64,000 bases of DNA from an uncultured delta proteobacterium (GTDB lineage: Bacteria > Myxococcota_A > Polyangia > Polyangiales > B10-G4), in the NCBI GenBank assembly GCA_963727445.1, contig CAVSGI010000009.1, positions 672,001-736,000 on the forward strand, written 5' to 3'. This document shows positions 1 to 64,000 of the stretch, one piece after another. A model generated the notes under the pieces. That model saw only the letters and a program-made list of their open reading frames with translations. It was not told the DNA's origin and ran no database searches. Position 1 is the stretch's first letter, and each line of letters starts with the position of its first letter. The position numbers and the translations under genes are program-made.

Positions 1-119
1 AAGATCTGACAGTCGGAATCTGTGGTGCAGCGAGCGAGGCTCAGGTCGTCGAGACCGAGGAGGCTGCAGCCCGAGGCGAGGGTGAGCAGCGCACAAGCCA
101 GCACGAGGCGAAACGGCAT
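1..119 (-). CDS. Partial (runs off window) Cys-containing lipoprotein, last visible gene of the TPR-PEGA/kinase operon
   Basis: Manual translation from ATG at 119: MPFRLVLACALLTLASGCSLLGLDDLSLARCTTDSDCQI. It has a lipobox (LASGC), and the start overlaps the kinase stop (TGATG). Confidence 0.75.
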   Translation of the reverse strand, partial: MPFRLVLACALLTLASGCSLLGLDDLSLARCTTDSDCQI

Positions 120-1747
120 CAGAAGCTCACCATCTTCAGTGCGCGCTCCATGCCGGTGCCGGTGGAGTCGCTCTCTTCTTCGTGGTTCGGGGGTGGGGCG
201 GTCATGGTGGGGGGCGGCGTCGTGAGCACCGCTTCGGTCATGGCTGGAGGAGGCGGCGCTGTCATCACGGGCGGTGGTGTGGGCTCGGCGGCCATCCTCA
301 CAGGGGTGGAGCGCCTTCGGCGGCCGGCGCTCGCGTGCGTGTGCTCCGGCTCGCTCTCGGCCGCGGCGGAGAGGGCGATGTCGATCTCGCGTGGCCCGCT
401 GATCACGATCTCTCGGCGCTCTGCCACGTAGCCGTCGAGCTCCGCCGCGAGGGCGTAGGGTGTGTCGCGGACGGCGACCTCGCCGTCGTAGGGGTTGGCG
501 ACCGTTTCGCCGTCGAGGGTCAAGGTCGCCTCGGCGGGCTCGACGCGGATCGTGAGGTGGGCGGTTCCGTCCTCGACCCGCGTCGGCGCGGCGGTCTCTG
601 CCGGAGCCGTCTCCTCGGCGGCGGGGCTGTCGCTGACCGCGGCCGTCTCCGCGGGGAGCGGGGGGTCGCCGCTCTGGGTCAGCGCGACGACGCCCAGACC
701 CACGAGGGCCAGCGCCGCGAGCCCCATCCCCAGCATCAGGGGGCCCTTCTTGCGCTCCTCGTCCACGTGCATCGGCGTCTCGGCCGCGGCGGAGAGGCGA
801 GGTGCGGTGATGGGCGTGGGATGACTCTGCGGCGTGGCGATCACCGGCGCGTCGTCGATGCGCGCGAAGGGCGCCCAGGCCGCTTTCACCGCCTCGCAAT
901 TCGGATAGCGATCCTCCGGCCGCTTCTCGAGCATCTTCTCCACCACCGCGACCGCTTCGGGTGGCAGATCGCGACGCAGCTCGGCGAGGGACGGCGGCGC
1001 CTGGTGAACGACCTTCACCAGCAGCGCCGGATAGGAGGCGTCCTTGAAGGGGAGCTCGCCTGAGAGCATCTGATACGCGAGCACGCCGAGGGAGAAGATG
1101 TCGGCGCGCGCGTCGATGTCGCCGGAGCCCATCGCCTGCTCCGGCGCCATGTAATAAGGCGTGCCGATTGACGCTCCGGTCTGGGTGAGCTTGGTCGCGC
1201 CGCTGTCACGCACGAGCTTGGTGATGCCGAAGTCGAGGAGCTTCACGAAGCGGGTGTCGTTGCCGCGCTCGATGAGGAAGACGTTCTCCGGCTTCAGGTC
1301 GCGGTGCACGAAGCCCGCGCGGTGCGCGGCGGTGAGCGCATCGCAGATCTGCGAAAGGATGTGCACCGCCTCGTTCAGCGGCAGCGGACCGCTCTCTTCG
1401 AAGAGGCTCCCGAGCGGGCGGCCTTCGAGGTACTCGAGGATCATGAAGAGGAAGCCGTCCTCGGCCCCCATGTCCGAGACCTCGACCACGTTGGGGTGCC
1501 CGATGGAGACGGTCGCCTGCGCCTCGCGCCGGAAGCGCTTGACGATGTTGGGGTCGGCCGCGAACTGCGCATGGAGAAACTTGATCGCCACGCGCTTGCC
1601 GATGACCTTGTGGCGCCCCTCGTAGACCGTACCCATGCCCCCGGAGCCCAGGCGCCGCAGGACCTCGTACTTGTACTGCAGGACCTTGCCGAGCATCGGG
1701 TCCTGAAGCTCGAAGCTCTCGGTGTCGTCCGTGGGGAACTCCTCCAC
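119..1747 (-). CDS. Membrane Ser/Thr protein kinase with C-terminal PEGA-like domain
   Basis: GSGGMG, VAIK, HRDLKPEN, DFG and GTPYYMAPE motifs, then a TM helix, a PEGA-like segment (IRVEPAEATLTLDG) and a Pro-rich tail. Confidence 0.95.
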   Translation of the reverse strand: MEEFPTDDTESFELQDPMLGKVLQYKYEVLRRLGSGGMGTVYEGRHKVIGKRVAIKFLHAQFAADPNIVKRFRREAQATVSIGHPNVVEVSDMGAEDGFLFMILEYLEGRPLGSLFEESGPLPLNEAVHILSQICDALTAAHRAGFVHRDLKPENVFLIERGNDTRFVKLLDFGITKLVRDSGATKLTQTGASIGTPYYMAPEQAMGSGDIDARADIFSLGVLAYQMLSGELPFKDASYPALLVKVVHQAPPSLAELRRDLPPEAVAVVEKMLEKRPEDRYPNCEAVKAAWAPFARIDDAPVIATPQSHPTPITAPRLSAAAETPMHVDEERKKGPLMLGMGLAALALVGLGVVALTQSGDPPLPAETAAVSDSPAAEETAPAETAAPTRVEDGTAHLTIRVEPAEATLTLDGETVANPYDGEVAVRDTPYALAAELDGYVAERREIVISGPREIDIALSAAAESEPEHTHASAGRRRRSTPVRMAAEPTPPPVMTAPPPPAMTEAVLTTPPPTMTAPPPNHEEESDSTGTGMERALKMVSF

Positions 1748-2722
1748 TCAGAAGCTCCCGGACAAAGAGACCTCGGCGGCCCCCCGGCCGATGGCGACGG
1801 AAGGGGTGACGGGCGGCTCTTCTTCGTCGCTTCCCCAATCGGTGAGCAGACCCATCACGACGGCGGTGATCCCGAAGAGCGCAGCGCCAGCGTAGAAGAC
1901 GTCGGCGACGGTTGCGAGGGTCGAGATGTGATCGATCTCGCCCTGCGTGACGTCCCAGCGCGCGCGTGGATCGTCGAGGCGGGTCTGGACCGAACCGCGC
2001 GCGTCGACCGCGGAGACGCCGAGGACGATACCCGTGATGAGGGACGCGAGGGCCACCCCGGCTGCCGACCAGAAGAAGACAGGCGAGAGCCCCTCGAACT
2101 CTTCGGAGAGCTTCTCGAGGTGTACCTGCACCTCGGTCGATCCACCGGCCGCCACCTGCACCTCGCGCCGCGCGGGAAGGTAGCCCTCGGAACGGAGCTC
2201 GATGACGTGAACGCCCGCCGGGATCCGAACCTCGCCCGGCGCCGTGCCGGCCTCTCGCTCGTCGAGCCAGACCACCGCCGAGCCGACGTTGGTGTCCACC
2301 TGCACGGTGGCCAGGAGCTCCTCGAGCTCGTGGATGCGCTGCGTCACCGCGGCGCGATCCTCGGCGGCGTTGCCGCCCTCGTCGAGATAGCGCTGATAGT
2401 AGCGTAGCGCGACGTCGTAGCGGAACTCGCGCTCGTGACACTGAGCGATGTTGTAGAGGACGAGGTAGCGGTTCGGGTGCTCGCCGATGACCTCGTAGGC
2501 CGTCTCGAACTCCGTCAGCGCCGCGTCGTAATCACCACGCTCGAAGAGGGCCTCGCCGCGCTCGACGCGCGTGCGGGCTTCGACGACGGCGCTCGACGGT
2601 TCGGCCGGGCTCTCGACGTCGGCCGGGGCCTCGCCTTCCGTCTCCTGCGCGCTGGCGAGCGTCGGGGCGGCGGGGAGAGTGAGAAGCAGGAGGAAAGTGA
2701 AGGGGAACCGCCGCGCCGGCAT
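1748..2722 (-). CDS. Secreted TPR + PEGA domain protein with C-terminal hydrophobic segments
   Basis: Signal peptide, TPR (GEALFERGDYDAALTEFETAY...LYNIAQC), PEGA (AVVWLDEREAGTAP...PAGVHVIEL); typical partner of myxobacterial kinases. Confidence 0.9.
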   Translation of the reverse strand: MPARRFPFTFLLLLTLPAAPTLASAQETEGEAPADVESPAEPSSAVVEARTRVERGEALFERGDYDAALTEFETAYEVIGEHPNRYLVLYNIAQCHEREFRYDVALRYYQRYLDEGGNAAEDRAAVTQRIHELEELLATVQVDTNVGSAVVWLDEREAGTAPGEVRIPAGVHVIELRSEGYLPARREVQVAAGGSTEVQVHLEKLSEEFEGLSPVFFWSAAGVALASLITGIVLGVSAVDARGSVQTRLDDPRARWDVTQGEIDHISTLATVADVFYAGAALFGITAVVMGLLTDWGSDEEEPPVTPSVAIGRGAAEVSLSGSF

Positions 2723-2877
2723 ATCGGCGCACGATCGCACGCATCCGAAGCGCCTTCAATCACGTTCCAAGCTCGCGAATATTCGCGGGATCGCGCGGTA
2801 CCGTCATGGGATCCGGACCAGGCGGCGCTGGCGGCTGCGGCGATGACCGCGGGTGCGTGGCGCTCTTGCCGTGGGGC

Positions 2878-3747
2878 TCAGTCCGTGATGATCAGCGAGT
2901 AGGTGTTGCGCGCGTCGTTGTAGCCGTAGACCTCGAGGGCGTAGTGGCCGTTGCGCGTGGCCGTGAAGTCGATGGTCTCGTCGTCGGTGACGCTCGCCGA
3001 GGTGTCGAGCACCCTGTCGTTGTCGATGTCGTGAAGACGCATGTCGAGGTCGCCGTCGGCGTGGGTGAAATGGATGGTGAGGACCAGGTGATCGCCCCCG
3101 TAGGCGAAGAACGGGTGGAAGTCCCGCTCGCCGGGACAGATCTCGAGGTTCTCGTAGTTCACGTTGAAGGAGATGAAGGGTGTGTCGGGGCCGTCGTTGG
3201 GCTCGAGGGCGTCCGGGCGACAGTCGCTGCAGGCGGCATCGGCGTCGTCGACCCGGCCGTTGCAGTCGTCGTCGATGCCGTTGCCGCAGATCTCACCGCC
3301 GGTGCACGCGTCGGGATCGTTGCCCCCGCAGAGCGCGGTGCCCGTCATGCGCGGCGCGGTGACGTCGTAGGTGAGTGTCACGGTGGCCGGGCGCTCGGAG
3401 AAGGAGCCGTCCTCGCTCTGCGACCAGAGGACGAAGGTATGAGGGCCGTCGCCTTCGAGCGAGACCTCGATACAGAAGGAGCCGTCGGGCAGAACGGTGT
3501 TCGCGACGCTCTCCCCTTCGAACTCGACGATCACCCGGCGTGCGTCACGCGCGACGCCGCGGATGGGGGCGAGGCGGTCTGGGATCGCCTCCGGCATGGG
3601 GTCGAGGCGCGGCGCGGGGGGAGGAAGGGGACCCATCGTCCCCGCATCGTCGCTCGTCATGTCCATCGGCCCGGGCTCACCGTCGACGTGGGGCGAGCAT
3701 CCCGCGACGAGCAGCAGCCCGATGGCGACGAGACCGCGCGCGTCCAT
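2878..3747 (-). CDS. Lipoprotein with Ig-like domain, putative metal-binding repeat and PPC-like C-terminal domain
   Basis: Start MDARG at 3747 overlaps the upstream stop (TGATG). Lipobox VAGC, EICGNGIDDDCNGRVDD motif, DALEPND...GDLDMRL PPC-like domain. Confidence 0.8.
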   Translation of the reverse strand: MDARGLVAIGLLLVAGCSPHVDGEPGPMDMTSDDAGTMGPLPPPAPRLDPMPEAIPDRLAPIRGVARDARRVIVEFEGESVANTVLPDGSFCIEVSLEGDGPHTFVLWSQSEDGSFSERPATVTLTYDVTAPRMTGTALCGGNDPDACTGGEICGNGIDDDCNGRVDDADAACSDCRPDALEPNDGPDTPFISFNVNYENLEICPGERDFHPFFAYGGDHLVLTIHFTHADGDLDMRLHDIDNDRVLDTSASVTDDETIDFTATRNGHYALEVYGYNDARNTYSLIITD

Positions 3748-5270
3748 CACTGGTCCCCGCACGGCTGGATGAGGCAGGAGGCTGGAGGGAGGTGGCTCTC
3801 GGGCAGCGGCGGGCAGCTCGAGGATTGGGAGAGGTCCGGCGCCCACGTCCAGTCCTGCAGATCCACCTCGCCCGCCACGGTGGCCACCCCGCAGAGGTTG
3901 TAGGTGAGGAGGCTCGCCCGGCGCACGAGGCGCGTCGTCTGTCGGTAGAAGACGCCGTACTGCCCGGCGAAGATCTGCGCGTTGAAGCCGCGCTGCAGGG
4001 CTTCGCTCGAGCTCACCTGCCACTGGAAGCTCTCGCCCTGGGAGCCGTTGCGACTCGAGGTGGCGGATTCGGTGTCGGTGGTGGTCTCGCTGTGGCTGGT
4101 GCTGCTGGTGCTGCTCTGACTGCTGGTCGCCTGGGAGAAGGTCTCTCCGCCGACGTGGCCGTTCACCTTCGCGCCGATCTCCACGATCCCTTCGATCCCC
4201 ACCGAGCCGCCGACCTCTTCGCCGACCTGCCAGTTGAAGGAGGAGCCGTTGGTGGTCGAAAACCCGATGGTGTTGCTCTGCGACGCGGTGTTGGTGGTCG
4301 ACTCGGAGTGGGTCTGGGTCGTCGACTCGAGCCAGCCTTCGCGGAAGTCGACGCCGTAGCTGCGGGTGCGGGTCTCGGACTCGGTTTCTGTGTAGGAGGC
4401 GTCGCGCCCGCTCTCACCACCGGGGAGGCAGCCGGACACGGGGACCGGCGCGTACGTCTCGGCCACCGCGACCCGACCGTCGAAGACCACCTCCATGGGG
4501 CGATGGACGCCGACCGCGAAGAGCGTCTGGTGGGTGGCGCCGGTCGCGTCGCGCGCCTCGATGCTGAACACCGCGCCGTAGGCCTGGGCCTGGTCGGGCA
4601 CGGGCGGCAAGACGAAGTGACCGTCTTCGCCGAGGGTGCCGACGTTGCTCTCGGCGAGCTGGCGCCAGCTCTCGGTGGTGTCGGTCGCGGGGACGTTGAG
4701 GCGATAGGTGAAGGTGGTGGCTTCGAAGCCCAGCGCCTCGGCTTCGAGGACGTAAGGGATCCCGCCGATGGCGCGAAGCACCGGGCCGGCGCAGGTGGCG
4801 GTCCTCGGCTCGAGGCGCCGGACCAGGATCGAGGGAAGGACCTCGAAGGTGATCTCCTTCGGTATCTCCGACTCGGAAACCGTTCCCTCGTCGTCGATGA
4901 GCCGGATCCGCGCCTCGCCGACGAAGGTGCCGATCTGGTCGCCCGAAGCGCTGAAGGGGACGCGATAGGGGCCGAAGCCGTCCCAGCGGAGCGTGCCGCC
5001 GTCCACGCGCCTCACGGGCGCCTCGGCCAGGGTGCTCGTCGAGGCGCCGCTGCTCGTGGTGAAGGTCCCGTCGAAGACGACGGTCAGCTGACCTGCCTCG
5101 ATGGGCGGCATGTCCTCGACGTAGAAGTCGACGATACTGCCGAGGGACGCGCTCGAGGTGGAGAGCGCGCGGATACGAGCTGCGAGGCCGGCGTCGGTCG
5201 TCGTGCCTCCGACCGCGCACGAGGCGGCCCAGAAAAGCAGCAGGGCGAGAGGGATGGTGTGATTGCGCAT
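3747..5270 (-). CDS. Lipoprotein with putative aerolysin/ETX-MTX2-like beta-pore-forming domain
   Basis: Start MRNHT at 5270 with lipobox AASC. Two long Ser/Thr-rich tracts flank an amphipathic hairpin (FNWQVGEEVGGSVGIEGIVEIGAKVNGHVGG). The ORF is secure; the function is inferred. Confidence 0.6.
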   Translation of the reverse strand: MRNHTIPLALLLFWAASCAVGGTTTDAGLAARIRALSTSSASLGSIVDFYVEDMPPIEAGQLTVVFDGTFTTSSGASTSTLAEAPVRRVDGGTLRWDGFGPYRVPFSASGDQIGTFVGEARIRLIDDEGTVSESEIPKEITFEVLPSILVRRLEPRTATCAGPVLRAIGGIPYVLEAEALGFEATTFTYRLNVPATDTTESWRQLAESNVGTLGEDGHFVLPPVPDQAQAYGAVFSIEARDATGATHQTLFAVGVHRPMEVVFDGRVAVAETYAPVPVSGCLPGGESGRDASYTETESETRTRSYGVDFREGWLESTTQTHSESTTNTASQSNTIGFSTTNGSSFNWQVGEEVGGSVGIEGIVEIGAKVNGHVGGETFSQATSSQSSTSSTSHSETTTDTESATSSRNGSQGESFQWQVSSSEALQRGFNAQIFAGQYGVFYRQTTRLVRRASLLTYNLCGVATVAGEVDLQDWTWAPDLSQSSSCPPLPESHLPPASCLIQPCGDQ

Positions 5271-5285
5271 CGCGCACGGACATGG

Positions 5286-5301
5286 AGCAACACTCGTGCC
5301 T
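5286..5301 (-). promoter_or_regulatory. Putative sigma54 (-24/-12) promoter
   Basis: Minus strand AGGCACGAGTGTTGCT: GG-N10-GC, close to the TGGCACG-N4-TTGC consensus, just upstream of ATG 5270. Confidence 0.7.
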
Positions 5302-5539
5302 CCCCGCGCGGCCGGGTTCTTTCCGACAAAAAGGCGGTCAATTGTTCGATCGAATACGCACCTCCCCGGCGCCCCCCGGGGCGGCTGCCCAGCGTTCGGC
5401 CACCGCTGTAGGGGCGATGCGGACACTGGTCCGCAGCGCAGGAGCCCTTTCCTGGGACGGCGCTCGGACGCCTCGACACCGCGCCGTGACAGGTCTATTA
5501 ACCCGCGTCCCGCGAGGGCGGGCTTGGAAGGCTTGGCTC

Positions 5540-6490
5540 ATGAAGAAGCAGATCACGATCGTCTTGAGCGCGCTGGCGCTCCTCGGTGCCGCGGCGTGCG
5601 GCGATGACAGCTCGGGCGGAGACGCCTCCACCGACACCGGCGCGGACACCACCACGCCGGATACCGGAAGCCCCGACACCGGCACGATGGACTCGTCGAT
5701 GATGGACTCGTCGATGATGGACTCGAGCGTTACGCTCCCGGTGACGGAGTGCGATCCCTTCGGGGACGACTGCGCCGAGGGAGAGAAGTGCCAGTTCGTG
5801 ATCTGGAACCCGGACGCGGCGGCCGGCACGGACAACACCGTCTTCTACGGCTGCGTGCCGGACAGCACGGGCACCAAGAGCGCGGGCATCATCTGCGACC
5901 GACAGGTCGAGGTCACCCCGGACAACCCGGACGACGTCTTCTTCGTGAGCGACTGCGCCCAGGGCCTCTTCTGCTGGACGACCCTCGATGACGGCTTCGA
6001 GCGCTGTCGTCCGATGTGCGGGACCGACACCGCGCCGGACTGTACGGAGGGAACCGAGTTCTGCCTGACGCTCAACGGCGACCCATTCCTCGGTACCTGC
6101 AATCCGCTCAGCGATTGTGATCCGGTGGTCCAGAGCGGCTGCGACACCGCGGAGGGCTGCTACGTGGTCGGCACCACTCAGGGCGACCTGGGCGCGCGCT
6201 GCTTCGACGAGCCCACCGCCGACGACGCCGGCACGCCCCCGCCCATGCGCGGCGAGCCCTGCATGTTCATCAACGGCTGCACGCCCGGCAACTCCTGCAG
6301 CGGCGAGATCCTCGCCGACGGTGGCACCTCCGACACCGCGCTCTGCCGCGAGTACTGTGAGGTCGTGGCCGATGGCGGCATGCCCGTCGATGGCGGCGAC
6401 TGCATGGGGAGCGAGGCGTGCGTCGCCATCCCCATCAACGCCGACGGCGGCACCAGCCTGCTCGCACGCCCGACCGGGCTCTGCCAGTAA
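5540..6490 (+). CDS. Cys-rich lipoprotein
   Basis: MKKQ start, lipobox AAAC, Asp/Ser/Thr linker with MDSS repeats, two CDP...C...C Cys-rich modules. Confidence 0.85.
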   Translation: MKKQITIVLSALALLGAAACGDDSSGGDASTDTGADTTTPDTGSPDTGTMDSSMMDSSMMDSSVTLPVTECDPFGDDCAEGEKCQFVIWNPDAAAGTDNTVFYGCVPDSTGTKSAGIICDRQVEVTPDNPDDVFFVSDCAQGLFCWTTLDDGFERCRPMCGTDTAPDCTEGTEFCLTLNGDPFLGTCNPLSDCDPVVQSGCDTAEGCYVVGTTQGDLGARCFDEPTADDAGTPPPMRGEPCMFINGCTPGNSCSGEILADGGTSDTALCREYCEVVADGGMPVDGGDCMGSEACVAIPINADGGTSLLARPTGLCQ

Positions 6491-6516
6491 AGTCAGGGGG
6501 ATGAGGGGTGCGGCCG

Positions 6517-6545
6517 TTGACAGGGCCACACCCCGGTGCTACCTC
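6517..6545 (+). promoter_or_regulatory. sigma70-type promoter of the tRNA
   Basis: TTGACA (6517-6522), 17-nt spacer, TGn-TACCTC extended -10. Confidence 0.65.
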
Positions 6546-6559
6546 GCCATCCCCTTTCC

Positions 6560-6632
6560 GGGCCTGTAGCTCAGCTGGGAGAGCGCATGACTGGCAGTCA
6601 TGAGGTCAAGGGTTCGATCCCCTTCAGGTCCA
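6560..6632 (+). tRNA. tRNA-Ala (anticodon GGC); CCA not encoded
   Basis: Acceptor stem GGGCCTG/CAGGTCC with G3:U70, anticodon arm CATGA-CTGGCAG-TCATG, T-arm AAGGG-TTCGATC-CCCTT. Confidence 0.97.
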
Positions 6633-6638
6633 CCCGAT

Positions 6639-6670
6639 AGACGCCCGCCAAGAGCGGGCGTTTTTCGTTT
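6639..6670 (+). terminator. Rho-independent terminator after the tRNA
   Basis: ACGCCCGC-caaga-GCGGGCGT hairpin followed by TTTTCGTTT. Confidence 0.85.
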
Positions 6671-6845
6671 CGGGGCCCGCCCCGTGCGAGCGGTCCGGGA
6701 CAGAACGCGGCTGATGCGGCGTCGCCTCGACGGTCCCGTCACCCGTCTTCGCTCGATCCTCCGGCCCCCGTTCTCCCGGCCGTCCCCCCAAGTTCCGCGC
6801 TTTTTTGACCCGGATCCACCGACGTGATCAATCTCGATCGGGTCC

Positions 6846-8591
6846 GTGCGCGCGCTTCTCGTCGGTACTTCGCTGCTCATCGCTCTGAGCTCCTGTTCGG
6901 AGCCGGTGGATGCGGCGCTGCTTCATCTCGACGGGTTGGATGCGGAGCGACTGGAGCCCGGGGCGGTGGTGCGCGTCAGCGGGCGCGGCTTTCCGACGGG
7001 GCGGAGCGGGACGGTGCGCTTGTCCGGGACGGCGCATCGGCCGGGGGAGGCGCCGACCTCCGTCGCGGCGGTGGTGGAGGCGCGGGCCGACAACGAGAAC
7101 CGGCTGCACTTCGTCGTCGGCGAGCCGATGCTGGCGCGGCTCGGTGGCCACGGGACGGTGACGGGTGCGCTGCGGGTGGAGTTCCCGGGCGATGAAGGGG
7201 CGATCGTCTCGGGCGAGCTCCACGATCTGACCCTCGTCGTCCGTCCGGGCGGCTTCGGCGAGCTCTCGGGCGTGCTCAGCCGGGAGCGAAGCGGCGCCGC
7301 CCTCCTCGCTCATCTCGGCGTCACCCCTCAGGACGAGGTCGAAGAGCGCGGCGGCGTCGTGATCGAGACCTTCACCCCCGGCTCCCTCGCGGACCACGCC
7401 GGCGTGCGGAAGCGCGACCGCATCGTCGGCCTCGGCGCGATGGTCGTCGACGACATCGGCGATCTCGTTCCGCCGCCGCGGGCGCGCTCCATCGAGCTCA
7501 TCCTCGAGCGCCGCGGCCTCTCTCAACCGATCCACGTACCCGTCGCCCTCTCGCCCGCCGCCACCGGTCCCACCGCCCGCTCGTCGTGGGGCGCGAGCCT
7601 CGCCGTCGGCTTCGCTTTCGTCCTGCTCTTCCTCGTCTCCCCCGTCGCGCGCCTCACGACGCGCTTCTGGCGCGCGCTCCGCACCGCCGGTCCATCGATC
7701 GGCACCGCTCTGCTCGGCGTCAGCGCGTTGCCGCAGGAAGCGACGCTGCCGCGAAGGCTCGTGCGCTTCGCGTGGCTCCTCATCGCCTACCTCGCGCTGG
7801 TCGTCGCCTTCGGTGTGTTGCCCTTCACGGCGCGCGTCCTGCCGGGCTCCATCGACGCAGCCGTCCTCGCCACCGCCACCGTGGGTCTGGCCGTCGCGGT
7901 CACCGTCGCTTCTCTCTCCTCGAAGCATTCCCTCGCCGCACGCATCCGACAGATCCTCTGGACGTCGGCCGCCGCCCTGCCGGCCATCGTCGCGGTCGCG
8001 GCGGTCGCGCTTCCGGCAGGCTCCTTTCGCCTCGAGGCCATTTCCGCTGCCCAAGGCGGCGAGCCCTGGGCCTGGGCGGGATTCTCGTCGCTTCCGGCCT
8101 TCATCGGCCTGGTGGCCGGCTTCGTCTCGCTTGTGGTGGTCCCCTCGAACGTCGGGCCCGGCCCCGCACCTCAGGTGCTCGACCGGGTCCGCCTCTTCAT
8201 CGGCGCCAGTCTCTTCACCGTCGTCTTTCTCGGTGGCTTCTCACTCCCCTTCCACACCGGCGATCCCCTCCTCGCCGGCCCGGTCGTTCGGGTGTCGGCG
8301 GCGCTCTACTTCGTCCTCAAGACCCTCACCGTCGCGCTGGTCGGCTTCCGACTCTCTCGCTCGGAGGCGCGCCTCGGCGTGCTCGCGGCGACCAGCGGCC
8401 TGTCGGCGATCCTCGCGGCCGCCGCCGCGGCGTTCTTCATGATGAACCCCGCGCGCACGCCCCCCGCCACCATCGTCGGCCCGGTGGCCTTCGCTGCCGC
8501 CGCGATCGTCCTGCTCGTCGGCGCCCTCGCTTCACGCGAGCGACCTCCGGCGCAGCGCAGCGGAGCGCTGCTCCTCAGCCGATCGCGCTGA
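6846..8591 (+). CDS. Polytopic membrane protein with N-terminal lipoprotein signal, PDZ-like domain and NuoH-like TM region
   Basis: Lipobox LSSC, PDZ-like GGVVIETFTPGSLADHAGVRKRDRIVGL, about 9-10 TM helices including GSFRLEAISAAQGGEPWAW and FTVVFLGG, reminiscent of NuoH. Confidence 0.65.
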   Translation: MRALLVGTSLLIALSSCSEPVDAALLHLDGLDAERLEPGAVVRVSGRGFPTGRSGTVRLSGTAHRPGEAPTSVAAVVEARADNENRLHFVVGEPMLARLGGHGTVTGALRVEFPGDEGAIVSGELHDLTLVVRPGGFGELSGVLSRERSGAALLAHLGVTPQDEVEERGGVVIETFTPGSLADHAGVRKRDRIVGLGAMVVDDIGDLVPPPRARSIELILERRGLSQPIHVPVALSPAATGPTARSSWGASLAVGFAFVLLFLVSPVARLTTRFWRALRTAGPSIGTALLGVSALPQEATLPRRLVRFAWLLIAYLALVVAFGVLPFTARVLPGSIDAAVLATATVGLAVAVTVASLSSKHSLAARIRQILWTSAAALPAIVAVAAVALPAGSFRLEAISAAQGGEPWAWAGFSSLPAFIGLVAGFVSLVVVPSNVGPGPAPQVLDRVRLFIGASLFTVVFLGGFSLPFHTGDPLLAGPVVRVSAALYFVLKTLTVALVGFRLSRSEARLGVLAATSGLSAILAAAAAAFFMMNPARTPPATIVGPVAFAAAAIVLLVGALASRERPPAQRSGALLLSRSR

Positions 8592-8913
8592 GGAAGTGCG
8601 CGAGCTGCCCTTCGCCCGCGGAGTCGAGGTCGTCGAACTGCACGCCGGCGGCCACCTTGCCGTCGTCGCGCTCGGCGGTCCACATGACCTTGGCGTTCGT
8701 CTCGAATGGATCTTCGTCTGGATCCTCGATGCCGTCCTGCGTCAGAAAGAGCGTGAGCTTCAGGGTCGCGCCCTCGGGCACCCCTCGCGCCACCACCAGG
8801 CCGCAGCCACCTTTGGACAGGTCGTTGGTGAACGCGGAGAGCGGATTGCCCTCCACCTCCAGCTCGCCCCGAACCTCGACCGAATACCGCCTATGCGCTC
8901 TCTTATCTTCCAC
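8575..8913 (-). CDS. Stand-alone PilZ domain protein
   Basis: RAHRR (RxxxR) and DLSKGG (D/NxSxxG) c-di-GMP motifs, AGVQF. Confidence 0.9.
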   Translation of the reverse strand: MEDKRAHRRYSVEVRGELEVEGNPLSAFTNDLSKGGCGLVVARGVPEGATLKLTLFLTQDGIEDPDEDPFETNAKVMWTAERDDGKVAAGVQFDDLDSAGEGQLAHFLSAIG

Positions 8914-9514
8914 GACGACTCGCCATCATGCGTGTAAATGCGCCGCCGGTAAAGGCATCCAGGAGCGCCGTGGCCTCGATGATTCGGGTGGCGTGCTCGA
9001 TGCTCCCCGCTCCGAGGAGGTCTCGTTCGAGCAGCAGTCTCCGTCTCTCGTAGTAGAGGCGGACGACCGAGCGCACGAGGTCCAGGCGGACCAGGCGTGT
9101 CGCGCGCTGCTCCCGCGCGAGCGGGACCTCCTGCGGCGCGAAGATCAGCCGGTCGAGGGCGAAGGCGGCCTCGCCCCGCAGCAGCATGGAGTCGTCGGTG
9201 CCCAGCTGGACCCGCCCGCTGTCGTCGAGGCGCTGCGACAAGTCCCACCCCGTGCCGCGCCGAAGCCCGACCCGCACGGTCGGCAAGAGGCCCGAGAGCC
9301 GCGCTCGGGTTGCGATCGACTCGAGCCCTTCGAGATCGGGTGCGCTCTGTCGGAGGGCCGCTGCCACCACGAGATCGATGGGCGGCTCGTCGCGGGCGTA
9401 GCGGCGGAGGGCGGCGCGAAGGGCACGCGGATCGACCTCAGTCATGTCTTGCGCCCGCGCGGTCGCGCTCTGGCCCGCGACGGCGAGCGCGAGGAAGAGC
9501 AACACCGCCCTCAT
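8903..9514 (-). CDS. Secreted hypothetical protein (short TolC-like helical/strand segment)
   Basis: Signal peptide MRAVLLFLALAVAGQSATARA, ARLSGLLPTVRV...VVRLYYERRRL pattern, ATGA overlap with the upstream gene. Confidence 0.6.
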   Translation of the reverse strand: MRAVLLFLALAVAGQSATARAQDMTEVDPRALRAALRRYARDEPPIDLVVAAALRQSAPDLEGLESIATRARLSGLLPTVRVGLRRGTGWDLSQRLDDSGRVQLGTDDSMLLRGEAAFALDRLIFAPQEVPLAREQRATRLVRLDLVRSVVRLYYERRRLLLERDLLGAGSIEHATRIIEATALLDAFTGGAFTRMMASRRGR

Positions 9515-9834
9515 GGCCGCGCCTCCAGGCGAAGCAGCGCTTTGGTTCGCGTCCGGGTTTCCCACGCGCAGATGGCTCGGCTCAGGCAGGGCGCCGCCGG
9601 CCTCGGATTTGCTGCCGGCGTGAAGCGCGCGAAGGTCGCGGCCGGCGGCGGCGCGGGCGTGAGTCGAAGGCCGACGCCGAGCGCCAGGCTACGCTGGCGC
9701 TTCGCGCCGGCCGGGCCGAGGGCGCCGCCGCTCTCCTCGTACCAGGCCTCGACGATCAACGAAGGGAGTTGGGGGCGAAGCGCGTGACACCCCGAGAGGC
9801 ACGCGCAGAGAGAGAGCAGAAGCGCTGGTCGCAT
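9511..9834 (-). CDS. Small hypothetical lipoprotein
   Basis: Lipobox LSGC, translationally coupled to the next gene. Confidence 0.5.
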   Translation of the reverse strand: MRPALLLSLCACLSGCHALRPQLPSLIVEAWYEESGGALGPAGAKRQRSLALGVGLRLTPAPPPAATFARFTPAANPRPAAPCLSRAICAWETRTRTKALLRLEARP

Positions 9835-9882
9835 GACCGTCCCTCATCGAGAGGTCGGCCGCTCAGTTGCGCCTTCGGGGAA

Positions 9883-10386
9883 TTAAAGCGCCAGCACCCG
9901 CGCGTGCGCGGCCGAGACGAAGCGCTCCCCGCGCCCGAGCCCCACCGCGGCGGTGCAGCGGGCGCCTCGCGGAACGTCCCGCACCAGCCACTCCCCCTCC
10001 GACGCCACATCCCCTTTTTCGTGGACCTGCGAAGCGACCACCTGCGCCTCGTCCCGTGCCACCACGACCAGGCGGGCGCGGAGCTCGCCCTCTTCGCCGA
10101 GCACGCGCCTGGCCCGGTCGAGGGCCTCCTCGGTCAGGGTCCAACTGAGGCGCACCCCGCCGCCATCCATCGCGCTCACGGCGACCGGCTCGACCTCTTC
10201 GAAGCTCGGCACCGAAGGCCGTCGAGGGCTGGGCGTCGTGAAGGCCGGCCGCCGTGCCTCTTGCCCATCCGTTGCCTCGGGCGACGGTGGAGGTCGGCTC
10301 GTACCGAGCGCCGCGTCCACCACCCGTCCGACGACCTTGCCGAGGAGCTTTCTCAGGGGACCCTGCGTGTCGTCCTTCATAGCCAT
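9883..10386 (-). CDS. Hypothetical protein, DUF4912-like C-terminal domain
   Basis: Overlaps the ribF 3' end; VAVSAMDGGGVRLSW...GEWLVRDVPRGARCTAAVG pattern. Confidence 0.55.
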   Translation of the reverse strand: MAMKDDTQGPLRKLLGKVVGRVVDAALGTSRPPPSPEATDGQEARRPAFTTPSPRRPSVPSFEEVEPVAVSAMDGGGVRLSWTLTEEALDRARRVLGEEGELRARLVVVARDEAQVVASQVHEKGDVASEGEWLVRDVPRGARCTAAVGLGRGERFVSAAHARVLAL

Positions 10387-11294
10387 CGCCAGCTCTCCCC
10401 TCCGTCCGCCGCGAGGATGGACTTCGCTTCCTGTGCGTCTCGGCCGATCTGCGCCACGAGCGCTTCGAGCCCATCGAACTTCTGCTCGCCCCGGATGCGG
10501 GCGACGAAGCCGACCCGCAGCTCCGCATCGTAGACGTCGCGATCGAAGTCGAAAAGGTGGACCTCCACCGAGCGCCCGGCCTCGAAGGTGGGGCGGACGC
10601 CCAGGTTCGCCACGCCCCGGATCAGCGCTTCCTCACCCACGACCTTGGCGACGACTGCGTACACGCCGTCGGCCGGGAGCACCACCGCTTCTGCGTCCAG
10701 GTTCGCGGTCGGAAAGCCGATGGTCCGGCCCCGTCGATCGCCCTCCACCACGCGTCCCGTGACGTCCGGAACGCGACCCAGCAGACGACGCGCGCCCGCC
10801 ACGTCCCCCTCCGAGAGCAGGGTGCGGATGCGCGTCGACGAGACGCGCTCACCGTCGATCTCCACCGGTGGCACGGAGGTCACGTCGAACCCGTGCTCGG
10901 CGCCGAGAGACTCGAGTGTCGACACGTCGCCTGCGCGCCCTTTCCCGAAGCGAAAGTCGGGTCCCACCACCACCGCCTTCGTCCTCAGGCTGCCGATGAG
11001 GATGCGCTCGACGAACTGCTCCGGGGAGAGCGAAGCGAAGGCGCGATCGAAGGGCTGGCGTCGCACGCGATCGGCGCCCAGCGCCAGCAGGAGCTCGGTC
11101 CGGCGCTCCGGGGTGGTGAGCACGGGGGGGGCCCGGTCGGGGGCGAGGACGGCGCCCGGGTGGGGATCGAAGAAGAGGGCGACGGTGTCCAGCTCGTCCC
11201 TTGCCCGTGCGACCCCCGCGTCGAGCAGGGCGCGGTGACCGAGGTGGACGCCATCGTGGTTTCCCGGGACGACGACGGCGGGCCGATGGCTCAT
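10377..11294 (-). CDS. ribF: Bifunctional riboflavin kinase / FAD synthetase
   Basis: GNHDGVHLGH, FFDPHP, GPDFRFG, VSSTRIR, GRTIGFPTAN, GVRPTF, EVHLFDF motifs. Confidence 0.97.
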   Translation of the reverse strand: MSHRPAVVVPGNHDGVHLGHRALLDAGVARARDELDTVALFFDPHPGAVLAPDRAPPVLTTPERRTELLLALGADRVRRQPFDRAFASLSPEQFVERILIGSLRTKAVVVGPDFRFGKGRAGDVSTLESLGAEHGFDVTSVPPVEIDGERVSSTRIRTLLSEGDVAGARRLLGRVPDVTGRVVEGDRRGRTIGFPTANLDAEAVVLPADGVYAVVAKVVGEEALIRGVANLGVRPTFEAGRSVEVHLFDFDRDVYDAELRVGFVARIRGEQKFDGLEALVAQIGRDAQEAKSILAADGGESWRWL

Positions 11295-11379
11295 CGCCGC
11301 CGATTATCCCCTCGAGACGCCGGGGGTCAATCTCGCTGCCCTTGCGCGAAACCCGCAGCGACGCCAAAGTTCAAGTCTG

Positions 11380-12033
11380 ATGGCGTGGTTGTTCGTCGCC
11401 GTCGCGTGCGGCATCGGGGTGGCCCTCTTGTATTGGGCTCGGCGGCGGAGCCGCGTCCTGCGTCCCATGCGCGAAGCGGCGCCAGGCCGAAGCGTGGCGG
11501 AGCTCTCGGCAGGTCGTTTCCGCGTCGTTGGACGGATCGTGCCCATCCAGACCAGCGCGTCGCGCATCGACGAGAGCCCCTGTGTCTTCGTCGAGCGCGC
11601 GGTCTACCGCACCGTGGGCTCGGACCTGGTGCCGCTCCTCAAGCAGGTGAGCCACGTCGTGCGGGCGCATCCGTTCTTCCTCGACGACGGGACGGGACGC
11701 GTGATGGTCGATCCCAGCAGCGCCGTGGTGGACGCCGTCACGCTGGTGGAGGACGAAGGGCTCCTCGCCGAGCGACGTCTCCGCGTGGGCGAGGAGGTCG
11801 AGGTCGTCGCGCGCTTCGCGCTGCGCGAAGCGGAGAGCGATGGCGGGCCTTATCGCGCGGGCTCGCTGGCTTGGGAAGCGGTCGCTGACGGCGAGCTCTT
11901 GCCGCAGATCGGCTACTGCGCCGTTCCGACCTCCATCGTCGCTGCCGACGAAGTGACCATCTTCCTCCGGGGCCTGGCCTCGTTCCTCTTCGCGGCCGCG
12001 GCCATTCTCTGCCTGGCTATCAGCGCCTTCTGA
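11380..12033 (+). CDS. Membrane protein with GIDE-like (E3-ligase-associated) domain
   Basis: N- and C-terminal TM helices, PFFLDDGTGRVMVDP and ERRLRVGEEVEV motifs, GGPYR. Confidence 0.65.
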   Translation: MAWLFVAVACGIGVALLYWARRRSRVLRPMREAAPGRSVAELSAGRFRVVGRIVPIQTSASRIDESPCVFVERAVYRTVGSDLVPLLKQVSHVVRAHPFFLDDGTGRVMVDPSSAVVDAVTLVEDEGLLAERRLRVGEEVEVVARFALREAESDGGPYRAGSLAWEAVADGELLPQIGYCAVPTSIVAADEVTIFLRGLASFLFAAAAILCLAISAF

Positions 12034-12089
12034 CAATTCCACAGGGGTCACGGCGAGTAGTGCTGGCGCCGGCGTGCTAGAACGCCTGC

Positions 12090-14054
12090 GTGCGCGCCGC
12101 GCTCGTGTCGATCGCGATCCTGTTGGCCACGCCGGTGGCGCGCGCCGATCTGCCAGCGCTCACCGGACCCACGGCGCGACAGGATCTCTCCGACTCGGAC
12201 AGCGCGGTGCGACGAGAGGCAGCGCGGACCCTCGGCTACTTCGGCGAGCACCGCGCCGCGGTCGAAGCGTTGATCGGCGCGTTCCCCGGCGAACGCGATA
12301 CGGTGGTGCGCCGCGAGATCGTTCTCGCCCTCGCCCGTCGCGGTGATCCACGCGCCATCCCCGTGTTGGCCGAGGCGCTCTCCACGCCGGGGGCGCCGAA
12401 TCGCGCCGTGGTGGCCCACGTGCTGTCGAGCTTTCCTCATGATGCGTCGATCGAGGCGCTGGTGGAAGCGCTCGCGACGAACGACACCCGAGAGGCTGCC
12501 CGGGCGGCGCTGGTGTCGATCGGGCCCCGTGCCGTTCCCGCGCTCCTTCTGGCCGCCGCGCAGAGAGAGCCGTCCCTACCAGCGGTCGAGGCCCTGGGAG
12601 AGATCGGCGATCAACGCGCGCTGCCGCTCCTGATCGACTTCACACGAAGCGACGCCGCCACTCTCCGCGCGGCGGCGGTTCGCGCGATCGCCGCCATGCG
12701 CGCAGAGCGAGGCGGCCCGGCGGTGGCCGCCCTGGTGGACGACGGTGAAACCGACGTGCGCCTCGCCGCGGTGCTGGCGCTGGGCGTCGTCGGCGGTCCC
12801 CCTCACGTCGAGAAGCTGAAGGCGAAGCTCGCCGGGGACGATCTGTCGATGAAGCGCGCGGCCCTCCGAGCGCTGAGCGAGCTTTCACCGGACGACGCGA
12901 TCCCCTACCTCGAGCGGTTCGCCCGTCTCGGAGATCCGGTCATGGGGCCCCTCGCCATCGAGCTCGTGCTCGGGCTGCGCGTCCCTTCCGCCGCGCCGCT
13001 GCTGCATGGCCTCCTGCGCGAGGGGAGCCGCGCGCAGGAAGCCGCCAGCGGGCTCGCGGAGCTCGAGAGCGGCAGCGGGCTCGCGGTGCTGGTCCACGTG
13101 GCTTCCGAAGACGAGAGCACGCCCGGGGTGACGCGCGCGCTCTCCGTCTGCCTTCGTCACTACGCCGACGTCGCCGACCGGGACCTCGTCGCGCGGGCGC
13201 GGGAGATCCTCTCTCACGGGAGCGGCGCGCGCGCCCTGCTCCTGCGTGCGATCGCCCGAGACGATTCCGTGACCTCTGCCGTCTCACGCTGGCTCATCGA
13301 GGGCGACCCGGAGCAGCGCGCGGTCGCCGCGTTGGCCGCGGAGGTGGATCCCCGCGAGGACTATGTCGACCCATTGCTCGCCGCGGTCCACGAGGAACAT
13401 GACGCAGAGGCTTACCGGCGAATGGCATCGGCGCTCGTCGCGCAGCGCATCTCCGTCGCGGCACCCGTCCTGCTGATCGCGCGCTTCGACGATCCCGCCG
13501 TGGGTGCGGAAGCCATGGCGCTCGCCGCCGAGGCGTACCCTCGCGCCGAACGCTGGGATCAGCGCCGCCTGGGCGCAGCGTTTCGGCGCGTCCTTCGCGC
13601 GCCCGACGTTCGGCTTCGCGCCGGTGCGGCCTGGGCCCTCGCCAAAGCGGGGGACCGCGACGCGCACCGCCCGCTCTCGGAGGCGCTCGACGATCCCGCT
13701 CCCGAGGTCCGGCACGCCGCCGCCCGGGCGCTCTCGGCGCTCGGCGCCAGCGTGGCCCGGGGCGCCATCGAACGCCGTCTTCGGGTCGAGGAGGACGCGG
13801 TGGTGAGCCAGGCGCTCCGAGACGCGGCGACCATGGCGCGCCCCTTTCCCGCTCGCGGGCTCTCGGGTGATCAGGTGTTGCGGGTGCGGATCGTGCGGGG
13901 CGCTGCCATCTCGGACAGCCGCATACCGGTCGATGTGGTGCTTCCCGACGGCCGTTTTTCACGCATGCGCACGCTGTCGAGCGGTGAGCTGCTGATCGTC
14001 GATCTTCCATCCGGAAGCGCGGACGTCCGGGTGCGGGTCGGCGGCTCGTCTTGA
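12090..14054 (+). CDS. Secreted HEAT/PBS-lyase repeat protein
   Basis: Signal peptide; many VRxxAAxALG repeats. Confidence 0.9.
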   Translation: MRAALVSIAILLATPVARADLPALTGPTARQDLSDSDSAVRREAARTLGYFGEHRAAVEALIGAFPGERDTVVRREIVLALARRGDPRAIPVLAEALSTPGAPNRAVVAHVLSSFPHDASIEALVEALATNDTREAARAALVSIGPRAVPALLLAAAQREPSLPAVEALGEIGDQRALPLLIDFTRSDAATLRAAAVRAIAAMRAERGGPAVAALVDDGETDVRLAAVLALGVVGGPPHVEKLKAKLAGDDLSMKRAALRALSELSPDDAIPYLERFARLGDPVMGPLAIELVLGLRVPSAAPLLHGLLREGSRAQEAASGLAELESGSGLAVLVHVASEDESTPGVTRALSVCLRHYADVADRDLVARAREILSHGSGARALLLRAIARDDSVTSAVSRWLIEGDPEQRAVAALAAEVDPREDYVDPLLAAVHEEHDAEAYRRMASALVAQRISVAAPVLLIARFDDPAVGAEAMALAAEAYPRAERWDQRRLGAAFRRVLRAPDVRLRAGAAWALAKAGDRDAHRPLSEALDDPAPEVRHAAARALSALGASVARGAIERRLRVEEDAVVSQALRDAATMARPFPARGLSGDQVLRVRIVRGAAISDSRIPVDVVLPDGRFSRMRTLSSGELLIVDLPSGSADVRVRVGGSS

Positions 14055-14626
14055 ACTTCCGCCGGACAAATCCCAGAGTCCCCCTCGTGCGATCCGCCTC
14101 GCTCGCGCTTCTCCTGAGCACGCTGCTCCTCGCCGCGTGCGGCAATCCGAGCCGGCAGGAGCTCCTGACGCCCTACGATCCACCCGGGGGGGAATACCGC
14201 GTCTACTATCTCGCGCCGCCCTGGGAGCTCCAGGAGGCCGACGGCACCTACCTTCGCCTCGAGATCCCGGCGACCAGTGTGCGCCTCGGCCGTCTCGATG
14301 CGGGCACGGTGCCGCCGAGGTTTCTCTGCGAGGTGGACGTGTCCACCGGCACCGCCGCCAATCGCGCGCGTCGCGACGAGCGGGATGCGCGCACTTCCGG
14401 CGCCGAGGTCGTGCGCGGATCCACGGCGGTCACGACCCGTGACGGGACGACCGGCGTGGACCTGGTGGTCGCGCGCCTCGCGATGGACCGCACGCGTTTC
14501 TCCCGCACCGTCTATCTCGACCGTTCGGGCGGAGGCGTCGTGCGAATGTACTTCGAAGCCAACGACAATCTTCAGAACCCCGAGGTCGACGCGATGATCG
14601 CCGACGTGCAGGTCGATCCGGAATGA
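14051..14626 (+). CDS. Hypothetical lipoprotein (start may be GTG 14087)
   Basis: Lipobox LAAC; overlaps the flanking genes. Confidence 0.7.
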   Translation: MNFRRTNPRVPLVRSASLALLLSTLLLAACGNPSRQELLTPYDPPGGEYRVYYLAPPWELQEADGTYLRLEIPATSVRLGRLDAGTVPPRFLCEVDVSTGTAANRARRDERDARTSGAEVVRGSTAVTTRDGTTGVDLVVARLAMDRTRFSRTVYLDRSGGGVVRMYFEANDNLQNPEVDAMIADVQVDPE

Positions 14627-15358
14627 AGTGGCTCTTTCCGATCGCCCTCGTCCTCGCGCTCGCCACCGAAGCCTCGGCGCAAGAGGACCTCACCCCCCCG
14701 CCGAGCTCCGGGACGGCAATCGGGCAGATGGCGACGGGGACGAGAGACGGACGCGGCGACGGAAACGGACACGCAGACCGAGACGGACACGGAGACGGAC
14801 GCCACGCTCTCCGGTGCCCTGGGCAATCCCCACCGCCACTACGCGCTCTCCCCCTCGGCTTCCGCCGACGAAGGCGGGGGCGAAGAAGAGGAAGAGGAAG
14901 AGGCCGAGCCTTGGATGGGGCCCGCGGTGGAGCTCGGCTACACCCATTACAACCTCTACGACGGGGCCAACGGCGGGGACGTCCACGCCGGGACCTTTGG
15001 CGGCTTCCTGCCTTTCTTCCCGATCCGCATCGGGGGTTGGGCGGAGCTCGGGACGCGCAAGTACTCCCTCGGCAGCGACGACTTCATCGCCCGGGCGAAC
15101 ATCATCGCCGGCTACCAGTACTTCGGATGGCGTCCTTTCGCCCCCTACGTGGGCGCCACGGCCAGCGTCGGGGTCACTTTCGGGCGGCGTTTCGCCACCT
15201 CCCAAGCGTGGGGATTCGGGGGGGGTGGGATCGAGGTGGGGGCCGATCTCAACCTCGTCAGAAATCTATGGGTGGGCCTGTCCGCCGGCTACCAACGAGT
15301 CGCCATGGCAGGATCGGGCTTCGATCTCTGGGTTTTCAGGGTTCGACTGGGTCTTTAG
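14623..15358 (+). CDS. Small outer-membrane beta-barrel protein, one frameshift near 14742
   Basis: Signal peptide in ORF 14623. After a 1-nt shift the frame continues ETDAATETDTQ...EEEEAEPWMGPAVELG into ORF 14915-15358, which has alternating beta strands ending WVFRVRLGL. Confidence 0.7.
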
Positions 15359-15446
15359 GAGGCGATCCGAGGCCCGCGATTCTTCGGCGTTTGTCGGATC
15401 GCAAGCATTGACCAAAACCCTGGGATTCCGGCATCGTACTCCGAAC

Positions 15447-15707
15447 GTGGGAAAGGAGCCGACGAGCCAGACGCCCGCACAGGCCGAACCGTCTTTCGAG
15501 GACATCCTCGTCCGCCTCTCCGAGGTGGTCGAGAACCTCGAAGGAGGCGAGCTTCCTCTGTCGCAGTCTCTGGAGATCTTCGAGGAGGGCGTTCGCTTGT
15601 CCCGCCTCGGAGCGCGCCATTTGGACGAGGCCGAGGCAAGGATCGAGCAGTTGCTCTCCGACGATGAGGGCGTACGCACCCGTCCGCTGAGGAACCCCGA
15701 TGAGTGA
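15447..15707 (+). CDS. xseB: Exodeoxyribonuclease VII small subunit
   Basis: SFEDILVRLSEVVENLEGGELPLSQSLEIFEEGVRLSRLGARHLDEAEARIEQL; GTG start at 15447. Confidence 0.95.
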   Translation: MGKEPTSQTPAQAEPSFEDILVRLSEVVENLEGGELPLSQSLEIFEEGVRLSRLGARHLDEAEARIEQLLSDDEGVRTRPLRNPDE

Positions 15708-17115
15708 GACTCCGCAACTTACGGTCCCGACCGCCTTCAACGACATCTCCCAGCTGGCTGAGGGGATGAGCGATCGCGTCGACGAAGAGCGCCTGATGCT
15801 CTACGGCCCCGACCCCGTCGACGACAACAGCTGGATTCGTTTCTCCGTGCTGCTCATGGATCAGTCCGTGGCGCTCGCCGGTGTCGGTCGCGCGGTGGCG
15901 TCAATCGATGGTGGCGAGGAGCGACCCGAGGTCGCGCGCTTCGACATCGTCCTCGACAACCTGCAGTTCGAAGGGACGAGCGAGGTCGTCTACGAGCGCA
16001 TGCTGGTCTACCGCTCGCAGGCCTTCTCCGAGGGCCCGGGCACCGGCGAGGTGAGCCGCGAAGAGGTCGACGCGGCCGAAGCCGCGCTCGCCGACGACGA
16101 CTTCGAGGGCGACGACGCGACCATGGTCGCGTCAGCCGAGGAGTACGCCGAGCACGTGCAGGCCACCGCGGACGAGGAGCCCGCCGCGGCGGAGGCATAC
16201 GCGGAGCCTGCGCCCGAAGAGGCGTACGCGGAGCCTGCGCCCGAAGAGTACGCGGAGCCCGCGGCCGAAGAGGCGTACGCGGAGGTCGCGCCCGAAGAAG
16301 GGCTGCCGGACTTCGCCGAGGACATGGGCGAGGTCGCCACCGTCGTGGGTGAGACTCCGAGCGAGCAGGTCGTCGCCGACGCCTATGACGAGGGCGGCTA
16401 CGAGGAGCCCGCGGCTTCGGAGTTCGACGCGGTGCAAGACGACGTCGTCGACGACTACCAGCCCGCGGCGACGAACGCCGAGAGCTTCGCCGACGTACAG
16501 ACCGAGGACATCGAGGGCCCTGCGGATTGGGGGACCAGCGAAATCGACGTCTCGCAGGTCGACGAGGTGGTGGAAGGCGACGTGCCTCCCTCCGCGGCGC
16601 CGCCCGCTCCGCCCGCCGCGCCCGCCGGTTTCTCCATCGAGACCACCGATCGCGCGCTGACGCGCGCCTCTCGCGGCGCGACCTGGGAACCGAACCTCGC
16701 CCTCGCCCCGGAGCCCCGGGCTCCCAGCGGTCTGTTCCCCTACGCGAGCGGTCTGCCGGTGCCGGAGCACGCGCCCCGTCCGGATCTCGACCCCAGCTAC
16801 CACATCCAGCCGGCGCCCCGTCCGGTGGAGGCGTCGGGTGACTCGACCGACCTCGAGTCCGCGGCGGTCCAGGACGACAGCGGCTATGACGAGGGCGGCT
16901 ACGAGGAAGCACAAGCCGTGGAAGACGTGGAAGATGTCTCCGCCGAGGCGGCGCCGGTGGACGTCGGCGAGCTCAGCTACGACGACGCCTACGCCGAGCC
17001 GGACGACGCCGCGGCCTTCGACGACGCCTCGACCGAGATCGTCGAAGACTCGGAAGCCTACGAGGACTCCGAGGCCACCCGGATGGACCTCGAAGCCCCC
17101 GACGACCCTCAGTAG
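15700..17115 (+). CDS. Protein with degenerate PilZ-like N-terminal domain and long acidic disordered tail
   Basis: N-terminal ~110 aa (IRFSVLLMDQSVALAGVGRAV) resembles myxobacterial PilZ-like domains; the rest is very E/D/A/P-rich with YAEPAPEE repeats. Confidence 0.7.
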   Translation: MSETPQLTVPTAFNDISQLAEGMSDRVDEERLMLYGPDPVDDNSWIRFSVLLMDQSVALAGVGRAVASIDGGEERPEVARFDIVLDNLQFEGTSEVVYERMLVYRSQAFSEGPGTGEVSREEVDAAEAALADDDFEGDDATMVASAEEYAEHVQATADEEPAAAEAYAEPAPEEAYAEPAPEEYAEPAAEEAYAEVAPEEGLPDFAEDMGEVATVVGETPSEQVVADAYDEGGYEEPAASEFDAVQDDVVDDYQPAATNAESFADVQTEDIEGPADWGTSEIDVSQVDEVVEGDVPPSAAPPAPPAAPAGFSIETTDRALTRASRGATWEPNLALAPEPRAPSGLFPYASGLPVPEHAPRPDLDPSYHIQPAPRPVEASGDSTDLESAAVQDDSGYDEGGYEEAQAVEDVEDVSAEAAPVDVGELSYDDAYAEPDDAAAFDDASTEIVEDSEAYEDSEATRMDLEAPDDPQ

Positions 17116-17160
17116 CAGGCCGGGGACGAAGTCGCGGGCCTTCTCCTCACCCGTGCCGCG

Positions 17161-19427
17161 TCACTGCACGTAGCCGAGCGCTTCGAGCTGTGACTCGAGC
17201 TCTTCGTCGATCTGGATGGTCTCCGGTCGATGTCGGCGGCGGTCGCGCGCGCGATGCGAATCGTCCGTCGCCGCCATGGCGAGGCCGAGCAGACCGCGGG
17301 CGAGCCGCACGGCCACCGGTCGCTCGGCGGCGAGGTCGTGCGCCTCGTGCGGATCGGCAGCGAGGTCGTAGATCCGGGGTGCCCGCGTCGTCTGCTGGAT
17401 CAGCTTGGTGTTTCCGATGACGATGGCGCGCCAGTTCTCCATGAAACCGGAGATCGTGTAGCGCGGCGCCGGCTCGTCGCTCCCGAGGAGCGCGGGCATC
17501 GGCGATCGGCCCGGCAGCTCCTCGGGGATCGGCTGCCCGAGGGCGTCGAGGATGGTCGGCACCACGTCGCACGAGGCCCACGGGGGCGTCGATCCGCGCC
17601 GGCGCGAGGCCGGGCGATCCGAACGAAGTAGCGGGATGTGCAGGAGCTCTTCGTAGACGCTGTGGCCGTGGCCGACCGAGCCGTGGTCCCAGAACTCCTC
17701 GCCGTGGTCGGCGGTGACCACCACCATCGTGCTGTCGTCGAGGCCGCGCCGCGTCAGGCCGTCGAGGATCGCGGCGAAGTGGACGTCGTGGTAGCTGATC
17801 TCGCCGTCGTAGAGCGCCTCGAGGTGGCTGCGGTCGGCGGCGGTCGGTGCGGGTGCGCCGGTCTTGACCTCTCTCGAGGAGGGTCGGCGTCGCGGCGAAA
17901 GCTGCAGCGGCCCGCGATACGGCGTCTCCTCGTACATCCGCAGGTATCGTCTGGCGGCCGGTAGGGGACGTGCGGGATCGATGGTGTGAACGTAGAGGAA
18001 GAAGGGCTTGTCCTCGGGGCGCGCATCGAGCCACGCGAGGACGTCGGCGGCGACGTGCTCGGCATCGGTCCGGCGGCTTTCGCGGATGTAGTTGCGGTAG
18101 GTGTCCCAGCCCTGGCGGAACCCGAAGCGGCCTGCGAGACGTAGCCGTTGGCGATGAACGAGCCCGTGTGAAGCCGCGCTCCTTCAGCATCTCGGGCAGC
18201 AGGGTCACGCTCCGAGGCACCACCGCCTCTCCGGTCACCGCCGTGTGCTGCCAGGGCATGAGGCCGCTCAGGAGCGTCGCCACGCTCGGCTTCGTCCAGT
18301 TCTCGTTGGTGTGGCCCCGGAGGAAGGTGACGGCGCCCTCGGTGAAGTGGTCGAGGCCCGGGGTCCGCACGCGGGTCTCGGGCGCGTAGGGGTGGAGCTT
18401 GTCGGCGCGCAGGGTGTCGATGAGGTAGACCAGGACGTTTTCGGGTCGCGCCGGCAGGGCCCGCGCCTCGACGCCGTCGGTGGTGACGATGGAAGGACGA
18501 CCCACCATCACCTCGCCATCCGTCGCGGCGAGATTCGAGGCGCACGAGCTCGCCTTCGAAGGCGCCGAGGTCGACGTCGAGCAATCCCGCCGCATGCGTG
18601 CCCAGGCGCGCCGGCTCGGCGCCGTCCCGCACGAGCGTCAGCCCGAGGCGGCCTTCGCCCGCGACCACGCCGCGCAGGCGCGCGGCCGGCGGCACCTCGA
18701 AGGCATACCCGGCGCGCTGTCGTGGAAGGAAGCGGAGCGCCGGGTGCTCACCGAGGCGCGCGGCGGGGGAGGGCGGCGGCTGATCGGAAGGGGGCGAGGC
18801 GGGGGTCCCGATCTTCACCCACTCGACGAAGAGGCCGACCCGGCCGAGATCTTCGATCTCGCGGCTGTGGCCGGTGCGGAGCAACAAGACGTTGTCGCCG
18901 GGCGAGAGTCGGCCTTCGGGGATCTCGAAGCGAACCGTGGTGTAGGCGCTCGGGGCGACCTCGACCTCCCCGATGGGCTCGCCCTCGATGTAGGCTCGGA
19001 GCGTACCGGGGCCGGCGCCGCGCACACGCATCGATATCAGGGCGGCCCCATCGCTCTCCGCCGGCAGATGGAGCCGGCCCGATCGTCCGAGGACCACGCC
19101 GGTGGTGCTGCCGTCCACCGTCACGGCGGCGCGGGTTCCGCTGAGCCAGCCGCCGGAGGTGTACTTGGCGCCCCCCGGTACGCGAAGATCGAGGACCCGG
19201 CTCTCGCCTTCGAAGAGCTCCGCGCGTTCGACGTGGGCGGCGAGATCGTAGCTCTGGCGACCTGCGACGAGCTCGCGGGCTCTGGGAGCCTCGGCGGTGG
19301 CGGATTCTCCGCCTCGCGATTGGGAAAGGGCCGGCTCGGTCGCGGTGGCCTCCGGCGTGGAGGTCGGCTCCGTGGGCCTGGGGCCGCATGCGATGAGCAC
19401 GGTCCAGAGAAGGGTGATCACGGACAT
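17161..19427 (-). CDS. Sulfatase-like (alkaline phosphatase superfamily) lipoprotein, broken by multiple frameshifts
   Basis: Lipobox VLIAC, NVLVYLIDTLRADKL, NWTKPSVATLLSG, YDGEISYHD, TADHGEEFWDHG and QLEALGY, spread over ORFs 17754-19502, 17147-18595 and 17161-17937. Confidence 0.85.
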
Positions 19428-19510
19428 CGCGCTGGAGGGTAGCGTCAAAGCACACCTTCCTATAACGTCCGATGAATCGGAGGGGGTGTCGCCCCGTCCC
19501 AAGAGGACCG

Positions 19511-19852
19511 ATGACTGGGAGCCATCGCAACAATGGGAATCGCACGTCGATCTTCGCCCTGGTCGTGGCGGGGATCCTCCTGCTGAGCCCAGCCGTGGCG
19601 TTGGCCGATGCGCTGGTGGTGGTGCGCCTCCGTGGAGAGGATCCGTCGGAGGGCACGGTGACCCTCACCGCGCGCCAGGGCGAATCCACCTACAGCTGCC
19701 ATACTCATGAGGGAACGTGCCGGATGGACGAGGTCCCCGGGGGCAGTTATTCGGTGCGATTTCAGCCGGATGAGGGCGATCCCGGGCCCGTGAGCCACGC
19801 GATGATCCCCCCGACCGGCACCGTCACGCTCCACGTCGCGACCCACCACTGA
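19511..19852 (+). CDS. Small secreted carboxypeptidase-regulatory-like domain protein
   Basis: AGAGGA RBS, signal peptide, GTCRMDEVPGGSYSVRF. Confidence 0.7.
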   Translation: MTGSHRNNGNRTSIFALVVAGILLLSPAVALADALVVVRLRGEDPSEGTVTLTARQGESTYSCHTHEGTCRMDEVPGGSYSVRFQPDEGDPGPVSHAMIPPTGTVTLHVATHH

Positions 19853-20024
19853 GCGCCTGAGCGCCGTCTGGGGACCCTTCGCCGAGACGCGTCCGCGCAT
19901 GTGGGCGGAGCGTTGGCGGAAGCCCCGAAACGATGGACGTTTCCGGAGAGGCAGTGTATGACAGCGCCCGGAAGGAGGGGGCTCTCGAGGCCAGCTCGGG
20001 GCTCTTCCTGGCAAGGAGCATGGG

Positions 20025-22364
20025 ATGCACGCGTACGCCCTGAGGTTTGCCTTGGCCTGCCTGCTTGGTCTGGTGGCCCCGGCAACGGCCTTCGCCCAAG
20101 ACGGCTTCGACGACGAGTTCGGGGATGAATTCGGCGACGATACCGGCGATGCGGGCGGTGGTACCGCCGACGGTGGCGATACCGGCGGAGGCGGCGACGA
20201 CTTCGGCGACGACTTCGGTGACGATTTCGGCGACGACGGTGGTGGCGGTGGCGCTGACCAGAACGCCCAGAACGCCGGCGACGACGGATTCGGTGACGAC
20301 TTCGGCGACGAAGACGAGAGCGCTGGCAACGAAGAAGAGGAAGAGCAGACCGGGCCCCGCGACGAGGAGGAGCTGCGCAATCAGCGCCTGCGGATGCACT
20401 CCACCCTTCAGGGAGCGGTCGGCGGTATCCACGTCGTGGACGCGAGCCCGGGTGCGGCTCAAGCGTTCCGCGTCGCCCTGACCACCGACTTCTTCTTCGC
20501 CGGCGACTACCTCAACGTCGGCGACCAGAACGACCACATCGGTGGCTATCTGACGCTCAGCTGGACGGTTCACGACTACGTCGAGCTCTTCGCCTCGATC
20601 ATCAGCTACGCGAACTCGAACAACACCGAGGATCCGGCGCTCTTCCAGGTGCTGGGCGACACGCTCCTCGGCGTGAAGTTCGGCTACGACGTCTCGCCGA
20701 TCTTCACCGTCGGTGGTGATTTGAGCGTCGCCTTCCTCAACACGGTGGGCGACATCGGCCTGGTCTTCGGCAGCACCAGCGTCGGCATCCGCGGTAACGC
20801 CACCATGGACCTTCGCGGGTTGGACAATCCCGTCCCCTTCATCACCCGCCTGAACCTCCAGTACTACTTCGACAACTCGGCCAACCTCGTGTCCGACGTC
20901 GAGCAGGCGCGTTACGACGCCCTCACCGACCCGCGCGACGTGATGTTCGAGGATCGCAACCTGATCACCCGGGTGGAGCGCTTCGCGCTGAACATCAACC
21001 GGACCGACTTCTTCAAGATCGGCCTGGGCATGGAAGCGCCGCTCATGGTGATGGAGGACTTCTTCATCAACCCCATCCTGGAGTGGACCTGGTGGATCCC
21101 GGTCAACCGGCAGGGATACGACTGTCTCTTCGTTCCGGGCTCGCCTGGGAGCGACCGGCCGGCCGAAGGGCAGGACGGCTGCCTCGACAAGACCGGCGCG
21201 GCCGCCTTCCCGATGGACCTCACCCTCGGCGTGCGCGTGCTGCCCCCGGTCGCCGGTCTCGGCTTCCTGCTCGGCGTCGACGTCGGGCTGACGGGCACGA
21301 GCATCCAGAACGCGGTGCGCGAGCTCGCCCAGAACCGTCCTTACAACGTGATGCTGGGGCTCACCTACGCCTACGACGTGGCCGAGCCGCCGGTGCCCGA
21401 GCCGGTGATCCAGGAGGTGGAGCGCCGCGTCGAGGTTCGCGTGCCGCCGCCCCCGAAGGGCCGCATCAACGGCATCGTCGTGGAGCAGGGCCCTGGCACG
21501 CCGGTCGCGGGCGCCATCGTGCGCTTCCCCGGCACGGACTACTCGCCCATCGTGACGAGCGACGACGGCCGCTTCACCAGCTACGCCTTCGATCCGGGCG
21601 ACGTCCCGATGGAGATCACCCACGAGGAGTACAACCCGGGTAGCTGTGTCGCGACCATCGCCGAGGAAGAGACCACCGACGTCGAGGTTCGCTGCGAGCT
21701 CGTCGCCCTCCCGCGTGTCGGCATCGTTCAGGGCCGCGTCGTGGGCGGTGAGGACGGCGCCGCGGTGGCGGCGACCGTCAACATCTCGGGTCCGGCGACG
21801 CGCAGCGTCACCGCCGACGCGGCGGGCAACTTCCGCGTGGATCAGCTGCCGCCCGGCACCTACCAGGCGCAGGTCGACGCCGAGGGTTACCTCATCAAGA
21901 CCCAGAGCTTCGACATCACCGCGCGTGAGACGACCAACATCCAGATCGATCTGGTCGAGCGCCCGCGGCGCTCCCTGGTCAACCTCCAGCGGCGTCAGAT
22001 CCGCATCCGCCGGCAGATCAACTTCGCGACCGACAGCGCGGACATCCTGCCGACCAGCGACCAGCTGATGACCGAGATCGCCGACGTCATCATCCGTAAC
22101 CCGGAGATCACCAAGATCGAGATCCAGGGTCACACCGACAACCGCGGCACCCCCGCCCACAACATGGACCTCTCCCAGCGCCGCGCGGACTCGGTGCGTC
22201 AGTGGCTCATCGACCACGGCGTCGACGGCGGCCGCCTCGAGGCCCGTGGCTACGGCCAGGACAACCCCCTCGTCCCGAACATCACCCCCGCCAACCGCGC
22301 TCGCAACCGCCGCGTCCAGTTCATGATTCAGGAACGCGCGGAAGCCGCCGACGGCGGCGAGTGA
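20025..22364 (+). CDS. OmpA-family outer-membrane protein (acidic N-terminus, barrel-like region, two carboxypeptidase-regulatory-like domains, OmpA C-terminal domain)
   Basis: Signal peptide, GDDF repeats, INFATDSADIL, IEIQGHTDNRG, NMDLSQRRADSV, RARNRRVQF. Confidence 0.93.
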   Translation: MHAYALRFALACLLGLVAPATAFAQDGFDDEFGDEFGDDTGDAGGGTADGGDTGGGGDDFGDDFGDDFGDDGGGGGADQNAQNAGDDGFGDDFGDEDESAGNEEEEEQTGPRDEEELRNQRLRMHSTLQGAVGGIHVVDASPGAAQAFRVALTTDFFFAGDYLNVGDQNDHIGGYLTLSWTVHDYVELFASIISYANSNNTEDPALFQVLGDTLLGVKFGYDVSPIFTVGGDLSVAFLNTVGDIGLVFGSTSVGIRGNATMDLRGLDNPVPFITRLNLQYYFDNSANLVSDVEQARYDALTDPRDVMFEDRNLITRVERFALNINRTDFFKIGLGMEAPLMVMEDFFINPILEWTWWIPVNRQGYDCLFVPGSPGSDRPAEGQDGCLDKTGAAAFPMDLTLGVRVLPPVAGLGFLLGVDVGLTGTSIQNAVRELAQNRPYNVMLGLTYAYDVAEPPVPEPVIQEVERRVEVRVPPPPKGRINGIVVEQGPGTPVAGAIVRFPGTDYSPIVTSDDGRFTSYAFDPGDVPMEITHEEYNPGSCVATIAEEETTDVEVRCELVALPRVGIVQGRVVGGEDGAAVAATVNISGPATRSVTADAAGNFRVDQLPPGTYQAQVDAEGYLIKTQSFDITARETTNIQIDLVERPRRSLVNLQRRQIRIRRQINFATDSADILPTSDQLMTEIADVIIRNPEITKIEIQGHTDNRGTPAHNMDLSQRRADSVRQWLIDHGVDGGRLEARGYGQDNPLVPNITPANRARNRRVQFMIQERAEAADGGE

Positions 22365-22540
22365 GCTGACGGCCATTCGTGAACGACCTCGTCCGGGCGG
22401 ATGCGCCCGGGCGGGGCGTGGTGCCTTCCACGGTCTCGGGTTTGCCTGTCTGGGAAACCCGCGGCTGAGGTGCCAGCCGAGGACGTCAGCGGCCGCGCAG
22501 CACCGCCTCTGAGCCGGCGCTTCGCCTGTGCGACGTCCAC

Positions 22541-23376
22541 GCGGACCGCTCTCGGGTCATCGCGCGATGGGCGGACTTCGGTGCGCGCGGGCGGACCGCT
22601 CTCGGGGTCATCGCGCGATGGGCGGGACTTCGGTGCGCGCGGGCGGACCGCTCTCGGGGTCATCGCGCGGGCGCGATGGGCGGGACTTCGGTGCGCGCGG
22701 GCGGACCGCTCTCAGGGTCATGGCGCGATGGGTCGGACTTCGGTCCGCGCGAGCGGACCGCTCTCGGGGTCATGGCGCGATGGGTGGGACTTCGGTGCGC
22801 GCGGGCGGACCGCTCTCGGGGTCATGGCGCGATGGGTCGGACTTCGGTGCGCGCGAGCGGACCGCTCTCGGGGTCATGGCGCGATGGGCGGGACTTCGGT
22901 GCGCGCGGGCGGACCGCTCTCGGGGTCATCGCGCGATGGGTCGGACTTCGGTCCGCGCGGGCGGACCGCTCTTGGGGTCATCGCCCGATGGGTCGGACTT
23001 CGGTGCGCGCGGGCGGACCGCTCTCGGGGTCATGGCGCGATGGGCGGGACTTCGGTGCGCGCGGGCGGACCGCTCTCAGGGTCATGGCGCGATGGGCGGG
23101 ACTTCGGTGCGCGCGAGCGGGCGGACCGCTCTCGGGGTCATGGCGCGATGGGCGGGACTTCGGTGCGCGCGGGCGGACCGCTCTCAGGGTCATGGCGCGA
23201 TGGGCGGGACTTCGGTGCGCGCGAGCGGACCGCTCTCGGGGTCATGGCGCGATGGGTCGCACTTCGGTCCGCGCGAGCGGACCGCTCTCAGGGTCATCGC
23301 GCGATGGGCGGGACTTCGGTGCGCGCGAGCGGACCGCCTCTTGGGGTCATCGCGCGATGGGTCGGACTTCGGTCCG
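22541..23376. repeat. Tandem array A: 16 copies of a 52-bp unit
   Basis: Consensus GCGGACCGCTCTCGGGGTCATSGCGCGATGGGYSGGACTTCGGTSCGCGCGR; units start at 22541, 22591, 22643, 22701, 22753, 22805, 22857, 22909, 22961, 23013, 23065, 23121, 23173, 23225, 23277, 23329. Confidence 0.95.
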
Positions 23377-23470
23377 TCACCGGGCTCGTTGCGCGGGCGC
23401 GCCAGCGTCCAGGCGCGGAGCGCCGCCCCAGAGGCCGCACAGTGGCCGCGGCCCGAAACGCATTCCTCCG

Positions 23471-23892
23471 CCGAAGCCCGTCAAGACGGACAGGACGCGT
23501 CGGGCGGTGAGTCGCCTCGGGCGAGCGGTCCGTCCGGACGGACAGAACGCGGCGGGCGGTGAGTCGCGTCGGACGAGTGGTCCGTCCGGACGGACGGGAC
23601 GCGCCGGGCGGGCGGTCGCATTGGGCGAGCGGTCCGTCAAGACGGACACGACGCGTTGGGCGGGCGGTCGCCTCGGGCGAGCGGTTCGTCGGGACGGACA
23701 GGATGCGTTGGGCGGGCGGTCGGGTCGGGCGAGCGGTCCGCCGGGACGGGACAGGACGCGTCGGGCGGTGAGTCGCGTCGGACGAGCGGTCCGTCAAAAG
23801 GGACGGGACGCGTTGGGCGGGCGGTCGCCTCGGGCGAGCGGTCCGTCGGGACGGACAGGACGCGGCGGGCGAGCGGTCGCCTCGCATGAGCG
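23471..23892. repeat. Tandem array B: about 8 copies of a different 52-bp unit
   Basis: Consensus ~GAGCGGTCCGTCGGGACGGACAGGACGCGTTGGGCGGGCGGTCGCCTCGGGC; units start at 23471, 23523, 23575, 23627, 23679, 23731, 23784, 23836. Confidence 0.93.
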
Positions 23893-23910
23893 CTCGCCAA
23901 GATCCAGCCA

Positions 23911-24720
23911 CCGCTCCCCGCTCCGCGCATCGCGCACCGCTCATCGCGCTCCCCGCACCGCGCTCCCCGCTCCGCGCATCGCGCACCGCGCATCGCGCTC
24001 CCCGCATCGCGCATCGCGCTCCGCGCATCGCGCATCGCGCTCCGCGCATCGCGCTCCCCGCTCCCCGCACCGCGCTCCCCGCTCCGCGCATCGCGCACCG
24101 CTCATCGCGCTCCCCGCACCGCGCTCCCCGCTCCGCGCATCGCGCACCGCGCATCGCGCTCCCCGCATCGCGCATCGCGCTCCGCGCATCGCGCATCGCG
24201 CTCCGCGCATCGCGCTCCCCGCTCCCCGCACCGCGCTCCCCGCTCCGCGCATCGCGCACCGCGCATCGCGCTCCCCGCACCGCGCATCGCGCATCGCGCT
24301 CCGCGCATCGCGCTCCGCGCATCGCGCTCCGCGCATCGCGCTCCCCCCCCCCGCTCCCCGCTCCGCGCATCGCGCACCGCGCATCGCGCTCCGCGCATCG
24401 CGCACCGCGCATCGCGCATCGCGCACCCCGCATCGCGCACCGCGCATCGCGCTCCGCGCACCGCGCTCCCCGCATCGCGCACCGCGCATCGCGCTCCCCG
24501 CACCGCGCTCCGCGCATCGCGCACCGCGCATCGCGCTCCGCGCTCCCCGCATCGCGCTCCCCGCTCCCCGCTCCCCGCATCGCGCATCGCGCTCCGCGCA
24601 TCGCGCTCCGCGCATCGCGCACCCCGCACCGCGCTCCCCGCATCGCGCATCGCGCTCCCCGCTCCCCGCATCGCGCTCCGCGCATCGCGCACCGCGCATC
24701 GCGCACCGCGCATCGCGCTC
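23911..24720. repeat. Heptamer array C[G/C]CGC(AT/AC/TC), about 115 units, with a 161-bp higher-order duplication
   Basis: Units CGCGCAT, CGCGCAC, CGCGCTC, CCCGCAT, CCCGCAC, CCCGCTC; the rare variant CGCTCAT recurs 161 bp apart (TCATC at 23941 and 24102). Confidence 0.95.
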
Positions 24721-24721
24721 G

Positions 24722-25602
24722 TCAGCGCCGGCGGCGGGCGACGAGGCCGACAAGCACGAGCAAGATGGCTGCCCATCCGAAGGGCGAGCTCTCGCGGAAT
24801 CCCCGACAGCGCAGCAGCCACCGCCGCCACCGCCACCACACTCGCCGCTGAAGCCGCCGCGCTCTTCGTAGTCGCACGCGGCGGTGAGGGAGCCGGGTGG
24901 GTAGATGCTGCAGATGCCGGTGATGTCGTCGGTGCGGAGGATGCGCTTGTCGACGTCGCCGGGGTTGGCCATCCACCACATGGTCGAGACGGGGTTGTCG
25001 CTGTGGGCCATGGTGAAGAAATGGCCGACCTCGTGGGTCAGGACGTTGGCGAGATCGATGCGGCCGTCGTCGCAGCCGGTGCTGGGGGCGCACTCGGCGT
25101 AGGTGCCGATCGCCTGGTTGATCTCGATGTCCGCGTCGTAGACTTCGCCGGTGCTGCGGTTGTGCCAGACCGTGGTGAGCGCGAAGGCGCGCGGGTCGTG
25201 CATGGACCGAGAGGCCCAGTCGTCGACGAAGGTGACGACGTTCACGTTGCCCGCGCCGCTGTTGTACTCGGCCTTGTCGCAGGCGACGCGCTCGTCGCGC
25301 CGCCGGAGCATGAAATCGAGGGGCTGCCCGTCGCACCGGACGTCCATCCAGGTCTGAAAGGACGATTCGATGATGCGGAGCGCCGTGGCGTCGTCGAAAT
25401 CCCGCGCCCCGTCGCGCTGGACCGAGTACTGGATGCACGGGCGCGTCCAGATCAGCGGCGTGTTCACGGTGTCGCACTCGTCGGGCGCGAACGATCCGGT
25501 CGCGGCGGTGGTCATGCGACACCAGGCGCGGGCATCCGCCGGCGCCCCCAGTAACGCTGCGCTCAGGACCACCGACAGAACCAGGCCGAGGCTATCGCGC
25601 AC
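24722..25602 (-). CDS. Matrixin (M10) metalloprotease with MYXO-CTERM-like sorting signal; frameshift near 24800
   Basis: Signal peptide, HEVGHFFTMAHS zinc motif, Met-turn (STMW), GGGGGGCC linker. A 1-nt shift gives the C-terminus SSPFGWAAILLVLVGLVARRRR-stop at 24722. Confidence 0.85.
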
Positions 25603-26203
25603 TTTGGCGTTCCACGGCCTGGCGGATTTCGTCCATCACGTCCGCGAGTGGACGAGCCCCGAGCAGATAGCCGGGCGCTGGCTCGAGCCGGCCTCCGGAT
25701 CCCCGCCGGACCAGCTGGAGCGCCTGGGTCGCCGGGTGCACGAGCTCCTGGCCGCCGTCGTCGAGTCGAACGCGAAGCACGCCCTGGCTCATTCCCGTCG
25801 GCCGGAGGTCCGGCCCGACCCGCTCGGCGAAGACCACCGCCCGCTCCCCTTCGGTGAAGGTGGGCTCGCCCTCGACCCGCATACCGATGTCACCGACCTC
25901 GCCGCCGAGGCGACGCACCACGATGTCGTCTCCGCGGGCGGCGGAGCCCTTCATCACGTCCTCCACCCGGAGGGTGACGTCGGTGACGATCTGACGCTGC
26001 GCGTTGTAGTGCGAGTGCCGTTCGATGACCGTCCCCAGGACGACCACCTCGGAGGCGTCGATGAGCTCGTCCAGATCGAGGGCGAGGGTGATCGATGCCG
26101 CTGCCGGCGCCGCGACCCCAAAGAGCGCTACCACCAAAAGGAGGCGGGCGAGGCGACGACCAAGCACCTGTCCAGGATGACGAGCGGCCCCCAGCCCCGT
26201 CAA
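25592..26203 (-). CDS. Secreted matrixin-associated protein (possible OB/NTR-TIMP-like fold)
   Basis: Signal peptide, LDELIDASEVVVLGTV...VTLRVEDVMKG...PTFTEGERAVVF; overlaps the matrixin start. Confidence 0.75.
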   Translation of the reverse strand: MTGLGAARHPGQVLGRRLARLLLVVALFGVAAPAAASITLALDLDELIDASEVVVLGTVIERHSHYNAQRQIVTDVTLRVEDVMKGSAARGDDIVVRRLGGEVGDIGMRVEGEPTFTEGERAVVFAERVGPDLRPTGMSQGVLRVRLDDGGQELVHPATQALQLVRRGSGGRLEPAPGYLLGARPLADVMDEIRQAVERQSAR

Positions 26204-26392
26204 CCAGAACCGCCCTTAAACGCCCGCCACAGCGAAGCTTCGCACAAAGGAGGCGCCCGCCCGGGACCCCCTTTCCCTCGGCCGGCGGCTGGACGCCGGA
26301 ACGTACCCACTGCGTTTGGGCAGGTCCATTCTCCACGACTGGCCTCAGCCCGCCGTTGACAAGCTCCGGCCCACCTGAGATCCAACCGGGCC

Positions 26393-27319
26393 ATGCGATC
26401 GTTCTGGCTTCATTCGTCGGCCCTCGTGGCCTTCTGCCTTCTCTTCTGTGGAGGGTGTGACGTGGCGAAGTTCGCCGCCAACTCGACGGCCAACGTCTTC
26501 GAGCGCGCCGGGCCCGCTTTCAACCAGCACTGGGACTACGAGTTCGCCGGTGACGCTGCGCCCGCCAGCACGATGCAGCTCGAGGGGCTGCACCGCGTCG
26601 CTCCGGAGAACGAGACCATCCTCCTCGCGGGTGCCCGCGCCTACATGGGCTACACCTTCGGCTGGATCGAAGACGACCTCATGCGCGTCGATCCGATGGA
26701 CATGGACGAGGAGGAGCGCCTGCAGCGCCGCGCAAAGTGGATGTACCTTCGCGCTCGCTACTTCGCGCTCCGGCTCCTGAAGCAGCGCCACGACGGCTTC
26801 GACGAGGCGTACGACGGCGGCCTCGACGAGTTCAAGCGCTGGCTCCAGGAGGAGTTCGACGATCCGGAAGACGCGGAGGAGCTCTTCTGGCTCGGCTACA
26901 CCTGGGCCTCCGCCATCAACGTTTCCCGTACCGATCCGGACATGATCGCCGACCTCGCCTTCACCCGCGCTCTCATCGAGCGCGAGGTGGAGCTCAATCC
27001 CAGCTACTTCAACGCGGGCGGCATCACCTTCCTCGGCGTGATCAACTCCAGCTTCGGCGAATCCTTCGGCGGCCATCCCGAAGAAGGCCGCGAGTTCTTC
27101 GAGGAGGCCCTGAGGCTGACCGAGCGGAAGTTCCTCCTCATCCAGTACAACTACGCCCGCACCTACGCGGTCCAGACCAACAACCGCGAGCTCTTCGACG
27201 AGCTGGTGAACGAGATCCTGACCGCCGGCGACATCAGCAACGACAACCGGATGCCCAACAAGATCGCCGTGCGGCGGACCCGATGGCTCAGGGACCACGC
27301 CGACGACCTCTTCTACTGA
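26393..27319 (+). CDS. TRAP transporter TatT (TPAT T-component) lipoprotein
   Basis: Lipobox CGGC, DYEFAGDAAPASTMQLEGL, LFWLGYTWASAI, FGGHPEEGREFFEEAL, NKIAVRR; upstream of dctPQM. Confidence 0.85.
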   Translation: MRSFWLHSSALVAFCLLFCGGCDVAKFAANSTANVFERAGPAFNQHWDYEFAGDAAPASTMQLEGLHRVAPENETILLAGARAYMGYTFGWIEDDLMRVDPMDMDEEERLQRRAKWMYLRARYFALRLLKQRHDGFDEAYDGGLDEFKRWLQEEFDDPEDAEELFWLGYTWASAINVSRTDPDMIADLAFTRALIEREVELNPSYFNAGGITFLGVINSSFGESFGGHPEEGREFFEEALRLTERKFLLIQYNYARTYAVQTNNRELFDELVNEILTAGDISNDNRMPNKIAVRRTRWLRDHADDLFY

Positions 27320-27500
27320 ATCGACCGAGGCCAGGCCCCTCCGCCTTTGGCCGATCCGGGCTCTCGAAATCAGGGCAATTTCCGTCCTTCTCAGCGCGTT
27401 CTGTCCGTGTTTGAATCTTCGACTCGCGCGGCCGTCCATGGCCAATACTGGGGGCCCTGCGCCGGCCCCCCCGGCCTCAGGCCACACGGGAGAGTTCCGA

Positions 27501-28505
27501 ATGAAGCGCCGAATTTTCGTAGCCATCCTCTTCGCTGCCCTGATGGGCCTCGCCGTGGTGGGGACGGGGCCTGAGGCGGCCGACGCCCAGGAGACCATCA
27601 CCCTCCGCATCGCCACCCTCGCCCCCCGCGGCTCCCCCTGGGACCGCGCCTTCCGGGCGTGGGGCAACACCCTGACCCAGCAGACGAACAACCGCCTGCG
27701 CCTCCACTTCTACGTGGGCGGCTCCCAGGGTGACGAGCGCGACTACATCCGCAAGATGGAGTCGGGTCAGCTCGACGGCGCGGCCATCACCACCACCGGC
27801 CTCGGGCAGATCGTCCGGCCGGTGCTCGTGCTCTCGGCGCCCGGGCTCTTCACCGAGTACAGCAAGATCGACCGGGCGCGCAGCGCCATGAGCGACGAGC
27901 TCAACCAGGAGTTCGAGAGCGCCGGCTACAAGTTCATGGGCTGGGGCGACGTCGGTCGCGCCCGCTTCTTCTCGAACCGCCCGGTGCGGACCCCCGCCGA
28001 CCTCAGGCAGACCCGTCCCTGGGCGCGCCCCGACGATCCCATCGTGAATCAGCTCTACGCCACCATCGGCGTGAGCCCCCAGCGCCTCGGCGTGAACGAG
28101 CTCCTGCCGGGCCTTCAGACGGGCCGCGTGGACGCCTTCCCGGCGCCGGCTCTGGCCGCGGTGAGCCTTCAGTGGTTCCAGCACGCGACCCACGTCACCG
28201 CCGAGGCCAACTCGGTCGTGATCGGCGCCACCGTCATCAAGAAGGAGAAGTTCGACGCGCTCCCCGAGGACCTGCAGACGGCGCTGATGGACACCTCCGG
28301 CCGCGCCCACGCGGCGCTCCTGCGCAGCATCCGCCGCGCCGACGATCGCGCCTACACCGCGATCACCAGCCGAAACGTCACCCCGGTGGACATCTCCGGC
28401 GCTCGGGCCGAGTGGGACCGCATCGGCCAGCAGACCCGCCAGCGCCTCGCCGGCCGCCTCTACAGTGCGGAGCAGCTGAGGCGCGCTGAGCGCTTGGCGA
28501 GATAG
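27501..28505 (+). CDS. dctP: TRAP transporter substrate-binding protein
   Basis: LRIATLAPRGSPW, GGSQGDE, GQLDGA, LPGLQTGRVD, FDALPEDLQ. Confidence 0.93.
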   Translation: MKRRIFVAILFAALMGLAVVGTGPEAADAQETITLRIATLAPRGSPWDRAFRAWGNTLTQQTNNRLRLHFYVGGSQGDERDYIRKMESGQLDGAAITTTGLGQIVRPVLVLSAPGLFTEYSKIDRARSAMSDELNQEFESAGYKFMGWGDVGRARFFSNRPVRTPADLRQTRPWARPDDPIVNQLYATIGVSPQRLGVNELLPGLQTGRVDAFPAPALAAVSLQWFQHATHVTAEANSVVIGATVIKKEKFDALPEDLQTALMDTSGRAHAALLRSIRRADDRAYTAITSRNVTPVDISGARAEWDRIGQQTRQRLAGRLYSAEQLRRAERLAR

Positions 28506-28525
28506 CCGAACGCCGAAGCGCGTGG

Positions 28526-28556
28526 ACGGCCGGGGCCCTCGGGCTTCGGCCGTTTT
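28526..28556 (+). terminator. Intrinsic terminator/stabilising hairpin between dctP and dctQ
   Basis: ACGGCCGGGGCC-ctcg-GGCTTCGGCCGT followed by TTT. Confidence 0.65.
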
Positions 28557-28626
28557 GCATTTCTGAGCGAAAAAACCCTACCGAAACGTCGCCAGACGAG
28601 GGCTCGTTGGTCTAATCTCGCCCTCC

Positions 28627-29346
28627 GTGGAGGCGCTGACCAGCAGGCTCAAGCAGGTCGACGATGGGATCGCGCGTGGGGAGGGGGCCCTGGCGGCTTT
28701 CATCCTCGTCGTCATGATCTTCCTCGCCGCGACCCAGGCGCTTCTCTACAACCTGGCGAGTCGCGCCGAGCTCGAATTCGCGCAGAACGCGCTTCTGCAC
28801 CTCGAGTGGATCGACGCCTTCCTCCAGAAGGGGACCCTCTGGCTGGCCTTCCTCGGCGCCTCCCTCGCGACGCACAAGGATCAGCACATCGGCATCGACG
28901 TGCTCCATCGCGTTCTCGGGGGCCGCGCCCGGCATGCGATGAAGGCGCTCGTCACCCTGGCGTCGACCGTCACCTGCTTCTTCCTGGCCCGCGTCTTCTT
29001 CGCGTCGGCGCTCGCGGCACAGGAGCGGCCCCTCGAGTACGAGCTCCTCGGAGACGAGGGCCCGATCCACATCTGTGAAGGCTCCGCGCAGCTCATCAGC
29101 GACTCGGGCCTCACGCGCCCCGACCTCTTCTGCGGTCTGCGCGATTTCCTGACCCAGGTCGGCGCGCCGGTGGAGACGCCGGTGGGGGCGCTCCAGTTGA
29201 TCGTCCCCGCCATGTTCCTCTTCATGGCGGTGCGCTTCGCGGCCCGCTTCGTCACCGTCACGATCCACCTGGTCGAAGGACACGTCGACGACGAGACCGC
29301 AGGCCACAGCCTGCCTGGCATCGAAGAAGACGAGGAATCGGACTGA
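28627..29346 (+). CDS. dctQ: TRAP transporter small permease
   Basis: LWLAFLGASLATHKDQHIGIDVL; four TM helices with an enlarged two-Cys loop. Confidence 0.9.
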   Translation: MEALTSRLKQVDDGIARGEGALAAFILVVMIFLAATQALLYNLASRAELEFAQNALLHLEWIDAFLQKGTLWLAFLGASLATHKDQHIGIDVLHRVLGGRARHAMKALVTLASTVTCFFLARVFFASALAAQERPLEYELLGDEGPIHICEGSAQLISDSGLTRPDLFCGLRDFLTQVGAPVETPVGALQLIVPAMFLFMAVRFAARFVTVTIHLVEGHVDDETAGHSLPGIEEDEESD

Positions 29347-30887
29347 TGGCCGCCCTCATCGCCGTCCTCCTGGTCGCCTTCGCCGCCATCGGCACCCCGC
29401 TCTTCGTGATCTTCGGCGCGGGGTCCATGGCCTTCTTCTCCCTCGACCCTCGCGAGAACAGCATCAGCTTCGCGGCGGCCGAGGTCTTCACGGAGAAGTT
29501 CGCGGACTCGCCGCTGATGGTGACGCTGCCGCTCTTCATCTTCGCCGGCTACATCATGGCCGAGAGCGGGACGCCCAAACGCCTGGTGGCGCTGTCCAGG
29601 GCCTGGCTCGGCTGGCTCCCGGGCGGCCTCGCCATCGTCTGCATCATGGCGAGCGCGTTCTTCACCACCTTCACCGGCGGCAGCGGGATCACCATCGTCG
29701 CCATCGGCGGCCTGCTCTTCCCGGCGCTGCTCTCCGACAAGTATCCGGAGCGCTTCTCCCTCGGGCTGGTCACCGCCGGTGGCTCGCTGGGCCTGCTCTT
29801 CCCGCCCTCGCTGCCCCTGATCCTCTACGGCATCGTCGCCGGCGTCCTGATCGAGAAGCTCTTCCTCGCCGGACTTCTGCCCGGGCTCATCACCCTGGTC
29901 ATCCTCGGCGGCTACGCAATCTACGTCGGCGTCCGCGAGAAGATGCCGCGCGTCGCTTTCGACGGGAAGGAGGCCTTCGAGGCCACCTGGCAGGCGAAGT
30001 GGGAGATCCTGCTCCCGGTGGTGATCATGGGCGGGCTGATCACCGGCTCGATGCGCATCCACGAGGCCGCCGCCTTCGCCGCCCTCTACGCGCTGGTCAT
30101 CGAGGTCTGGGTCTACAAGGACGTCTCCTTCCGCGCCGATCTGCCGCGCATCATCCGCGACTCGACCACCATGTTCGGCGCGATCCTCGCGATCCTCGCG
30201 ACGGCCATCGGCTTCACCGGCTACCTGATCACCGCCAACGTTCCCGCCAAGGCGCTCGAGCTGATGAGCCAGGTGATCAGCGGGCCCTTCATGTTCCTGC
30301 TGCTCCTCAACGTGTTCCTGCTCGTGGTGGGCATGTTGATGGACATCTTCTCCGCCATCGTGGTGGTGGTGCCGCTGATCGTGCCGATCGCCACCGACCC
30401 GTCGATCGGCATCGACCCCTATCACCTCGGCATCATCTTCCTGCTCAACCTGGAGATCGGCTATCTCACCCCGCCGGTCGGCCTGAACCTCTTCATCTCG
30501 AGCTTCCGCTTCGGAAAGCCGGTCACGCTGCTCTACCGTGCGGTCTTGCCCTTCATCGGCCTGTTGATCGTGGCCCTTCTGCTCACCACCTACGTCGAGT
30601 GGCTCTCGGTCGCGCCGACCGCCCTCGACGGGCGCGAGGAGATCAACATCTCCCAGACCCCGCTCCCCGTCGAGGAGGACGAGGTCCCGGACGGGGGCGT
30701 GGACGACGACCTGATGAACGACATCATGGGCGACGACATGGGCGACGACTTCAACCTCGACGACCTCGAGGGTGATGACTTCGACCTCGACGATCTCGAG
30801 GGCGGAAACGACGACGAGCCCACCCTCGACGACCTCGAGCTCGAGCTCGACCTCGGCGAGCCCTCCGACGACACCGACATGCAGTAG
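29346..30887 (+). CDS. dctM: TRAP transporter large permease with acidic C-terminal tail
   Basis: LPLFIFAGYIM, GGLA, GSLGLLFPPSLPLILYG, IGYLTPPVGLNLF. Confidence 0.95.
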   Translation: MAALIAVLLVAFAAIGTPLFVIFGAGSMAFFSLDPRENSISFAAAEVFTEKFADSPLMVTLPLFIFAGYIMAESGTPKRLVALSRAWLGWLPGGLAIVCIMASAFFTTFTGGSGITIVAIGGLLFPALLSDKYPERFSLGLVTAGGSLGLLFPPSLPLILYGIVAGVLIEKLFLAGLLPGLITLVILGGYAIYVGVREKMPRVAFDGKEAFEATWQAKWEILLPVVIMGGLITGSMRIHEAAAFAALYALVIEVWVYKDVSFRADLPRIIRDSTTMFGAILAILATAIGFTGYLITANVPAKALELMSQVISGPFMFLLLLNVFLLVVGMLMDIFSAIVVVVPLIVPIATDPSIGIDPYHLGIIFLLNLEIGYLTPPVGLNLFISSFRFGKPVTLLYRAVLPFIGLLIVALLLTTYVEWLSVAPTALDGREEINISQTPLPVEEDEVPDGGVDDDLMNDIMGDDMGDDFNLDDLEGDDFDLDDLEGGNDDEPTLDDLELELDLGEPSDDTDMQ

Positions 30888-30903
30888 TCGACGAGCTCTG
30901 ACC

Positions 30904-31467
30904 ATGTTCGAATCGCTCATCGTACGGTGGGGGTACCTGGCGATCGGCGTGGGCACCTTCTTCGAGGGCGAGACGATCCTGATCGTGGGTGGAGCGGTCG
31001 CGCACCGCGGCCTCTTGTCCCTGTGGGGCGTGATCGTCGCCGCTTTCCTGGGGAGCGTGGCGGGCGACCAGCTCTGGTATCACGTGGGGCGCCGGGCGGG
31101 CCGCGCGGCGATCGAGAAGCGACCGCGTTGGAAGGATGGCGCCGCGAAGGCGGAGCGATGGCTCGAGCGCTACGGAAACGGATTCGTGTTGGGATTCCGC
31201 TTCGTCTACGGGATTCGCACCATCAGCCCCGTGTTCCTGGGAGCGACGGACTTCCCGGCGAAGCGGTTCACGATTCTCAACACCACCGGCGGCGCGATCT
31301 GGGCGGCCGCTTTCGGCGTCCTCGGCTGGATGTTGGGGGCGAGCCTACAGAGCCTCCTCAGCCGAACCGCCGAGGTCGAAGAGCTGGCGCTGGCGGCGCT
31401 CTTCCTGGTCGCCCTCGGCTTCGGCGTCTTTCACGCGGTCCGGCGCTTCGCCCGCCGCGAGCGTTAG
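30904..31467 (+). CDS. DedA family membrane protein
   Basis: GTFFEGETIL, GSVAGDQLWYHVGR, RFVYGIR. Confidence 0.92.
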   Translation: MFESLIVRWGYLAIGVGTFFEGETILIVGGAVAHRGLLSLWGVIVAAFLGSVAGDQLWYHVGRRAGRAAIEKRPRWKDGAAKAERWLERYGNGFVLGFRFVYGIRTISPVFLGATDFPAKRFTILNTTGGAIWAAAFGVLGWMLGASLQSLLSRTAEVEELALAALFLVALGFGVFHAVRRFARRER

Positions 31468-32807
31468 AGCGGGCGCCCTGAAGCGATGGAGAGCGCGACC
31501 CGGAGCTCGGCGAGGGTTCGCTCGAGGGCGATCGCCCTCCGCGCGGCTTCGAAGGAGCGCTCGAAGAGATCCAGGGCAGCGACGTAGCTGAGCGTGCCGC
31601 TCACGGCGGCGGCCCGGGCCTGCTCCGAGAGACGCTCTGCGCCCGTGGCGGCGTCGCGCGCCGCGTCGAGCTGCTCCGCGACGAGCGCGAGGGTTCGGCT
31701 GATCCGAAAGACGTCGGCGCGCGCCTCGGCGAGACGCGCCTCGTACTGGGCGCCGGCCCGCGCCCGGCCGGCAGACGCCGCGGCGATCTGGTCCTGGTTG
31801 CGGTCGAAGAAGGGCAACCCCACGCTCAGGCTGCCTCCGAGGGTGGAGTTGGTGTCGACCTCCGTTCCGCCGAGGATGCCGATCTCGATCGGCGGAAAGG
31901 CGGCGAGGGTCGCCGCTTCGATGGCGAGGTCGCTCGACGCGTGCGCGTGGGCGAGGGCGAGCAGGTCCAGCCGGCGTTCGGGTAGCTCTGCCGAAAGCGC
32001 CTCCGGCGCGGGCGCGCCATCGCGGAGCGCGGGTGCTTCTGCCAGGCGAAGCTCGACGTCGGGCTCGACGCCGAGCGCGAGGTTCAGGGCCGCGCGTTCC
32101 TCGACGACGGCGCGCGCCGCGTCGAGGCGAGCGACGCGCGCGTCCGCGAGGAGCCGGGCCGCGCGGGCCACCTCGACGTCGGTCACCGCGCCGGCCTCGC
32201 GCGCGGCGGCGAGGCTCTCGGCGAGCGACGCCGTGCGCTCTTCGCGCGCCTCGGCGAGGGCGAGCTCCTGCTCCAGGTAGATCGCGCGAAGGGTGTGGAG
32301 CCTCGCGCCCTGCGCCGCCTGCCATTCCTGCCAGGCGATGTCGAGCTCGACGGATTGCACGTGCTCGCGCGCCGCGTGGGTCCGGGCGCCCACCGCCAAC
32401 AGGGGGCTCACGTTCCACGACAGACCCACACCGTATCCGAGGACCACCGCCTCGTTTCCTCCGGTGGGGGCACCGAGCCAACCCTCGAGGCGTGGGTTGG
32501 GAAGGATCCCGGCGCGGATCAGCTCGGACTCCGCGAGGCCGCGCTCGGTGCGGGCGACGACCAGGCGTGGGTTGTTGTCGACGGCGAGGAGCGCGGCCTC
32601 TTCGGGCGCGAGACCGTCGCGATCGTCGAGCACCACGTCGGCGCTGTCGTCGCTCACGCTTCGCTCGTGGACGATGCGCGCCCGGAGCGTCCGGGCTGGT
32701 GACCAGGCCGCCGGGATGGGGTCCGGACCAGGCGGCGGCCTGCGCGCGCCGCATCCGCCCGTGATCGCGACGAGCATCGTCGCGACGAGCATCCTCCGCG
32801 GGCTCAT
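31464..32807 (-). CDS. TolC/CzcC-family outer-membrane factor (lipoprotein)
   Basis: Lipobox TGGC, AVDNNPRL, ILPNPRL, RRLDL, LPFFDRNQ. Confidence 0.9.
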   Translation of the reverse strand: MSPRRMLVATMLVAITGGCGARRPPPGPDPIPAAWSPARTLRARIVHERSVSDDSADVVLDDRDGLAPEEAALLAVDNNPRLVVARTERGLAESELIRAGILPNPRLEGWLGAPTGGNEAVVLGYGVGLSWNVSPLLAVGARTHAAREHVQSVELDIAWQEWQAAQGARLHTLRAIYLEQELALAEAREERTASLAESLAAAREAGAVTDVEVARAARLLADARVARLDAARAVVEERAALNLALGVEPDVELRLAEAPALRDGAPAPEALSAELPERRLDLLALAHAHASSDLAIEAATLAAFPPIEIGILGGTEVDTNSTLGGSLSVGLPFFDRNQDQIAAASAGRARAGAQYEARLAEARADVFRISRTLALVAEQLDAARDAATGAERLSEQARAAAVSGTLSYVAALDLFERSFEAARRAIALERTLAELRVALSIASGRPL

Positions 32808-35800
32808 CGCTCGACCTCGGGAGCGCTGCCGCCTCGCCTGCGTCCGGCCCGCCACAGGTAGAACGCGGGGACGGCGAGCAGGTTGAGGGCGGTGGAGGTG
32901 ACGAGGCCCGCGCAGACGACGACGGCCATCGGCGCTTCGAGCTCGCTTCCAGGGGCGCCGAGGGACGCCGCGAGTGGCAACAGCCCGAAGAAGGCCGTCG
33001 CCGCCGTCATCGCGATGGGGAGCAGCCGCTCGCGCGCCGCGGCGAGGACGATCTCCTCCGTCAGCGCGCCCCCGCTCTCGCCGAGGAGCTGGTTCTTGTG
33101 CGCGACGAGCATGATGCCGTTGCGGCTGATGATCCCGAAGAGCGCGACGAAGCCCACCAGCCCCGCCATCGAGAGCCCCTCCGGGATCAGGAGCGCGGCC
33201 ACTACGCCGCCCACGAGTCCGAGCGGAAGGCCCAGAAGCACCACGGCTGCATCGACGAGGGACCGGAACGCCATCCAGAGGAAGGCGAACACCGCCAAGA
33301 GAACGAGGGCCACCGTCAACACGAGCCGCGTGCTCGCGGTCTTGCGCTCGGCCGCCTGGCCGGCGAGCTCGAGGGAGACCCCCGGCGGGGGCGCGACCTC
33401 GCGCATCATGGCCTCCACCCGGTCCGCCGCGACGCTGGTGTCGCCCGGGCGGGTCGTCGCGGTGACCGTGAGCAGGCGCTGGCCGGCTTCGTGATCGACG
33501 ACGGGAGGCTCCGCGCCGTGCGCGAGCTCGGCGAAGCGGGAGAGTGGAAGCACGGCCGAGGCGGTCGAGACGGGTACGTCGGCCAGGCGCGTGGCCGCGG
33601 CGTCACGCGACGTACCGGCGAGCACCACCGGCGCGAAGAATCCGCCCGGCGTGGCGACCGACGCCACCTCGAGGCCCTGGTGGTATGCGGCGACGGTGTC
33701 GACCAGCTCGGTCCGCGACAGCCCATGGACCGCGAGGCGCGTGTCGTCGGTTCGCAGGTCGGTCGTGGGGACGTCGGACAGGCCGGAGGCGCGCACGTCA
33801 CGGATCTCCTCGATCCCCTCCATCCGCCGAACGAGTGACGAGGCGACCACGCGGAGCGCAGCCAGATCGTCGCCGCGGAGCTTCAGCGCGATGGGCGCGC
33901 GCTCACCCGAGAGGAGCTCGTTGATGCGCTCGCCCAGAAAGCCTTCCACGCCGAAGCGCACGCCGGCGATGTCGGCGAGCCGCGCGGAGATCTCCGACGC
34001 GATCTCCTCGGGCTCGGCGTCCTTCGGCAGCACGAGATCGATCTCGAGTCGATTGACTGGCGCCGCGTCCTCGTCGAGGCTCGCCCGGCCCGCCCGCGCC
34101 GCCACGTGACGTACGTCGGTCTCGTTCCTCAGCGTCTCGTCGATGCGTCCGGCCAGACGCATGGTCTCCTCGAGGGACGTCCCCGCCGGCGCGGTCACCG
34201 CGGCGATGAGCACGCCCTCGCGCAGCTCGGGCAGGAAGGCACCGCCGATGAAAGGCGCCGCGCAAAGCGCGCCCAGGCCGAGGACCGCGGCCATCACCAC
34301 CACCCGCCCCGGCGCTCGCCGGACCATCCGAAGCGCACCGTCGTAGGCGCGCGAGAGCACCAGCGAGAGCCTCGTGGGCGACGGGGCGCGATCGGCGAGG
34401 CGCGGCAGCAGGAGCGCTGCCAGCGCCGGCGTCACCGTGAGCGCCACCGCGAGCGAGGCCACGACCGCCAGCGCGTAGGTCTCGGCGAGGGGGCTGAAGA
34501 TCCGCCCGGTCAGCCCTCCGAGCACCATGATCGGCGTCAGCACCGCGACGACGATCGACGACGCGTAGACGACGGTGCCGCGCACTTCGCGCGATGCGTC
34601 GTGGATCACCGCGAGCGCGCTTCGCGGCGCCTCCAGCGCGCGATTGTCGCGGAGGCGCCGCCAGATGTTCTCCACGTCGACGATCGCGTCGTCGACCACC
34701 TCGCCCACGGCGACCGCGAGCCCTCCGAGGATCATCCCGTTCAGGGTCGTCCCCGCGGACAGGAGCACGGCGATCGCGGCCGCGATCGAGAGCGGAAGCG
34801 CGGTGAGGCTGATCACCGCGAGCCGTGGCGAGCGGAGCAGCGCGATGAGGATCGCGACCACGAAGAGCGCGCCGAGCGCCATCGCGCGCGCGAGTGAGCG
34901 AATCGAGGTGTGGACGAAGTCGGACTGACGAAAGGTCGGCGTGTTGCGCACGGCGCCTTCGGGGAGCTCGTCGTCCAGCTCGGCGAGCGCGCGCTCGACC
35001 TCTTCGGTCAGCCTCAGGGTGTCGGCCCACGGGAGCTTCTCCACCTGCACGTAGATCGCCGGCTTTCCGTCGTAGGACGCGGCGCCGACCGCGGGCGCGT
35101 GTCCTTCGCGCACGCTCGCCACGTCCGCGACCCGCACGGGTAGGCCGTCTCGCATGCCGACGACCGTCGCTTCGATCGCGTGCACGTCCTTCCAGGACCA
35201 GACGATGGGCGCGCGGATGGGCTCGCGCATGGGGCCGTCGCGGACGAAGCCGAGCGGGGTGAGGCCGGACCTCGGCGTCAGGCTCTCACCCCGACTGATG
35301 CCATCCACCAGGTCCCTCAGCGTGACGTCACGCGCGAGCATGCTGGCGGCGCGCGGCACGATCTCGATGCGCGGCGCGGGGCCGCCGTGCACGGTCACGC
35401 GCGACACGCCTTCGATCGCGGCGAGACGAGGGCGGAGCTGCCATTCGGCGAAACGGGTGAGCGCCGCGAGCTCCTCCGGGGTGCCGCCCGCCGTGGTGTA
35501 GGTGAGCTTGATCAGCGAGCCCACCGGGGCGGTGATGGGGGCGAGGCGAGGCTGGGGGAGGCTCTGGTTGAGCGTCTCCCGCGCGTCGGCGATGCGTTCG
35601 GAGACCAGCTGCCGCGCACGGAAGATGTCGACGCCCTCTTCGAAGGTCATCTGGACGACGCTGAGGCCGGGCGATGAGGTGGAGCGGATGCGCGTCACCC
35701 GCGGGATGCCCAACAGGGCGCGCTCCAGAGGGTTGGTGACGAGCTCCTCCACATCCAGGCTGCCGAGGCCCGGGGCCTCGGTCTGCACCACGACGACCGA

Positions 35801-35965
35801 CGGGGTGAAATTCGGGAGCGCGTCCAGACGCGCGTCTCGCCCGAGCCAGACCGCGAAGCCCAGAAGCGCGAGCGCAAAGGCGATGACCAGCTGCCGATGC
35901 GCGATGGCACCACGGATGATCGCGTCGAAGAGCCAGCTCAAGGCGCCGCCTGCGCTTCGGTCCAT
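32804..35965 (-). CDS. RND efflux permease, CusA/CzcA/NolG type
   Basis: VVVQTEAPGL, GEVVDDAIVDVENI, GRIFSPLA, ERLLPIAMTA; 1053 aa. Confidence 0.95.
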   Translation of the reverse strand: MDRSAGGALSWLFDAIIRGAIAHRQLVIAFALALLGFAVWLGRDARLDALPNFTPSVVVVQTEAPGLGSLDVEELVTNPLERALLGIPRVTRIRSTSSPGLSVVQMTFEEGVDIFRARQLVSERIADARETLNQSLPQPRLAPITAPVGSLIKLTYTTAGGTPEELAALTRFAEWQLRPRLAAIEGVSRVTVHGGPAPRIEIVPRAASMLARDVTLRDLVDGISRGESLTPRSGLTPLGFVRDGPMREPIRAPIVWSWKDVHAIEATVVGMRDGLPVRVADVASVREGHAPAVGAASYDGKPAIYVQVEKLPWADTLRLTEEVERALAELDDELPEGAVRNTPTFRQSDFVHTSIRSLARAMALGALFVVAILIALLRSPRLAVISLTALPLSIAAAIAVLLSAGTTLNGMILGGLAVAVGEVVDDAIVDVENIWRRLRDNRALEAPRSALAVIHDASREVRGTVVYASSIVVAVLTPIMVLGGLTGRIFSPLAETYALAVVASLAVALTVTPALAALLLPRLADRAPSPTRLSLVLSRAYDGALRMVRRAPGRVVVMAAVLGLGALCAAPFIGGAFLPELREGVLIAAVTAPAGTSLEETMRLAGRIDETLRNETDVRHVAARAGRASLDEDAAPVNRLEIDLVLPKDAEPEEIASEISARLADIAGVRFGVEGFLGERINELLSGERAPIALKLRGDDLAALRVVASSLVRRMEGIEEIRDVRASGLSDVPTTDLRTDDTRLAVHGLSRTELVDTVAAYHQGLEVASVATPGGFFAPVVLAGTSRDAAATRLADVPVSTASAVLPLSRFAELAHGAEPPVVDHEAGQRLLTVTATTRPGDTSVAADRVEAMMREVAPPPGVSLELAGQAAERKTASTRLVLTVALVLLAVFAFLWMAFRSLVDAAVVLLGLPLGLVGGVVAALLIPEGLSMAGLVGFVALFGIISRNGIMLVAHKNQLLGESGGALTEEIVLAAARERLLPIAMTAATAFFGLLPLAASLGAPGSELEAPMAVVVCAGLVTSTALNLLAVPAFYLWRAGRRRGGSAPEVER

Positions 35966-37110
35966 CGGCCGGCGGCGATCACCTCACCGAGCAGCTCGAT
36001 CGCCCCTCGGGTCACGACGAGATCGCCAGCTTCGAGCGCACCGGTGACGACCACCCGATCCTGGTCGTCGCGCGCCACCACCTCGACGCGGCGGGGTGCG
36101 TAGTGCCCCTCCTCCCGCGCCACGAAGACGGCGGCCTCGCTGGCTCCCCGGACGACCGCGTCGCCGGGCACGACGAGCCCGCTCGCGCGGTGCTCGACCT
36201 CGACCGGCACCGTCGCTCCGGGAGGAAGCGACGCGGCGGCCTCGGGCGGCGCCTCCAGGCGATCTCTGCGCGTTCCGTCGGGATCCACCACGGCGCCGCG
36301 CATCACGAAGCTCACGCGGACCGCTCCCGTCAGCCCGATCGCGAGGTAGCCGTCACCGACCGAGTCGTCAGGAGCAGCCGCGAGGTCGATCCAGCGAGGC
36401 CCCTCGCGTACGATCCGAACGACCGTCGATCCCTGCTCGATGAGCGAGCCGGTGTCGGAGTCGACGAGGGCGACGATACCCGCGACCGGCGCCCTCAGCG
36501 TCATGTGGCCGCCGGTCATGCGCCCGAGCTCGGCGCGGGCGCGCTGCAGGCTCTCTGCGCGGGTGCTCAGGGCGGTCATCTCCGCGTCTGCACCGGCGAG
36601 CTCGGCTTCGGTGGCGAGGCCGGCCGCCGCGAGGGCCGCGACGCGCGCGCGATTCGATTGCTCGGCCGTGACGCGGGCGTGGGCCCCCTCGATCTGACCC
36701 GTGAGCTCCCGCCTCCGAGCTTCGAGTGCGGCGCGAGAAGCGCTGTCGACCAGGGGCTCGATCTCCGCGAGGGCGTCGCCCGCCTCGACGTGCGCTCCCA
36801 ACGTGACGAGGGGAGCGACGAGGCGCCCCATCACCGGCGCCGTCACGAGCACGTCCTCGTCCGGGCGGCCGATGACCCTGCCGTAGCGGGTCGCCGTCGC
36901 CGTGACCGATCCCTGTTCCACCGGCGCGGTCTCGAGGCCGAGCGCTTCCCGCTCGCGCTCGTTCAGGACGACGTTCCCCTCCGCGTCGACGCGGTCTCGC
37001 CCGAGCTGGCCTTCCTCCGCCTCCTCGTCCTGTCGTCCCTCGCCGCAGGCGGCGCCGGCGATCAGCGCAAGAGCGACCGCGGCGAGCGCAAGAGCGTGTG
37101 CCCTGCGCAC
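35938..37110 (-). CDS. RND membrane fusion (periplasmic adaptor) lipoprotein
   Basis: GTG start at 37110, lipobox GAAC, VTAPVMGRL, LRAPVAGIV, GALEAGDLVVTRGA. Confidence 0.9.
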   Translation of the reverse strand: MRRAHALALAAVALALIAGAACGEGRQDEEAEEGQLGRDRVDAEGNVVLNEREREALGLETAPVEQGSVTATATRYGRVIGRPDEDVLVTAPVMGRLVAPLVTLGAHVEAGDALAEIEPLVDSASRAALEARRRELTGQIEGAHARVTAEQSNRARVAALAAAGLATEAELAGADAEMTALSTRAESLQRARAELGRMTGGHMTLRAPVAGIVALVDSDTGSLIEQGSTVVRIVREGPRWIDLAAAPDDSVGDGYLAIGLTGAVRVSFVMRGAVVDPDGTRRDRLEAPPEAAASLPPGATVPVEVEHRASGLVVPGDAVVRGASEAAVFVAREEGHYAPRRVEVVARDDQDRVVVTGALEAGDLVVTRGAIELLGEVIAAGRWTEAQAAP

Positions 37111-37111
37111 G

Positions 37112-37963
37112 TCATCCCCCCACACCGGGGACGAGGGCGAGGATCGCGTCGCCGTACAGCGCCCCGAGGGTGAGCGAAGCCATGAGCGCGGCCGGTACGA
37201 GGAGGGACCATCGCGGGGCGCCGTGTGCTCCTGCGCGGGCCCGTGACTCGGCGTCCGCCGCGAGCAGGCGCCGAACGCGGAGGGCGAGCTGGTGGCCGTC
37301 CCCGATGATGCGCGCCGCGGCTGTGGTCCCGACGCCGGCATCGAGTCGGGCGGCTAGAAGGATGCTCTCCGCGAGGGCCGTCGGCGAGGCGCCGTCCCGA
37401 ATCGCCTCGTCGTCCCGCTCGGTTTCGAGGGCGAAGAGCCAGCGAGACAAGCGCGCCCTTCCGCCGCCCAGAGGGTAGGTGAGGTCCGTCGCGAGCTGTG
37501 CGAGCCAGATGCGAAGGGGATCGCGGTGTCGTGCGTGCGCGGCTTCGTGGGCGAGCGCTGCGGCGAGGACTTCGGGGCTGGCGGCGCGGGCGAACGCGTC
37601 GGAGACGACGATTCGGCACCGAAAGAGGCCCAGGGTCGCGATGGCGGGCCGTGAGCCGTGCGCGCCGAGGATCGACCGGCACGCGCGCAGCAGTGCGCGC
37701 GCGATCACCAGGCCGGCGAGGAGCGACAGCCCCTCGGCCAGTATCGGTGTGTGCTCGTCCGCGGGGCTGGGCTCGACGATGGCCCAACCCGCGAAGAAGG
37801 CGAGCGCCGCCCCCCCCGCGATCAGCGGCCCCCACATGGAACGCGCAGGCGCTTCGAAGCCGTCCCACCCGCGCGCCTTCAGAGAGGAGAGCGCTCCCGT
37901 CGACCAGAGGATCACGCTGGCGAGGGCGAGGCCGAAGGTGAAGAAGAAGAAGAGGGGACTCAT
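37112..37963 (-). CDS. BlaR1/M56-like membrane metalloprotease lacking a sensor domain
   Basis: ATLGLFRCRIVVS, ALAHEAAHARHRDPL, E.ERDDEA, LALRVRRLL. Confidence 0.85.
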   Translation of the reverse strand: MSPLFFFFTFGLALASVILWSTGALSSLKARGWDGFEAPARSMWGPLIAGGAALAFFAGWAIVEPSPADEHTPILAEGLSLLAGLVIARALLRACRSILGAHGSRPAIATLGLFRCRIVVSDAFARAASPEVLAAALAHEAAHARHRDPLRIWLAQLATDLTYPLGGGRARLSRWLFALETERDDEAIRDGASPTALAESILLAARLDAGVGTTAAARIIGDGHQLALRVRRLLAADAESRARAGAHGAPRWSLLVPAALMASLTLGALYGDAILALVPGVGG

Positions 37964-38361
37964 TCGTCGTCCTTCCCCTTTTCCTGACGCGCGGCGAGCT
38001 CCCGCTCGAGCGCGCCCAGGAGGTCGGGGGACAGATCCTCGATGGCGCCGACCAAGGCTGCCATCGCGGGCACCGGCTCACCACCGGTGAGCTGCGCGAG
38101 AAAGCTCCGCGCCATCGCGCGCTGTGTCTCGGCGCGGGTCGTCACCGCGGAGTAGATGAACGCGCGCCCCGCCTTGCGGCGAGAGAGCAGGCCCTTCGTG
38201 ACCAGGCGGTCGAGGACCTTGGCGACGGTGGTGTAGACGATGCCGCGCGGCTCCCCGACGGACTCGAAGAGCTCGCGCGCGGTGCGACCCTCCCCAGCCA
38301 CCCAGAGCTCGTTGAGGAGGGTGAGCTCGAGCTCGCCTCCTGGAATCACCTCTTCGGCCAT
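37960..38361 (-). CDS. BlaI/MecI/CopY family repressor
   Basis: GELELTLLNELW, YTTVAKVLDRLVTKGLLSRRKAGRAFIY. Confidence 0.95.
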   Translation of the reverse strand: MAEEVIPGGELELTLLNELWVAGEGRTARELFESVGEPRGIVYTTVAKVLDRLVTKGLLSRRKAGRAFIYSAVTTRAETQRAMARSFLAQLTGGEPVPAMAALVGAIEDLSPDLLGALERELAARQEKGKDDE

Positions 38362-38374
38362 CGTCCGAGCATGA

Positions 38375-38413
38375 TACGACGGGCGTCGTAGATTGGCTAC
38401 GACAAGCGTCGTA
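38375..38413. promoter_or_regulatory. Two BlaI-type operator palindromes TACGAC-N4-GTCGTA
   Basis: TACGACgggcGTCGTA (38375-38390) and TACGACaagcGTCGTA (38398-38413); the first overlaps the -10 TATCAT (38371-38376, minus strand). Confidence 0.85.
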
Positions 38414-38463
38414 TGTCGGCCAGGACGCGGCCAGTAATTGCCCGATTTCGGGGACTTGGCCCC

Positions 38464-39324
38464 TCATCGCCGGCGCTGCTGGGACACGCCCAGCGCGATG
38501 CTCCCGAGGGTGACGACGCTGGCGATGGCCAGCCTCGAGGTCACCTCCTCGGAGAGGAAGGCGACGCCCCCCGCCGCGGCGATGACGGGAACCGAGAGCT
38601 GCACCAGCGCGGCTCGGGTGGCGGTCAGGTCCCGGAGCGCGAGATACCAGATCGCATAGCCCAAGCCCGAGGTGACGCCGCCACTGATGAGGGCGTAGAT
38701 CGCGCCCTCGGTGCTCATCGACAGCCGTCCGTGAAAGATCACGGCCACGGGGGTCACCAGAAGGGCGGCCCTGCCGAAGGCAGCGGCGGTGCGTGCGGTC
38801 GGGTCGTCGAGGCCCTGGCCGGCGATCGAATACAAGCCCCAACCGGCGCCCGCGACGAGCATGAGAACAGCGCCCAGCGGGTCGGGCGCGGTGACACCGG
38901 GCGAGACCAGGTAGACCAAGCCGGCGCCCGCCCCCACGATCGCCATCCACTCCGCGGGGCTGGGTCGTTCGCCTCTGCGGATCCCCAGGCCGAGCATCGT
39001 GAGCTGCACGCCACCGAAGAGCAGGAGGGCCCCGGTGCCGGTGTCGAGCACCACGTAGGCCAGGGAGAAGGGTAGAGCGTAGCCGAGGAGGAAGAAGGCG
39101 CGCTTCCAGTCACCGAGGCCGCCCGCCTCGACACTCCGTCGCCCGCCGATCGTGAGCGCCAGCAGCACCAGCGCCCCCGCCACGACGCGCAGCGTGGTGA
39201 ACGAGAGGGGATCGATCGCCTCGTCCGCCAGCGCGAGCCGACAGAGCACCGAGTTGGCGGCGAAGGCCACCATCGCGACCGTGGTCAGGCCGAGGACACG
39301 CGCGCCGGCTCGTCCCTGTCCCAT
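38464..39324 (-). CDS. DMT/EamA family transporter
   Basis: AFAANSVLCRLAL, FSLAYV, LQLSVPVIAAAGG-like motif (VQLSVPVIAAAGG); about 10 TM helices. Confidence 0.92.
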   Translation of the reverse strand: MGQGRAGARVLGLTTVAMVAFAANSVLCRLALADEAIDPLSFTTLRVVAGALVLLALTIGGRRSVEAGGLGDWKRAFFLLGYALPFSLAYVVLDTGTGALLLFGGVQLTMLGLGIRRGERPSPAEWMAIVGAGAGLVYLVSPGVTAPDPLGAVLMLVAGAGWGLYSIAGQGLDDPTARTAAAFGRAALLVTPVAVIFHGRLSMSTEGAIYALISGGVTSGLGYAIWYLALRDLTATRAALVQLSVPVIAAAGGVAFLSEEVTSRLAIASVVTLGSIALGVSQQRRR

Positions 39325-39349
39325 GCCCTCTCCTCGGGCATGGATGCTA

Positions 39350-39820
39350 CTACAGGGTCATCCCGCCGGAGATGCTGACGTTGTCGAAGCCGGCGCCGTT
39401 CGCCAGATCCATGGCGTTGATCATTTCCTCGAAGCGGACTCCGTCCTCTGGGGACACGATGAGGTCGTGTGGGTTGCGGGCCAGGCGCTGCCGCTGCTGG
39501 AGCGCCTCCACCAGGCTCTCGTCGTCGTAGCGCTCCCCGCTCTTGGGGATGCTGGTGGACTCGCCCAGGGTCGAGCCCAGGACGTAGCCGTCGGGGGTGA
39601 CCTGGAGGATGACCCGTTCGATGTCGTTCTCCGAGACCGAATCCGCGGTGTCGCCGGGGATCTGCTGATTGGCCTCGATCGCGGCGAGCTGGTTCCACAC
39701 CGCCGAGACCAGAAGAAACATCACGCAGCACAGGAGCAGGTCGATGAAGGGGATCAAAGGGATCTCCGCGTCCACCGACTTCTTGCCTCCGCTGCCTCCA
39801 CCCACCGCGATCTGCGCCAT
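39350..39820 (-). CDS. ExbD/TolR family protein (orphan paralog)
   Basis: DAEIPLIPFIDLLLCCVMFLL TM with the conserved Asp; PEDGVRFEEMINAMD. Confidence 0.9.
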   Translation of the reverse strand: MAQIAVGGGSGGKKSVDAEIPLIPFIDLLLCCVMFLLVSAVWNQLAAIEANQQIPGDTADSVSENDIERVILQVTPDGYVLGSTLGESTSIPKSGERYDDESLVEALQQRQRLARNPHDLIVSPEDGVRFEEMINAMDLANGAGFDNVSISGGMTL

Positions 39821-39872
39821 TTCGGCCTCCTCTCCCTCTTGAGAGGCCAGGGACGCTCAAAAGTTCCAGGCG

Positions 39873-41333
39873 TCAGCAGGAACCGGAGGGGTTGCAGATG
39901 ATGCGACCACCCCCGCAGTCGACCTCGGTCTGGTCGCAGCGCGTGAAACCGCAGGTGATCGCGCCCGTGCAGAGGACCTCGCAGTCCGCACCACTGCGGC
40001 AGTCGACCCCGCAGTCCGTGGCGCCCTGGCAGTCCACCGTACACGTGGTGCCGGCGTTGTCGCAGCGGGAGGTGACCGGATTGGTGTTGTATCGGAAGTC
40101 CGATCTGCAGGTGGCACCCCCGCTGCAACGCGAGCTCGCCGTCGCGTCGTTGCCGAGGATGACGCACTCGATCCCGCTGCCCTGACAGTGCGAGTCACAC
40201 ATGGGGTCGGTGCAGACGTATCCACAGGTGCCGCTGTCGCACATGCACGTCGAGCCCGCGGGACAGCCGGTGCACGTGGTGCCGAGGCAATCGGTGTAGC
40301 AGGTGGTGCCGTTGCAGACGCCCGCGCAGGGACTGCCGCACGAGCCGCAGTTCGACTCGTCGAAGGCGGTGTTCGCTTCGCAGGTCACCCCGTCGCCGTC
40401 GCAGTCGGCGAAGGGCTCTGTGCACGGGCCGACCACGCAGGTACCCGTGGAGCAATCGCCGGTCGCCCCGGTCGGTGCGCAAGGCACGCCACATGCGCCG
40501 CAATCGGTCGCGGAGTGGAGGTCGTTCTCGCAGCCGTTCGTCGTGTCCCCATCACAATCACCGAAGCCGATGTCGCACGTGTAGCCACACGACCCGGCGT
40601 CGCAGTCCGATGTGGCGTGGGCGGCCGAGCAGACGTTGTCGCAGGTGCCACAGGTCGCCGCCAGCGTCAGGTCTGCCTCGCACCCATTCGACATGTCGCC
40701 GTCACAGTCTTCGAAGCCGGGGTCGCAGCTGAAGTCGCAGCTGCCGCCGGAGCAGGTGGGTGTGGCGTTCGTCGGCGCCGGGCAGTCGTGGCCGCAAGAG
40801 CCGCAGTTGGAGGGATCCGTGCCCAGGTCGGCGCAGCTCGTCCCACACAGCATCGTTCCGCCGCTGCACATGGCCACGCAGCTCCCGGCCTGACAGAGCG
40901 GGGCGGTGGAGTTGCAGGTGGTGGCGCAGGAGCCACAGCTGGTGGGTTGGTTGAGCGACGCTTCACAGCCGTCGCCGGGGTCATCGTTGCAGTTCGCGAA
41001 GCCGTCGTCGCATCGCGGTTCGCAGCGCCCGTCGACACAGGCGGGGGCCGCGTTTGCCGGGGCCGGGTTACAGAAGTTGCGGCAGGAGCCACAGTTCTGT
41101 GGGTCGCGACTGGTGTCGAACCCCTCGTCGGTCAGCCCGTCGCAGTCGTCGTCGGCGTCGTTGCAGCTCTCCGCCCGAGGCGTGCAGGCGTCGGGAGGCG
41201 CGACGGTGGTGTCCGGACGCCCCGAATCCGTTCGGGGGGCGTCCATCGACGCATCGCTGCTCGGCGCGATGGCGGTGGACTCGAGGGAACACGCCGCGAG
41301 GCTCGCGAGTAGGAGTGCGAAGAGGGGTCGCAC
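39873..41333 (-). CDS. Cys-rich lipoprotein with STIG1-like (DPxNCGxC) repeats
   Basis: Lipobox LAAC, ESCNDADDDCDGLTDEG motif, six xxCGxC repeats, DCDGD.NGCE modules. Confidence 0.88.
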   Translation of the reverse strand: MRPLFALLLASLAACSLESTAIAPSSDASMDAPRTDSGRPDTTVAPPDACTPRAESCNDADDDCDGLTDEGFDTSRDPQNCGSCRNFCNPAPANAAPACVDGRCEPRCDDGFANCNDDPGDGCEASLNQPTSCGSCATTCNSTAPLCQAGSCVAMCSGGTMLCGTSCADLGTDPSNCGSCGHDCPAPTNATPTCSGGSCDFSCDPGFEDCDGDMSNGCEADLTLAATCGTCDNVCSAAHATSDCDAGSCGYTCDIGFGDCDGDTTNGCENDLHSATDCGACGVPCAPTGATGDCSTGTCVVGPCTEPFADCDGDGVTCEANTAFDESNCGSCGSPCAGVCNGTTCYTDCLGTTCTGCPAGSTCMCDSGTCGYVCTDPMCDSHCQGSGIECVILGNDATASSRCSGGATCRSDFRYNTNPVTSRCDNAGTTCTVDCQGATDCGVDCRSGADCEVLCTGAITCGFTRCDQTEVDCGGGRIICNPSGSC

Positions 41334-41351
41334 CTCAACAGTATAGTAGGA

Positions 41352-42002
41352 TCAGTGCAGGGCTTCACGAAAGGCGCGCTCCGCCGCCTCGGCGGGCGTG
41401 TCGACGAAGGCGGCGATCAGGCTCATCAGGCCCATGGAGGCGGTTCCCACCGCGATGCTCGTTCCAGCGCTGCCGTCGATCTCCCCTGCCGCGGTCAGGC
41501 CGATCATGATGGACGAGGCGATCACCAGCGCCACTCCGAGGCCGATCGAGAAGCCGCGGCGGAGGCGGGATGTGCTCGCCTCTTCTGCCAGCTCGCGCTC
41601 GAAGACGTGTAGCTCTTCGTGGGTGAGCCCGTCGGCGCGCGCGGCTCTGAATCGTCTCAGCCGATCCCACCCTTCCGAGTCGTCGCTCATGGCGGCGATG
41701 CGAAAGCCGGTCATCACCAGGAGCGCTGTCGCGCCGACCAAGCAGCCGATCCCCAGCCCCACGTCGCCGGCCTGCACGCCGTCGGTCCCGGGGTCGGGGA
41801 TCAGGTAGTCGACCCCGCAATAGATCTCGTACACGCCGGTGGTCGCGCCACGCGCCGCGTTGATGAACTGAATCGCGTCGAAGCGCTCCATCGGGATGCG
41901 GAGCGCGAGCTCGAGCGCCTCGGGATCGGGGGACTGCGCCTGGGCGGCGGCTGGAGCGGCGATGACGATGAGGAAGGTGAGCGGGAGGAGGAGGCGCGTC
42001 AC
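41352..42002 (-). CDS. Hypothetical membrane protein
   Basis: Signal peptide plus 3-4 hydrophobic segments; overlaps the upstream stop. Confidence 0.65.
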   Translation of the reverse strand: MTRLLLPLTFLIVIAAPAAAQAQSPDPEALELALRIPMERFDAIQFINAARGATTGVYEIYCGVDYLIPDPGTDGVQAGDVGLGIGCLVGATALLVMTGFRIAAMSDDSEGWDRLRRFRAARADGLTHEELHVFERELAEEASTSRLRRGFSIGLGVALVIASSIMIGLTAAGEIDGSAGTSIAVGTASMGLMSLIAAFVDTPAEAAERAFREALH

Positions 42003-43066
42003 TCGTTCGCCCCGGGTGCCTCGTCCTCGACGCTTTCGTCGCTGGTGGTGGCGGTGCTCGCAGCGCTGTCGTCGCCGTCGGTTCCGTCTTCGTCGCCGCC
42101 GGCGCCGTCCTCGTCGCCGCCGGCGCCCTCCTCGTCGCTGCCGGCGCCCTCCTCGTCACCGTCCTCGTCCTCACCCGGTACCTCCGACCCCCATCCCATC
42201 GCGGGCTCGCCCGCGGCGGCCTTCACCTGCGCGGCGATGCCGCAGTCGGTGGCCAGGATGCTGTCGTTCAGCTCGGGGGTGGCGGTGCGGGGAACGTCGA
42301 CGCCGGGAAGGGCGATGCGGACGGGGACCAGACGCCCGACCGGCTCGGTACGAACGCTGAGGAGCAGCTTGTCGTCGCGTAAATCCCAGATGTAGACGTC
42401 GCTCGGTGACTCGGCACGAAGGTTCGTCTGCTGGATGATCACCAGCAGGTACTGAGCCTGCATCGCGGTGGCGATGCCCGGCAGATCGCGATCGACCCGG
42501 CGGGTGAGATCGGCCTCGAGGACCTCGAGGCGGGCCAGCGACGCGGTCTCCACCTCCTCGGGCCACGACGGAAGGAGGAACTCCCCCGACTCGTAGAAGC
42601 CTCGCAGGCTGGTCGGAGCGATCCCGAGGCAGCGGCCGATGCCGTCCCGGAGGAAATCCTTCGCGGCGAGGGCGATCCCCTCGGAGGTCTGGGCCTGCTC
42701 GCGCGAGAGGCGCAGGTAGAGGCCCTGACCCTGGTGCAGCGCGCTCAGGTTGAGGCGGGGGTCGGCGTAGGTCTCGGGCGGATCGTTGTCCTTCACGCTC
42801 AGGACCAGCCCATCGATCTTCTCTCGGAAGGCCTCGTACCGCTCGATGAACGGGCTCAGCTCACCGTGATAGCTGGCGAGGATGCGCGTCCGAAGGGTGA
42901 CGGTCTTGTCGTGCTGCCGCCACAGGTAGCTCCCCACCAGGAAGCCGACGGCCACGACGCCCAGAATCACCCACCTCCACGGAAAACGCGGCATGAAAGC
43001 CGCGCGTTCGTCGAGGTCGGTGCTCGGCCGGGCCGGCTCGAGCTTTTTCTGTGGGTCCTCGGCCAT
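41999..43066 (-). CDS. Hypothetical single-TM protein with acidic C-terminal repeats
   Basis: PRFPWRWVILG TM; DEEGAG repeats; GC3-rich codon usage. Confidence 0.75.
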   Translation of the reverse strand: MAEDPQKKLEPARPSTDLDERAAFMPRFPWRWVILGVVAVGFLVGSYLWRQHDKTVTLRTRILASYHGELSPFIERYEAFREKIDGLVLSVKDNDPPETYADPRLNLSALHQGQGLYLRLSREQAQTSEGIALAAKDFLRDGIGRCLGIAPTSLRGFYESGEFLLPSWPEEVETASLARLEVLEADLTRRVDRDLPGIATAMQAQYLLVIIQQTNLRAESPSDVYIWDLRDDKLLLSVRTEPVGRLVPVRIALPGVDVPRTATPELNDSILATDCGIAAQVKAAAGEPAMGWGSEVPGEDEDGDEEGAGSDEEGAGGDEDGAGGDEDGTDGDDSAASTATTSDESVEDEAPGANE

Positions 43067-43125
43067 CAGGCAGAGGCTAATTCCGGGGCCTCGGGCCGGC
43101 CCCCTTCAGCCCCCGGGCCATCAAA

Positions 43126-43665
43126 CTACTCGCCGGTCGCGTTCACCGCGAAGCTCACGTTCGAGTAGCCGGCCTGAGCCGTCGAGAACATGACCTTCTT
43201 CACCACCCGGTAGTCCGTGTTGATGTCGGCCTGAATGATGACGACACCAGCGAAGGGCTGCTGGGGGTGGAGGATGCCCCAGTTGCGCTTGAGCGTCTCG
43301 AGGTCCTGCACGAGCTGCTCGATGCGAGTCGATCTCCGCCGAGGAGGCGAGGGACGCCGTGTCCGCCATGCGGCGGCCGTCGAGCATCACGACCTGACGG
43401 GTTGATCGCGATGATGGGTGCTATCCTCCAGCGCTTCGGTGTTCACGCCGTCCGGCAGGCGCAGGAGATCGTCCTGCGCCGCCGTGACGATCTGCGCGCT
43501 GAAGTTGGTCAGCAGGAAGACGACCAGCACGATGAGGAAGTCGATGAACGGGACGAGCGAGATCGACGTGTCGACGCTCTTCCGTCCACCACCGCTGACA
43601 CGATCCGGGACGAACTTCAGCGGGATGTGGTGAAGGAGGACCTTATGTGGCGTGTGAATGGGCAT
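43126..43665 (-). CDS. ExbD/TolR family protein (frameshifted)
   Basis: MPIHTP...SISLVPFIDFLIVLVVFLL at the 5' end; IIQADINTDYRVVKKVMFSTAQAGYSNVSFAV at the 3' end; indels at about 43320-43430. Confidence 0.8.
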
Positions 43666-43675
43666 CGGGTCGTCC

Positions 43676-44152
43676 TCAGAGTGCCGCGCCGTCGGAGAGC
43701 GACATGTCGTGGAAGCCTTCGCCCACCACCAGGTCCATCGCCGACACGACGTCCTCGTAACGCACCCCGTCCTCGGGGGCGACGATGATGTCGCGGCGGT
43801 TCGGCTCGATGCTGGCGCCGCTCCTGAAGCTTGGAGCGGAGCTCGTCGATGTCGAGGTCTCGCCGTTCTTGGCGATGGTGATGCGATCTCCGGCCGTCGC
43901 CGCGAGCACGTAGCCGGTGTTCTGGATCTGGAGGAACAGCTTGACCCGCTCCTCGGGCGGCGGCTGATCGTCCTGGGCCTGCTGACCGGGCTGCTGCTGG
44001 TTCGCGTTGATGCGCGCCAGCTGGTTCCACACCGCCGTGACGAGAAGGAACATGACGCAGCAGAGGAGGAGATCGATGAACGGGATGAGCGGGATCTCCG
44101 CGTCCACGTTCTTCTTTCCGCCACCACCGCCTTCGACGTTTACGCCACCCAT
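43676..44152 (-). CDS. ExbD/TolR family protein
   Basis: MGGVNVEGGGGGKKNVDAEIPLIPFIDLLLCC, PEDGVRYEDVVSAMD; probable compensating indels at about 43815-43860. Confidence 0.85.
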   Translation of the reverse strand: MGGVNVEGGGGGKKNVDAEIPLIPFIDLLLCCVMFLLVTAVWNQLARINANQQQPGQQAQDDQPPPEERVKLFLQIQNTGYVLAATAGDRITIAKNGETSTSTSSAPSFRSGASIEPNRRDIIVAPEDGVRYEDVVSAMDLVVGEGFHDMSLSDGAAL

Positions 44153-44210
44153 CGTTTGCTCCCTTATCGAAGAAACAGCTGGAGCCCCTCCGATGGAGGC
44201 GGTCAGGCGA

Positions 44211-44860
44211 TCAGCCTGCTGAGCGCCCTGAAGGTTGACCTTCGAGCGGTTGTTCACGACCAGGTTCATCACCTGGACCGTCGCGCCGTTGATGTCGTCG
44301 AGAAGGCACTGCGTCTTGCCGTTGAGCGACGGCGAAGCCGATCAGCGCGATGATCGCGCTCAAGAGGCCGAACGCCGTGCAGTTCATCGCCTCGGAGATA
44401 CCCTGCGGCGAGCAGCAGCGCCTTCGAGCCGCGTCCGCGTTGGCGACCGCGCCGAACGCGATGATGAGACCGATGACCGTGCCGAGCAGACCCGAGAGCA
44501 TCGCGAGGTTCGCGAGAAGGGCCAGGTACGGGGTGCGAGCTTCGATCTTCGGAAGCTCGCGAAGAGCGGCCTCGTCCATGGCAGCCTGAACCTCGGCGTC
44601 GGGGCGGTTGACCTTCATGAGGCCCGCCTTGACGATGCGGGCGAGAGGCGCGTTCGCCGCGGAGCAGAGCTTGATGGCGCGACCGATGTCTCCGGCGAGG
44701 ATGCACTTCTGCATCGTCGCGAGGAAGACGTCCTTGTTGATGGAGCTCTTGTACAGATAGATCGCGCGCTCGACGATGACGCCGATCGCGATGATCAGCC
44801 AGAAGAGGATGGCGTACATCCCCATCCGCCTTCCTCGAAGTGGTGCGCAATACTCGACAT
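44211..44860 (-). CDS. MotA/TolQ/ExbB proton-channel protein (frameshifted; 3' end approximate)
   Basis: AGGAGG RBS, MSSIAHHFEEG.WGMYAILFW, LANLAMLSGLLGTVIGLIIAF, GISEAMNCTAFGL. Confidence 0.85.
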
Positions 44861-44992
44861 CGTCCTCTGTCCTCCTGAAACGATCCTTGGGGCGCCGAAT
44901 CCCGTGCCGACGACCGCCTTCGATCAGCGTATCCCGTAGCGAATCTGATTGTGATTCTAAGGGTCTACGCCTTCTGCTCGCTTGACCGGGCG

Positions 44993-45020
44993 ATGATACC
45001 GACCCGAATGGTGAAGTCAA
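44993..45020 (-). promoter_or_regulatory. sigma70-type promoter of the leftward motor operon
   Basis: Minus strand TTGACT-N16-TATCAT. Confidence 0.6.
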
Positions 45021-45207
45021 TACTGATCCATTGGGCTCGGTGACACCCCCCACACGTCTCGGAAGGGTGATCCTTTAGTGTCCATCCGGCCAAGAAAGTT
45101 CCCACCGACATCGCCCTTCACCGGCCCCCTGGGGCCGCCCCGACGTCACCCCCGAAGACGGAGGGGGCTCGCGCTGTCACCCCTCGGGGAACGACCTGGA
45201 CGTAGCG

Positions 45208-45237
45208 TTGACAAGGCGAATCCCGCTAGGGTAGCGT
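45208..45237 (+). promoter_or_regulatory. sigma70-type promoter of the aglRQS-like operon
   Basis: TTGACA-N18-TAGCGT. Confidence 0.5.
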
Positions 45238-45327
45238 CCTGCCTGTTTTCGGCGATTGCCGCTGCATTTTCGCGGCATTCGGACCATCTGACGACCAGTA
45301 CCGAGAGGACGTAAGGAGCCTCAGCTG

Positions 45328-45954
45328 ATGGAAGCAATTTGGCATTTCATGCTCGATGGAGCCCCCTTCACCTTCATCAACGTCGGCGTGCTGGCGTTCG
45401 TGCTTGCGATCATCGTCGAACGATTCGTCTTCATTCTCACCAAGTACCGGGTCAACAGCCGTGAGTTCATGGCGCAGATCCGGAAGCTGGTGCAGGCGGG
45501 GAACATCGATCGCGCCATCAAGCTCTGCGAGGCGGCGCCGCTGCCGCTCCTTCAGGTCGTCAAGGCGGGCCTCACCCAGGTGAATCGTGGTGAAGAGGCG
45601 GTCATCGCTTCGATGGAAGAGCGCATGAGCGAGGTCATGCCCGAGCTCGAGAAGCGCATCGGCGCCCTTTGGTCGCTCGCGAACATCGCGACCCTGATCG
45701 GCCTCCTCGGCACCATCTCGGGTCTGATTCGCGCGTTCGGCGCCGTGGCCTTCGCCGACCCCTCCGAACAGCAGCGCATCCTCTCGAACGGTATCTCCGA
45801 GGCCATGTACAACACGGCGCTCGGTCTCGGCATCGCCGTGCTCTGCATGATCGCCACCTGATCCTCCACGGCATGGCAGAAGAAGCAGAAGCAGGACATG
45901 GAGCGCGCCACGATGAAGCTCGAGAACCTGCTCGCCCTGCGCCGTCAGGGCTGA
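45328..45954 (+). CDS. aglR: TolQ/ExbB-family gliding motor subunit, AglR-like; 1-nt frameshift near 45855
   Basis: IRKLVQAGNIDRAIKLC, LWSLANIATLIGLLGTISGLIRAF, GISEAMYNTALGLGIA; the shifted frame continues LILHGMA...KLENLLALRRQG. Confidence 0.8.
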
Positions 45955-45981
45955 GCCCGCATCACGCGTTATCGGTAGACG

Positions 45982-46538
45982 ATGGCCGAAGCTCACCCCA
46001 GCCCAGCGTCAATACATTCGGAAGCGCACGAAGGTTCACGACCTCGATCCGTCCGAGATGGCCGGCGAGCTCAACATCGTTCCGTTCCTCGACATCGTCG
46101 TGAACCTGATCATGTTCCTGCTCGTCACCACCATGAGCGCGGTGGCCGCTTGCGCAGATCGATTCTCAGCTCCCGGAGTATCGGCGCGGCGTCGGTGGAC
46201 GCAGCTCGAACCCCGAGGCGACGCTGAACCTCAACGTCACGATCGTCGAGCAGGGCGTCATCGTCACCGGCTCGGGCGGCAAGCTCGCACCGGGCTGCGA
46301 CACCGTCGGCTCGGGCAACGTCATCACGGTGCCGAAGAACGGCAACGACTATGATTGGGCGGGCCTGACCGCGTGCGTCGCGAAGGTGAAGGAGCAGTTC
46401 CCGGAGGAGCGACAGGTCACGGTCACCGCCGACCCGCTCATCCAGTACCGCTACCTCGTGCAGGCGATGGACGCGATTCGTGAGAAAGACACCGAGGAGC
46501 TCTTCCCCGAGGTGCTGATCTCCGCGGGTGTGCGCTGA
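45982..46538 (+). CDS. aglQ: TolR/ExbD-family motor subunit, AglQ-like (frameshifted)
   Basis: GELNIVPFLDIVVNLIMFLL, FPEERQVTVTAD, LVQAMDAIRE, LFPEV; indels near 45990, 46150 and 46200. Confidence 0.75.
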
Positions 46539-47113
46539 TGGCCGGCCCGGATACACAAGGCGGACACGACGAGCCCGTCGCCACGATGGGGCAGGTGAAG
46601 TCCATCATTCGGCGCAAGCTCCGCAAGATGGACCCCGACCAGGAGAACCATCTCAACATCTATCCGATGATGGACATGATGACGATCCTGCTCGTCTTCC
46701 TCATCATGCAATTCGCTGCGACCAGCGCGGACACGGTGCAGTCGGACGAGCTGCGCCTGCCCTACTCGACCTCGGAGACCGAGAAGCTCGACGCCCTGGT
46801 GGTGAAGATCTCGCGGATCTCGATCCTGGTCGAGGCGAATCAGGTCGTCACCCTTCGTAACGGGCAGGTCGACCCCGGCGACAAGCAGGGTGGCGGTACC
46901 GGCTTCCTGATCACGCGCCTGCATCGCGAGCTCCAGCAGCACCGCGATCGCCTCAAGATGATCGCTCAGCAGCGCGGCCAGCCGTTCCGCGGCGAGGTCC
47001 AGATCATCGCGGACGAACGAACCCCGTTCCGAACCCTGACCGAGGTCATCTATACGCTCGGTCAGAGTGAGTTCAAGAACCTCAGGTTCGTCGTACTCCA
47101 AGAAGGTAGTTAG
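46538..47113 (+). CDS. aglS: TolR/ExbD-family motor subunit, AglS-like
   Basis: LNIYPMMDMMTILLVFL, IIADERTPFRTLTEVIYTLGQSEFKNLRFVV. Confidence 0.8.
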   Translation: MAGPDTQGGHDEPVATMGQVKSIIRRKLRKMDPDQENHLNIYPMMDMMTILLVFLIMQFAATSADTVQSDELRLPYSTSETEKLDALVVKISRISILVEANQVVTLRNGQVDPGDKQGGGTGFLITRLHRELQQHRDRLKMIAQQRGQPFRGEVQIIADERTPFRTLTEVIYTLGQSEFKNLRFVVLQEGS

Positions 47114-47178
47114 TCGGCGCGCCATTCGCCGGCTTCGCCACCAATGACCGGAGAAATTGGTGAGGAGGGCTCAGGCCC

Positions 47179-47208
47179 CCTTGGCCTTGGCCTTGGCCTT
47201 GGCCTTGG
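47179..47208. repeat. (CCTTGG)5 microsatellite between convergent genes
   Basis: Direct reading of the sequence. Confidence 0.9.
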
Positions 47209-47270
47209 GCTGGCGGAGGGCGGCTGAACGTACTCCCTGCGTGAGACGACCAGTGGGAGGGTGTTCGACG

Positions 47271-48656
47271 CTACCGGCAGCGGCCGCGTTGGCAGCGTTG
47301 ACCGGCAGCGCACATGGTGTCGCAGGCGCCGCAGTGGGCCGTGTCGGTGTCGAGGTCGACGCACTCGGTGCCGCACGTGGTGGCGGGGCAGTCGCAGAGG
47401 CCGGCGACGCAGGTGGCGAGGGGGCCACAGTCGTTGCCGCAGCCGCCGCAGTTTGCGCCGTCGGTCATCGGGTCGACGCAGGTGTCGCCGCAGAGGAGCT
47501 GTCCCATCGGGCACTCGCAGGCGCCCGAGGTGCACACCCGACCACCCGCGCAGGCCATCGTGCAGCCGCCGCAGTTGGCGTCGTCGGTCATCGGGTCGAC
47601 GCAGGTGCCGGCGCAGAGCAAGAGACCCGCCGCGCATGTGGGTACGCAAGCGCCGCCATCGCAGGTCTCTGCTGCCGCGCAGGCGTTGCGGCAGGCGCCG
47701 CAGTTCGCGGGATCGGTCGCCGCGTCGGTGCAGCGCCCGCGGCAGAGCGTCTCGCCGCTCGGGCAACGGCAGACGCCGTCCTGGCAGGTGCGCCCGCCAG
47801 CGCACACCACGCCGCAGTCGCCGCAGTGTGAGTTGCTCGTCGCAGTGTCGACGCAGCTCGCGCCGCAGGCCGTGAGCCCTGCCGGACATGCGGGCTGACA
47901 GGTTCCGTCCGCGCAGAGCTCTCCCGAGGCGCACGCCACACCGCATCCACCACAGTTCGCGGCGTCTGTGCTGGTGTCGACGCATCCACTCGCGCCGCAC
48001 GGCGAAAGCGTGCCCGGACAGACGCACGCGCCATCAGAGCAGTACCGCCCGCTCGCGCACGCCATCGAGCAGCCGCCGCAGTGGTAGGGGTTGTTCGAGA
48101 CGTCGACGCAGGCGCCCTCGCACTCGGTGAGGGTCATGCCGCAGCTCGAGGCGCACAGCCCCGCCGTGCAGACCTCGCCCGCGGGGCAGGCCATGGCACA
48201 CGCGCCGCAGTTGGCCGGATCGGAGCGGAGATCCACGCAGCCGCTGCCACAGTCGCTGAGGTCCGTGTCGCAGATGCAGATTCCGTCGGAGCAGGTCTGG
48301 TTGGTGGCGCAGGCCACTCTGCAGGCGCCGCAATTCTCCGGATCGCTGTCGGGGTTGACGCACGCGTCGCCACAGTCGGTCAGCCGCGGAGAGCAGGCCG
48401 AGGCGCACACACCGAGATCGCAGACCTGGCCGTCGGCGCAGGCGGTGCCGCAGGCGCCACAGTTGGCCGGGTCGGTGGAGAGCGTCGTGCAGACTCCGTC
48501 GCAGCGCGTCTGGCCCGCGGTTGGACAGGCACCGCCATCCGCCACCGTCGAATCCATCGTGGGGCCCACGCCGCTGTCGGTAGTGGCGGACCCATCGTCG
48601 CCGCATCCGAAGAGTGCCAGCGCCGAGACCCAGGCGACGAGGATGCGAAAAGCCAC
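47271..48656 (-). CDS. Cys-rich lipoprotein with 10 STIG1-like repeats
   Basis: GTG start at 48656 (VAFRILVAWVSALALFGC, lipobox LFGC); ten DPxNCGxC-type repeats. Confidence 0.88.
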   Translation of the reverse strand: MAFRILVAWVSALALFGCGDDGSATTDSGVGPTMDSTVADGGACPTAGQTRCDGVCTTLSTDPANCGACGTACADGQVCDLGVCASACSPRLTDCGDACVNPDSDPENCGACRVACATNQTCSDGICICDTDLSDCGSGCVDLRSDPANCGACAMACPAGEVCTAGLCASSCGMTLTECEGACVDVSNNPYHCGGCSMACASGRYCSDGACVCPGTLSPCGASGCVDTSTDAANCGGCGVACASGELCADGTCQPACPAGLTACGASCVDTATSNSHCGDCGVVCAGGRTCQDGVCRCPSGETLCRGRCTDAATDPANCGACRNACAAAETCDGGACVPTCAAGLLLCAGTCVDPMTDDANCGGCTMACAGGRVCTSGACECPMGQLLCGDTCVDPMTDGANCGGCGNDCGPLATCVAGLCDCPATTCGTECVDLDTDTAHCGACDTMCAAGQRCQRGRCR

Positions 48657-48680
48657 GGACCCGATGTTAGCAGACGCACG

Positions 48681-48717
48681 AAGGCCCCACCGTCTCGCGA
48701 CGGCGGGGCCTTTCTTC
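48681..48717. terminator. Hairpin (probable terminator) downstream of the knottin-repeat gene
   Basis: AAGGCCCCaCCGTC-tcgc-GACGGcGGGGCCTT, then TCTTC. Confidence 0.65.
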
Positions 48718-48735
48718 GTGGCGATCGCGCGCGAC

Positions 48736-49536
48736 TCAGGCGCGGGCCGGAGCGCACTGGTCCGAGCTGTTGCAGTAGCCGCTGCAGCAGTCGCTGCCGG
48801 CGCCGCAGGAGGCGCCGGTGTCGCCGCAGGCCGGAGCGCGGGCCGGTGCACACTCGTTCGAGCTGTTGCAGTAGCCGCTGCAGCAGTCGCTGCCGGCGCC
48901 GCAGGAGGCGCCGGTGTCGCCGCAGGCCGAGGCGCGGGCCGGTGCACACTCGTTCGAGCTGTTGCAGTAGCCGCTGCAGCAGTCGCTGCCGGCGCGGCAC
49001 GATGCGCCGGTGTCGCCGCAGGCCGAGGCGCGGGCCGGTGCACACTCGTTCGAGCTGTTGCAGTAGCCGCTGCAGCAGTCGCTGCCGGCGCTGCACGATG
49101 CGCCAGTGTCGCCGCAGAGCGCGGCGCGGGCCGGGGCGCAGACGTTCGAGCTGTTGCAGTTTCCGCTGCAGCAGTCGTCGTTCGCGGCGCAGGCGCTGCT
49201 ATCTGCGAAGCACGCGGGAAGTGCCCGGGACGGAGCGCAGGCATTCGAGCTGTTGCAATAGCCGGAACAACAGTCCTCGTCGATGCTACAGACCGTGCCG
49301 TCCGCCTCACACATGGGGTCGGGCATGGCCGCGTCGTCTCCCGGAAGCGTGGTGCCACCGTCCGCGGTGCCCATCATCATGGGATCGGGCGTGGTGCTGG
49401 CGTCGTCGCCCATGGTGCCCGCGTCGTCGTAGAGCGGGTCGCCACCCGTGCTCCCCGTTGGACGCGTGTCGTTGCCACACCCGAGCCCACCGATCACCAG
49501 AAGCGCAGCCAAACAAATCCCGAAGTTCCGTCCCAT
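48736..49536 (-). CDS. Lipoprotein with six tandem knottin/conotoxin-like modules
   Basis: GGGAG RBS, lipobox GLGC, six C-x6-C-x5-CC-x3-C-x5-C modules; the last four form near-identical 96-bp DNA repeats. Confidence 0.88.
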   Translation of the reverse strand: MGRNFGICLAALLVIGGLGCGNDTRPTGSTGGDPLYDDAGTMGDDASTTPDPMMMGTADGGTTLPGDDAAMPDPMCEADGTVCSIDEDCCSGYCNSSNACAPSRALPACFADSSACAANDDCCSGNCNSSNVCAPARAALCGDTGASCSAGSDCCSGYCNSSNECAPARASACGDTGASCRAGSDCCSGYCNSSNECAPARASACGDTGASCGAGSDCCSGYCNSSNECAPARAPACGDTGASCGAGSDCCSGYCNSSDQCAPARA

Positions 49537-49580
49537 CGTCATTTCTCCCTTCGCCGTGTGGCGTGATGACAGGGAGCTTC

Positions 49581-49597
49581 AGCACGGCCCGTGCCGA
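49581..49597 (-). promoter_or_regulatory. Putative sigma54 promoter for the knottin-repeat gene
   Basis: Minus strand TCGGCACGGGCCGTGCT, GG-N10-GC. Confidence 0.65.
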
Positions 49598-49632
49598 AGC
49601 GCCGAGGACCCAGAAACACCGAAAAAACCGGC

Positions 49633-49689
49633 GTGGACCGCGCAGTTCACCCTGGACCAGGGCGGTCCAGCGCTGGACCATTGGTCCAC
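49633..49689. promoter_or_regulatory. Three phased TGGAC...GTCCA inverted repeats (putative enhancer)
   Basis: TGGAC at 49634, 49653, 49674; GTYCA at 49645, 49665, 49684 (about 20-bp period). Confidence 0.6.
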
Positions 49690-49695
49690 GCCCGC

Positions 49696-52600
49696 ATGCG
49701 AATCGAAGTCGAGAGGCCGTCGCCATCCTCCGCGCGCACCTTCGGCCCCTACCGAGTGATCGCGCCCCTCGGTCGCGGGGGCATGGCGACCATCTATCGC
49801 GCGGTGCACGTCGAGAGCACAGAGCAGGTCGCCGTCAAGACCGTGAGCGCGGCCAACGAGAAGGTGGTGCAGAGCATTCGCCGTGAGGTGCGCGCGCTCT
49901 CGCGGATCCGTCATCCGGGTATCGTTCGGATCGTCGCCGATGGGGTGGAGGACGGCCTGCCCTGGTATGCGATGGAGCTCATCGAGGGCACGACCCTCGC
50001 TCAGCTCGCGCAGAAGCCCCGCTCTTCGACTGGTGATCTGGGCTCCGCGGAGGACGCGGATGGGGGCGGAGCGGATGTCGCTGGCAAGCGCCTGGAGTTC
50101 GAGGCGCTGATCACCCTCGCCCGCGCGATCTGTCCGGGGCTCGCCTACCTGCATGGCGAAGGGCTCGTTCATCGCGACCTCAAGCCCGACAACATCGTGC
50201 TTCGCGACGACGACAGCCCGGTGCTCGTCGACTTTGGTCTGGCCAGCGTCTCGCGGCGCACGAGTCGTGAAGCCCTCGAGGTGCGCCCGGACCTGTCGGG
50301 AACCGCCGCCTACGTGTCGCCCGAGGCGATCCGGGGAGACGCGGTGGACGCCCGCTCCGACCTCTACGCCCTCGGCTGCATCCTCTACGAGATGGCCACC
50401 GGCCGGACGCCCTTCGCCGCCTTCACCAAGTCGGCGGTGCTTCGCGGCCATCTCGAGTCCACCCCGACCCCGCCCTCCAGCCTGGCGGCCGGGCTCCCGC
50501 CCGCATTCGACGCCCTGGTCCTCGCCCTGCTCGAAAAGGAGCCGCGTCATCGGCTCGGTCACGCCGACGACGTCGCGCGCGCCCTGGGCGAGATGGGGGC
50601 CCGGCCGCTCCGACGTGCTCTTCCCACCTCGCGCGCCTACCTCTATCGGCCGGGCTTCGTGGGACGCCGGCCGCAGGTGGAGCGCATCGAGGCCGCGCTC
50701 GGACGCGCGCGCGCCTCCGCTGGATCGCTCCTGCTGGTCGGCGGGGAGAGCGGCATCGGCAAGACGCGGCTCGTCAACGAGATGGGGCTGCGCGCGGCGC
50801 GGAGCGGCTTCCGCGTCTACTCCGGCGAGTGTCGCGCAGAGGGGGGCGGCGCCCTCGGCGCATTTCAAAAACCGCTCGCGCAGCTCGCGGATCGGTGCCG
50901 CGCCGGAGGGGAGGCGCTCACCGCACAGCTCTTCGGTGAGGGCGCCAAGATCCTCGCGCCCTACGAGCCGACCCTCGCGGCTCTGCCGGGGGTGGAGGCG
51001 ATGCCGGATCCGCCGCCGCTACCCACAGCCGATGCGAAGCTGCGCGTGTTCCGGGCCATGAGCGAGGTCCTGACGCGGCTCGCTGAGGACGCGCCCCTGC
51101 TCTTGATCCTCGACGATCTCCAATACGCCGACCGCCTCAGCCTCGACCTGCTCGCATTTCTCGCGCGACAAGTCGGGACCAGCCCCATCCTGTTGATGGC
51201 GACCTACCGGACCGAGGAAGCGCACGCCGCTCTCGAGTCGCTTCTTCGAAGCACCGATACCGCACATCTGTTGCTCGAACGCCTCGACGACGACGATGTC
51301 GCGGCGATGGTGAGCGACATGCTCGCCGACGAGGGGCCGGCCCACCTCGGCGCGTATGTGGCGAAGCACGCCGAGGGCAATCCCTTCTTCGTCGCCGAGT
51401 ACCTGCGCGCCGCTCTCGAAGCCGAGCTGCTATCCCGCGATGCGTCCGGGAGCTGGAAGCTGCGCGAGTCGGTGGCCGACGCGCCCGAGCTCGAGCTGCC
51501 CCTGCCGAAGGTGCTCCGGGAGCTGGTGCATCGCCGATTGGAGAACCTCTCCGCCGACGCCGGCGCGCTTCTCTCCGCCGGTGCGGTCATCGGCCGGGTG
51601 GTCGACGTGGAGCTGCTCCTCCGCGTCAGCACCCGCGACGAGAGCCGGGCCTTCGACGCCATCGAGGAGCTCGTGCGCCGGCAGGTCCTCGAGGACGCGG
51701 GGCCAGGGCGGGTGCGCTTCACCCACGACAAGCTCCGCGAGGTCGCCTACGGGGCGATTGATGAGGCGGAGCTCCCCGACCTCCACCGCCGGGTCGCGGA
51801 GCTCCTCGAAGGGGAGGGTTCGGCCGATGGGCCCATCCCCTACGCCGCCATCGCCCACCACTACACACGGGCGGGGCTGCCGAAGCGCGCCGTCGAAGCG
51901 CTGCATCACGGAAGCGCCGAGGCGTTGAGCCGCAGCGCGTACGGCGCGGCCGCAGAAGGCTACGAGCAGCTGCTGTCGGTGGGCGACTTCTCCGACATGC
52001 GGCGGACCGAGTGGGAGCACGGCCTGGGCGAGGCCCTGCTCGGCCTCGGCGACGTGCAGCGCGGCAAGGAGCGCCTGGTGCGCTCCCTCGAGCTCGATGG
52101 GCTGCCGGTGGCCGACGACAAACCGCGCATCGCGGCTGGGCTCGCGGCACAGTTGAGTCGGCAGATGGGCCACCGCCTGTTGCCCCAGACGATGATCGAG
52201 CGACCGGGTGAGCGCGCCCAGCTCCTGCGCACCACGCGGACCTATCAGCGCCTGGTGGAGACCCACTGGTTCGAGAACGACGTCGGGCGGATGGTCTTCT
52301 CCGCGCTTCACGCGCTCAACTTCGCCGAGCGCGCCGGCCCCTCCATCGAGCTCGCCCGCTGCTACGCGATCGTGGGCCTCGCCGCCGGAAGCATCCCCGT
52401 GCACCGCGTCGCCGAACACTACGCGCGCCTCGCCTCTTCGACCGCGTCCGCGGTGGGAGATCCCGCGACCGAGGCCTATGTGCTCTTCATCAGCAGCGTC
52501 TACAGGCTCGGCACCGGCGCCTTCACGCGCGTCGAGACCGACCTCGGGCGCGCCGCCGATTCTCAGCCTGCGCATCACCGACCCCCGCTACCACGGCGAG

Positions 52601-53251
52601 AGCCTCACGGTGCTCGGGCTGTCGGCGCTCTACCGGAACGACCTCGACCGCGCCGACGAGCTCTTTCGCTCGGTGGGGGACTCGGGACGTCGATACGACA
52701 ACCAGCAGCATCGCGTGTGGGCCGCCGTCGGGCGCTCGGTGGTGCTCTACCGGCGCGGACAGTACGCGGACGCGGAGACGCTCCTTCGCCAGGCCGAGGA
52801 GCTGCTCTCGGTGTCGGGGCCACCCCTCGAGTGGCTACGTCTTCACGGCCTCAGGGCCAGCATCCTCCTCGAAGCGGGCGACGTCGCCGGCGCCGAGCTC
52901 TCGGCCGCGCGCGCCGAGACGTTGATGGCGAACATGTCGGTGCCCACGTCTCATTACCTGCTCGAAGGCTTCGCCGGCATCGCCAACGTGCGACTCGCGC
53001 TCTTCGAGCCGGTTCGGCGCCTGTCGGTGGCGCGCGCGAAGCGCGCCGTCGGCTCGCTGACGCGATACGCCTCCCTCTTCGCCATCGGTCGTCCCCGCGC
53101 CTTCGCCGCGCGGGCGGGCCTCGACCTCCTCGAGGGCCGAAAGTGGCGCGCGCGACGGGGCTTCGCCCGGGCGGAGGAGGAGGCGCGGCGGCTGGGGATG
53201 CTCCACGAGATCGACCACGCGCGCGCGCTCGCGAACCGCCTCGGGCTCTGA
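49696..53251 (+). CDS. Ser/Thr kinase + AAA (STAND-type) ATPase + TPR-like helical region; frameshift near 52560
   Basis: GRGGMA, HRDLKPDN, DFG, Walker A GGESGIGKT, Walker B LILDDLQ, EGNPFF, RFTHDKLRE; continues in ORF 52208-53251. Confidence 0.9.
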
Positions 53252-53273
53252 CTCACCCGGGCGCCGCTCGTGT

Positions 53274-54671
53274 ATGATGCGGGCGGTGACGGAGACCCTC
53301 AGCTCCAGCAGTGGCAAAGTGACCCTCGAAGGGGATCGGGCCGTGCTCCGCGGTGGGCAGCTGGTCCTCGCGATGAACCTCGCGCGCCCCACCGATCGAC
53401 CCGCCGGGTTCGCCCTCGCCTTCGTCCGGCACGTCTTCGTCGGACGCGGTGAGGAGCGGAGCTGCGAGCGCGACAGCAAGGGCAAAGCGACCACCCTCAA
53501 CATCCGTGTCCCGGACAACTTCATGTCGGGCGCCCACTTCCATCTGGAGCACGTGGCCGGCACATGGGTCGCGGAGGACGCCGGGTCCAAGAACGGAACC
53601 AAGCTCAACGGCGCACCGCTCAAGCGCGCCAACCTCGAGGACGGCGACATCCTGGTGAGCGGCAAGACCGTCTTCCTCTTTCGCGCCGACGTCCCGGTCT
53701 TCGAGGACGAGCCCGACCTGGATCTCTCCGGCACCAAGGTGGAGGACGCCGCGACCACCACCCTGCACACGCGCTTCGCGAGCGAGCTCGGGCGCCTGTC
53801 GCGCGTGGCCCCCTCGCAGATCCCGATCCTGGTGCACGGCGAGACGGGGACCGGCAAGGAGCTGGTGGCTCAAGCCATCCACCGGATGACCGGACGCAGC
53901 GGACCCTTCGTGGCCGTCAACTGCGGGGCCCTGCCTCCCACGCTCATCAGCAGCGAGCTCTTCGGCGCCAAGAAGGGTGCGTACTCCGGGGCGACCGAAA
54001 ATCGCGCCGGCCTGGTGCGGAGCGCCGACGGTGGCACGCTCTTTCTCGACGAGATCGCCGAGCTTCCCCTCGAGGCACAGGCCGCCTTCCTCCGCGTTCT
54101 GCAGGAGAGCGAGGTCATGCCGGTGGGCGGCGACAAGCCGGTGCCGGTGGACATCAAGCTGGTGGCCGCGACTCACCGCGACCTGCCCGAGCTCGTCGAG
54201 GAGGGCAGCTTCCGGGAGGACCTCTACGGCCGCGTCGCCGGCTACGAAGTGCATCTGCCCCCGCTGCGCGAGCGGCGCGAGGATCTGGGCCTGTTGGTGG
54301 GCAACATCCTCGAACGCAAAGGGCTCACTCAGACGACGCTCACGGAAGAGGCGGCGATGCTCCTCTTCGAGTACGCGTGGCCGCGCAACGTGCGCGAGCT
54401 CGAGCACGCGCTGATGAGCGCTGCGGTGGTGGCAGGCGAGGAGGCGATCGACGTGGCGCACCTGCCGGCCAGTGTCCGCGAGCCCGAGAGGACGAGCTCC
54501 CGCCCTCCGTCGGTCTCTCCCTCGGAGCCCGATTTCGTCGCGCTCATGAAGAAGCACGACGGCAACGTCAGCCAGGTGGCGCGCGAGCTCGGCACCTCGC
54601 GCTCGCAGGTCCGTCGTCTCGCGAAGCGCTACGAGCTGGACCTCGACCAGCTGCGTCGAACCACCGATTAG
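53274..54671 (+). CDS. FHA-domain sigma54-dependent transcriptional activator (start possibly GTG 53286)
   Basis: FHA (VGRG, MSGAH, GSKNGT), GETGTGKE, ELFG..KGAYSGA, LFLDEI, FREDLYGR, WPRNVREL, Fis-type HTH. Confidence 0.95.
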   Translation: MMRAVTETLSSSSGKVTLEGDRAVLRGGQLVLAMNLARPTDRPAGFALAFVRHVFVGRGEERSCERDSKGKATTLNIRVPDNFMSGAHFHLEHVAGTWVAEDAGSKNGTKLNGAPLKRANLEDGDILVSGKTVFLFRADVPVFEDEPDLDLSGTKVEDAATTTLHTRFASELGRLSRVAPSQIPILVHGETGTGKELVAQAIHRMTGRSGPFVAVNCGALPPTLISSELFGAKKGAYSGATENRAGLVRSADGGTLFLDEIAELPLEAQAAFLRVLQESEVMPVGGDKPVPVDIKLVAATHRDLPELVEEGSFREDLYGRVAGYEVHLPPLRERREDLGLLVGNILERKGLTQTTLTEEAAMLLFEYAWPRNVRELEHALMSAAVVAGEEAIDVAHLPASVREPERTSSRPPSVSPSEPDFVALMKKHDGNVSQVARELGTSRSQVRRLAKRYELDLDQLRRTTD

Positions 54672-54770
54672 CACTCCTTGATCAGCCTTCTGCCTGGGAA
54701 GCGTTGGAAGCCGCGGCGACCGTTTCGACGAACGCGCCCGGGGTGAGCCTCTCACCGCGGGCGTTTTCGA

Positions 54771-55778
54771 TCAGTCCTCCGGGTACGCCGAGGGGAGCCG
54801 GGCGTCGAAGCCACCGTGCCTGCCCCACGACACGCCGAGGGTGACCCCGGAGGCGTCGATCGGGTAGGCGTGGCGCGTGATCACGTCGGGTGACTGATCG
54901 CCGTCGAGGTCGACCAGCCCGGTGATCCGTTCGCAGCACGTATCGCCGAACGAGAGCTCCATCTCTTCGTCCTCGATCGGTTGCCCCGCGTCGAATACCT
55001 CGAAAGACTCGTCGTTGGTCTCGCACGGCCCTCGACGCGGACACGTGCGCAGCCGAACGTAGAGGCGTTCCCCCTGGCGCCAGGCGACGGTCTCGATTCG
55101 CTTGCCCCGCGGAGTCGGGCGGTCGCGGTCCCGGTGGATGAGCGCTTCCTCTTCGGCGGTCGGCTCGCGAACGAGCAGCTCCCGCGGTCGCGCGTCGCCC
55201 CTGGCAAAGATCCCGAAACGGACGGCCTCCTCGCCCCCCTCGCATCCTTCGACGCCCACCGCGGGGACCCACTCGGCGTCGTCGCGTGTCACGGGCCCAG
55301 ATGCGTCGAGCGTATCCACCAGCCCCACGAACACGGGCTGGCCCGTCGTTCCTTCACAGACCGCGCCGTTGGGTCGGACGACGAAGATGGGCTCGCCGCT
55401 CGTATCCGCCGCGTCGCGTGGCGCGACGAAGAGCTGAAAGCCACATCGGTCGGGCGCGCAGCTCGCGAGCAGTTCCGCTCCCTGATCGGGCGCCTCTCCG
55501 CCCTCTACCGTGACGTAGAGGTGGCCGCGCCCGTCTCGGTAGACCGCCCGGAAGTCGATCGCTGGATCGGATTCCTCCACCGCCGTCCGAGCCGCCGGGG
55601 GCGTCTCCATCTCCGACCCAGCCTCGGTCTCCGTCTCCGAACCCGATGCGGGCTCCGAAGTGGTTTGCGTGTTCGCCGCTTCGACCGCGTCGTCAGGGGC
55701 CGGTCCCGCGGGCTGCGCGTGAGATCCGCCACACGCGAGGGCGAAGCAAGCGAGCCACATGGCCAAAGGGCGGGACAT
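54771..55778 (-). CDS. Hypothetical lipoprotein
   Basis: Lipobox ALAC, acidic linker, DLDGDQSPD motif. Confidence 0.7.
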   Translation of the reverse strand: MSRPLAMWLACFALACGGSHAQPAGPAPDDAVEAANTQTTSEPASGSETETEAGSEMETPPAARTAVEESDPAIDFRAVYRDGRGHLYVTVEGGEAPDQGAELLASCAPDRCGFQLFVAPRDAADTSGEPIFVVRPNGAVCEGTTGQPVFVGLVDTLDASGPVTRDDAEWVPAVGVEGCEGGEEAVRFGIFARGDARPRELLVREPTAEEEALIHRDRDRPTPRGKRIETVAWRQGERLYVRLRTCPRRGPCETNDESFEVFDAGQPIEDEEMELSFGDTCCERITGLVDLDGDQSPDVITRHAYPIDASGVTLGVSWGRHGGFDARLPSAYPED

Positions 55779-55831
55779 CGAGCGCTGATGCTACGGATCA
55801 GCGATGCACGTGTCGATGGCGCACAACCGAC

Positions 55832-56956
55832 TCAGGCCGCAATCTCGGCCGCGATCCGCCGCGCTTCGATCCCGATCTCGCGCAGCATACCGGTGGGCGC
55901 GACGTAGAAGCCGCAGAAGTAGAGCCCCGGGGCGGCTGCGCAGCCGCTCTTCTTCGGGTTCCCGCGCTCGTCACAGACCTGGTCTTCGCCCGCGAGCATG
56001 TCGGTGATCTTCGGCTGGTAGCCGGTCGCGAGCACCACCGCGGCGAACTCGTCTGTCACGCCGTCGACGAAACGTACGCCGTTCTCGGTGAAAGACTCGA
56101 TCCCCTGGCGCACGGTGATGTGACCTTCGCGGATGAGTGCGATGGTGCCGATGTCGAGGAGGGGGATGCGGCCGTCGCGGCGGATCTGGGTGTTCGGGCC
56201 GTAGGGGAGCTTCCTCAAGCCCAGCTTCTCGATGTCGCCGACGAACGCTCGTACCAGCGGTTTCGAAAGGAAGTCCGCGACGCGCATGGGTAGGACGCTC
56301 ATCGCGATGCCGACGCCGAGCACGGGCACGCCGAAGAAATCCCGCGGCACCACGTTCACCCGGCTCCGTACCGAGATCGTGGGGCGCGCGCCGTGTTCGT
56401 GGAGATCGATCGCGATCTCACCACCCGAGTTGCCGAAGCCCACCACCAGCACTCGCTCGCCGCGCCACCGCTCACCGTCCGCGTATTTCGAGCTGTGAAC
56501 GATCTCGCCGCGAAAGCTCTCCATCTTCGGCCAGCTCGGCACGTGGGGGACGCGGGTGTAGCCGGTGGCGAAGACGACGTTCGTCGCTGCAAAGGAGCCC
56601 TGGGACGTCTCCACCTCGAAGCCATCGCCGTCGCGCCGCACCGAGGTGACCTCGTGCCCGAAGCGCGGCGCGAGGCCCTGCACCCGCGCGTACCGCTCGA
56701 GGTACGCGACCACCTGCTCCCGCGGCGGATAGCGCGGCGCGTCAGCTGGCCAGGGCATGAAGGGAAGCGCCGACAGGCCCTTGGTGGTGTGCAGGTGCAG
56801 ACGTCGGTAGTGATGCCGCCACGCGGTTCCGACGACCTCCGTCTTCTCGAGCAGTACGTGCTCGACGCCTTCGTGCTTCAGGCAAGCCGAGGTCGCGAGA
56901 CCCGCGGCGCTCGCCCCGATCACGACGGTGTTCGTTCGCTCCACTTCATCCAGCAT
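55832..56956 (-). CDS. Flavin-containing monooxygenase (class B, YUCCA-like)
   Basis: GASAAG, WRHHY..LHLHT, FATGY, FRGEIVHSSKY, GFGNSG, LATGY. Confidence 0.92.
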   Translation of the reverse strand: MLDEVERTNTVVIGASAAGLATSACLKHEGVEHVLLEKTEVVGTAWRHHYRRLHLHTTKGLSALPFMPWPADAPRYPPREQVVAYLERYARVQGLAPRFGHEVTSVRRDGDGFEVETSQGSFAATNVVFATGYTRVPHVPSWPKMESFRGEIVHSSKYADGERWRGERVLVVGFGNSGGEIAIDLHEHGARPTISVRSRVNVVPRDFFGVPVLGVGIAMSVLPMRVADFLSKPLVRAFVGDIEKLGLRKLPYGPNTQIRRDGRIPLLDIGTIALIREGHITVRQGIESFTENGVRFVDGVTDEFAAVVLATGYQPKITDMLAGEDQVCDERGNPKKSGCAAAPGLYFCGFYVAPTGMLREIGIEARRIAAEIAA

Positions 56957-57001
56957 CTCAGGTCCCTTTCAGAGATGTAATGGGCGTGCAGCGATCCGCT
57001 G

Positions 57002-58378
57002 GTGATGTTGCTCTCCATGCAGAGTTGCGCCCGCGCTCGATTCGCCCGTGTCGGGGCGGTCTTCGCGTCCGTCGCCACCCTCACGCTGGTGGGTTGCGGG
57101 ACCGCCATGGGCGACCGCCCGGCCCATGAACCGAGCCGCAGCGAAGCCGCGCAGGACGAGATCGAAGTGCTGCGCGCGGCCGCGCGGCCGATCGAATCGC
57201 CGGACGACCTCGGACAGGTGATCGCGTGGGTCGGCGACGCGCCCTTCGTGCTGATCGGCGAGGCCTCGCACGGCACCGAGGAGTTCTATCGCTTGCGTGC
57301 CGAGCTCACCAAGCGCCTCATCTTCGAGAGCGGCCTCGACGCCGTGTTGATCGAAGGTGACTGGTCGAGCGTGGCCCGCGTGGATCGTTACGTCCGCGGG
57401 CTCTCCGGGGATCTGAGCGCGCATCACTCGCTCGCCGAGTTTCGGCGTTTCCCGCTCTGGATGTGGCGCAACGAGGCGGTGGTCGACTTCATCGAGTGGC
57501 TGCGCCAGTACAACGAAGGACTCCCGGCCGAGCAGAGGGTCGGCTTCTACGGACTCGATCTCTACAGCCCCCAGCAGTCCGCTGCCGCGCTGTTCCGGTC
57601 GCTCCCCCCGGACGCCGCCGCCCGCGCCCGCGCGCGCCTCGACTGCTTCGTCGGCCCTGGTGTGTCTCCGGGCGGACACGTTCGCGAAAACGAGCGCGAG
57701 GGCAAGATGGAGGCCTGTTCCCGCGACCTCGCCGCTGAGGTGACCGAGCTCGAGCGCTCCGGTGCGACCCTCGACCAGGTCGAGAACGCCCGCGTCGTGC
57801 GCGACGCCGCACGCTACCGCACCGTCGAGGGCGAGCCGTCGTGGAACGTCCGCGACCGCCACATGGCCGAGGCCGTCGACGCCATCCGCGCGCACTACGC
57901 GGCCTCGCGCGGCACGCCCCGCCTCGCGATATGGGCGCACAACTCGCACCTGGGCGACGCGCGCGCCACCGACGCGAGCCTCCGCGGTCAGGTGAACCTC
58001 GGCCAGCTCCTGAAAGAACACTACGGCGACAAGCAGGTCTTCAACATCGGCTTCAGCACTTACACCGGCGAGGTGACCGCGGCGTCGGAGTGGTACGAGC
58101 CCGCGCACAAGAAGCAAGTGAACCCAGGTCGTGACGACAGCTACGAGGGCGTCCTCCACGACGTCGGCGGCGGCACCTACGCCCTCGACCTCCGGGACCC
58201 TGCCGTGGCTCGGGCCCTCGAAGAGCCGCGCCTCGCGCGCGCGATCGGCGTCGTCTACCGGCCCGACACCGAGCGCCAGAGTCACTACTTCTCCTCCGAG
58301 CTCCCGGCGCAGTTCGACGCGGTGATCCACGTCGACACCACCACCGCGCTCGAACCGCTCGACGGGTGGCAGGAGTAG
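57002..58378 (+). CDS. Erythromycin esterase family lipoprotein
   Basis: Lipobox LVGC, IGEASHGTEEFY, EGDW, FPLWMWRN, WNVRDRHM, WAHNSHLGDARAT, RAIGVVY. Confidence 0.93.
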   Translation: MMLLSMQSCARARFARVGAVFASVATLTLVGCGTAMGDRPAHEPSRSEAAQDEIEVLRAAARPIESPDDLGQVIAWVGDAPFVLIGEASHGTEEFYRLRAELTKRLIFESGLDAVLIEGDWSSVARVDRYVRGLSGDLSAHHSLAEFRRFPLWMWRNEAVVDFIEWLRQYNEGLPAEQRVGFYGLDLYSPQQSAAALFRSLPPDAAARARARLDCFVGPGVSPGGHVRENEREGKMEACSRDLAAEVTELERSGATLDQVENARVVRDAARYRTVEGEPSWNVRDRHMAEAVDAIRAHYAASRGTPRLAIWAHNSHLGDARATDASLRGQVNLGQLLKEHYGDKQVFNIGFSTYTGEVTAASEWYEPAHKKQVNPGRDDSYEGVLHDVGGGTYALDLRDPAVARALEEPRLARAIGVVYRPDTERQSHYFSSELPAQFDAVIHVDTTTALEPLDGWQE

Positions 58379-58394
58379 CGGCGGCCGAGCCCTC

Positions 58395-60323
58395 TCAGAT
58401 CGCGCCCAGGTCCTCGGCCGGCTCGGGGACGGGCAGGCTGCGGGCGTCGAGGTTCGAGCCGTTGTCGACGTACTGAACCCCGTCGGAAATTCGCCCGGTG
58501 TCGAAGGACGGCTCCGCGACGCACGCGCCGATCTCACACGAACCCACCACGCCCGTCGAAGCGTCGGCGTCCGCGCCTTCTCCGACGTAGAGGCCACAAA
58601 GCGCTGCGCCTCGGATGTCGAAAGCGCTCAGCCGAAGGGTTGCACCGGTGTAGGCCGCGGCGCCGTGAGCGAAGCTGGCGCCGTCCGTACAACCGTCTTC
58701 CGCGCACGTCCACGGATCGATCTGGTCGACGCGTAGGTCGTTCACGGTGAGCGTGGCGCGCGAGGTCGCGAGAGCGCCGAAGCCATGCGCCCTCTGCACA
58801 CGCACGCGGTCGAGCTCGACGCTCGCCCCCGTCTGGGCATGCACGCCGTGGCCCCAGGCGCCGGAGGCGCCGTCGCCTGCGAGGCCCTGAAACACCAGGT
58901 CCTCGAGCGTGGCCTGGCTTCCTTCGTCCCCGATCAACAGCCCGAAGCCGCCCCCGTCGACGACCGCCACCCGGGCTCCGGTGAGCTCGCTGGCTTCGAA
59001 GGCCTCGATCGCGCGCGAGGAGGAGCCATCCAGATCGGCGCCGCTCACTCCGTCGATCACGACGTCTGCGAAGCTGATCTGGGCGTCTGGTCCGTGCGCG
59101 GACGCGCCGCAGACGCGGGAGCGCGCCACGCTCACGCGCTCGAGCTCCAGTCGCCCTCCGAGCTGCGACGAAAGACTGCGGCCGCTCAGCTGGTCGACCA
59201 TGCGTGACTGCACGTCCTCGATCCGCGCGTCCCGTAGATGCAAGACCGCCGCCGTCCCTTCCACACCGGCGCCCACTTCGTGGACATGGCCGATGAACGC
59301 CCGCTCGACCGTCACCTCCGCGCCTTCGCTCATCTCGAGCCCTCGGCCGAAGCGCCCGGCGCGCGCCGTCTCCTCGTAGGGGCTGACATCTCGAACCGAG
59401 ACGTCCGTGAGACTCGCTCGCGTCCCTTCGTTTCCGATCCAGATCCCGGTGGCGATCACCCGCTCGATGACCAACCCGTCGATCATGGCGTTGGCGCCGT
59501 ACTCGACCTGGAGGCCCCGCCCGAGCCCGGTCATGGGATCGCTCCGCATGTCGCGGACGGCGATGCGATGACCCTGAAGCTCGCCGTAGCTCACCAGCAA
59601 GCCGAAGCCCTGTGCGTCGTGAATCTCGACGTTTTCGAGGACGCCGGTGCCTTCGAGGACGTGGACGCCGAGCTTGTCGGCCTCGCCGATGGTGATGTTG
59701 CGGAGGCCGCCCCCCGCGCCGCGAATGAGCAGGGTGGGGACGTCGAGCGGCGCGGTGGTGGTGAGCACGGTGTCGCGCACGCACGCTCCCCAAAGGGTCG
59801 CGCCGTCGTCGAGGTAGACCGCCTCGTCGTAGTGCCCCGCCGCGAGGGCGACCACTCCGCCGGACGCTGCAGCGAGGCCGTCCCAGATGCTGCCGAAGGG
59901 GTTTGCGCGGGTCCCGTCGCCTCCGGTGGCGCCGGCGCGCACGTACACGACCGTCCCATCCGTCGGCAGATCGGGCGCCCATCCGTCGGCCGGGCAGGCG
60001 GTGCCGATGTCCTCGCATCCGGTGGCGCCGGGTGATTGCATTTGACCGGCTGGGCAATCGGCGGGCCCGCCTCCGCCGAAGGGCAGGCAGATCGTCAGGG
60101 CCTCACCCACCGTCGACTCCGTCCACCCGCTGGGACAAGGCGTCATGGCGGGGAGGGAGGGTGCGGCGGCAGGCGAGGTATCACCGCCTCCATCGCCTGC
60201 ATCCGTGCCGCCGTCACCGTCTCCCGCATCGTCCGAGCACCCCACCGTGGTCGCGAGCACGGCCACGAGGAGAGCGAAGGAGCGCCGGCAGAGAGGAGCC
60301 AATCCACCTCGAGAGGACCACAC
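58395..60323 (-). CDS. Right-handed beta-helix repeat lipoprotein
   Basis: Lipobox TVGC, YVRAGATGGDGTRANPFGSI, AAGHYDE, repeated GRGL...GA...ER strands. Confidence 0.85.
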   Translation of the reverse strand: MWSSRGGLAPLCRRSFALLVAVLATTVGCSDDAGDGDGGTDAGDGGGDTSPAAAPSLPAMTPCPSGWTESTVGEALTICLPFGGGGPADCPAGQMQSPGATGCEDIGTACPADGWAPDLPTDGTVVYVRAGATGGDGTRANPFGSIWDGLAAASGGVVALAAGHYDEAVYLDDGATLWGACVRDTVLTTTAPLDVPTLLIRGAGGGLRNITIGEADKLGVHVLEGTGVLENVEIHDAQGFGLLVSYGELQGHRIAVRDMRSDPMTGLGRGLQVEYGANAMIDGLVIERVIATGIWIGNEGTRASLTDVSVRDVSPYEETARAGRFGRGLEMSEGAEVTVERAFIGHVHEVGAGVEGTAAVLHLRDARIEDVQSRMVDQLSGRSLSSQLGGRLELERVSVARSRVCGASAHGPDAQISFADVVIDGVSGADLDGSSSRAIEAFEASELTGARVAVVDGGGFGLLIGDEGSQATLEDLVFQGLAGDGASGAWGHGVHAQTGASVELDRVRVQRAHGFGALATSRATLTVNDLRVDQIDPWTCAEDGCTDGASFAHGAAAYTGATLRLSAFDIRGAALCGLYVGEGADADASTGVVGSCEIGACVAEPSFDTGRISDGVQYVDNGSNLDARSLPVPEPAEDLGAI

Positions 60324-60366
60324 CGAGCGTCGATAGACAACGACGGATCGAGCAGCGGCGCTCGCG

Positions 60367-62667
60367 CTATCGCGCTTCCGTGAAATCGATCCGCGCGAGC
60401 CAGTCGTCGGCGTGGACCTGATCGCCGACCGTCGCGTCGCTGCGCGCGTGAAAGGCCAGGACCACGGATCGGGCCCGTTCGAGGTCGCCCTCGGCGAACA
60501 GCGCGGTGATCAGCATGCGCTTCGACTCGCGGCGGAGGAGCTCGGTAGGCAGCCCGCGCGCTTCGGCGTCCTCGATCCGCGGCAGCGCCAGATCGTAGCG
60601 CCCGCTCGCCATGAGCTGTCGCGCTTCGAGGTAGGGGCCGAGCCCGTCGAGGCGGCTCGCGCTCAGCTCGCGGTCCTGGGAGACGGCGACGGCGCGATCG
60701 GCCGGGACGCCATCGTGTCCGACGAGCATGTCGAGGATCCGCCGGCCGTCCGCTTCGGGCATCTCCGCGGCAGCGATGAGCTTCACTTCGAGGTTGCGGC
60801 GCGCGTCCTCGGCCTGGGGCCGGTTCAACAGGGAGCGATAGAGCGCGGCGGCTTCTTCTCGGCGCCCTTCGATCCACGCGGCGTCGGCCACCGATTCGGT
60901 GCCGAGGACGATGTAGGGCTCGGGCGCCGGCGGGTCCCCTTCGAGGGACCGGAGCGTGGCGTCGGCGTCGGCGTCGCGACCGTCGCGAGCGAGCGCGCCT
61001 GCATATCGGGCCCGCGTCGCGACGTCGCCGGGATCGATCGCGAGGAGCTCCTCACAGGTGGTCACCGCCGCCGGGGCGTCGCCGGCTGCGAGATCCTCTC
61101 CGAGTCGTTGCTTCAGTCGGGCGACCTCGTGGGGGCACACCGCGGAGAAGATGCTCACCCGCTCGAAGCGAACGCGCGCGAGCGCCAGCGCTTCGTCGGG
61201 AAGCGGCTCCTCGTCGAGGCGCGCGCGCCACCCGCGTTCGAGCTCGGGGAGGGGGACGCCCACGGCGGCTTCGATGTCGCCCGTGCGGTACGCCTCTCGC
61301 ACCACCTCCGCGCCGTGCTCCTCGAGGAGGTAGCGGACGAAGGAGCCGGACACGGTGTACGCGTTGCTCGCGGGCTGCCCCAGGAACGACAGCCCGAAGA
61401 CCGCCGAGAGCGGCGGCATCAGATCCAGCTCGACCATCGCCTTGGCCCACTGGTGGGGCGTGAGGCCGTCGCGCTCGTCCCAAGCGACGGCGACCGCGAC
61501 TCCTTCGATGAGCGACGGGTCCGGCAGATAGCCGCCGAGCTGCCCGCCGACGCGGAACGGACCGGAGGCCGTCTGGCCCGCCACCACGTGCGTGATCTCG
61601 TGAAAGAGCACGGGATGCGGCCAGCCCGAGAGCTGGAGATAGACCTCGTTCCGCCACGGTTCCGCGATGTAGGTGCGCCCCGCGCCCATGTAGCGACGCT
61701 TCTCCTCCTGGTTGCGGAAGAAGAAGGCGGTGACCATCTCGCGTTGATGAACGCCCAGGGTCTCTTCGGCCTCGGTGACGCGAAAGTCGCAGTCCGCAAC
61801 GAGGCGCGTGAGCTCTTCGCGCCGCATCTCCCGCGGTGCGTGCACGATGCAGCGCTCGCCGCGCTCGGTCGCGCCTAGCTCTTCCGCGATGAAGCGGGCA
61901 GAGGAGCGATGCCCGAGCTCTTCTCCGTAGAAGTGCACCAGCGCCGCGCCAGTGAGAAGCGCGAGGCCGAGTGCCGTGGCCAGGGGCGCGCGCAAGAGGC
62001 CGCCGAGGGCGGGGCGCCCGTCGATCTTCGAGGTGCCCAGGTGCACCAGTAGGAAGGTCCCCGCGAGCAGCGCGAGCGTGCCGGCGCGAAAGGTGACGTA
62101 GGCGAGCGGGATGCTCGTGCCTTCGTCGTAGATCGTGCCGGGAAACCAACCGGCGAAGAGGCCGTAGACGAAGATCGCCGGGGAGCTCCAGAAGCGATAG
62201 AGGCCGGTGGCGACCGCCGCGAGGGGCAGGGCGAGGGCCAACGCCGTGGCGAGACGGGGCTGGCGGAGCAGGATCGCCGGGAGCGTTCCGAGGATCGCGG
62301 CGGCGTAGCAGCCGAGGACCGGACCGAGGAGCATGAACGCGACGCCCATGCCCGGCGTGCACTGCTTGATCCTCAGCAGCGCGTCGAGCCAGAGGATCAG
62401 GATGGGCGCGCCCACCACGAAGGTCGCCATCTTCAGCGCGACCAACATCGCGGAGCCGGCGGCGATCGCCGCCCCGCGCCGACGCCGCGCGACCACCAGG
62501 CGGGCGGCGGCCACCGCGACGAAGGGCGGCAACAGAACGCCGAGCACCAGCCCACTCTCCACACCGTGAACGCCGGTGAGGGGCGAGACGCACATGCCCA
62601 GGCCCGCGATTGCGGAGACGATCAGCGCGACCCGCGCGCTCGTCGGGCCGAGTGCCTCGCGCATCAA
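60367..62667 (-). CDS. Polytopic membrane protein with HEXXH metallopeptidase-like domain and TPR-like C-terminus
   Basis: About 7 TM helices, VLFHEITHVV, LIEGVAVA, AYTVSGSFVRYLLE, CPHE, TPR-like helices. Confidence 0.75.
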   Translation of the reverse strand: MMREALGPTSARVALIVSAIAGLGMCVSPLTGVHGVESGLVLGVLLPPFVAVAAARLVVARRRRGAAIAAGSAMLVALKMATFVVGAPILILWLDALLRIKQCTPGMGVAFMLLGPVLGCYAAAILGTLPAILLRQPRLATALALALPLAAVATGLYRFWSSPAIFVYGLFAGWFPGTIYDEGTSIPLAYVTFRAGTLALLAGTFLLVHLGTSKIDGRPALGGLLRAPLATALGLALLTGAALVHFYGEELGHRSSARFIAEELGATERGERCIVHAPREMRREELTRLVADCDFRVTEAEETLGVHQREMVTAFFFRNQEEKRRYMGAGRTYIAEPWRNEVYLQLSGWPHPVLFHEITHVVAGQTASGPFRVGGQLGGYLPDPSLIEGVAVAVAWDERDGLTPHQWAKAMVELDLMPPLSAVFGLSFLGQPASNAYTVSGSFVRYLLEEHGAEVVREAYRTGDIEAAVGVPLPELERGWRARLDEEPLPDEALALARVRFERVSIFSAVCPHEVARLKQRLGEDLAAGDAPAAVTTCEELLAIDPGDVATRARYAGALARDGRDADADATLRSLEGDPPAPEPYIVLGTESVADAAWIEGRREEAAALYRSLLNRPQAEDARRNLEVKLIAAAEMPEADGRRILDMLVGHDGVPADRAVAVSQDRELSASRLDGLGPYLEARQLMASGRYDLALPRIEDAEARGLPTELLRRESKRMLITALFAEGDLERARSVVLAFHARSDATVGDQVHADDWLARIDFTEAR

Positions 62668-62686
62668 CCCAGTCGGTCCCCGGCGC

Positions 62687-64000
62687 TCACGCAGGAGGCG
62701 CCGCGGGTGCCTGCGCGTTTTCCGCCGTGTCCAGGTCGAGCGCCAGCTCGAGCACCTCGTCCACCTTCGAGACGAAGTGGATGATGAGGCCCTTGCGGAT
62801 CTGCTCCGGCACCTCGTCCATGTCGGGCTCGTTTCGCTTCGGCAGGATGACGTGCTTGATGCCGGCGCGGTGCGCGGCGAGGCACTTGGCCTTGATCCCG
62901 GTCACCTTCAGCACCGTGCCGCGGAGCGTGACCTCGCCGCTCATGGCGACATCGGGGCGCACCCGCATACGCGTCAGCATCGACGAGAGCGCGACGAAGA
63001 TCGCGATGCCCGCCGCGGCGCCGTCCTTGGGCACCGCACCCTGGGGCAGGTGGATGTGCACGTCGATCTTGGTCAGGAAGTCCTCGGGCAGGCCGAGCTT
63101 GTCCGCGCGCGCGCGGATGTAGGTGAAGGCGGTCGCGACCGACTCCTTCATGATGCCGCCGACGCTCCCGGTGAGGTGCACCTTGCCAGTGCCGGGCATG
63201 CGCTCGGCCTCGACGAACATCAGGTCGCCGCCTGAGGGCGTCCACGAGAGGCTGGTCGCGACCCCGGGGCGCCCGGTCTTCTCGATGGACTGCGGCTTCA
63301 CTCGGGCGGGACCGAGCACGTCCTCGATGTATTCGGGATCCGCCAGCACGTGCACGTCCTCGCCGTCGGCCAGACGAACGGCGACCGCACGACAGACGCT
63401 CGCGACCTTCTGTTCGAGATTGCGGACGCCGGCTTCACGCGTGTACTCCTCGATGAGCCGAACGGTGGCTTCGTCGGTGAACTCCAGGCGCTCCGGCGAC
63501 AATCCGTGCTCCGAGAGCTGCTTGGGGATCAGGAACTGCTGCGCGATGGCCATCTTCTCCTCGCGCGTGTAGCCGGGCAGCTCGATCAACTCCATCCGGT
63601 CGAGCAGGGCGCGCGGGATGGTGTCCTTGCGGTTCGCCGTGGCGATGAACATCACCTGCGACAGATCGAAGGGCACCTCGAGGTAGTGATCGACGAACTC
63701 GAAGTTCTGCTCGGGGTCGAGGACCTCGAGGAGCGCCGAGCCCGGGTCGCCGCGGAAGTCGTTGCCGAGCTTGTCGACCTCGTCGAGGAGCATCACCGGG
63801 TTGCGGGACCCCGCCTTCTTGAACGCGCCGATGATGCGTCCGGGGAAGGAGCCCACGTAGGTCCGGCGATGGCCGCGGATCTCGGCCTCGTCCTGAACGC
63901 CGCCCAGGGAGACGCGCGTGAAGTTGCGCCCCGTGGCGCGCGCGATCGATTTGCCGAGGCTCGTCTTGCCGACGCCGGGCGGGCCGACGAAGCAGAGGAT
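62687..64000 (-). CDS. lon: Lon ATP-dependent protease homolog (5'-truncated by window); catalytic Ser replaced by Ala
   Basis: ILCFVGPPGVGKTS, RGHRRTYVGS, LLDEVDK, LLEVLDPEQN, REAGVR, HIHLPQGAVPKDGAAAG, AMSGEVTLRG. Confidence 0.95.
   Translation of the reverse strand: MLCFVGPPGVGKTSLGKSIARATGRNFTRVSLGGVQDEAEIRGHRRTYVGSFPGRIIGAFKKAGSRNPVMLLDEVDKLGNDFRGDPGSALLEVLDPEQNFEFVDHYLEVPFDLSQVMFIATANRKDTIPRALLDRMELIELPGYTREEKMAIAQQFLIPKQLSEHGLSPERLEFTDEATVRLIEEYTREAGVRNLEQKVASVCRAVAVRLADGEDVHVLADPEYIEDVLGPARVKPQSIEKTGRPGVATSLSWTPSGGDLMFVEAERMPGTGKVHLTGSVGGIMKESVATAFTYIRARADKLGLPEDFLTKIDVHIHLPQGAVPKDGAAAGIAIFVALSSMLTRMRVRPDVAMSGEVTLRGTVLKVTGIKAKCLAAHRAGIKHVILPKRNEPDMDEVPEQIRKGLIIHFVSKVDEVLELALDLDTAENAQAPAAPPA

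Follow-up and report, generated by a model that had tools for sequence, protein, structure and literature searches.

A conserved kinase–activator gene pair and its candidate DNA sites upstream of predicted surface-lipoprotein genes in an uncultured Polyangiales bacterium

Introduction

Which kinase instructs an FHA-type sigma-54 activator, which DNA sites does the activator use, and which genes does it switch on? Activators of this type are numerous in myxobacteria, and to our knowledge few of their input kinases, DNA sites and regulons have been assigned. Jelsbak, Givskov and Kaiser reportedly described FHA-domain enhancer-binding proteins of Myxococcus xanthus in 2005, for which a Ser/Thr kinase input was proposed and is said to be largely unproven. 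Our literature search turned up no publication in which an FHA-type sigma-54 activator is paired with its kinase.

These questions are posed by a divergent locus in a 64,000-nucleotide stretch of contig CAVSGI010000009.1 (the window). The original prediction placed a kinase gene and an activator gene on one side and two cysteine-rich lipoprotein genes on the other, and all four genes, the sigma-54-type promoter, the A-tract and the repeats were confirmed at the claimed positions. The analysis established gene content, motifs, conservation and the co-occurrence of repeat arrays with promoters; new are a frameshift in the kinase gene, the recurrence of the gene pair and of the arrays in further loci, a candidate regulon, and the finding that the cargo is not conserved. 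We consider it rather probable that the kinase, the FHA activator and its own DNA sites form a three-part module that switches on surface-lipoprotein genes.

Results

The rightward unit begins with a gene (49696–53251, plus strand, with a 1-base insertion at 52560) for a Ser/Thr kinase joined to an AAA_16 (STAND-type) NTPase and a MalT-like TPR region. The kinase domain matched Pfam Pkinase (PF00069, 3.1e-42, 145 bits), and the Hanks-type motifs VAVK (catalytic Lys), HRDLKPDN and DFG are all present in the translation. The NTPase matched AAA_16 (91.7 bits, cut-off 32.6) and has Walker A and B motifs, with NACHT and nSTAND1 scores below threshold. The predicted fusion of a kinase to a STAND-like ATPase was borne out by these two domains, and the TPR-like region that had been read beside them scored below threshold (TPR_MalT, 34.5 bits, cut-off 45).

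A single extra T at 52560, which the original prediction had missed, creates a +1 frameshift in this gene, so that the N-terminal part lies in the frame of 49696 and the C-terminal part in the frame of 52565–53251. Past the extra base the last ~230 residues become Arg/Pro/Ala-rich out-of-frame text. Orthologous kinases run in a single frame throughout in 4/4 cases, and the extra base is absent from contigs of two metagenome runs, whose relatives are ~93–96% alike. The out-of-frame C-terminal part still has the codon bias of a gene and resembles the orthologues over its full length. The extra base may be an indel error of the assembly, which comprises 27 contigs and 9.5 Mb.

The activator gene (53274–54671, plus strand, 465 aa) begins 22 bp past the kinase stop. 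As predicted, it encodes an FHA domain (PF00498, 38.1 bits, cut-off 20.7), a sigma-54 activation domain (Sigma54_activat, PF00158, 3.3e-60, 203 bits; Walker A GETGTGKE, Walker B DE) and a C-terminal HTH (HTH_8, 25.2 bits, cut-off 22) with the helix LGTSRSQVRRLA; rpoN is encoded in the genome (profile score 225.9 bits). The pocket residues of the FHA domain are R58, S85, H88 and N107, and these together with G57, S105 and G108 are invariant in 8/8 aligned proteins. The N-terminal tail reads VTETLS, and the motif VT[ER]TL[ST] occurs in 5/6 orthologues. The L1 loop, canonically GAFTGA, is GAYSGA here and in one orthologue (G272) and GAFSGA in 6 other aligned relatives, which makes its Ser a clade-wide, conservative variant. 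Orthologues share the helix LGTSRSQVRRLA and paralogues at 45–50% identity carry another one. No second protein with this helix was found in the window genome, where 18 proteins match the activator at E ≤ 1e-60.

The first leftward gene (48736–49542, minus strand) encodes a predicted lipoprotein of 268 aa consisting of a signal peptide, a lipobox cysteine (Cys23; VIGGLGC|GND as read by eye), a low-complexity linker and six tandem ~32-aa modules with the pattern C-x6-C-x5-CC-x3-C-x6-C, as expected for the six-knottin lipoprotein that had been proposed. The cysteine columns of the repeat are invariant across a 26-sequence alignment, and the relatives are metagenome or Myxococcota proteins. The protein scored below cut-off against Pfam Conotoxin (21.4 bits, cut-off 25.1) and matched no family in NCBIfam. 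AF2 modelled the repeats at pLDDT 66–93. A Foldseek search with this model returned 25 rows, none at E ≤ 0.001 and every E-value above 0.8; the best row had a target TM of 0.80 and an rmsd of 0.7 over 27 columns, and about 20 rows, including the top ones, are what we take to be ICK peptides (venom or inhibitor knottins). The modules resemble such peptides in their six-Cys C-C-CC-C-C spacing within ~30 residues and in a predicted compact, ICK-like fold, and differ from them in standing six in tandem on a lipoprotein anchor, outside any curated family.

The second leftward gene (47271–48647, minus strand, start GTG 48647) encodes a 458-aa Stig1-repeat, MXAN_6577-like predicted lipoprotein (lipobox LFGC; ALALFGC|GDD as read by eye). 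The reading as a STIG1-like repeat lipoprotein was confirmed by Pfam Stig1 (1.2e-51, 173.6 bits, cut-off 24.1, 10 stretches), and NCBIfam NF041328 (7.1e-143, 470.3 bits, cut-off 100) makes it a bona fide member of the MXAN_6577-like proteins. Between the two genes lies a GC-rich hairpin (48683–48710, minus strand; 12-bp stem with one G.U pair, 4-nt loop), a possible partial terminator or RNA stabiliser, whose stem is flagged on the plus strand by a terminator scan; the original prediction does not mention it. No sigma-54-like site scoring at least 9 was found in the 88-bp gap between the genes.

The GG-N10-GC promoter claimed ahead of the knottin-repeat gene was recovered on the minus strand at 49596–49581 (−24 GGCACG, −12 TGCT), where the 16-mer fits 10/12 specified positions of the sigma-54 consensus, a score that is a crude count of matches to a consensus taken from general knowledge. 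The window has two copies of GGCACG-N5-TGCT, where 0.21 would be expected. Sites scoring at least 10 number 545 on both strands of 9.47 Mb, which gives ~0.004 expected by chance on one strand of the 153-bp spacer. The −24 and −12 blocks are invariant in a three-way alignment with the orthologous promoters. Transcription is predicted from this element to start near 49570, and a Shine-Dalgarno-like GGGAG precedes ATG 49542. A scan for sigma-70-like promoters detected none for either transcription unit. The promoter does lie in a palindrome, as had been pointed out together with the alternative of a hairpin; the orthologues keep the −24/−12 elements and not the palindrome, and its fold is ordinary (z −1.46, with 14/200 shuffles folding as well).

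Upstream of the −24 element lie the A6/T6 tract that had been described (49622–49627), which may serve as a bendable spacer, and a candidate upstream activating array (49634–49688) that terminates 8 bp ahead of the kinase ATG. Spacers at orthologous loci are likewise A/T-richer. The array contains the three TGGAC...GTYCA inverted repeats of the original prediction, with centres ~20 bp apart (TGGACC-N4-AGTTCA, TGGACC-N5-GGTCCA and TGGACC-N3-GGTCCA), the one with GTTCA bearing one mismatch. Two copies of TGGACC-N3-5-GGTCCA are present in the window, where 100 shuffles gave 0.00, and only 6 cases of TGGACC-N1-9-GGTCCA exist genome-wide, 2 of them at this locus. A reading that the original prediction had not made suits the half-sites better, with each of them a palindromic unit of 7 bp, TGGWCCA, and six candidate units ~10 bp apart. 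The inverted-repeat spacers at the locus are 3, 5 and 4–6 bases. Unit spacing is ~10 bp in the window, 9 bp in G272 and 12–13 bp in G238, and because both spacing and orientation vary between loci the binding geometry is left ambiguous.

The adjacency of kinase and FHA activator, which the original prediction wanted checked in Polyangiales genomes, was found in all 4 further loci in which both genes are visible. In G272 the kinase and activator are 48.5% and 51.9% identical to those of the window, in G238 47.4% and 54.5%, and in the metagenome locus L198 48.5% and 52.3%; in G190 the activator is 59% identical and the kinase is cut by the contig end. A fifth locus, L200, also from a metagenome, has an activator of 54.4% identity on a contig too short for the kinase, and adjacency there is inferred from a short flank. 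All four preserve the gene order and the tight spacing, across two families, the two proteins diverge in parallel (~47–60% identity), and the pairing survives rearrangement on the target side.

Conservation of the TGGAC/GTCCA repeats also held: arrays of at least 4 hexamers stand upstream of a same-orientation sigma-54-like site in 3/3 loci with both flanks (the window, G238 and G272, two of them from one family), at distances of 38, 67 and 57 bp. The array is divergent in two of these loci and lies downstream of the activator gene in G272, which has a second array and site ahead of another lipoprotein gene. No arrays of at least 3 hexamers occur elsewhere in the 1.08 Mb of compared loci, and none were found at the loci of activator paralogues of 45–50% identity. 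The conserved linkage to knottin or cysteine-rich genes that had been anticipated did not hold up, as the candidate target genes in the orthologous loci encode EGF/LamG lipoproteins without similarity to the knottin-repeat or Stig1-like proteins. The distribution of the module is patchy. The window activator finds a match above 50% identity in 3/400 other genomes of the order, and the G238 orthologue finds matches at E ≤ 1e-125 in 2/88 genomes of its family (f9), one being G238 itself.

Across the window genome there are 11 hexamer arrays, and 5 of them have a correctly oriented site (score at least 10) within 200 bp, compared with 56 of 5459 arrays of 101 control hexamers of the same composition, a ~40-fold enrichment. 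This co-occurrence points to a small regulon. The four additional array-marked sigma-54-like promoters precede genes for a 475-aa lipoprotein, an AgmX/PglI-tail protein, a 133-aa tail-anchored protein and a WcaJ-type EPS priming transferase, and 2/4 of these sites imply a leader of only ~5 nt. Because these four precede envelope-type genes, a cell-envelope or cell-surface regulon fits the output better than secreted toxins do.

Discussion

The evidence is strongest for the step from activator to promoter. Because array and site occur together at 3/3 loci and arrays are ~40-fold enriched beside sites in the window genome, the TGGACC/GGTCCA array is very probably where the FHA-sigma-54 activator binds to drive the promoter ahead of the knottin-repeat lipoprotein gene. 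Signalling from the kinase to the FHA domain is plausible in view of the conserved adjacency, the intact phospho-Thr-binding residues and the conserved N-terminal Thr motif. The original proposal that the kinase acts on the activator to induce disulfide-rich genes therefore stands in its activator-promoter half, through comparison of loci, and is plausible in its kinase-FHA half.

In the circuit that we envisage, the sensor would be a cytoplasmic Hanks-type kinase fused to an AAA_16/STAND NTPase and TPR region and co-transcribed with the activator. A ligand would trip the STAND switch and render the kinase active, and the kinase would phosphorylate a Thr in the V-T-[ER]-T-L-[ST] tail of the activator or in itself. 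The FHA domain would take up the phospho-Thr in cis or in trans and so gate assembly of the AAA+ hexamer, while the HTH would bind TGGWCCA arrays 38–137 bp upstream of sigma-54 promoters. Three dimer sites on one helix face may nucleate one hexamer that loops over the A-tract spacer to −24/−12. This hexamer would activate the knottin-repeat lipoprotein gene, to which read-through of the hairpin probably adds the MXAN_6577-like lipoprotein gene. With the array lying so close to the kinase ATG, autoregulation of the kinase-activator operon by the activator is also probable.

Parts of this arrangement have counterparts in known systems. With the M. xanthus FHA enhancer-binding proteins the activator shares an N-terminal FHA domain, a sigma-54 AAA+ domain, an HTH and the myxobacterial setting; unlike that set, it has a candidate partner kinase in the same operon, a DNA motif and candidate regulon that can be named, and a GAYSGA loop, and no developmental role is implied. 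NtrC and PspF activate sigma-54 promoters from upstream sites, with receiver-domain phosphorylation or PspA binding as input. The present locus has comparable dimer-sized inverted repeats (hexamer-N3-5-hexamer) upstream of −24/−12 with a bendable spacer and, like pspF-pspA, a divergent regulator gene with sites that overlap its own start, whereas the TGGWCCA motif, the three sites ~20 bp apart only 38 bp from −24 and the presumed phospho-Thr input differ. PknK-type kinases combine a kinase, an AAA/MalT-like domain and TPRs and act on an AraC-type regulator. In the FHA proteins GarA and OdhI, a phospho-Thr in the protein's own N-terminal tail acts as the switch. Bdellovibrio DgcB is likewise an FHA protein switched in this way (PMC6733907). 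The FHA domain of our activator is similarly preceded by a short, conserved, Thr-containing tail, whose phosphorylation is putative, and its output domain is instead a sigma-54 AAA+ ATPase. PknK-family members are described as multidomain, one Myxococcota family having a C-terminal TPR, in 10.1101/2025.01.12.632604. In its architecture the window kinase resembles PknK-type kinases (N-terminal Hanks kinase, AAA_16 STAND NTPase, TPR; cytoplasmic; a presumed transcription-factor target), except that its presumed partner is an FHA-sigma-54 activator rather than an AraC-type regulator.

Several other explanations must be weighed against the three-part module. The activator may control the promoter and take its input elsewhere, its FHA domain reading the product of another kinase or the two genes merely sharing an operon. 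Ser/Thr kinases and FHA activators are very many, as the 18 activator matches in this genome illustrate, and the neighbouring kinase is frameshifted in the assembly; because Ser/Thr kinase genes are so abundant, adjacency alone is weak evidence where paralogues are concerned. The order and close spacing kept in the four further loci of two families, outlasting target-side rearrangement while both proteins diverge in parallel, make this reading unlikely. That same frameshift would fit a decaying circuit, in which the kinase is a true pseudogene without its TPR sensor, with an activator locked constitutively off or on. Decay is improbable, however, given the codon bias and full-length similarity of the C-terminal part, the close metagenomic relatives without the extra base, and an assembly that may contain indel errors. 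We find it highly improbable that the array is an operator of the kinase operon only, for another repressor or an autoregulating activator, with the sigma-54-like site a chance match or a hairpin. The position of the array 8 bp before the kinase ATG, the 12-bp-arm palindrome around the site and the lack of a detected sigma-70-like promoter for either unit would suit such an operator, yet the G272 array and site are far from the kinase start, arrays adjoin sites far more often than control hexamers do (5/11 vs. 56/5459), and the −24/−12 blocks outlast a palindrome whose fold 14/200 shuffles match.

The original prediction also saw an innate-immunity-like or predation/competition module. In such a module the STAND kinase would be an NLR-like cytoplasmic danger sensor, and the disulfide-rich knottin peptides would act against microbes, predators or competitors. 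The STAND-type NTPase with TPRs, the six predicted ICK-like modules with venom or inhibitor knottins as top Foldseek rows, and the patchy, accessory-like distribution are in keeping with it. Both products are nevertheless predicted lipoproteins, anchored rather than released as free peptides, the orthologous modules drive dissimilar EGF/LamG lipoproteins, the remaining candidate promoters stand before genes for the envelope or EPS, no family of defence systems turned up, and all Foldseek E-values exceed 0.8. This reading found no support and is quite unlikely. A related version, to which we give very little credence, makes the kinase-STAND-TPR protein an NLR-like receptor of a foreign or damage cue that acts by phospho-Thr on the FHA-sigma-54 activator to build a knottin/Cys-rich surface coat, defensive or offensive. 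If true, it would be a transcriptional pathway that connects a pattern receptor with disulfide-rich effectors, comparable to the innate immunity of animals and plants and carried on a patchy, cargo-swapping module.

Under the favoured reading of a kinase, an FHA activator and their own DNA sites, the module offers a compact test case, with one kinase, one activator, a 7-bp DNA unit and five candidate promoters in one genome. Among the orthologues the cis-elements moved along with the regulator and the cargo changed. A bacterial lipoprotein bearing knottin-like modules in tandem would represent a protein type without a curated family. Should the input step be confirmed, STAND-type sensing would be tied to sigma-54 transcription through Ser/Thr phosphorylation.

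Organization of the locus

The source genome assembly (G000; 27 contigs, 9.47 Mb, completeness 85.6%), in which the window is G000:C9:672001-736000, contains two leftward and two rightward genes separated by a 153-bp spacer (49543-49695). The leftward gene next to the spacer (48736-49542, minus strand) encodes a 268-amino acid predicted lipoprotein, the knottin protein, with a signal peptide, Cys23 and six tandem modules of about 32 residues. In translation, the modules follow C-x6-C-x5-CC-x3-C-x6-C and the linker is acidic and rich in Gly, Thr and Pro. The second leftward gene (47271-48647, minus strand) encodes a Stig1-like, Cys-rich protein of 458 amino acids with a lipobox and ten Stig1 stretches; scoring 470 bits for NF041328 (MXAN_6577-like), where the cut-off is 100, it clearly belongs to that family. 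A GC-rich hairpin with a 12-bp stem (48683-48710) lies inside the 88-bp gap between the two Cys-rich genes.

The first rightward gene (49696-53251, plus strand) encodes a kinase with Pkinase (3.1e-42), AAA_16 (9.9e-26) and TPR regions, of which the TPR_MalT and TPR_2 matches scored under threshold. Catalytic motifs were read in the kinase domain and Walker A and B motifs in its NTPase. The activator gene (53274-54671, plus strand) begins 22 bp past the kinase gene and encodes FHA (38.1 bits), Sigma54_activat (203 bits), AAA lid and HTH domains; rpoN was found in the source genome. A cluster just to the left of the Cys-rich genes (43676-47113) comprises two genes of the MotA/ExbB type and three of the ExbD type, distributed over both strands, and to the right are a 335-amino acid gene of no known family and a divergent pair (55832-58378) consisting of an FMO-like flavin monooxygenase gene (minus strand) and an erythromycin-esterase-family gene (plus strand, 358 bits). 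Inspection of gene content revealed no obvious link of the module to these neighbors.

The kinase frame from 49696 reads as Arg/Pro/Ala-rich nonsense past about residue 955, and the true TPR end lies in the +1 frame (52565-53251). The cause is a single extra base at 52560, where the source genome has TT and metagenome relatives have T. All four orthologous kinase genes (G272, G238, a partial gene in G190 and metagenome locus L198) are in one continuous frame. The runs that matched 49300-53300 were two DNA metagenomes with small shares (0.05), from a wetland and a salt marsh, which were used for the frameshift only; no RNA run was among them. Both lack one base at 52560, which restores the frame, each represented by one contig of a relative about 93-96% alike at a depth of 2 (Logan). 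Since the frame is restored in both runs and in the orthologs, the break is either an error in the assembly or a mutation that arose very recently. It is no argument against the module, yet the kinase is formally broken in this record.

Promoter and upstream array

The original prediction placed a GG-N10-GC sigma-54 promoter ahead of the knottin protein gene, and a putative promoter of this type (cGGCACGggccgTGCT) is present at 49596-49581 on the minus strand. It keeps GG-N10-GC and matches 10 of the 12 specified positions, as a crude count against the sigma-54 consensus. The source genome contains 545 equally good sites on both strands, so that about 0.004 would be expected on the relevant strand of the spacer. 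Transcription is predicted from the sequence to start near 49570, leaving a leader of about 28 nt with a GGGAG Shine-Dalgarno ahead of the ATG at 49542. Scanning 47000-50000 for sigma-70 promoters returned 0 sites. The promoter does sit in a palindrome, which had been raised as a possible hairpin, but its fold was no better than that of shuffled sequences (z -1.46) and, unlike the -24 and -12 blocks, the palindrome is not kept in the orthologs. The palindrome arises largely because the two blocks are nearly reverse complements of each other. A second exact GGCACG-N5-TGCT occurs in the window at 5286-5300 (minus strand), apparently within an open frame (3747-5537, minus strand).

The three inverted repeats described earlier (49634-49688) and the A-tract were likewise found, the latter as an A6 tract between promoter and array. 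The repeats, TGGACC-N4-aGTTCA, TGGACC-N5-GGTCCA and TGGACC-N3-GGTCCA, have centers about 20 bp apart, and six TGGWCCA units with a spacing of about 10 bp describe the array equally well. Two perfect TGGACC/GGTCCA inverted pairs occur in the window vs. 0.00 in shuffled sequences, and the whole source genome has only six, including these two. An additional GGTCCT half-unit precedes the -24 element by 9-10 nt in the window (49605-49610) and in G272 (L064, about 7790-7800) and is absent from G238.

Conservation of the regulators and cis-elements

A search of 401 genomes of the order with the window's activator (E <= 1e-105) gave matches in 36, with more than 50% identity, besides the source genome, only in G190 (60%), G238 (56%) and G272 (53%); the same search gave no match in the same-genus genome G001. 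The unpublished genomes G396 and G313 were also represented in the search output, but none of the individual findings depends on them. The activator is preceded in these three genomes by a kinase-AAA_16-TPR gene (47-60% identity over the parts present), and two metagenome contigs extended the set, L198 with a fourth full pair and L200, which is short, with the activator alone. The predicted synteny was therefore borne out for the kinase-activator pair, kept in G190, G238, G272 and L198, but not for its targets, which at G238 and G272 are unlike the knottin and Stig1-like proteins. A recognition helix, LGTSRSQVRRLA, is common to the orthologous activators; paralogs carry another, and no second protein with this helix was found in the source genome.

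Conservation of the repeats, also predicted, was seen in all three loci with both flanks (the window, G238 and G272, two of them from one family), each of which has an array of four to five exact TGGACC/GGTCCA hexamers. The array lies 38 (window), 67 (G238) and 57 (G272) bp upstream of a sigma-54-like site scoring 10, 10 and 11 of 12, respectively, and the gene toward which array and site point encodes a lipoprotein signal. Hexamer spacing differs among the loci. The G238 layout is divergent, like that of the window, whereas in G272 the array and promoter are downstream of the activator gene; the cis-elements have therefore moved with the regulator through a rearrangement. The G190 contig ends within the kinase gene, a convergent gene lies downstream of the activator and no array was found there. 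Contig C155 of G190 has two GGTCCA hexamers at its start and might represent the absent flank, but scoring gave no sigma-54-like site on it.

No other array of at least three hexamers was present in the 1.08 Mb of loci scanned, and 14 loci, including paralogous FHA activators (45-50% identity), had no array of at least two hexamers with a sigma-54-like site. A search of genome contigs with the activator recovered 31 loci, the best with 47% identity and none an ortholog; the two best (L084 and L085) had no array. The LGTSRSQ helix was detected in 5 of 79 loci in a metagenome search with the HTH alignment. These five had no array, on contigs that are short or cut so that the kinase-upstream flank falls outside. 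An unrelated metagenome locus (L254) had a three-hexamer array and no sigma-54-like site. The module is rare and patchy.

Proposed signaling mechanism

We infer each functional step of the module. STAND proteins provide the analogy for sensing: the TPR/STAND part would bind a ligand or protein in the cytoplasm and so switch the kinase on. Phospho-Thr made by the kinase would be read by the FHA domain of the activator, and the activator's own extreme N-terminus is a good candidate phospho-acceptor. Three dimers bound at sites about 20 bp apart on one helix face would then supply one hexamer.

All eight aligned proteins have the same FHA pocket residues. Five of six orthologous activators (noted at window 53274-53300 and in L064, L065, L198 and L200) carry V-T-[ER]-T-L-[ST] at the extreme N-terminus, possibly a phospho-acceptor tail for the FHA domain. 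Many of their paralogs in related genomes have a comparable Thr-Leu-Ser tail. The FHA domain of GarA captures a phosphorylated N-terminal tail. The activator resembles GarA and Bdellovibrio DgcB in having an FHA domain after a Thr-bearing N-terminal tail; PMC6733907 reports such tail capture for DgcB. The activator's L1 loop is GAYSGA; the entire clade has this Ser instead of Thr, so the loop is probably functional. The array is 8 bp from the kinase ATG in the window and 37 bp in G238, and this adjacency makes operon autoregulation likely at those two loci.

FHA-type sigma-54 activators were reportedly described in M. xanthus in 2005. PknK has a kinase-AAA-TPR architecture, which that of the kinase here resembles. 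In a recent paper (PMC11980068), the kinases of the EBP cascade are still described as expected, not known, and a bacterial kinome preprint (10.1101/2025.01.12.632604) includes multidomain PknK families and TPR-bearing Myxococcota families. Within incomplete literature coverage, no paper was found that describes a kinase-AAA-TPR kinase as the partner of an FHA activator, and none that names the TGGWCCA motif. In related genomes, a Ser/Thr kinase gene often lies within a few hundred bases of paralogous activators (L022, L023, L024, L027, L141 and L143), suggesting that such pairs may be a general feature of the order, where kinase genes form a high background density. A comparable arrangement lacking the TGGACC array was seen at L026 (G005:C175:4000-15876): an AAA_16 STAND gene comes after an FHA activator that is not an ortholog (42% identity), and a Stig1-like Cys-rich gene lies about 1.8 kb upstream on the opposite strand.

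Candidate regulon and nature of the products

The source genome was scanned for arrays of at least three hexamers with gaps of at most 40 bp and a site scoring at least 10 within 200 bp. Five of its 11 arrays had a site in the order array, promoter, gene, compared to 56 of 5459 arrays for 101 control hexamers of equal composition. The four extra sites precede genes for a 324-amino acid protein with an AgmX/PglI C-terminal domain (25.5 bits, below cut-off; C9:257238), a 475-amino acid lipoprotein of no family (C9:299622), a 133-amino acid tail-anchored protein (C20:839738) and a WcaJ-type undecaprenyl-phosphate glucose phosphotransferase (519 bits; C8:461413). The corresponding arrays are at C9:257303-257336, C9:299689-299721, C20:839783-839806 and C8:461249-461276. 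For two of the four, the leader would be very short, so some of these sites may not be real. A four-hexamer cluster (L149; G000:C8:31408-31477) lacks a sigma-54-like site within 200 bp; it may have arisen by chance or represent a different type of site.

In G272, a second array and site precede another lipoprotein gene. This genome also contains a five-copy tandem 15-bp repeat with GGTCCA in each copy (L171; G272:C10:2170-2235) and no sigma-54-like site nearby. At the orthologous G238 and G272 loci, the target genes encode lipoproteins in which EGF-like Cys modules and LamG/concanavalin-like domains occur. These G238 and G272 targets share similarity (26.8%, 1e-13) and are the sole related pair among the driven proteins compared. 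Pairwise comparison detected no resemblance of driven proteins elsewhere to the knottin and Stig1-like proteins.

The knottin protein matched no curated family (Pfam, NCBIfam). Its relatives were 26 unnamed metagenome proteins (the best with 39% identity in an alignment covering 57% of the query), paralogs in the source genome were weak matches only (E >= 3.5e-6), and the nearest Protein Atlas clusters, unnamed Myxococcota proteins (0.84 and 0.82), are leads only. AlphaFold2, using a 26-sequence alignment, modeled the repeats with pLDDT 66-93, mostly 80-93, and the linker below 50. The model had no Foldseek match in the PDB at E <= 0.001, as expected for units of only 30 residues. About 20 of the 25 rows listed are what we take to be inhibitor-cystine-knot peptides, including nemertide alpha-1 (target TM 0.80, rmsd 0.7, 27 columns), atracotoxins, conotoxins and squash trypsin inhibitors. 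These rows make knottin-like a fair description of the model, the knot itself being putative. A literature search on Stig1/MXAN_6577 found nothing relevant.

The Cys-rich products were originally read as peptide effectors. By their sequences, both look membrane-anchored. This, and the kinds of protein that the other targets encode, make free antimicrobial peptides less likely and favor a surface or envelope role, for example in adhesion, matrix or recognition.
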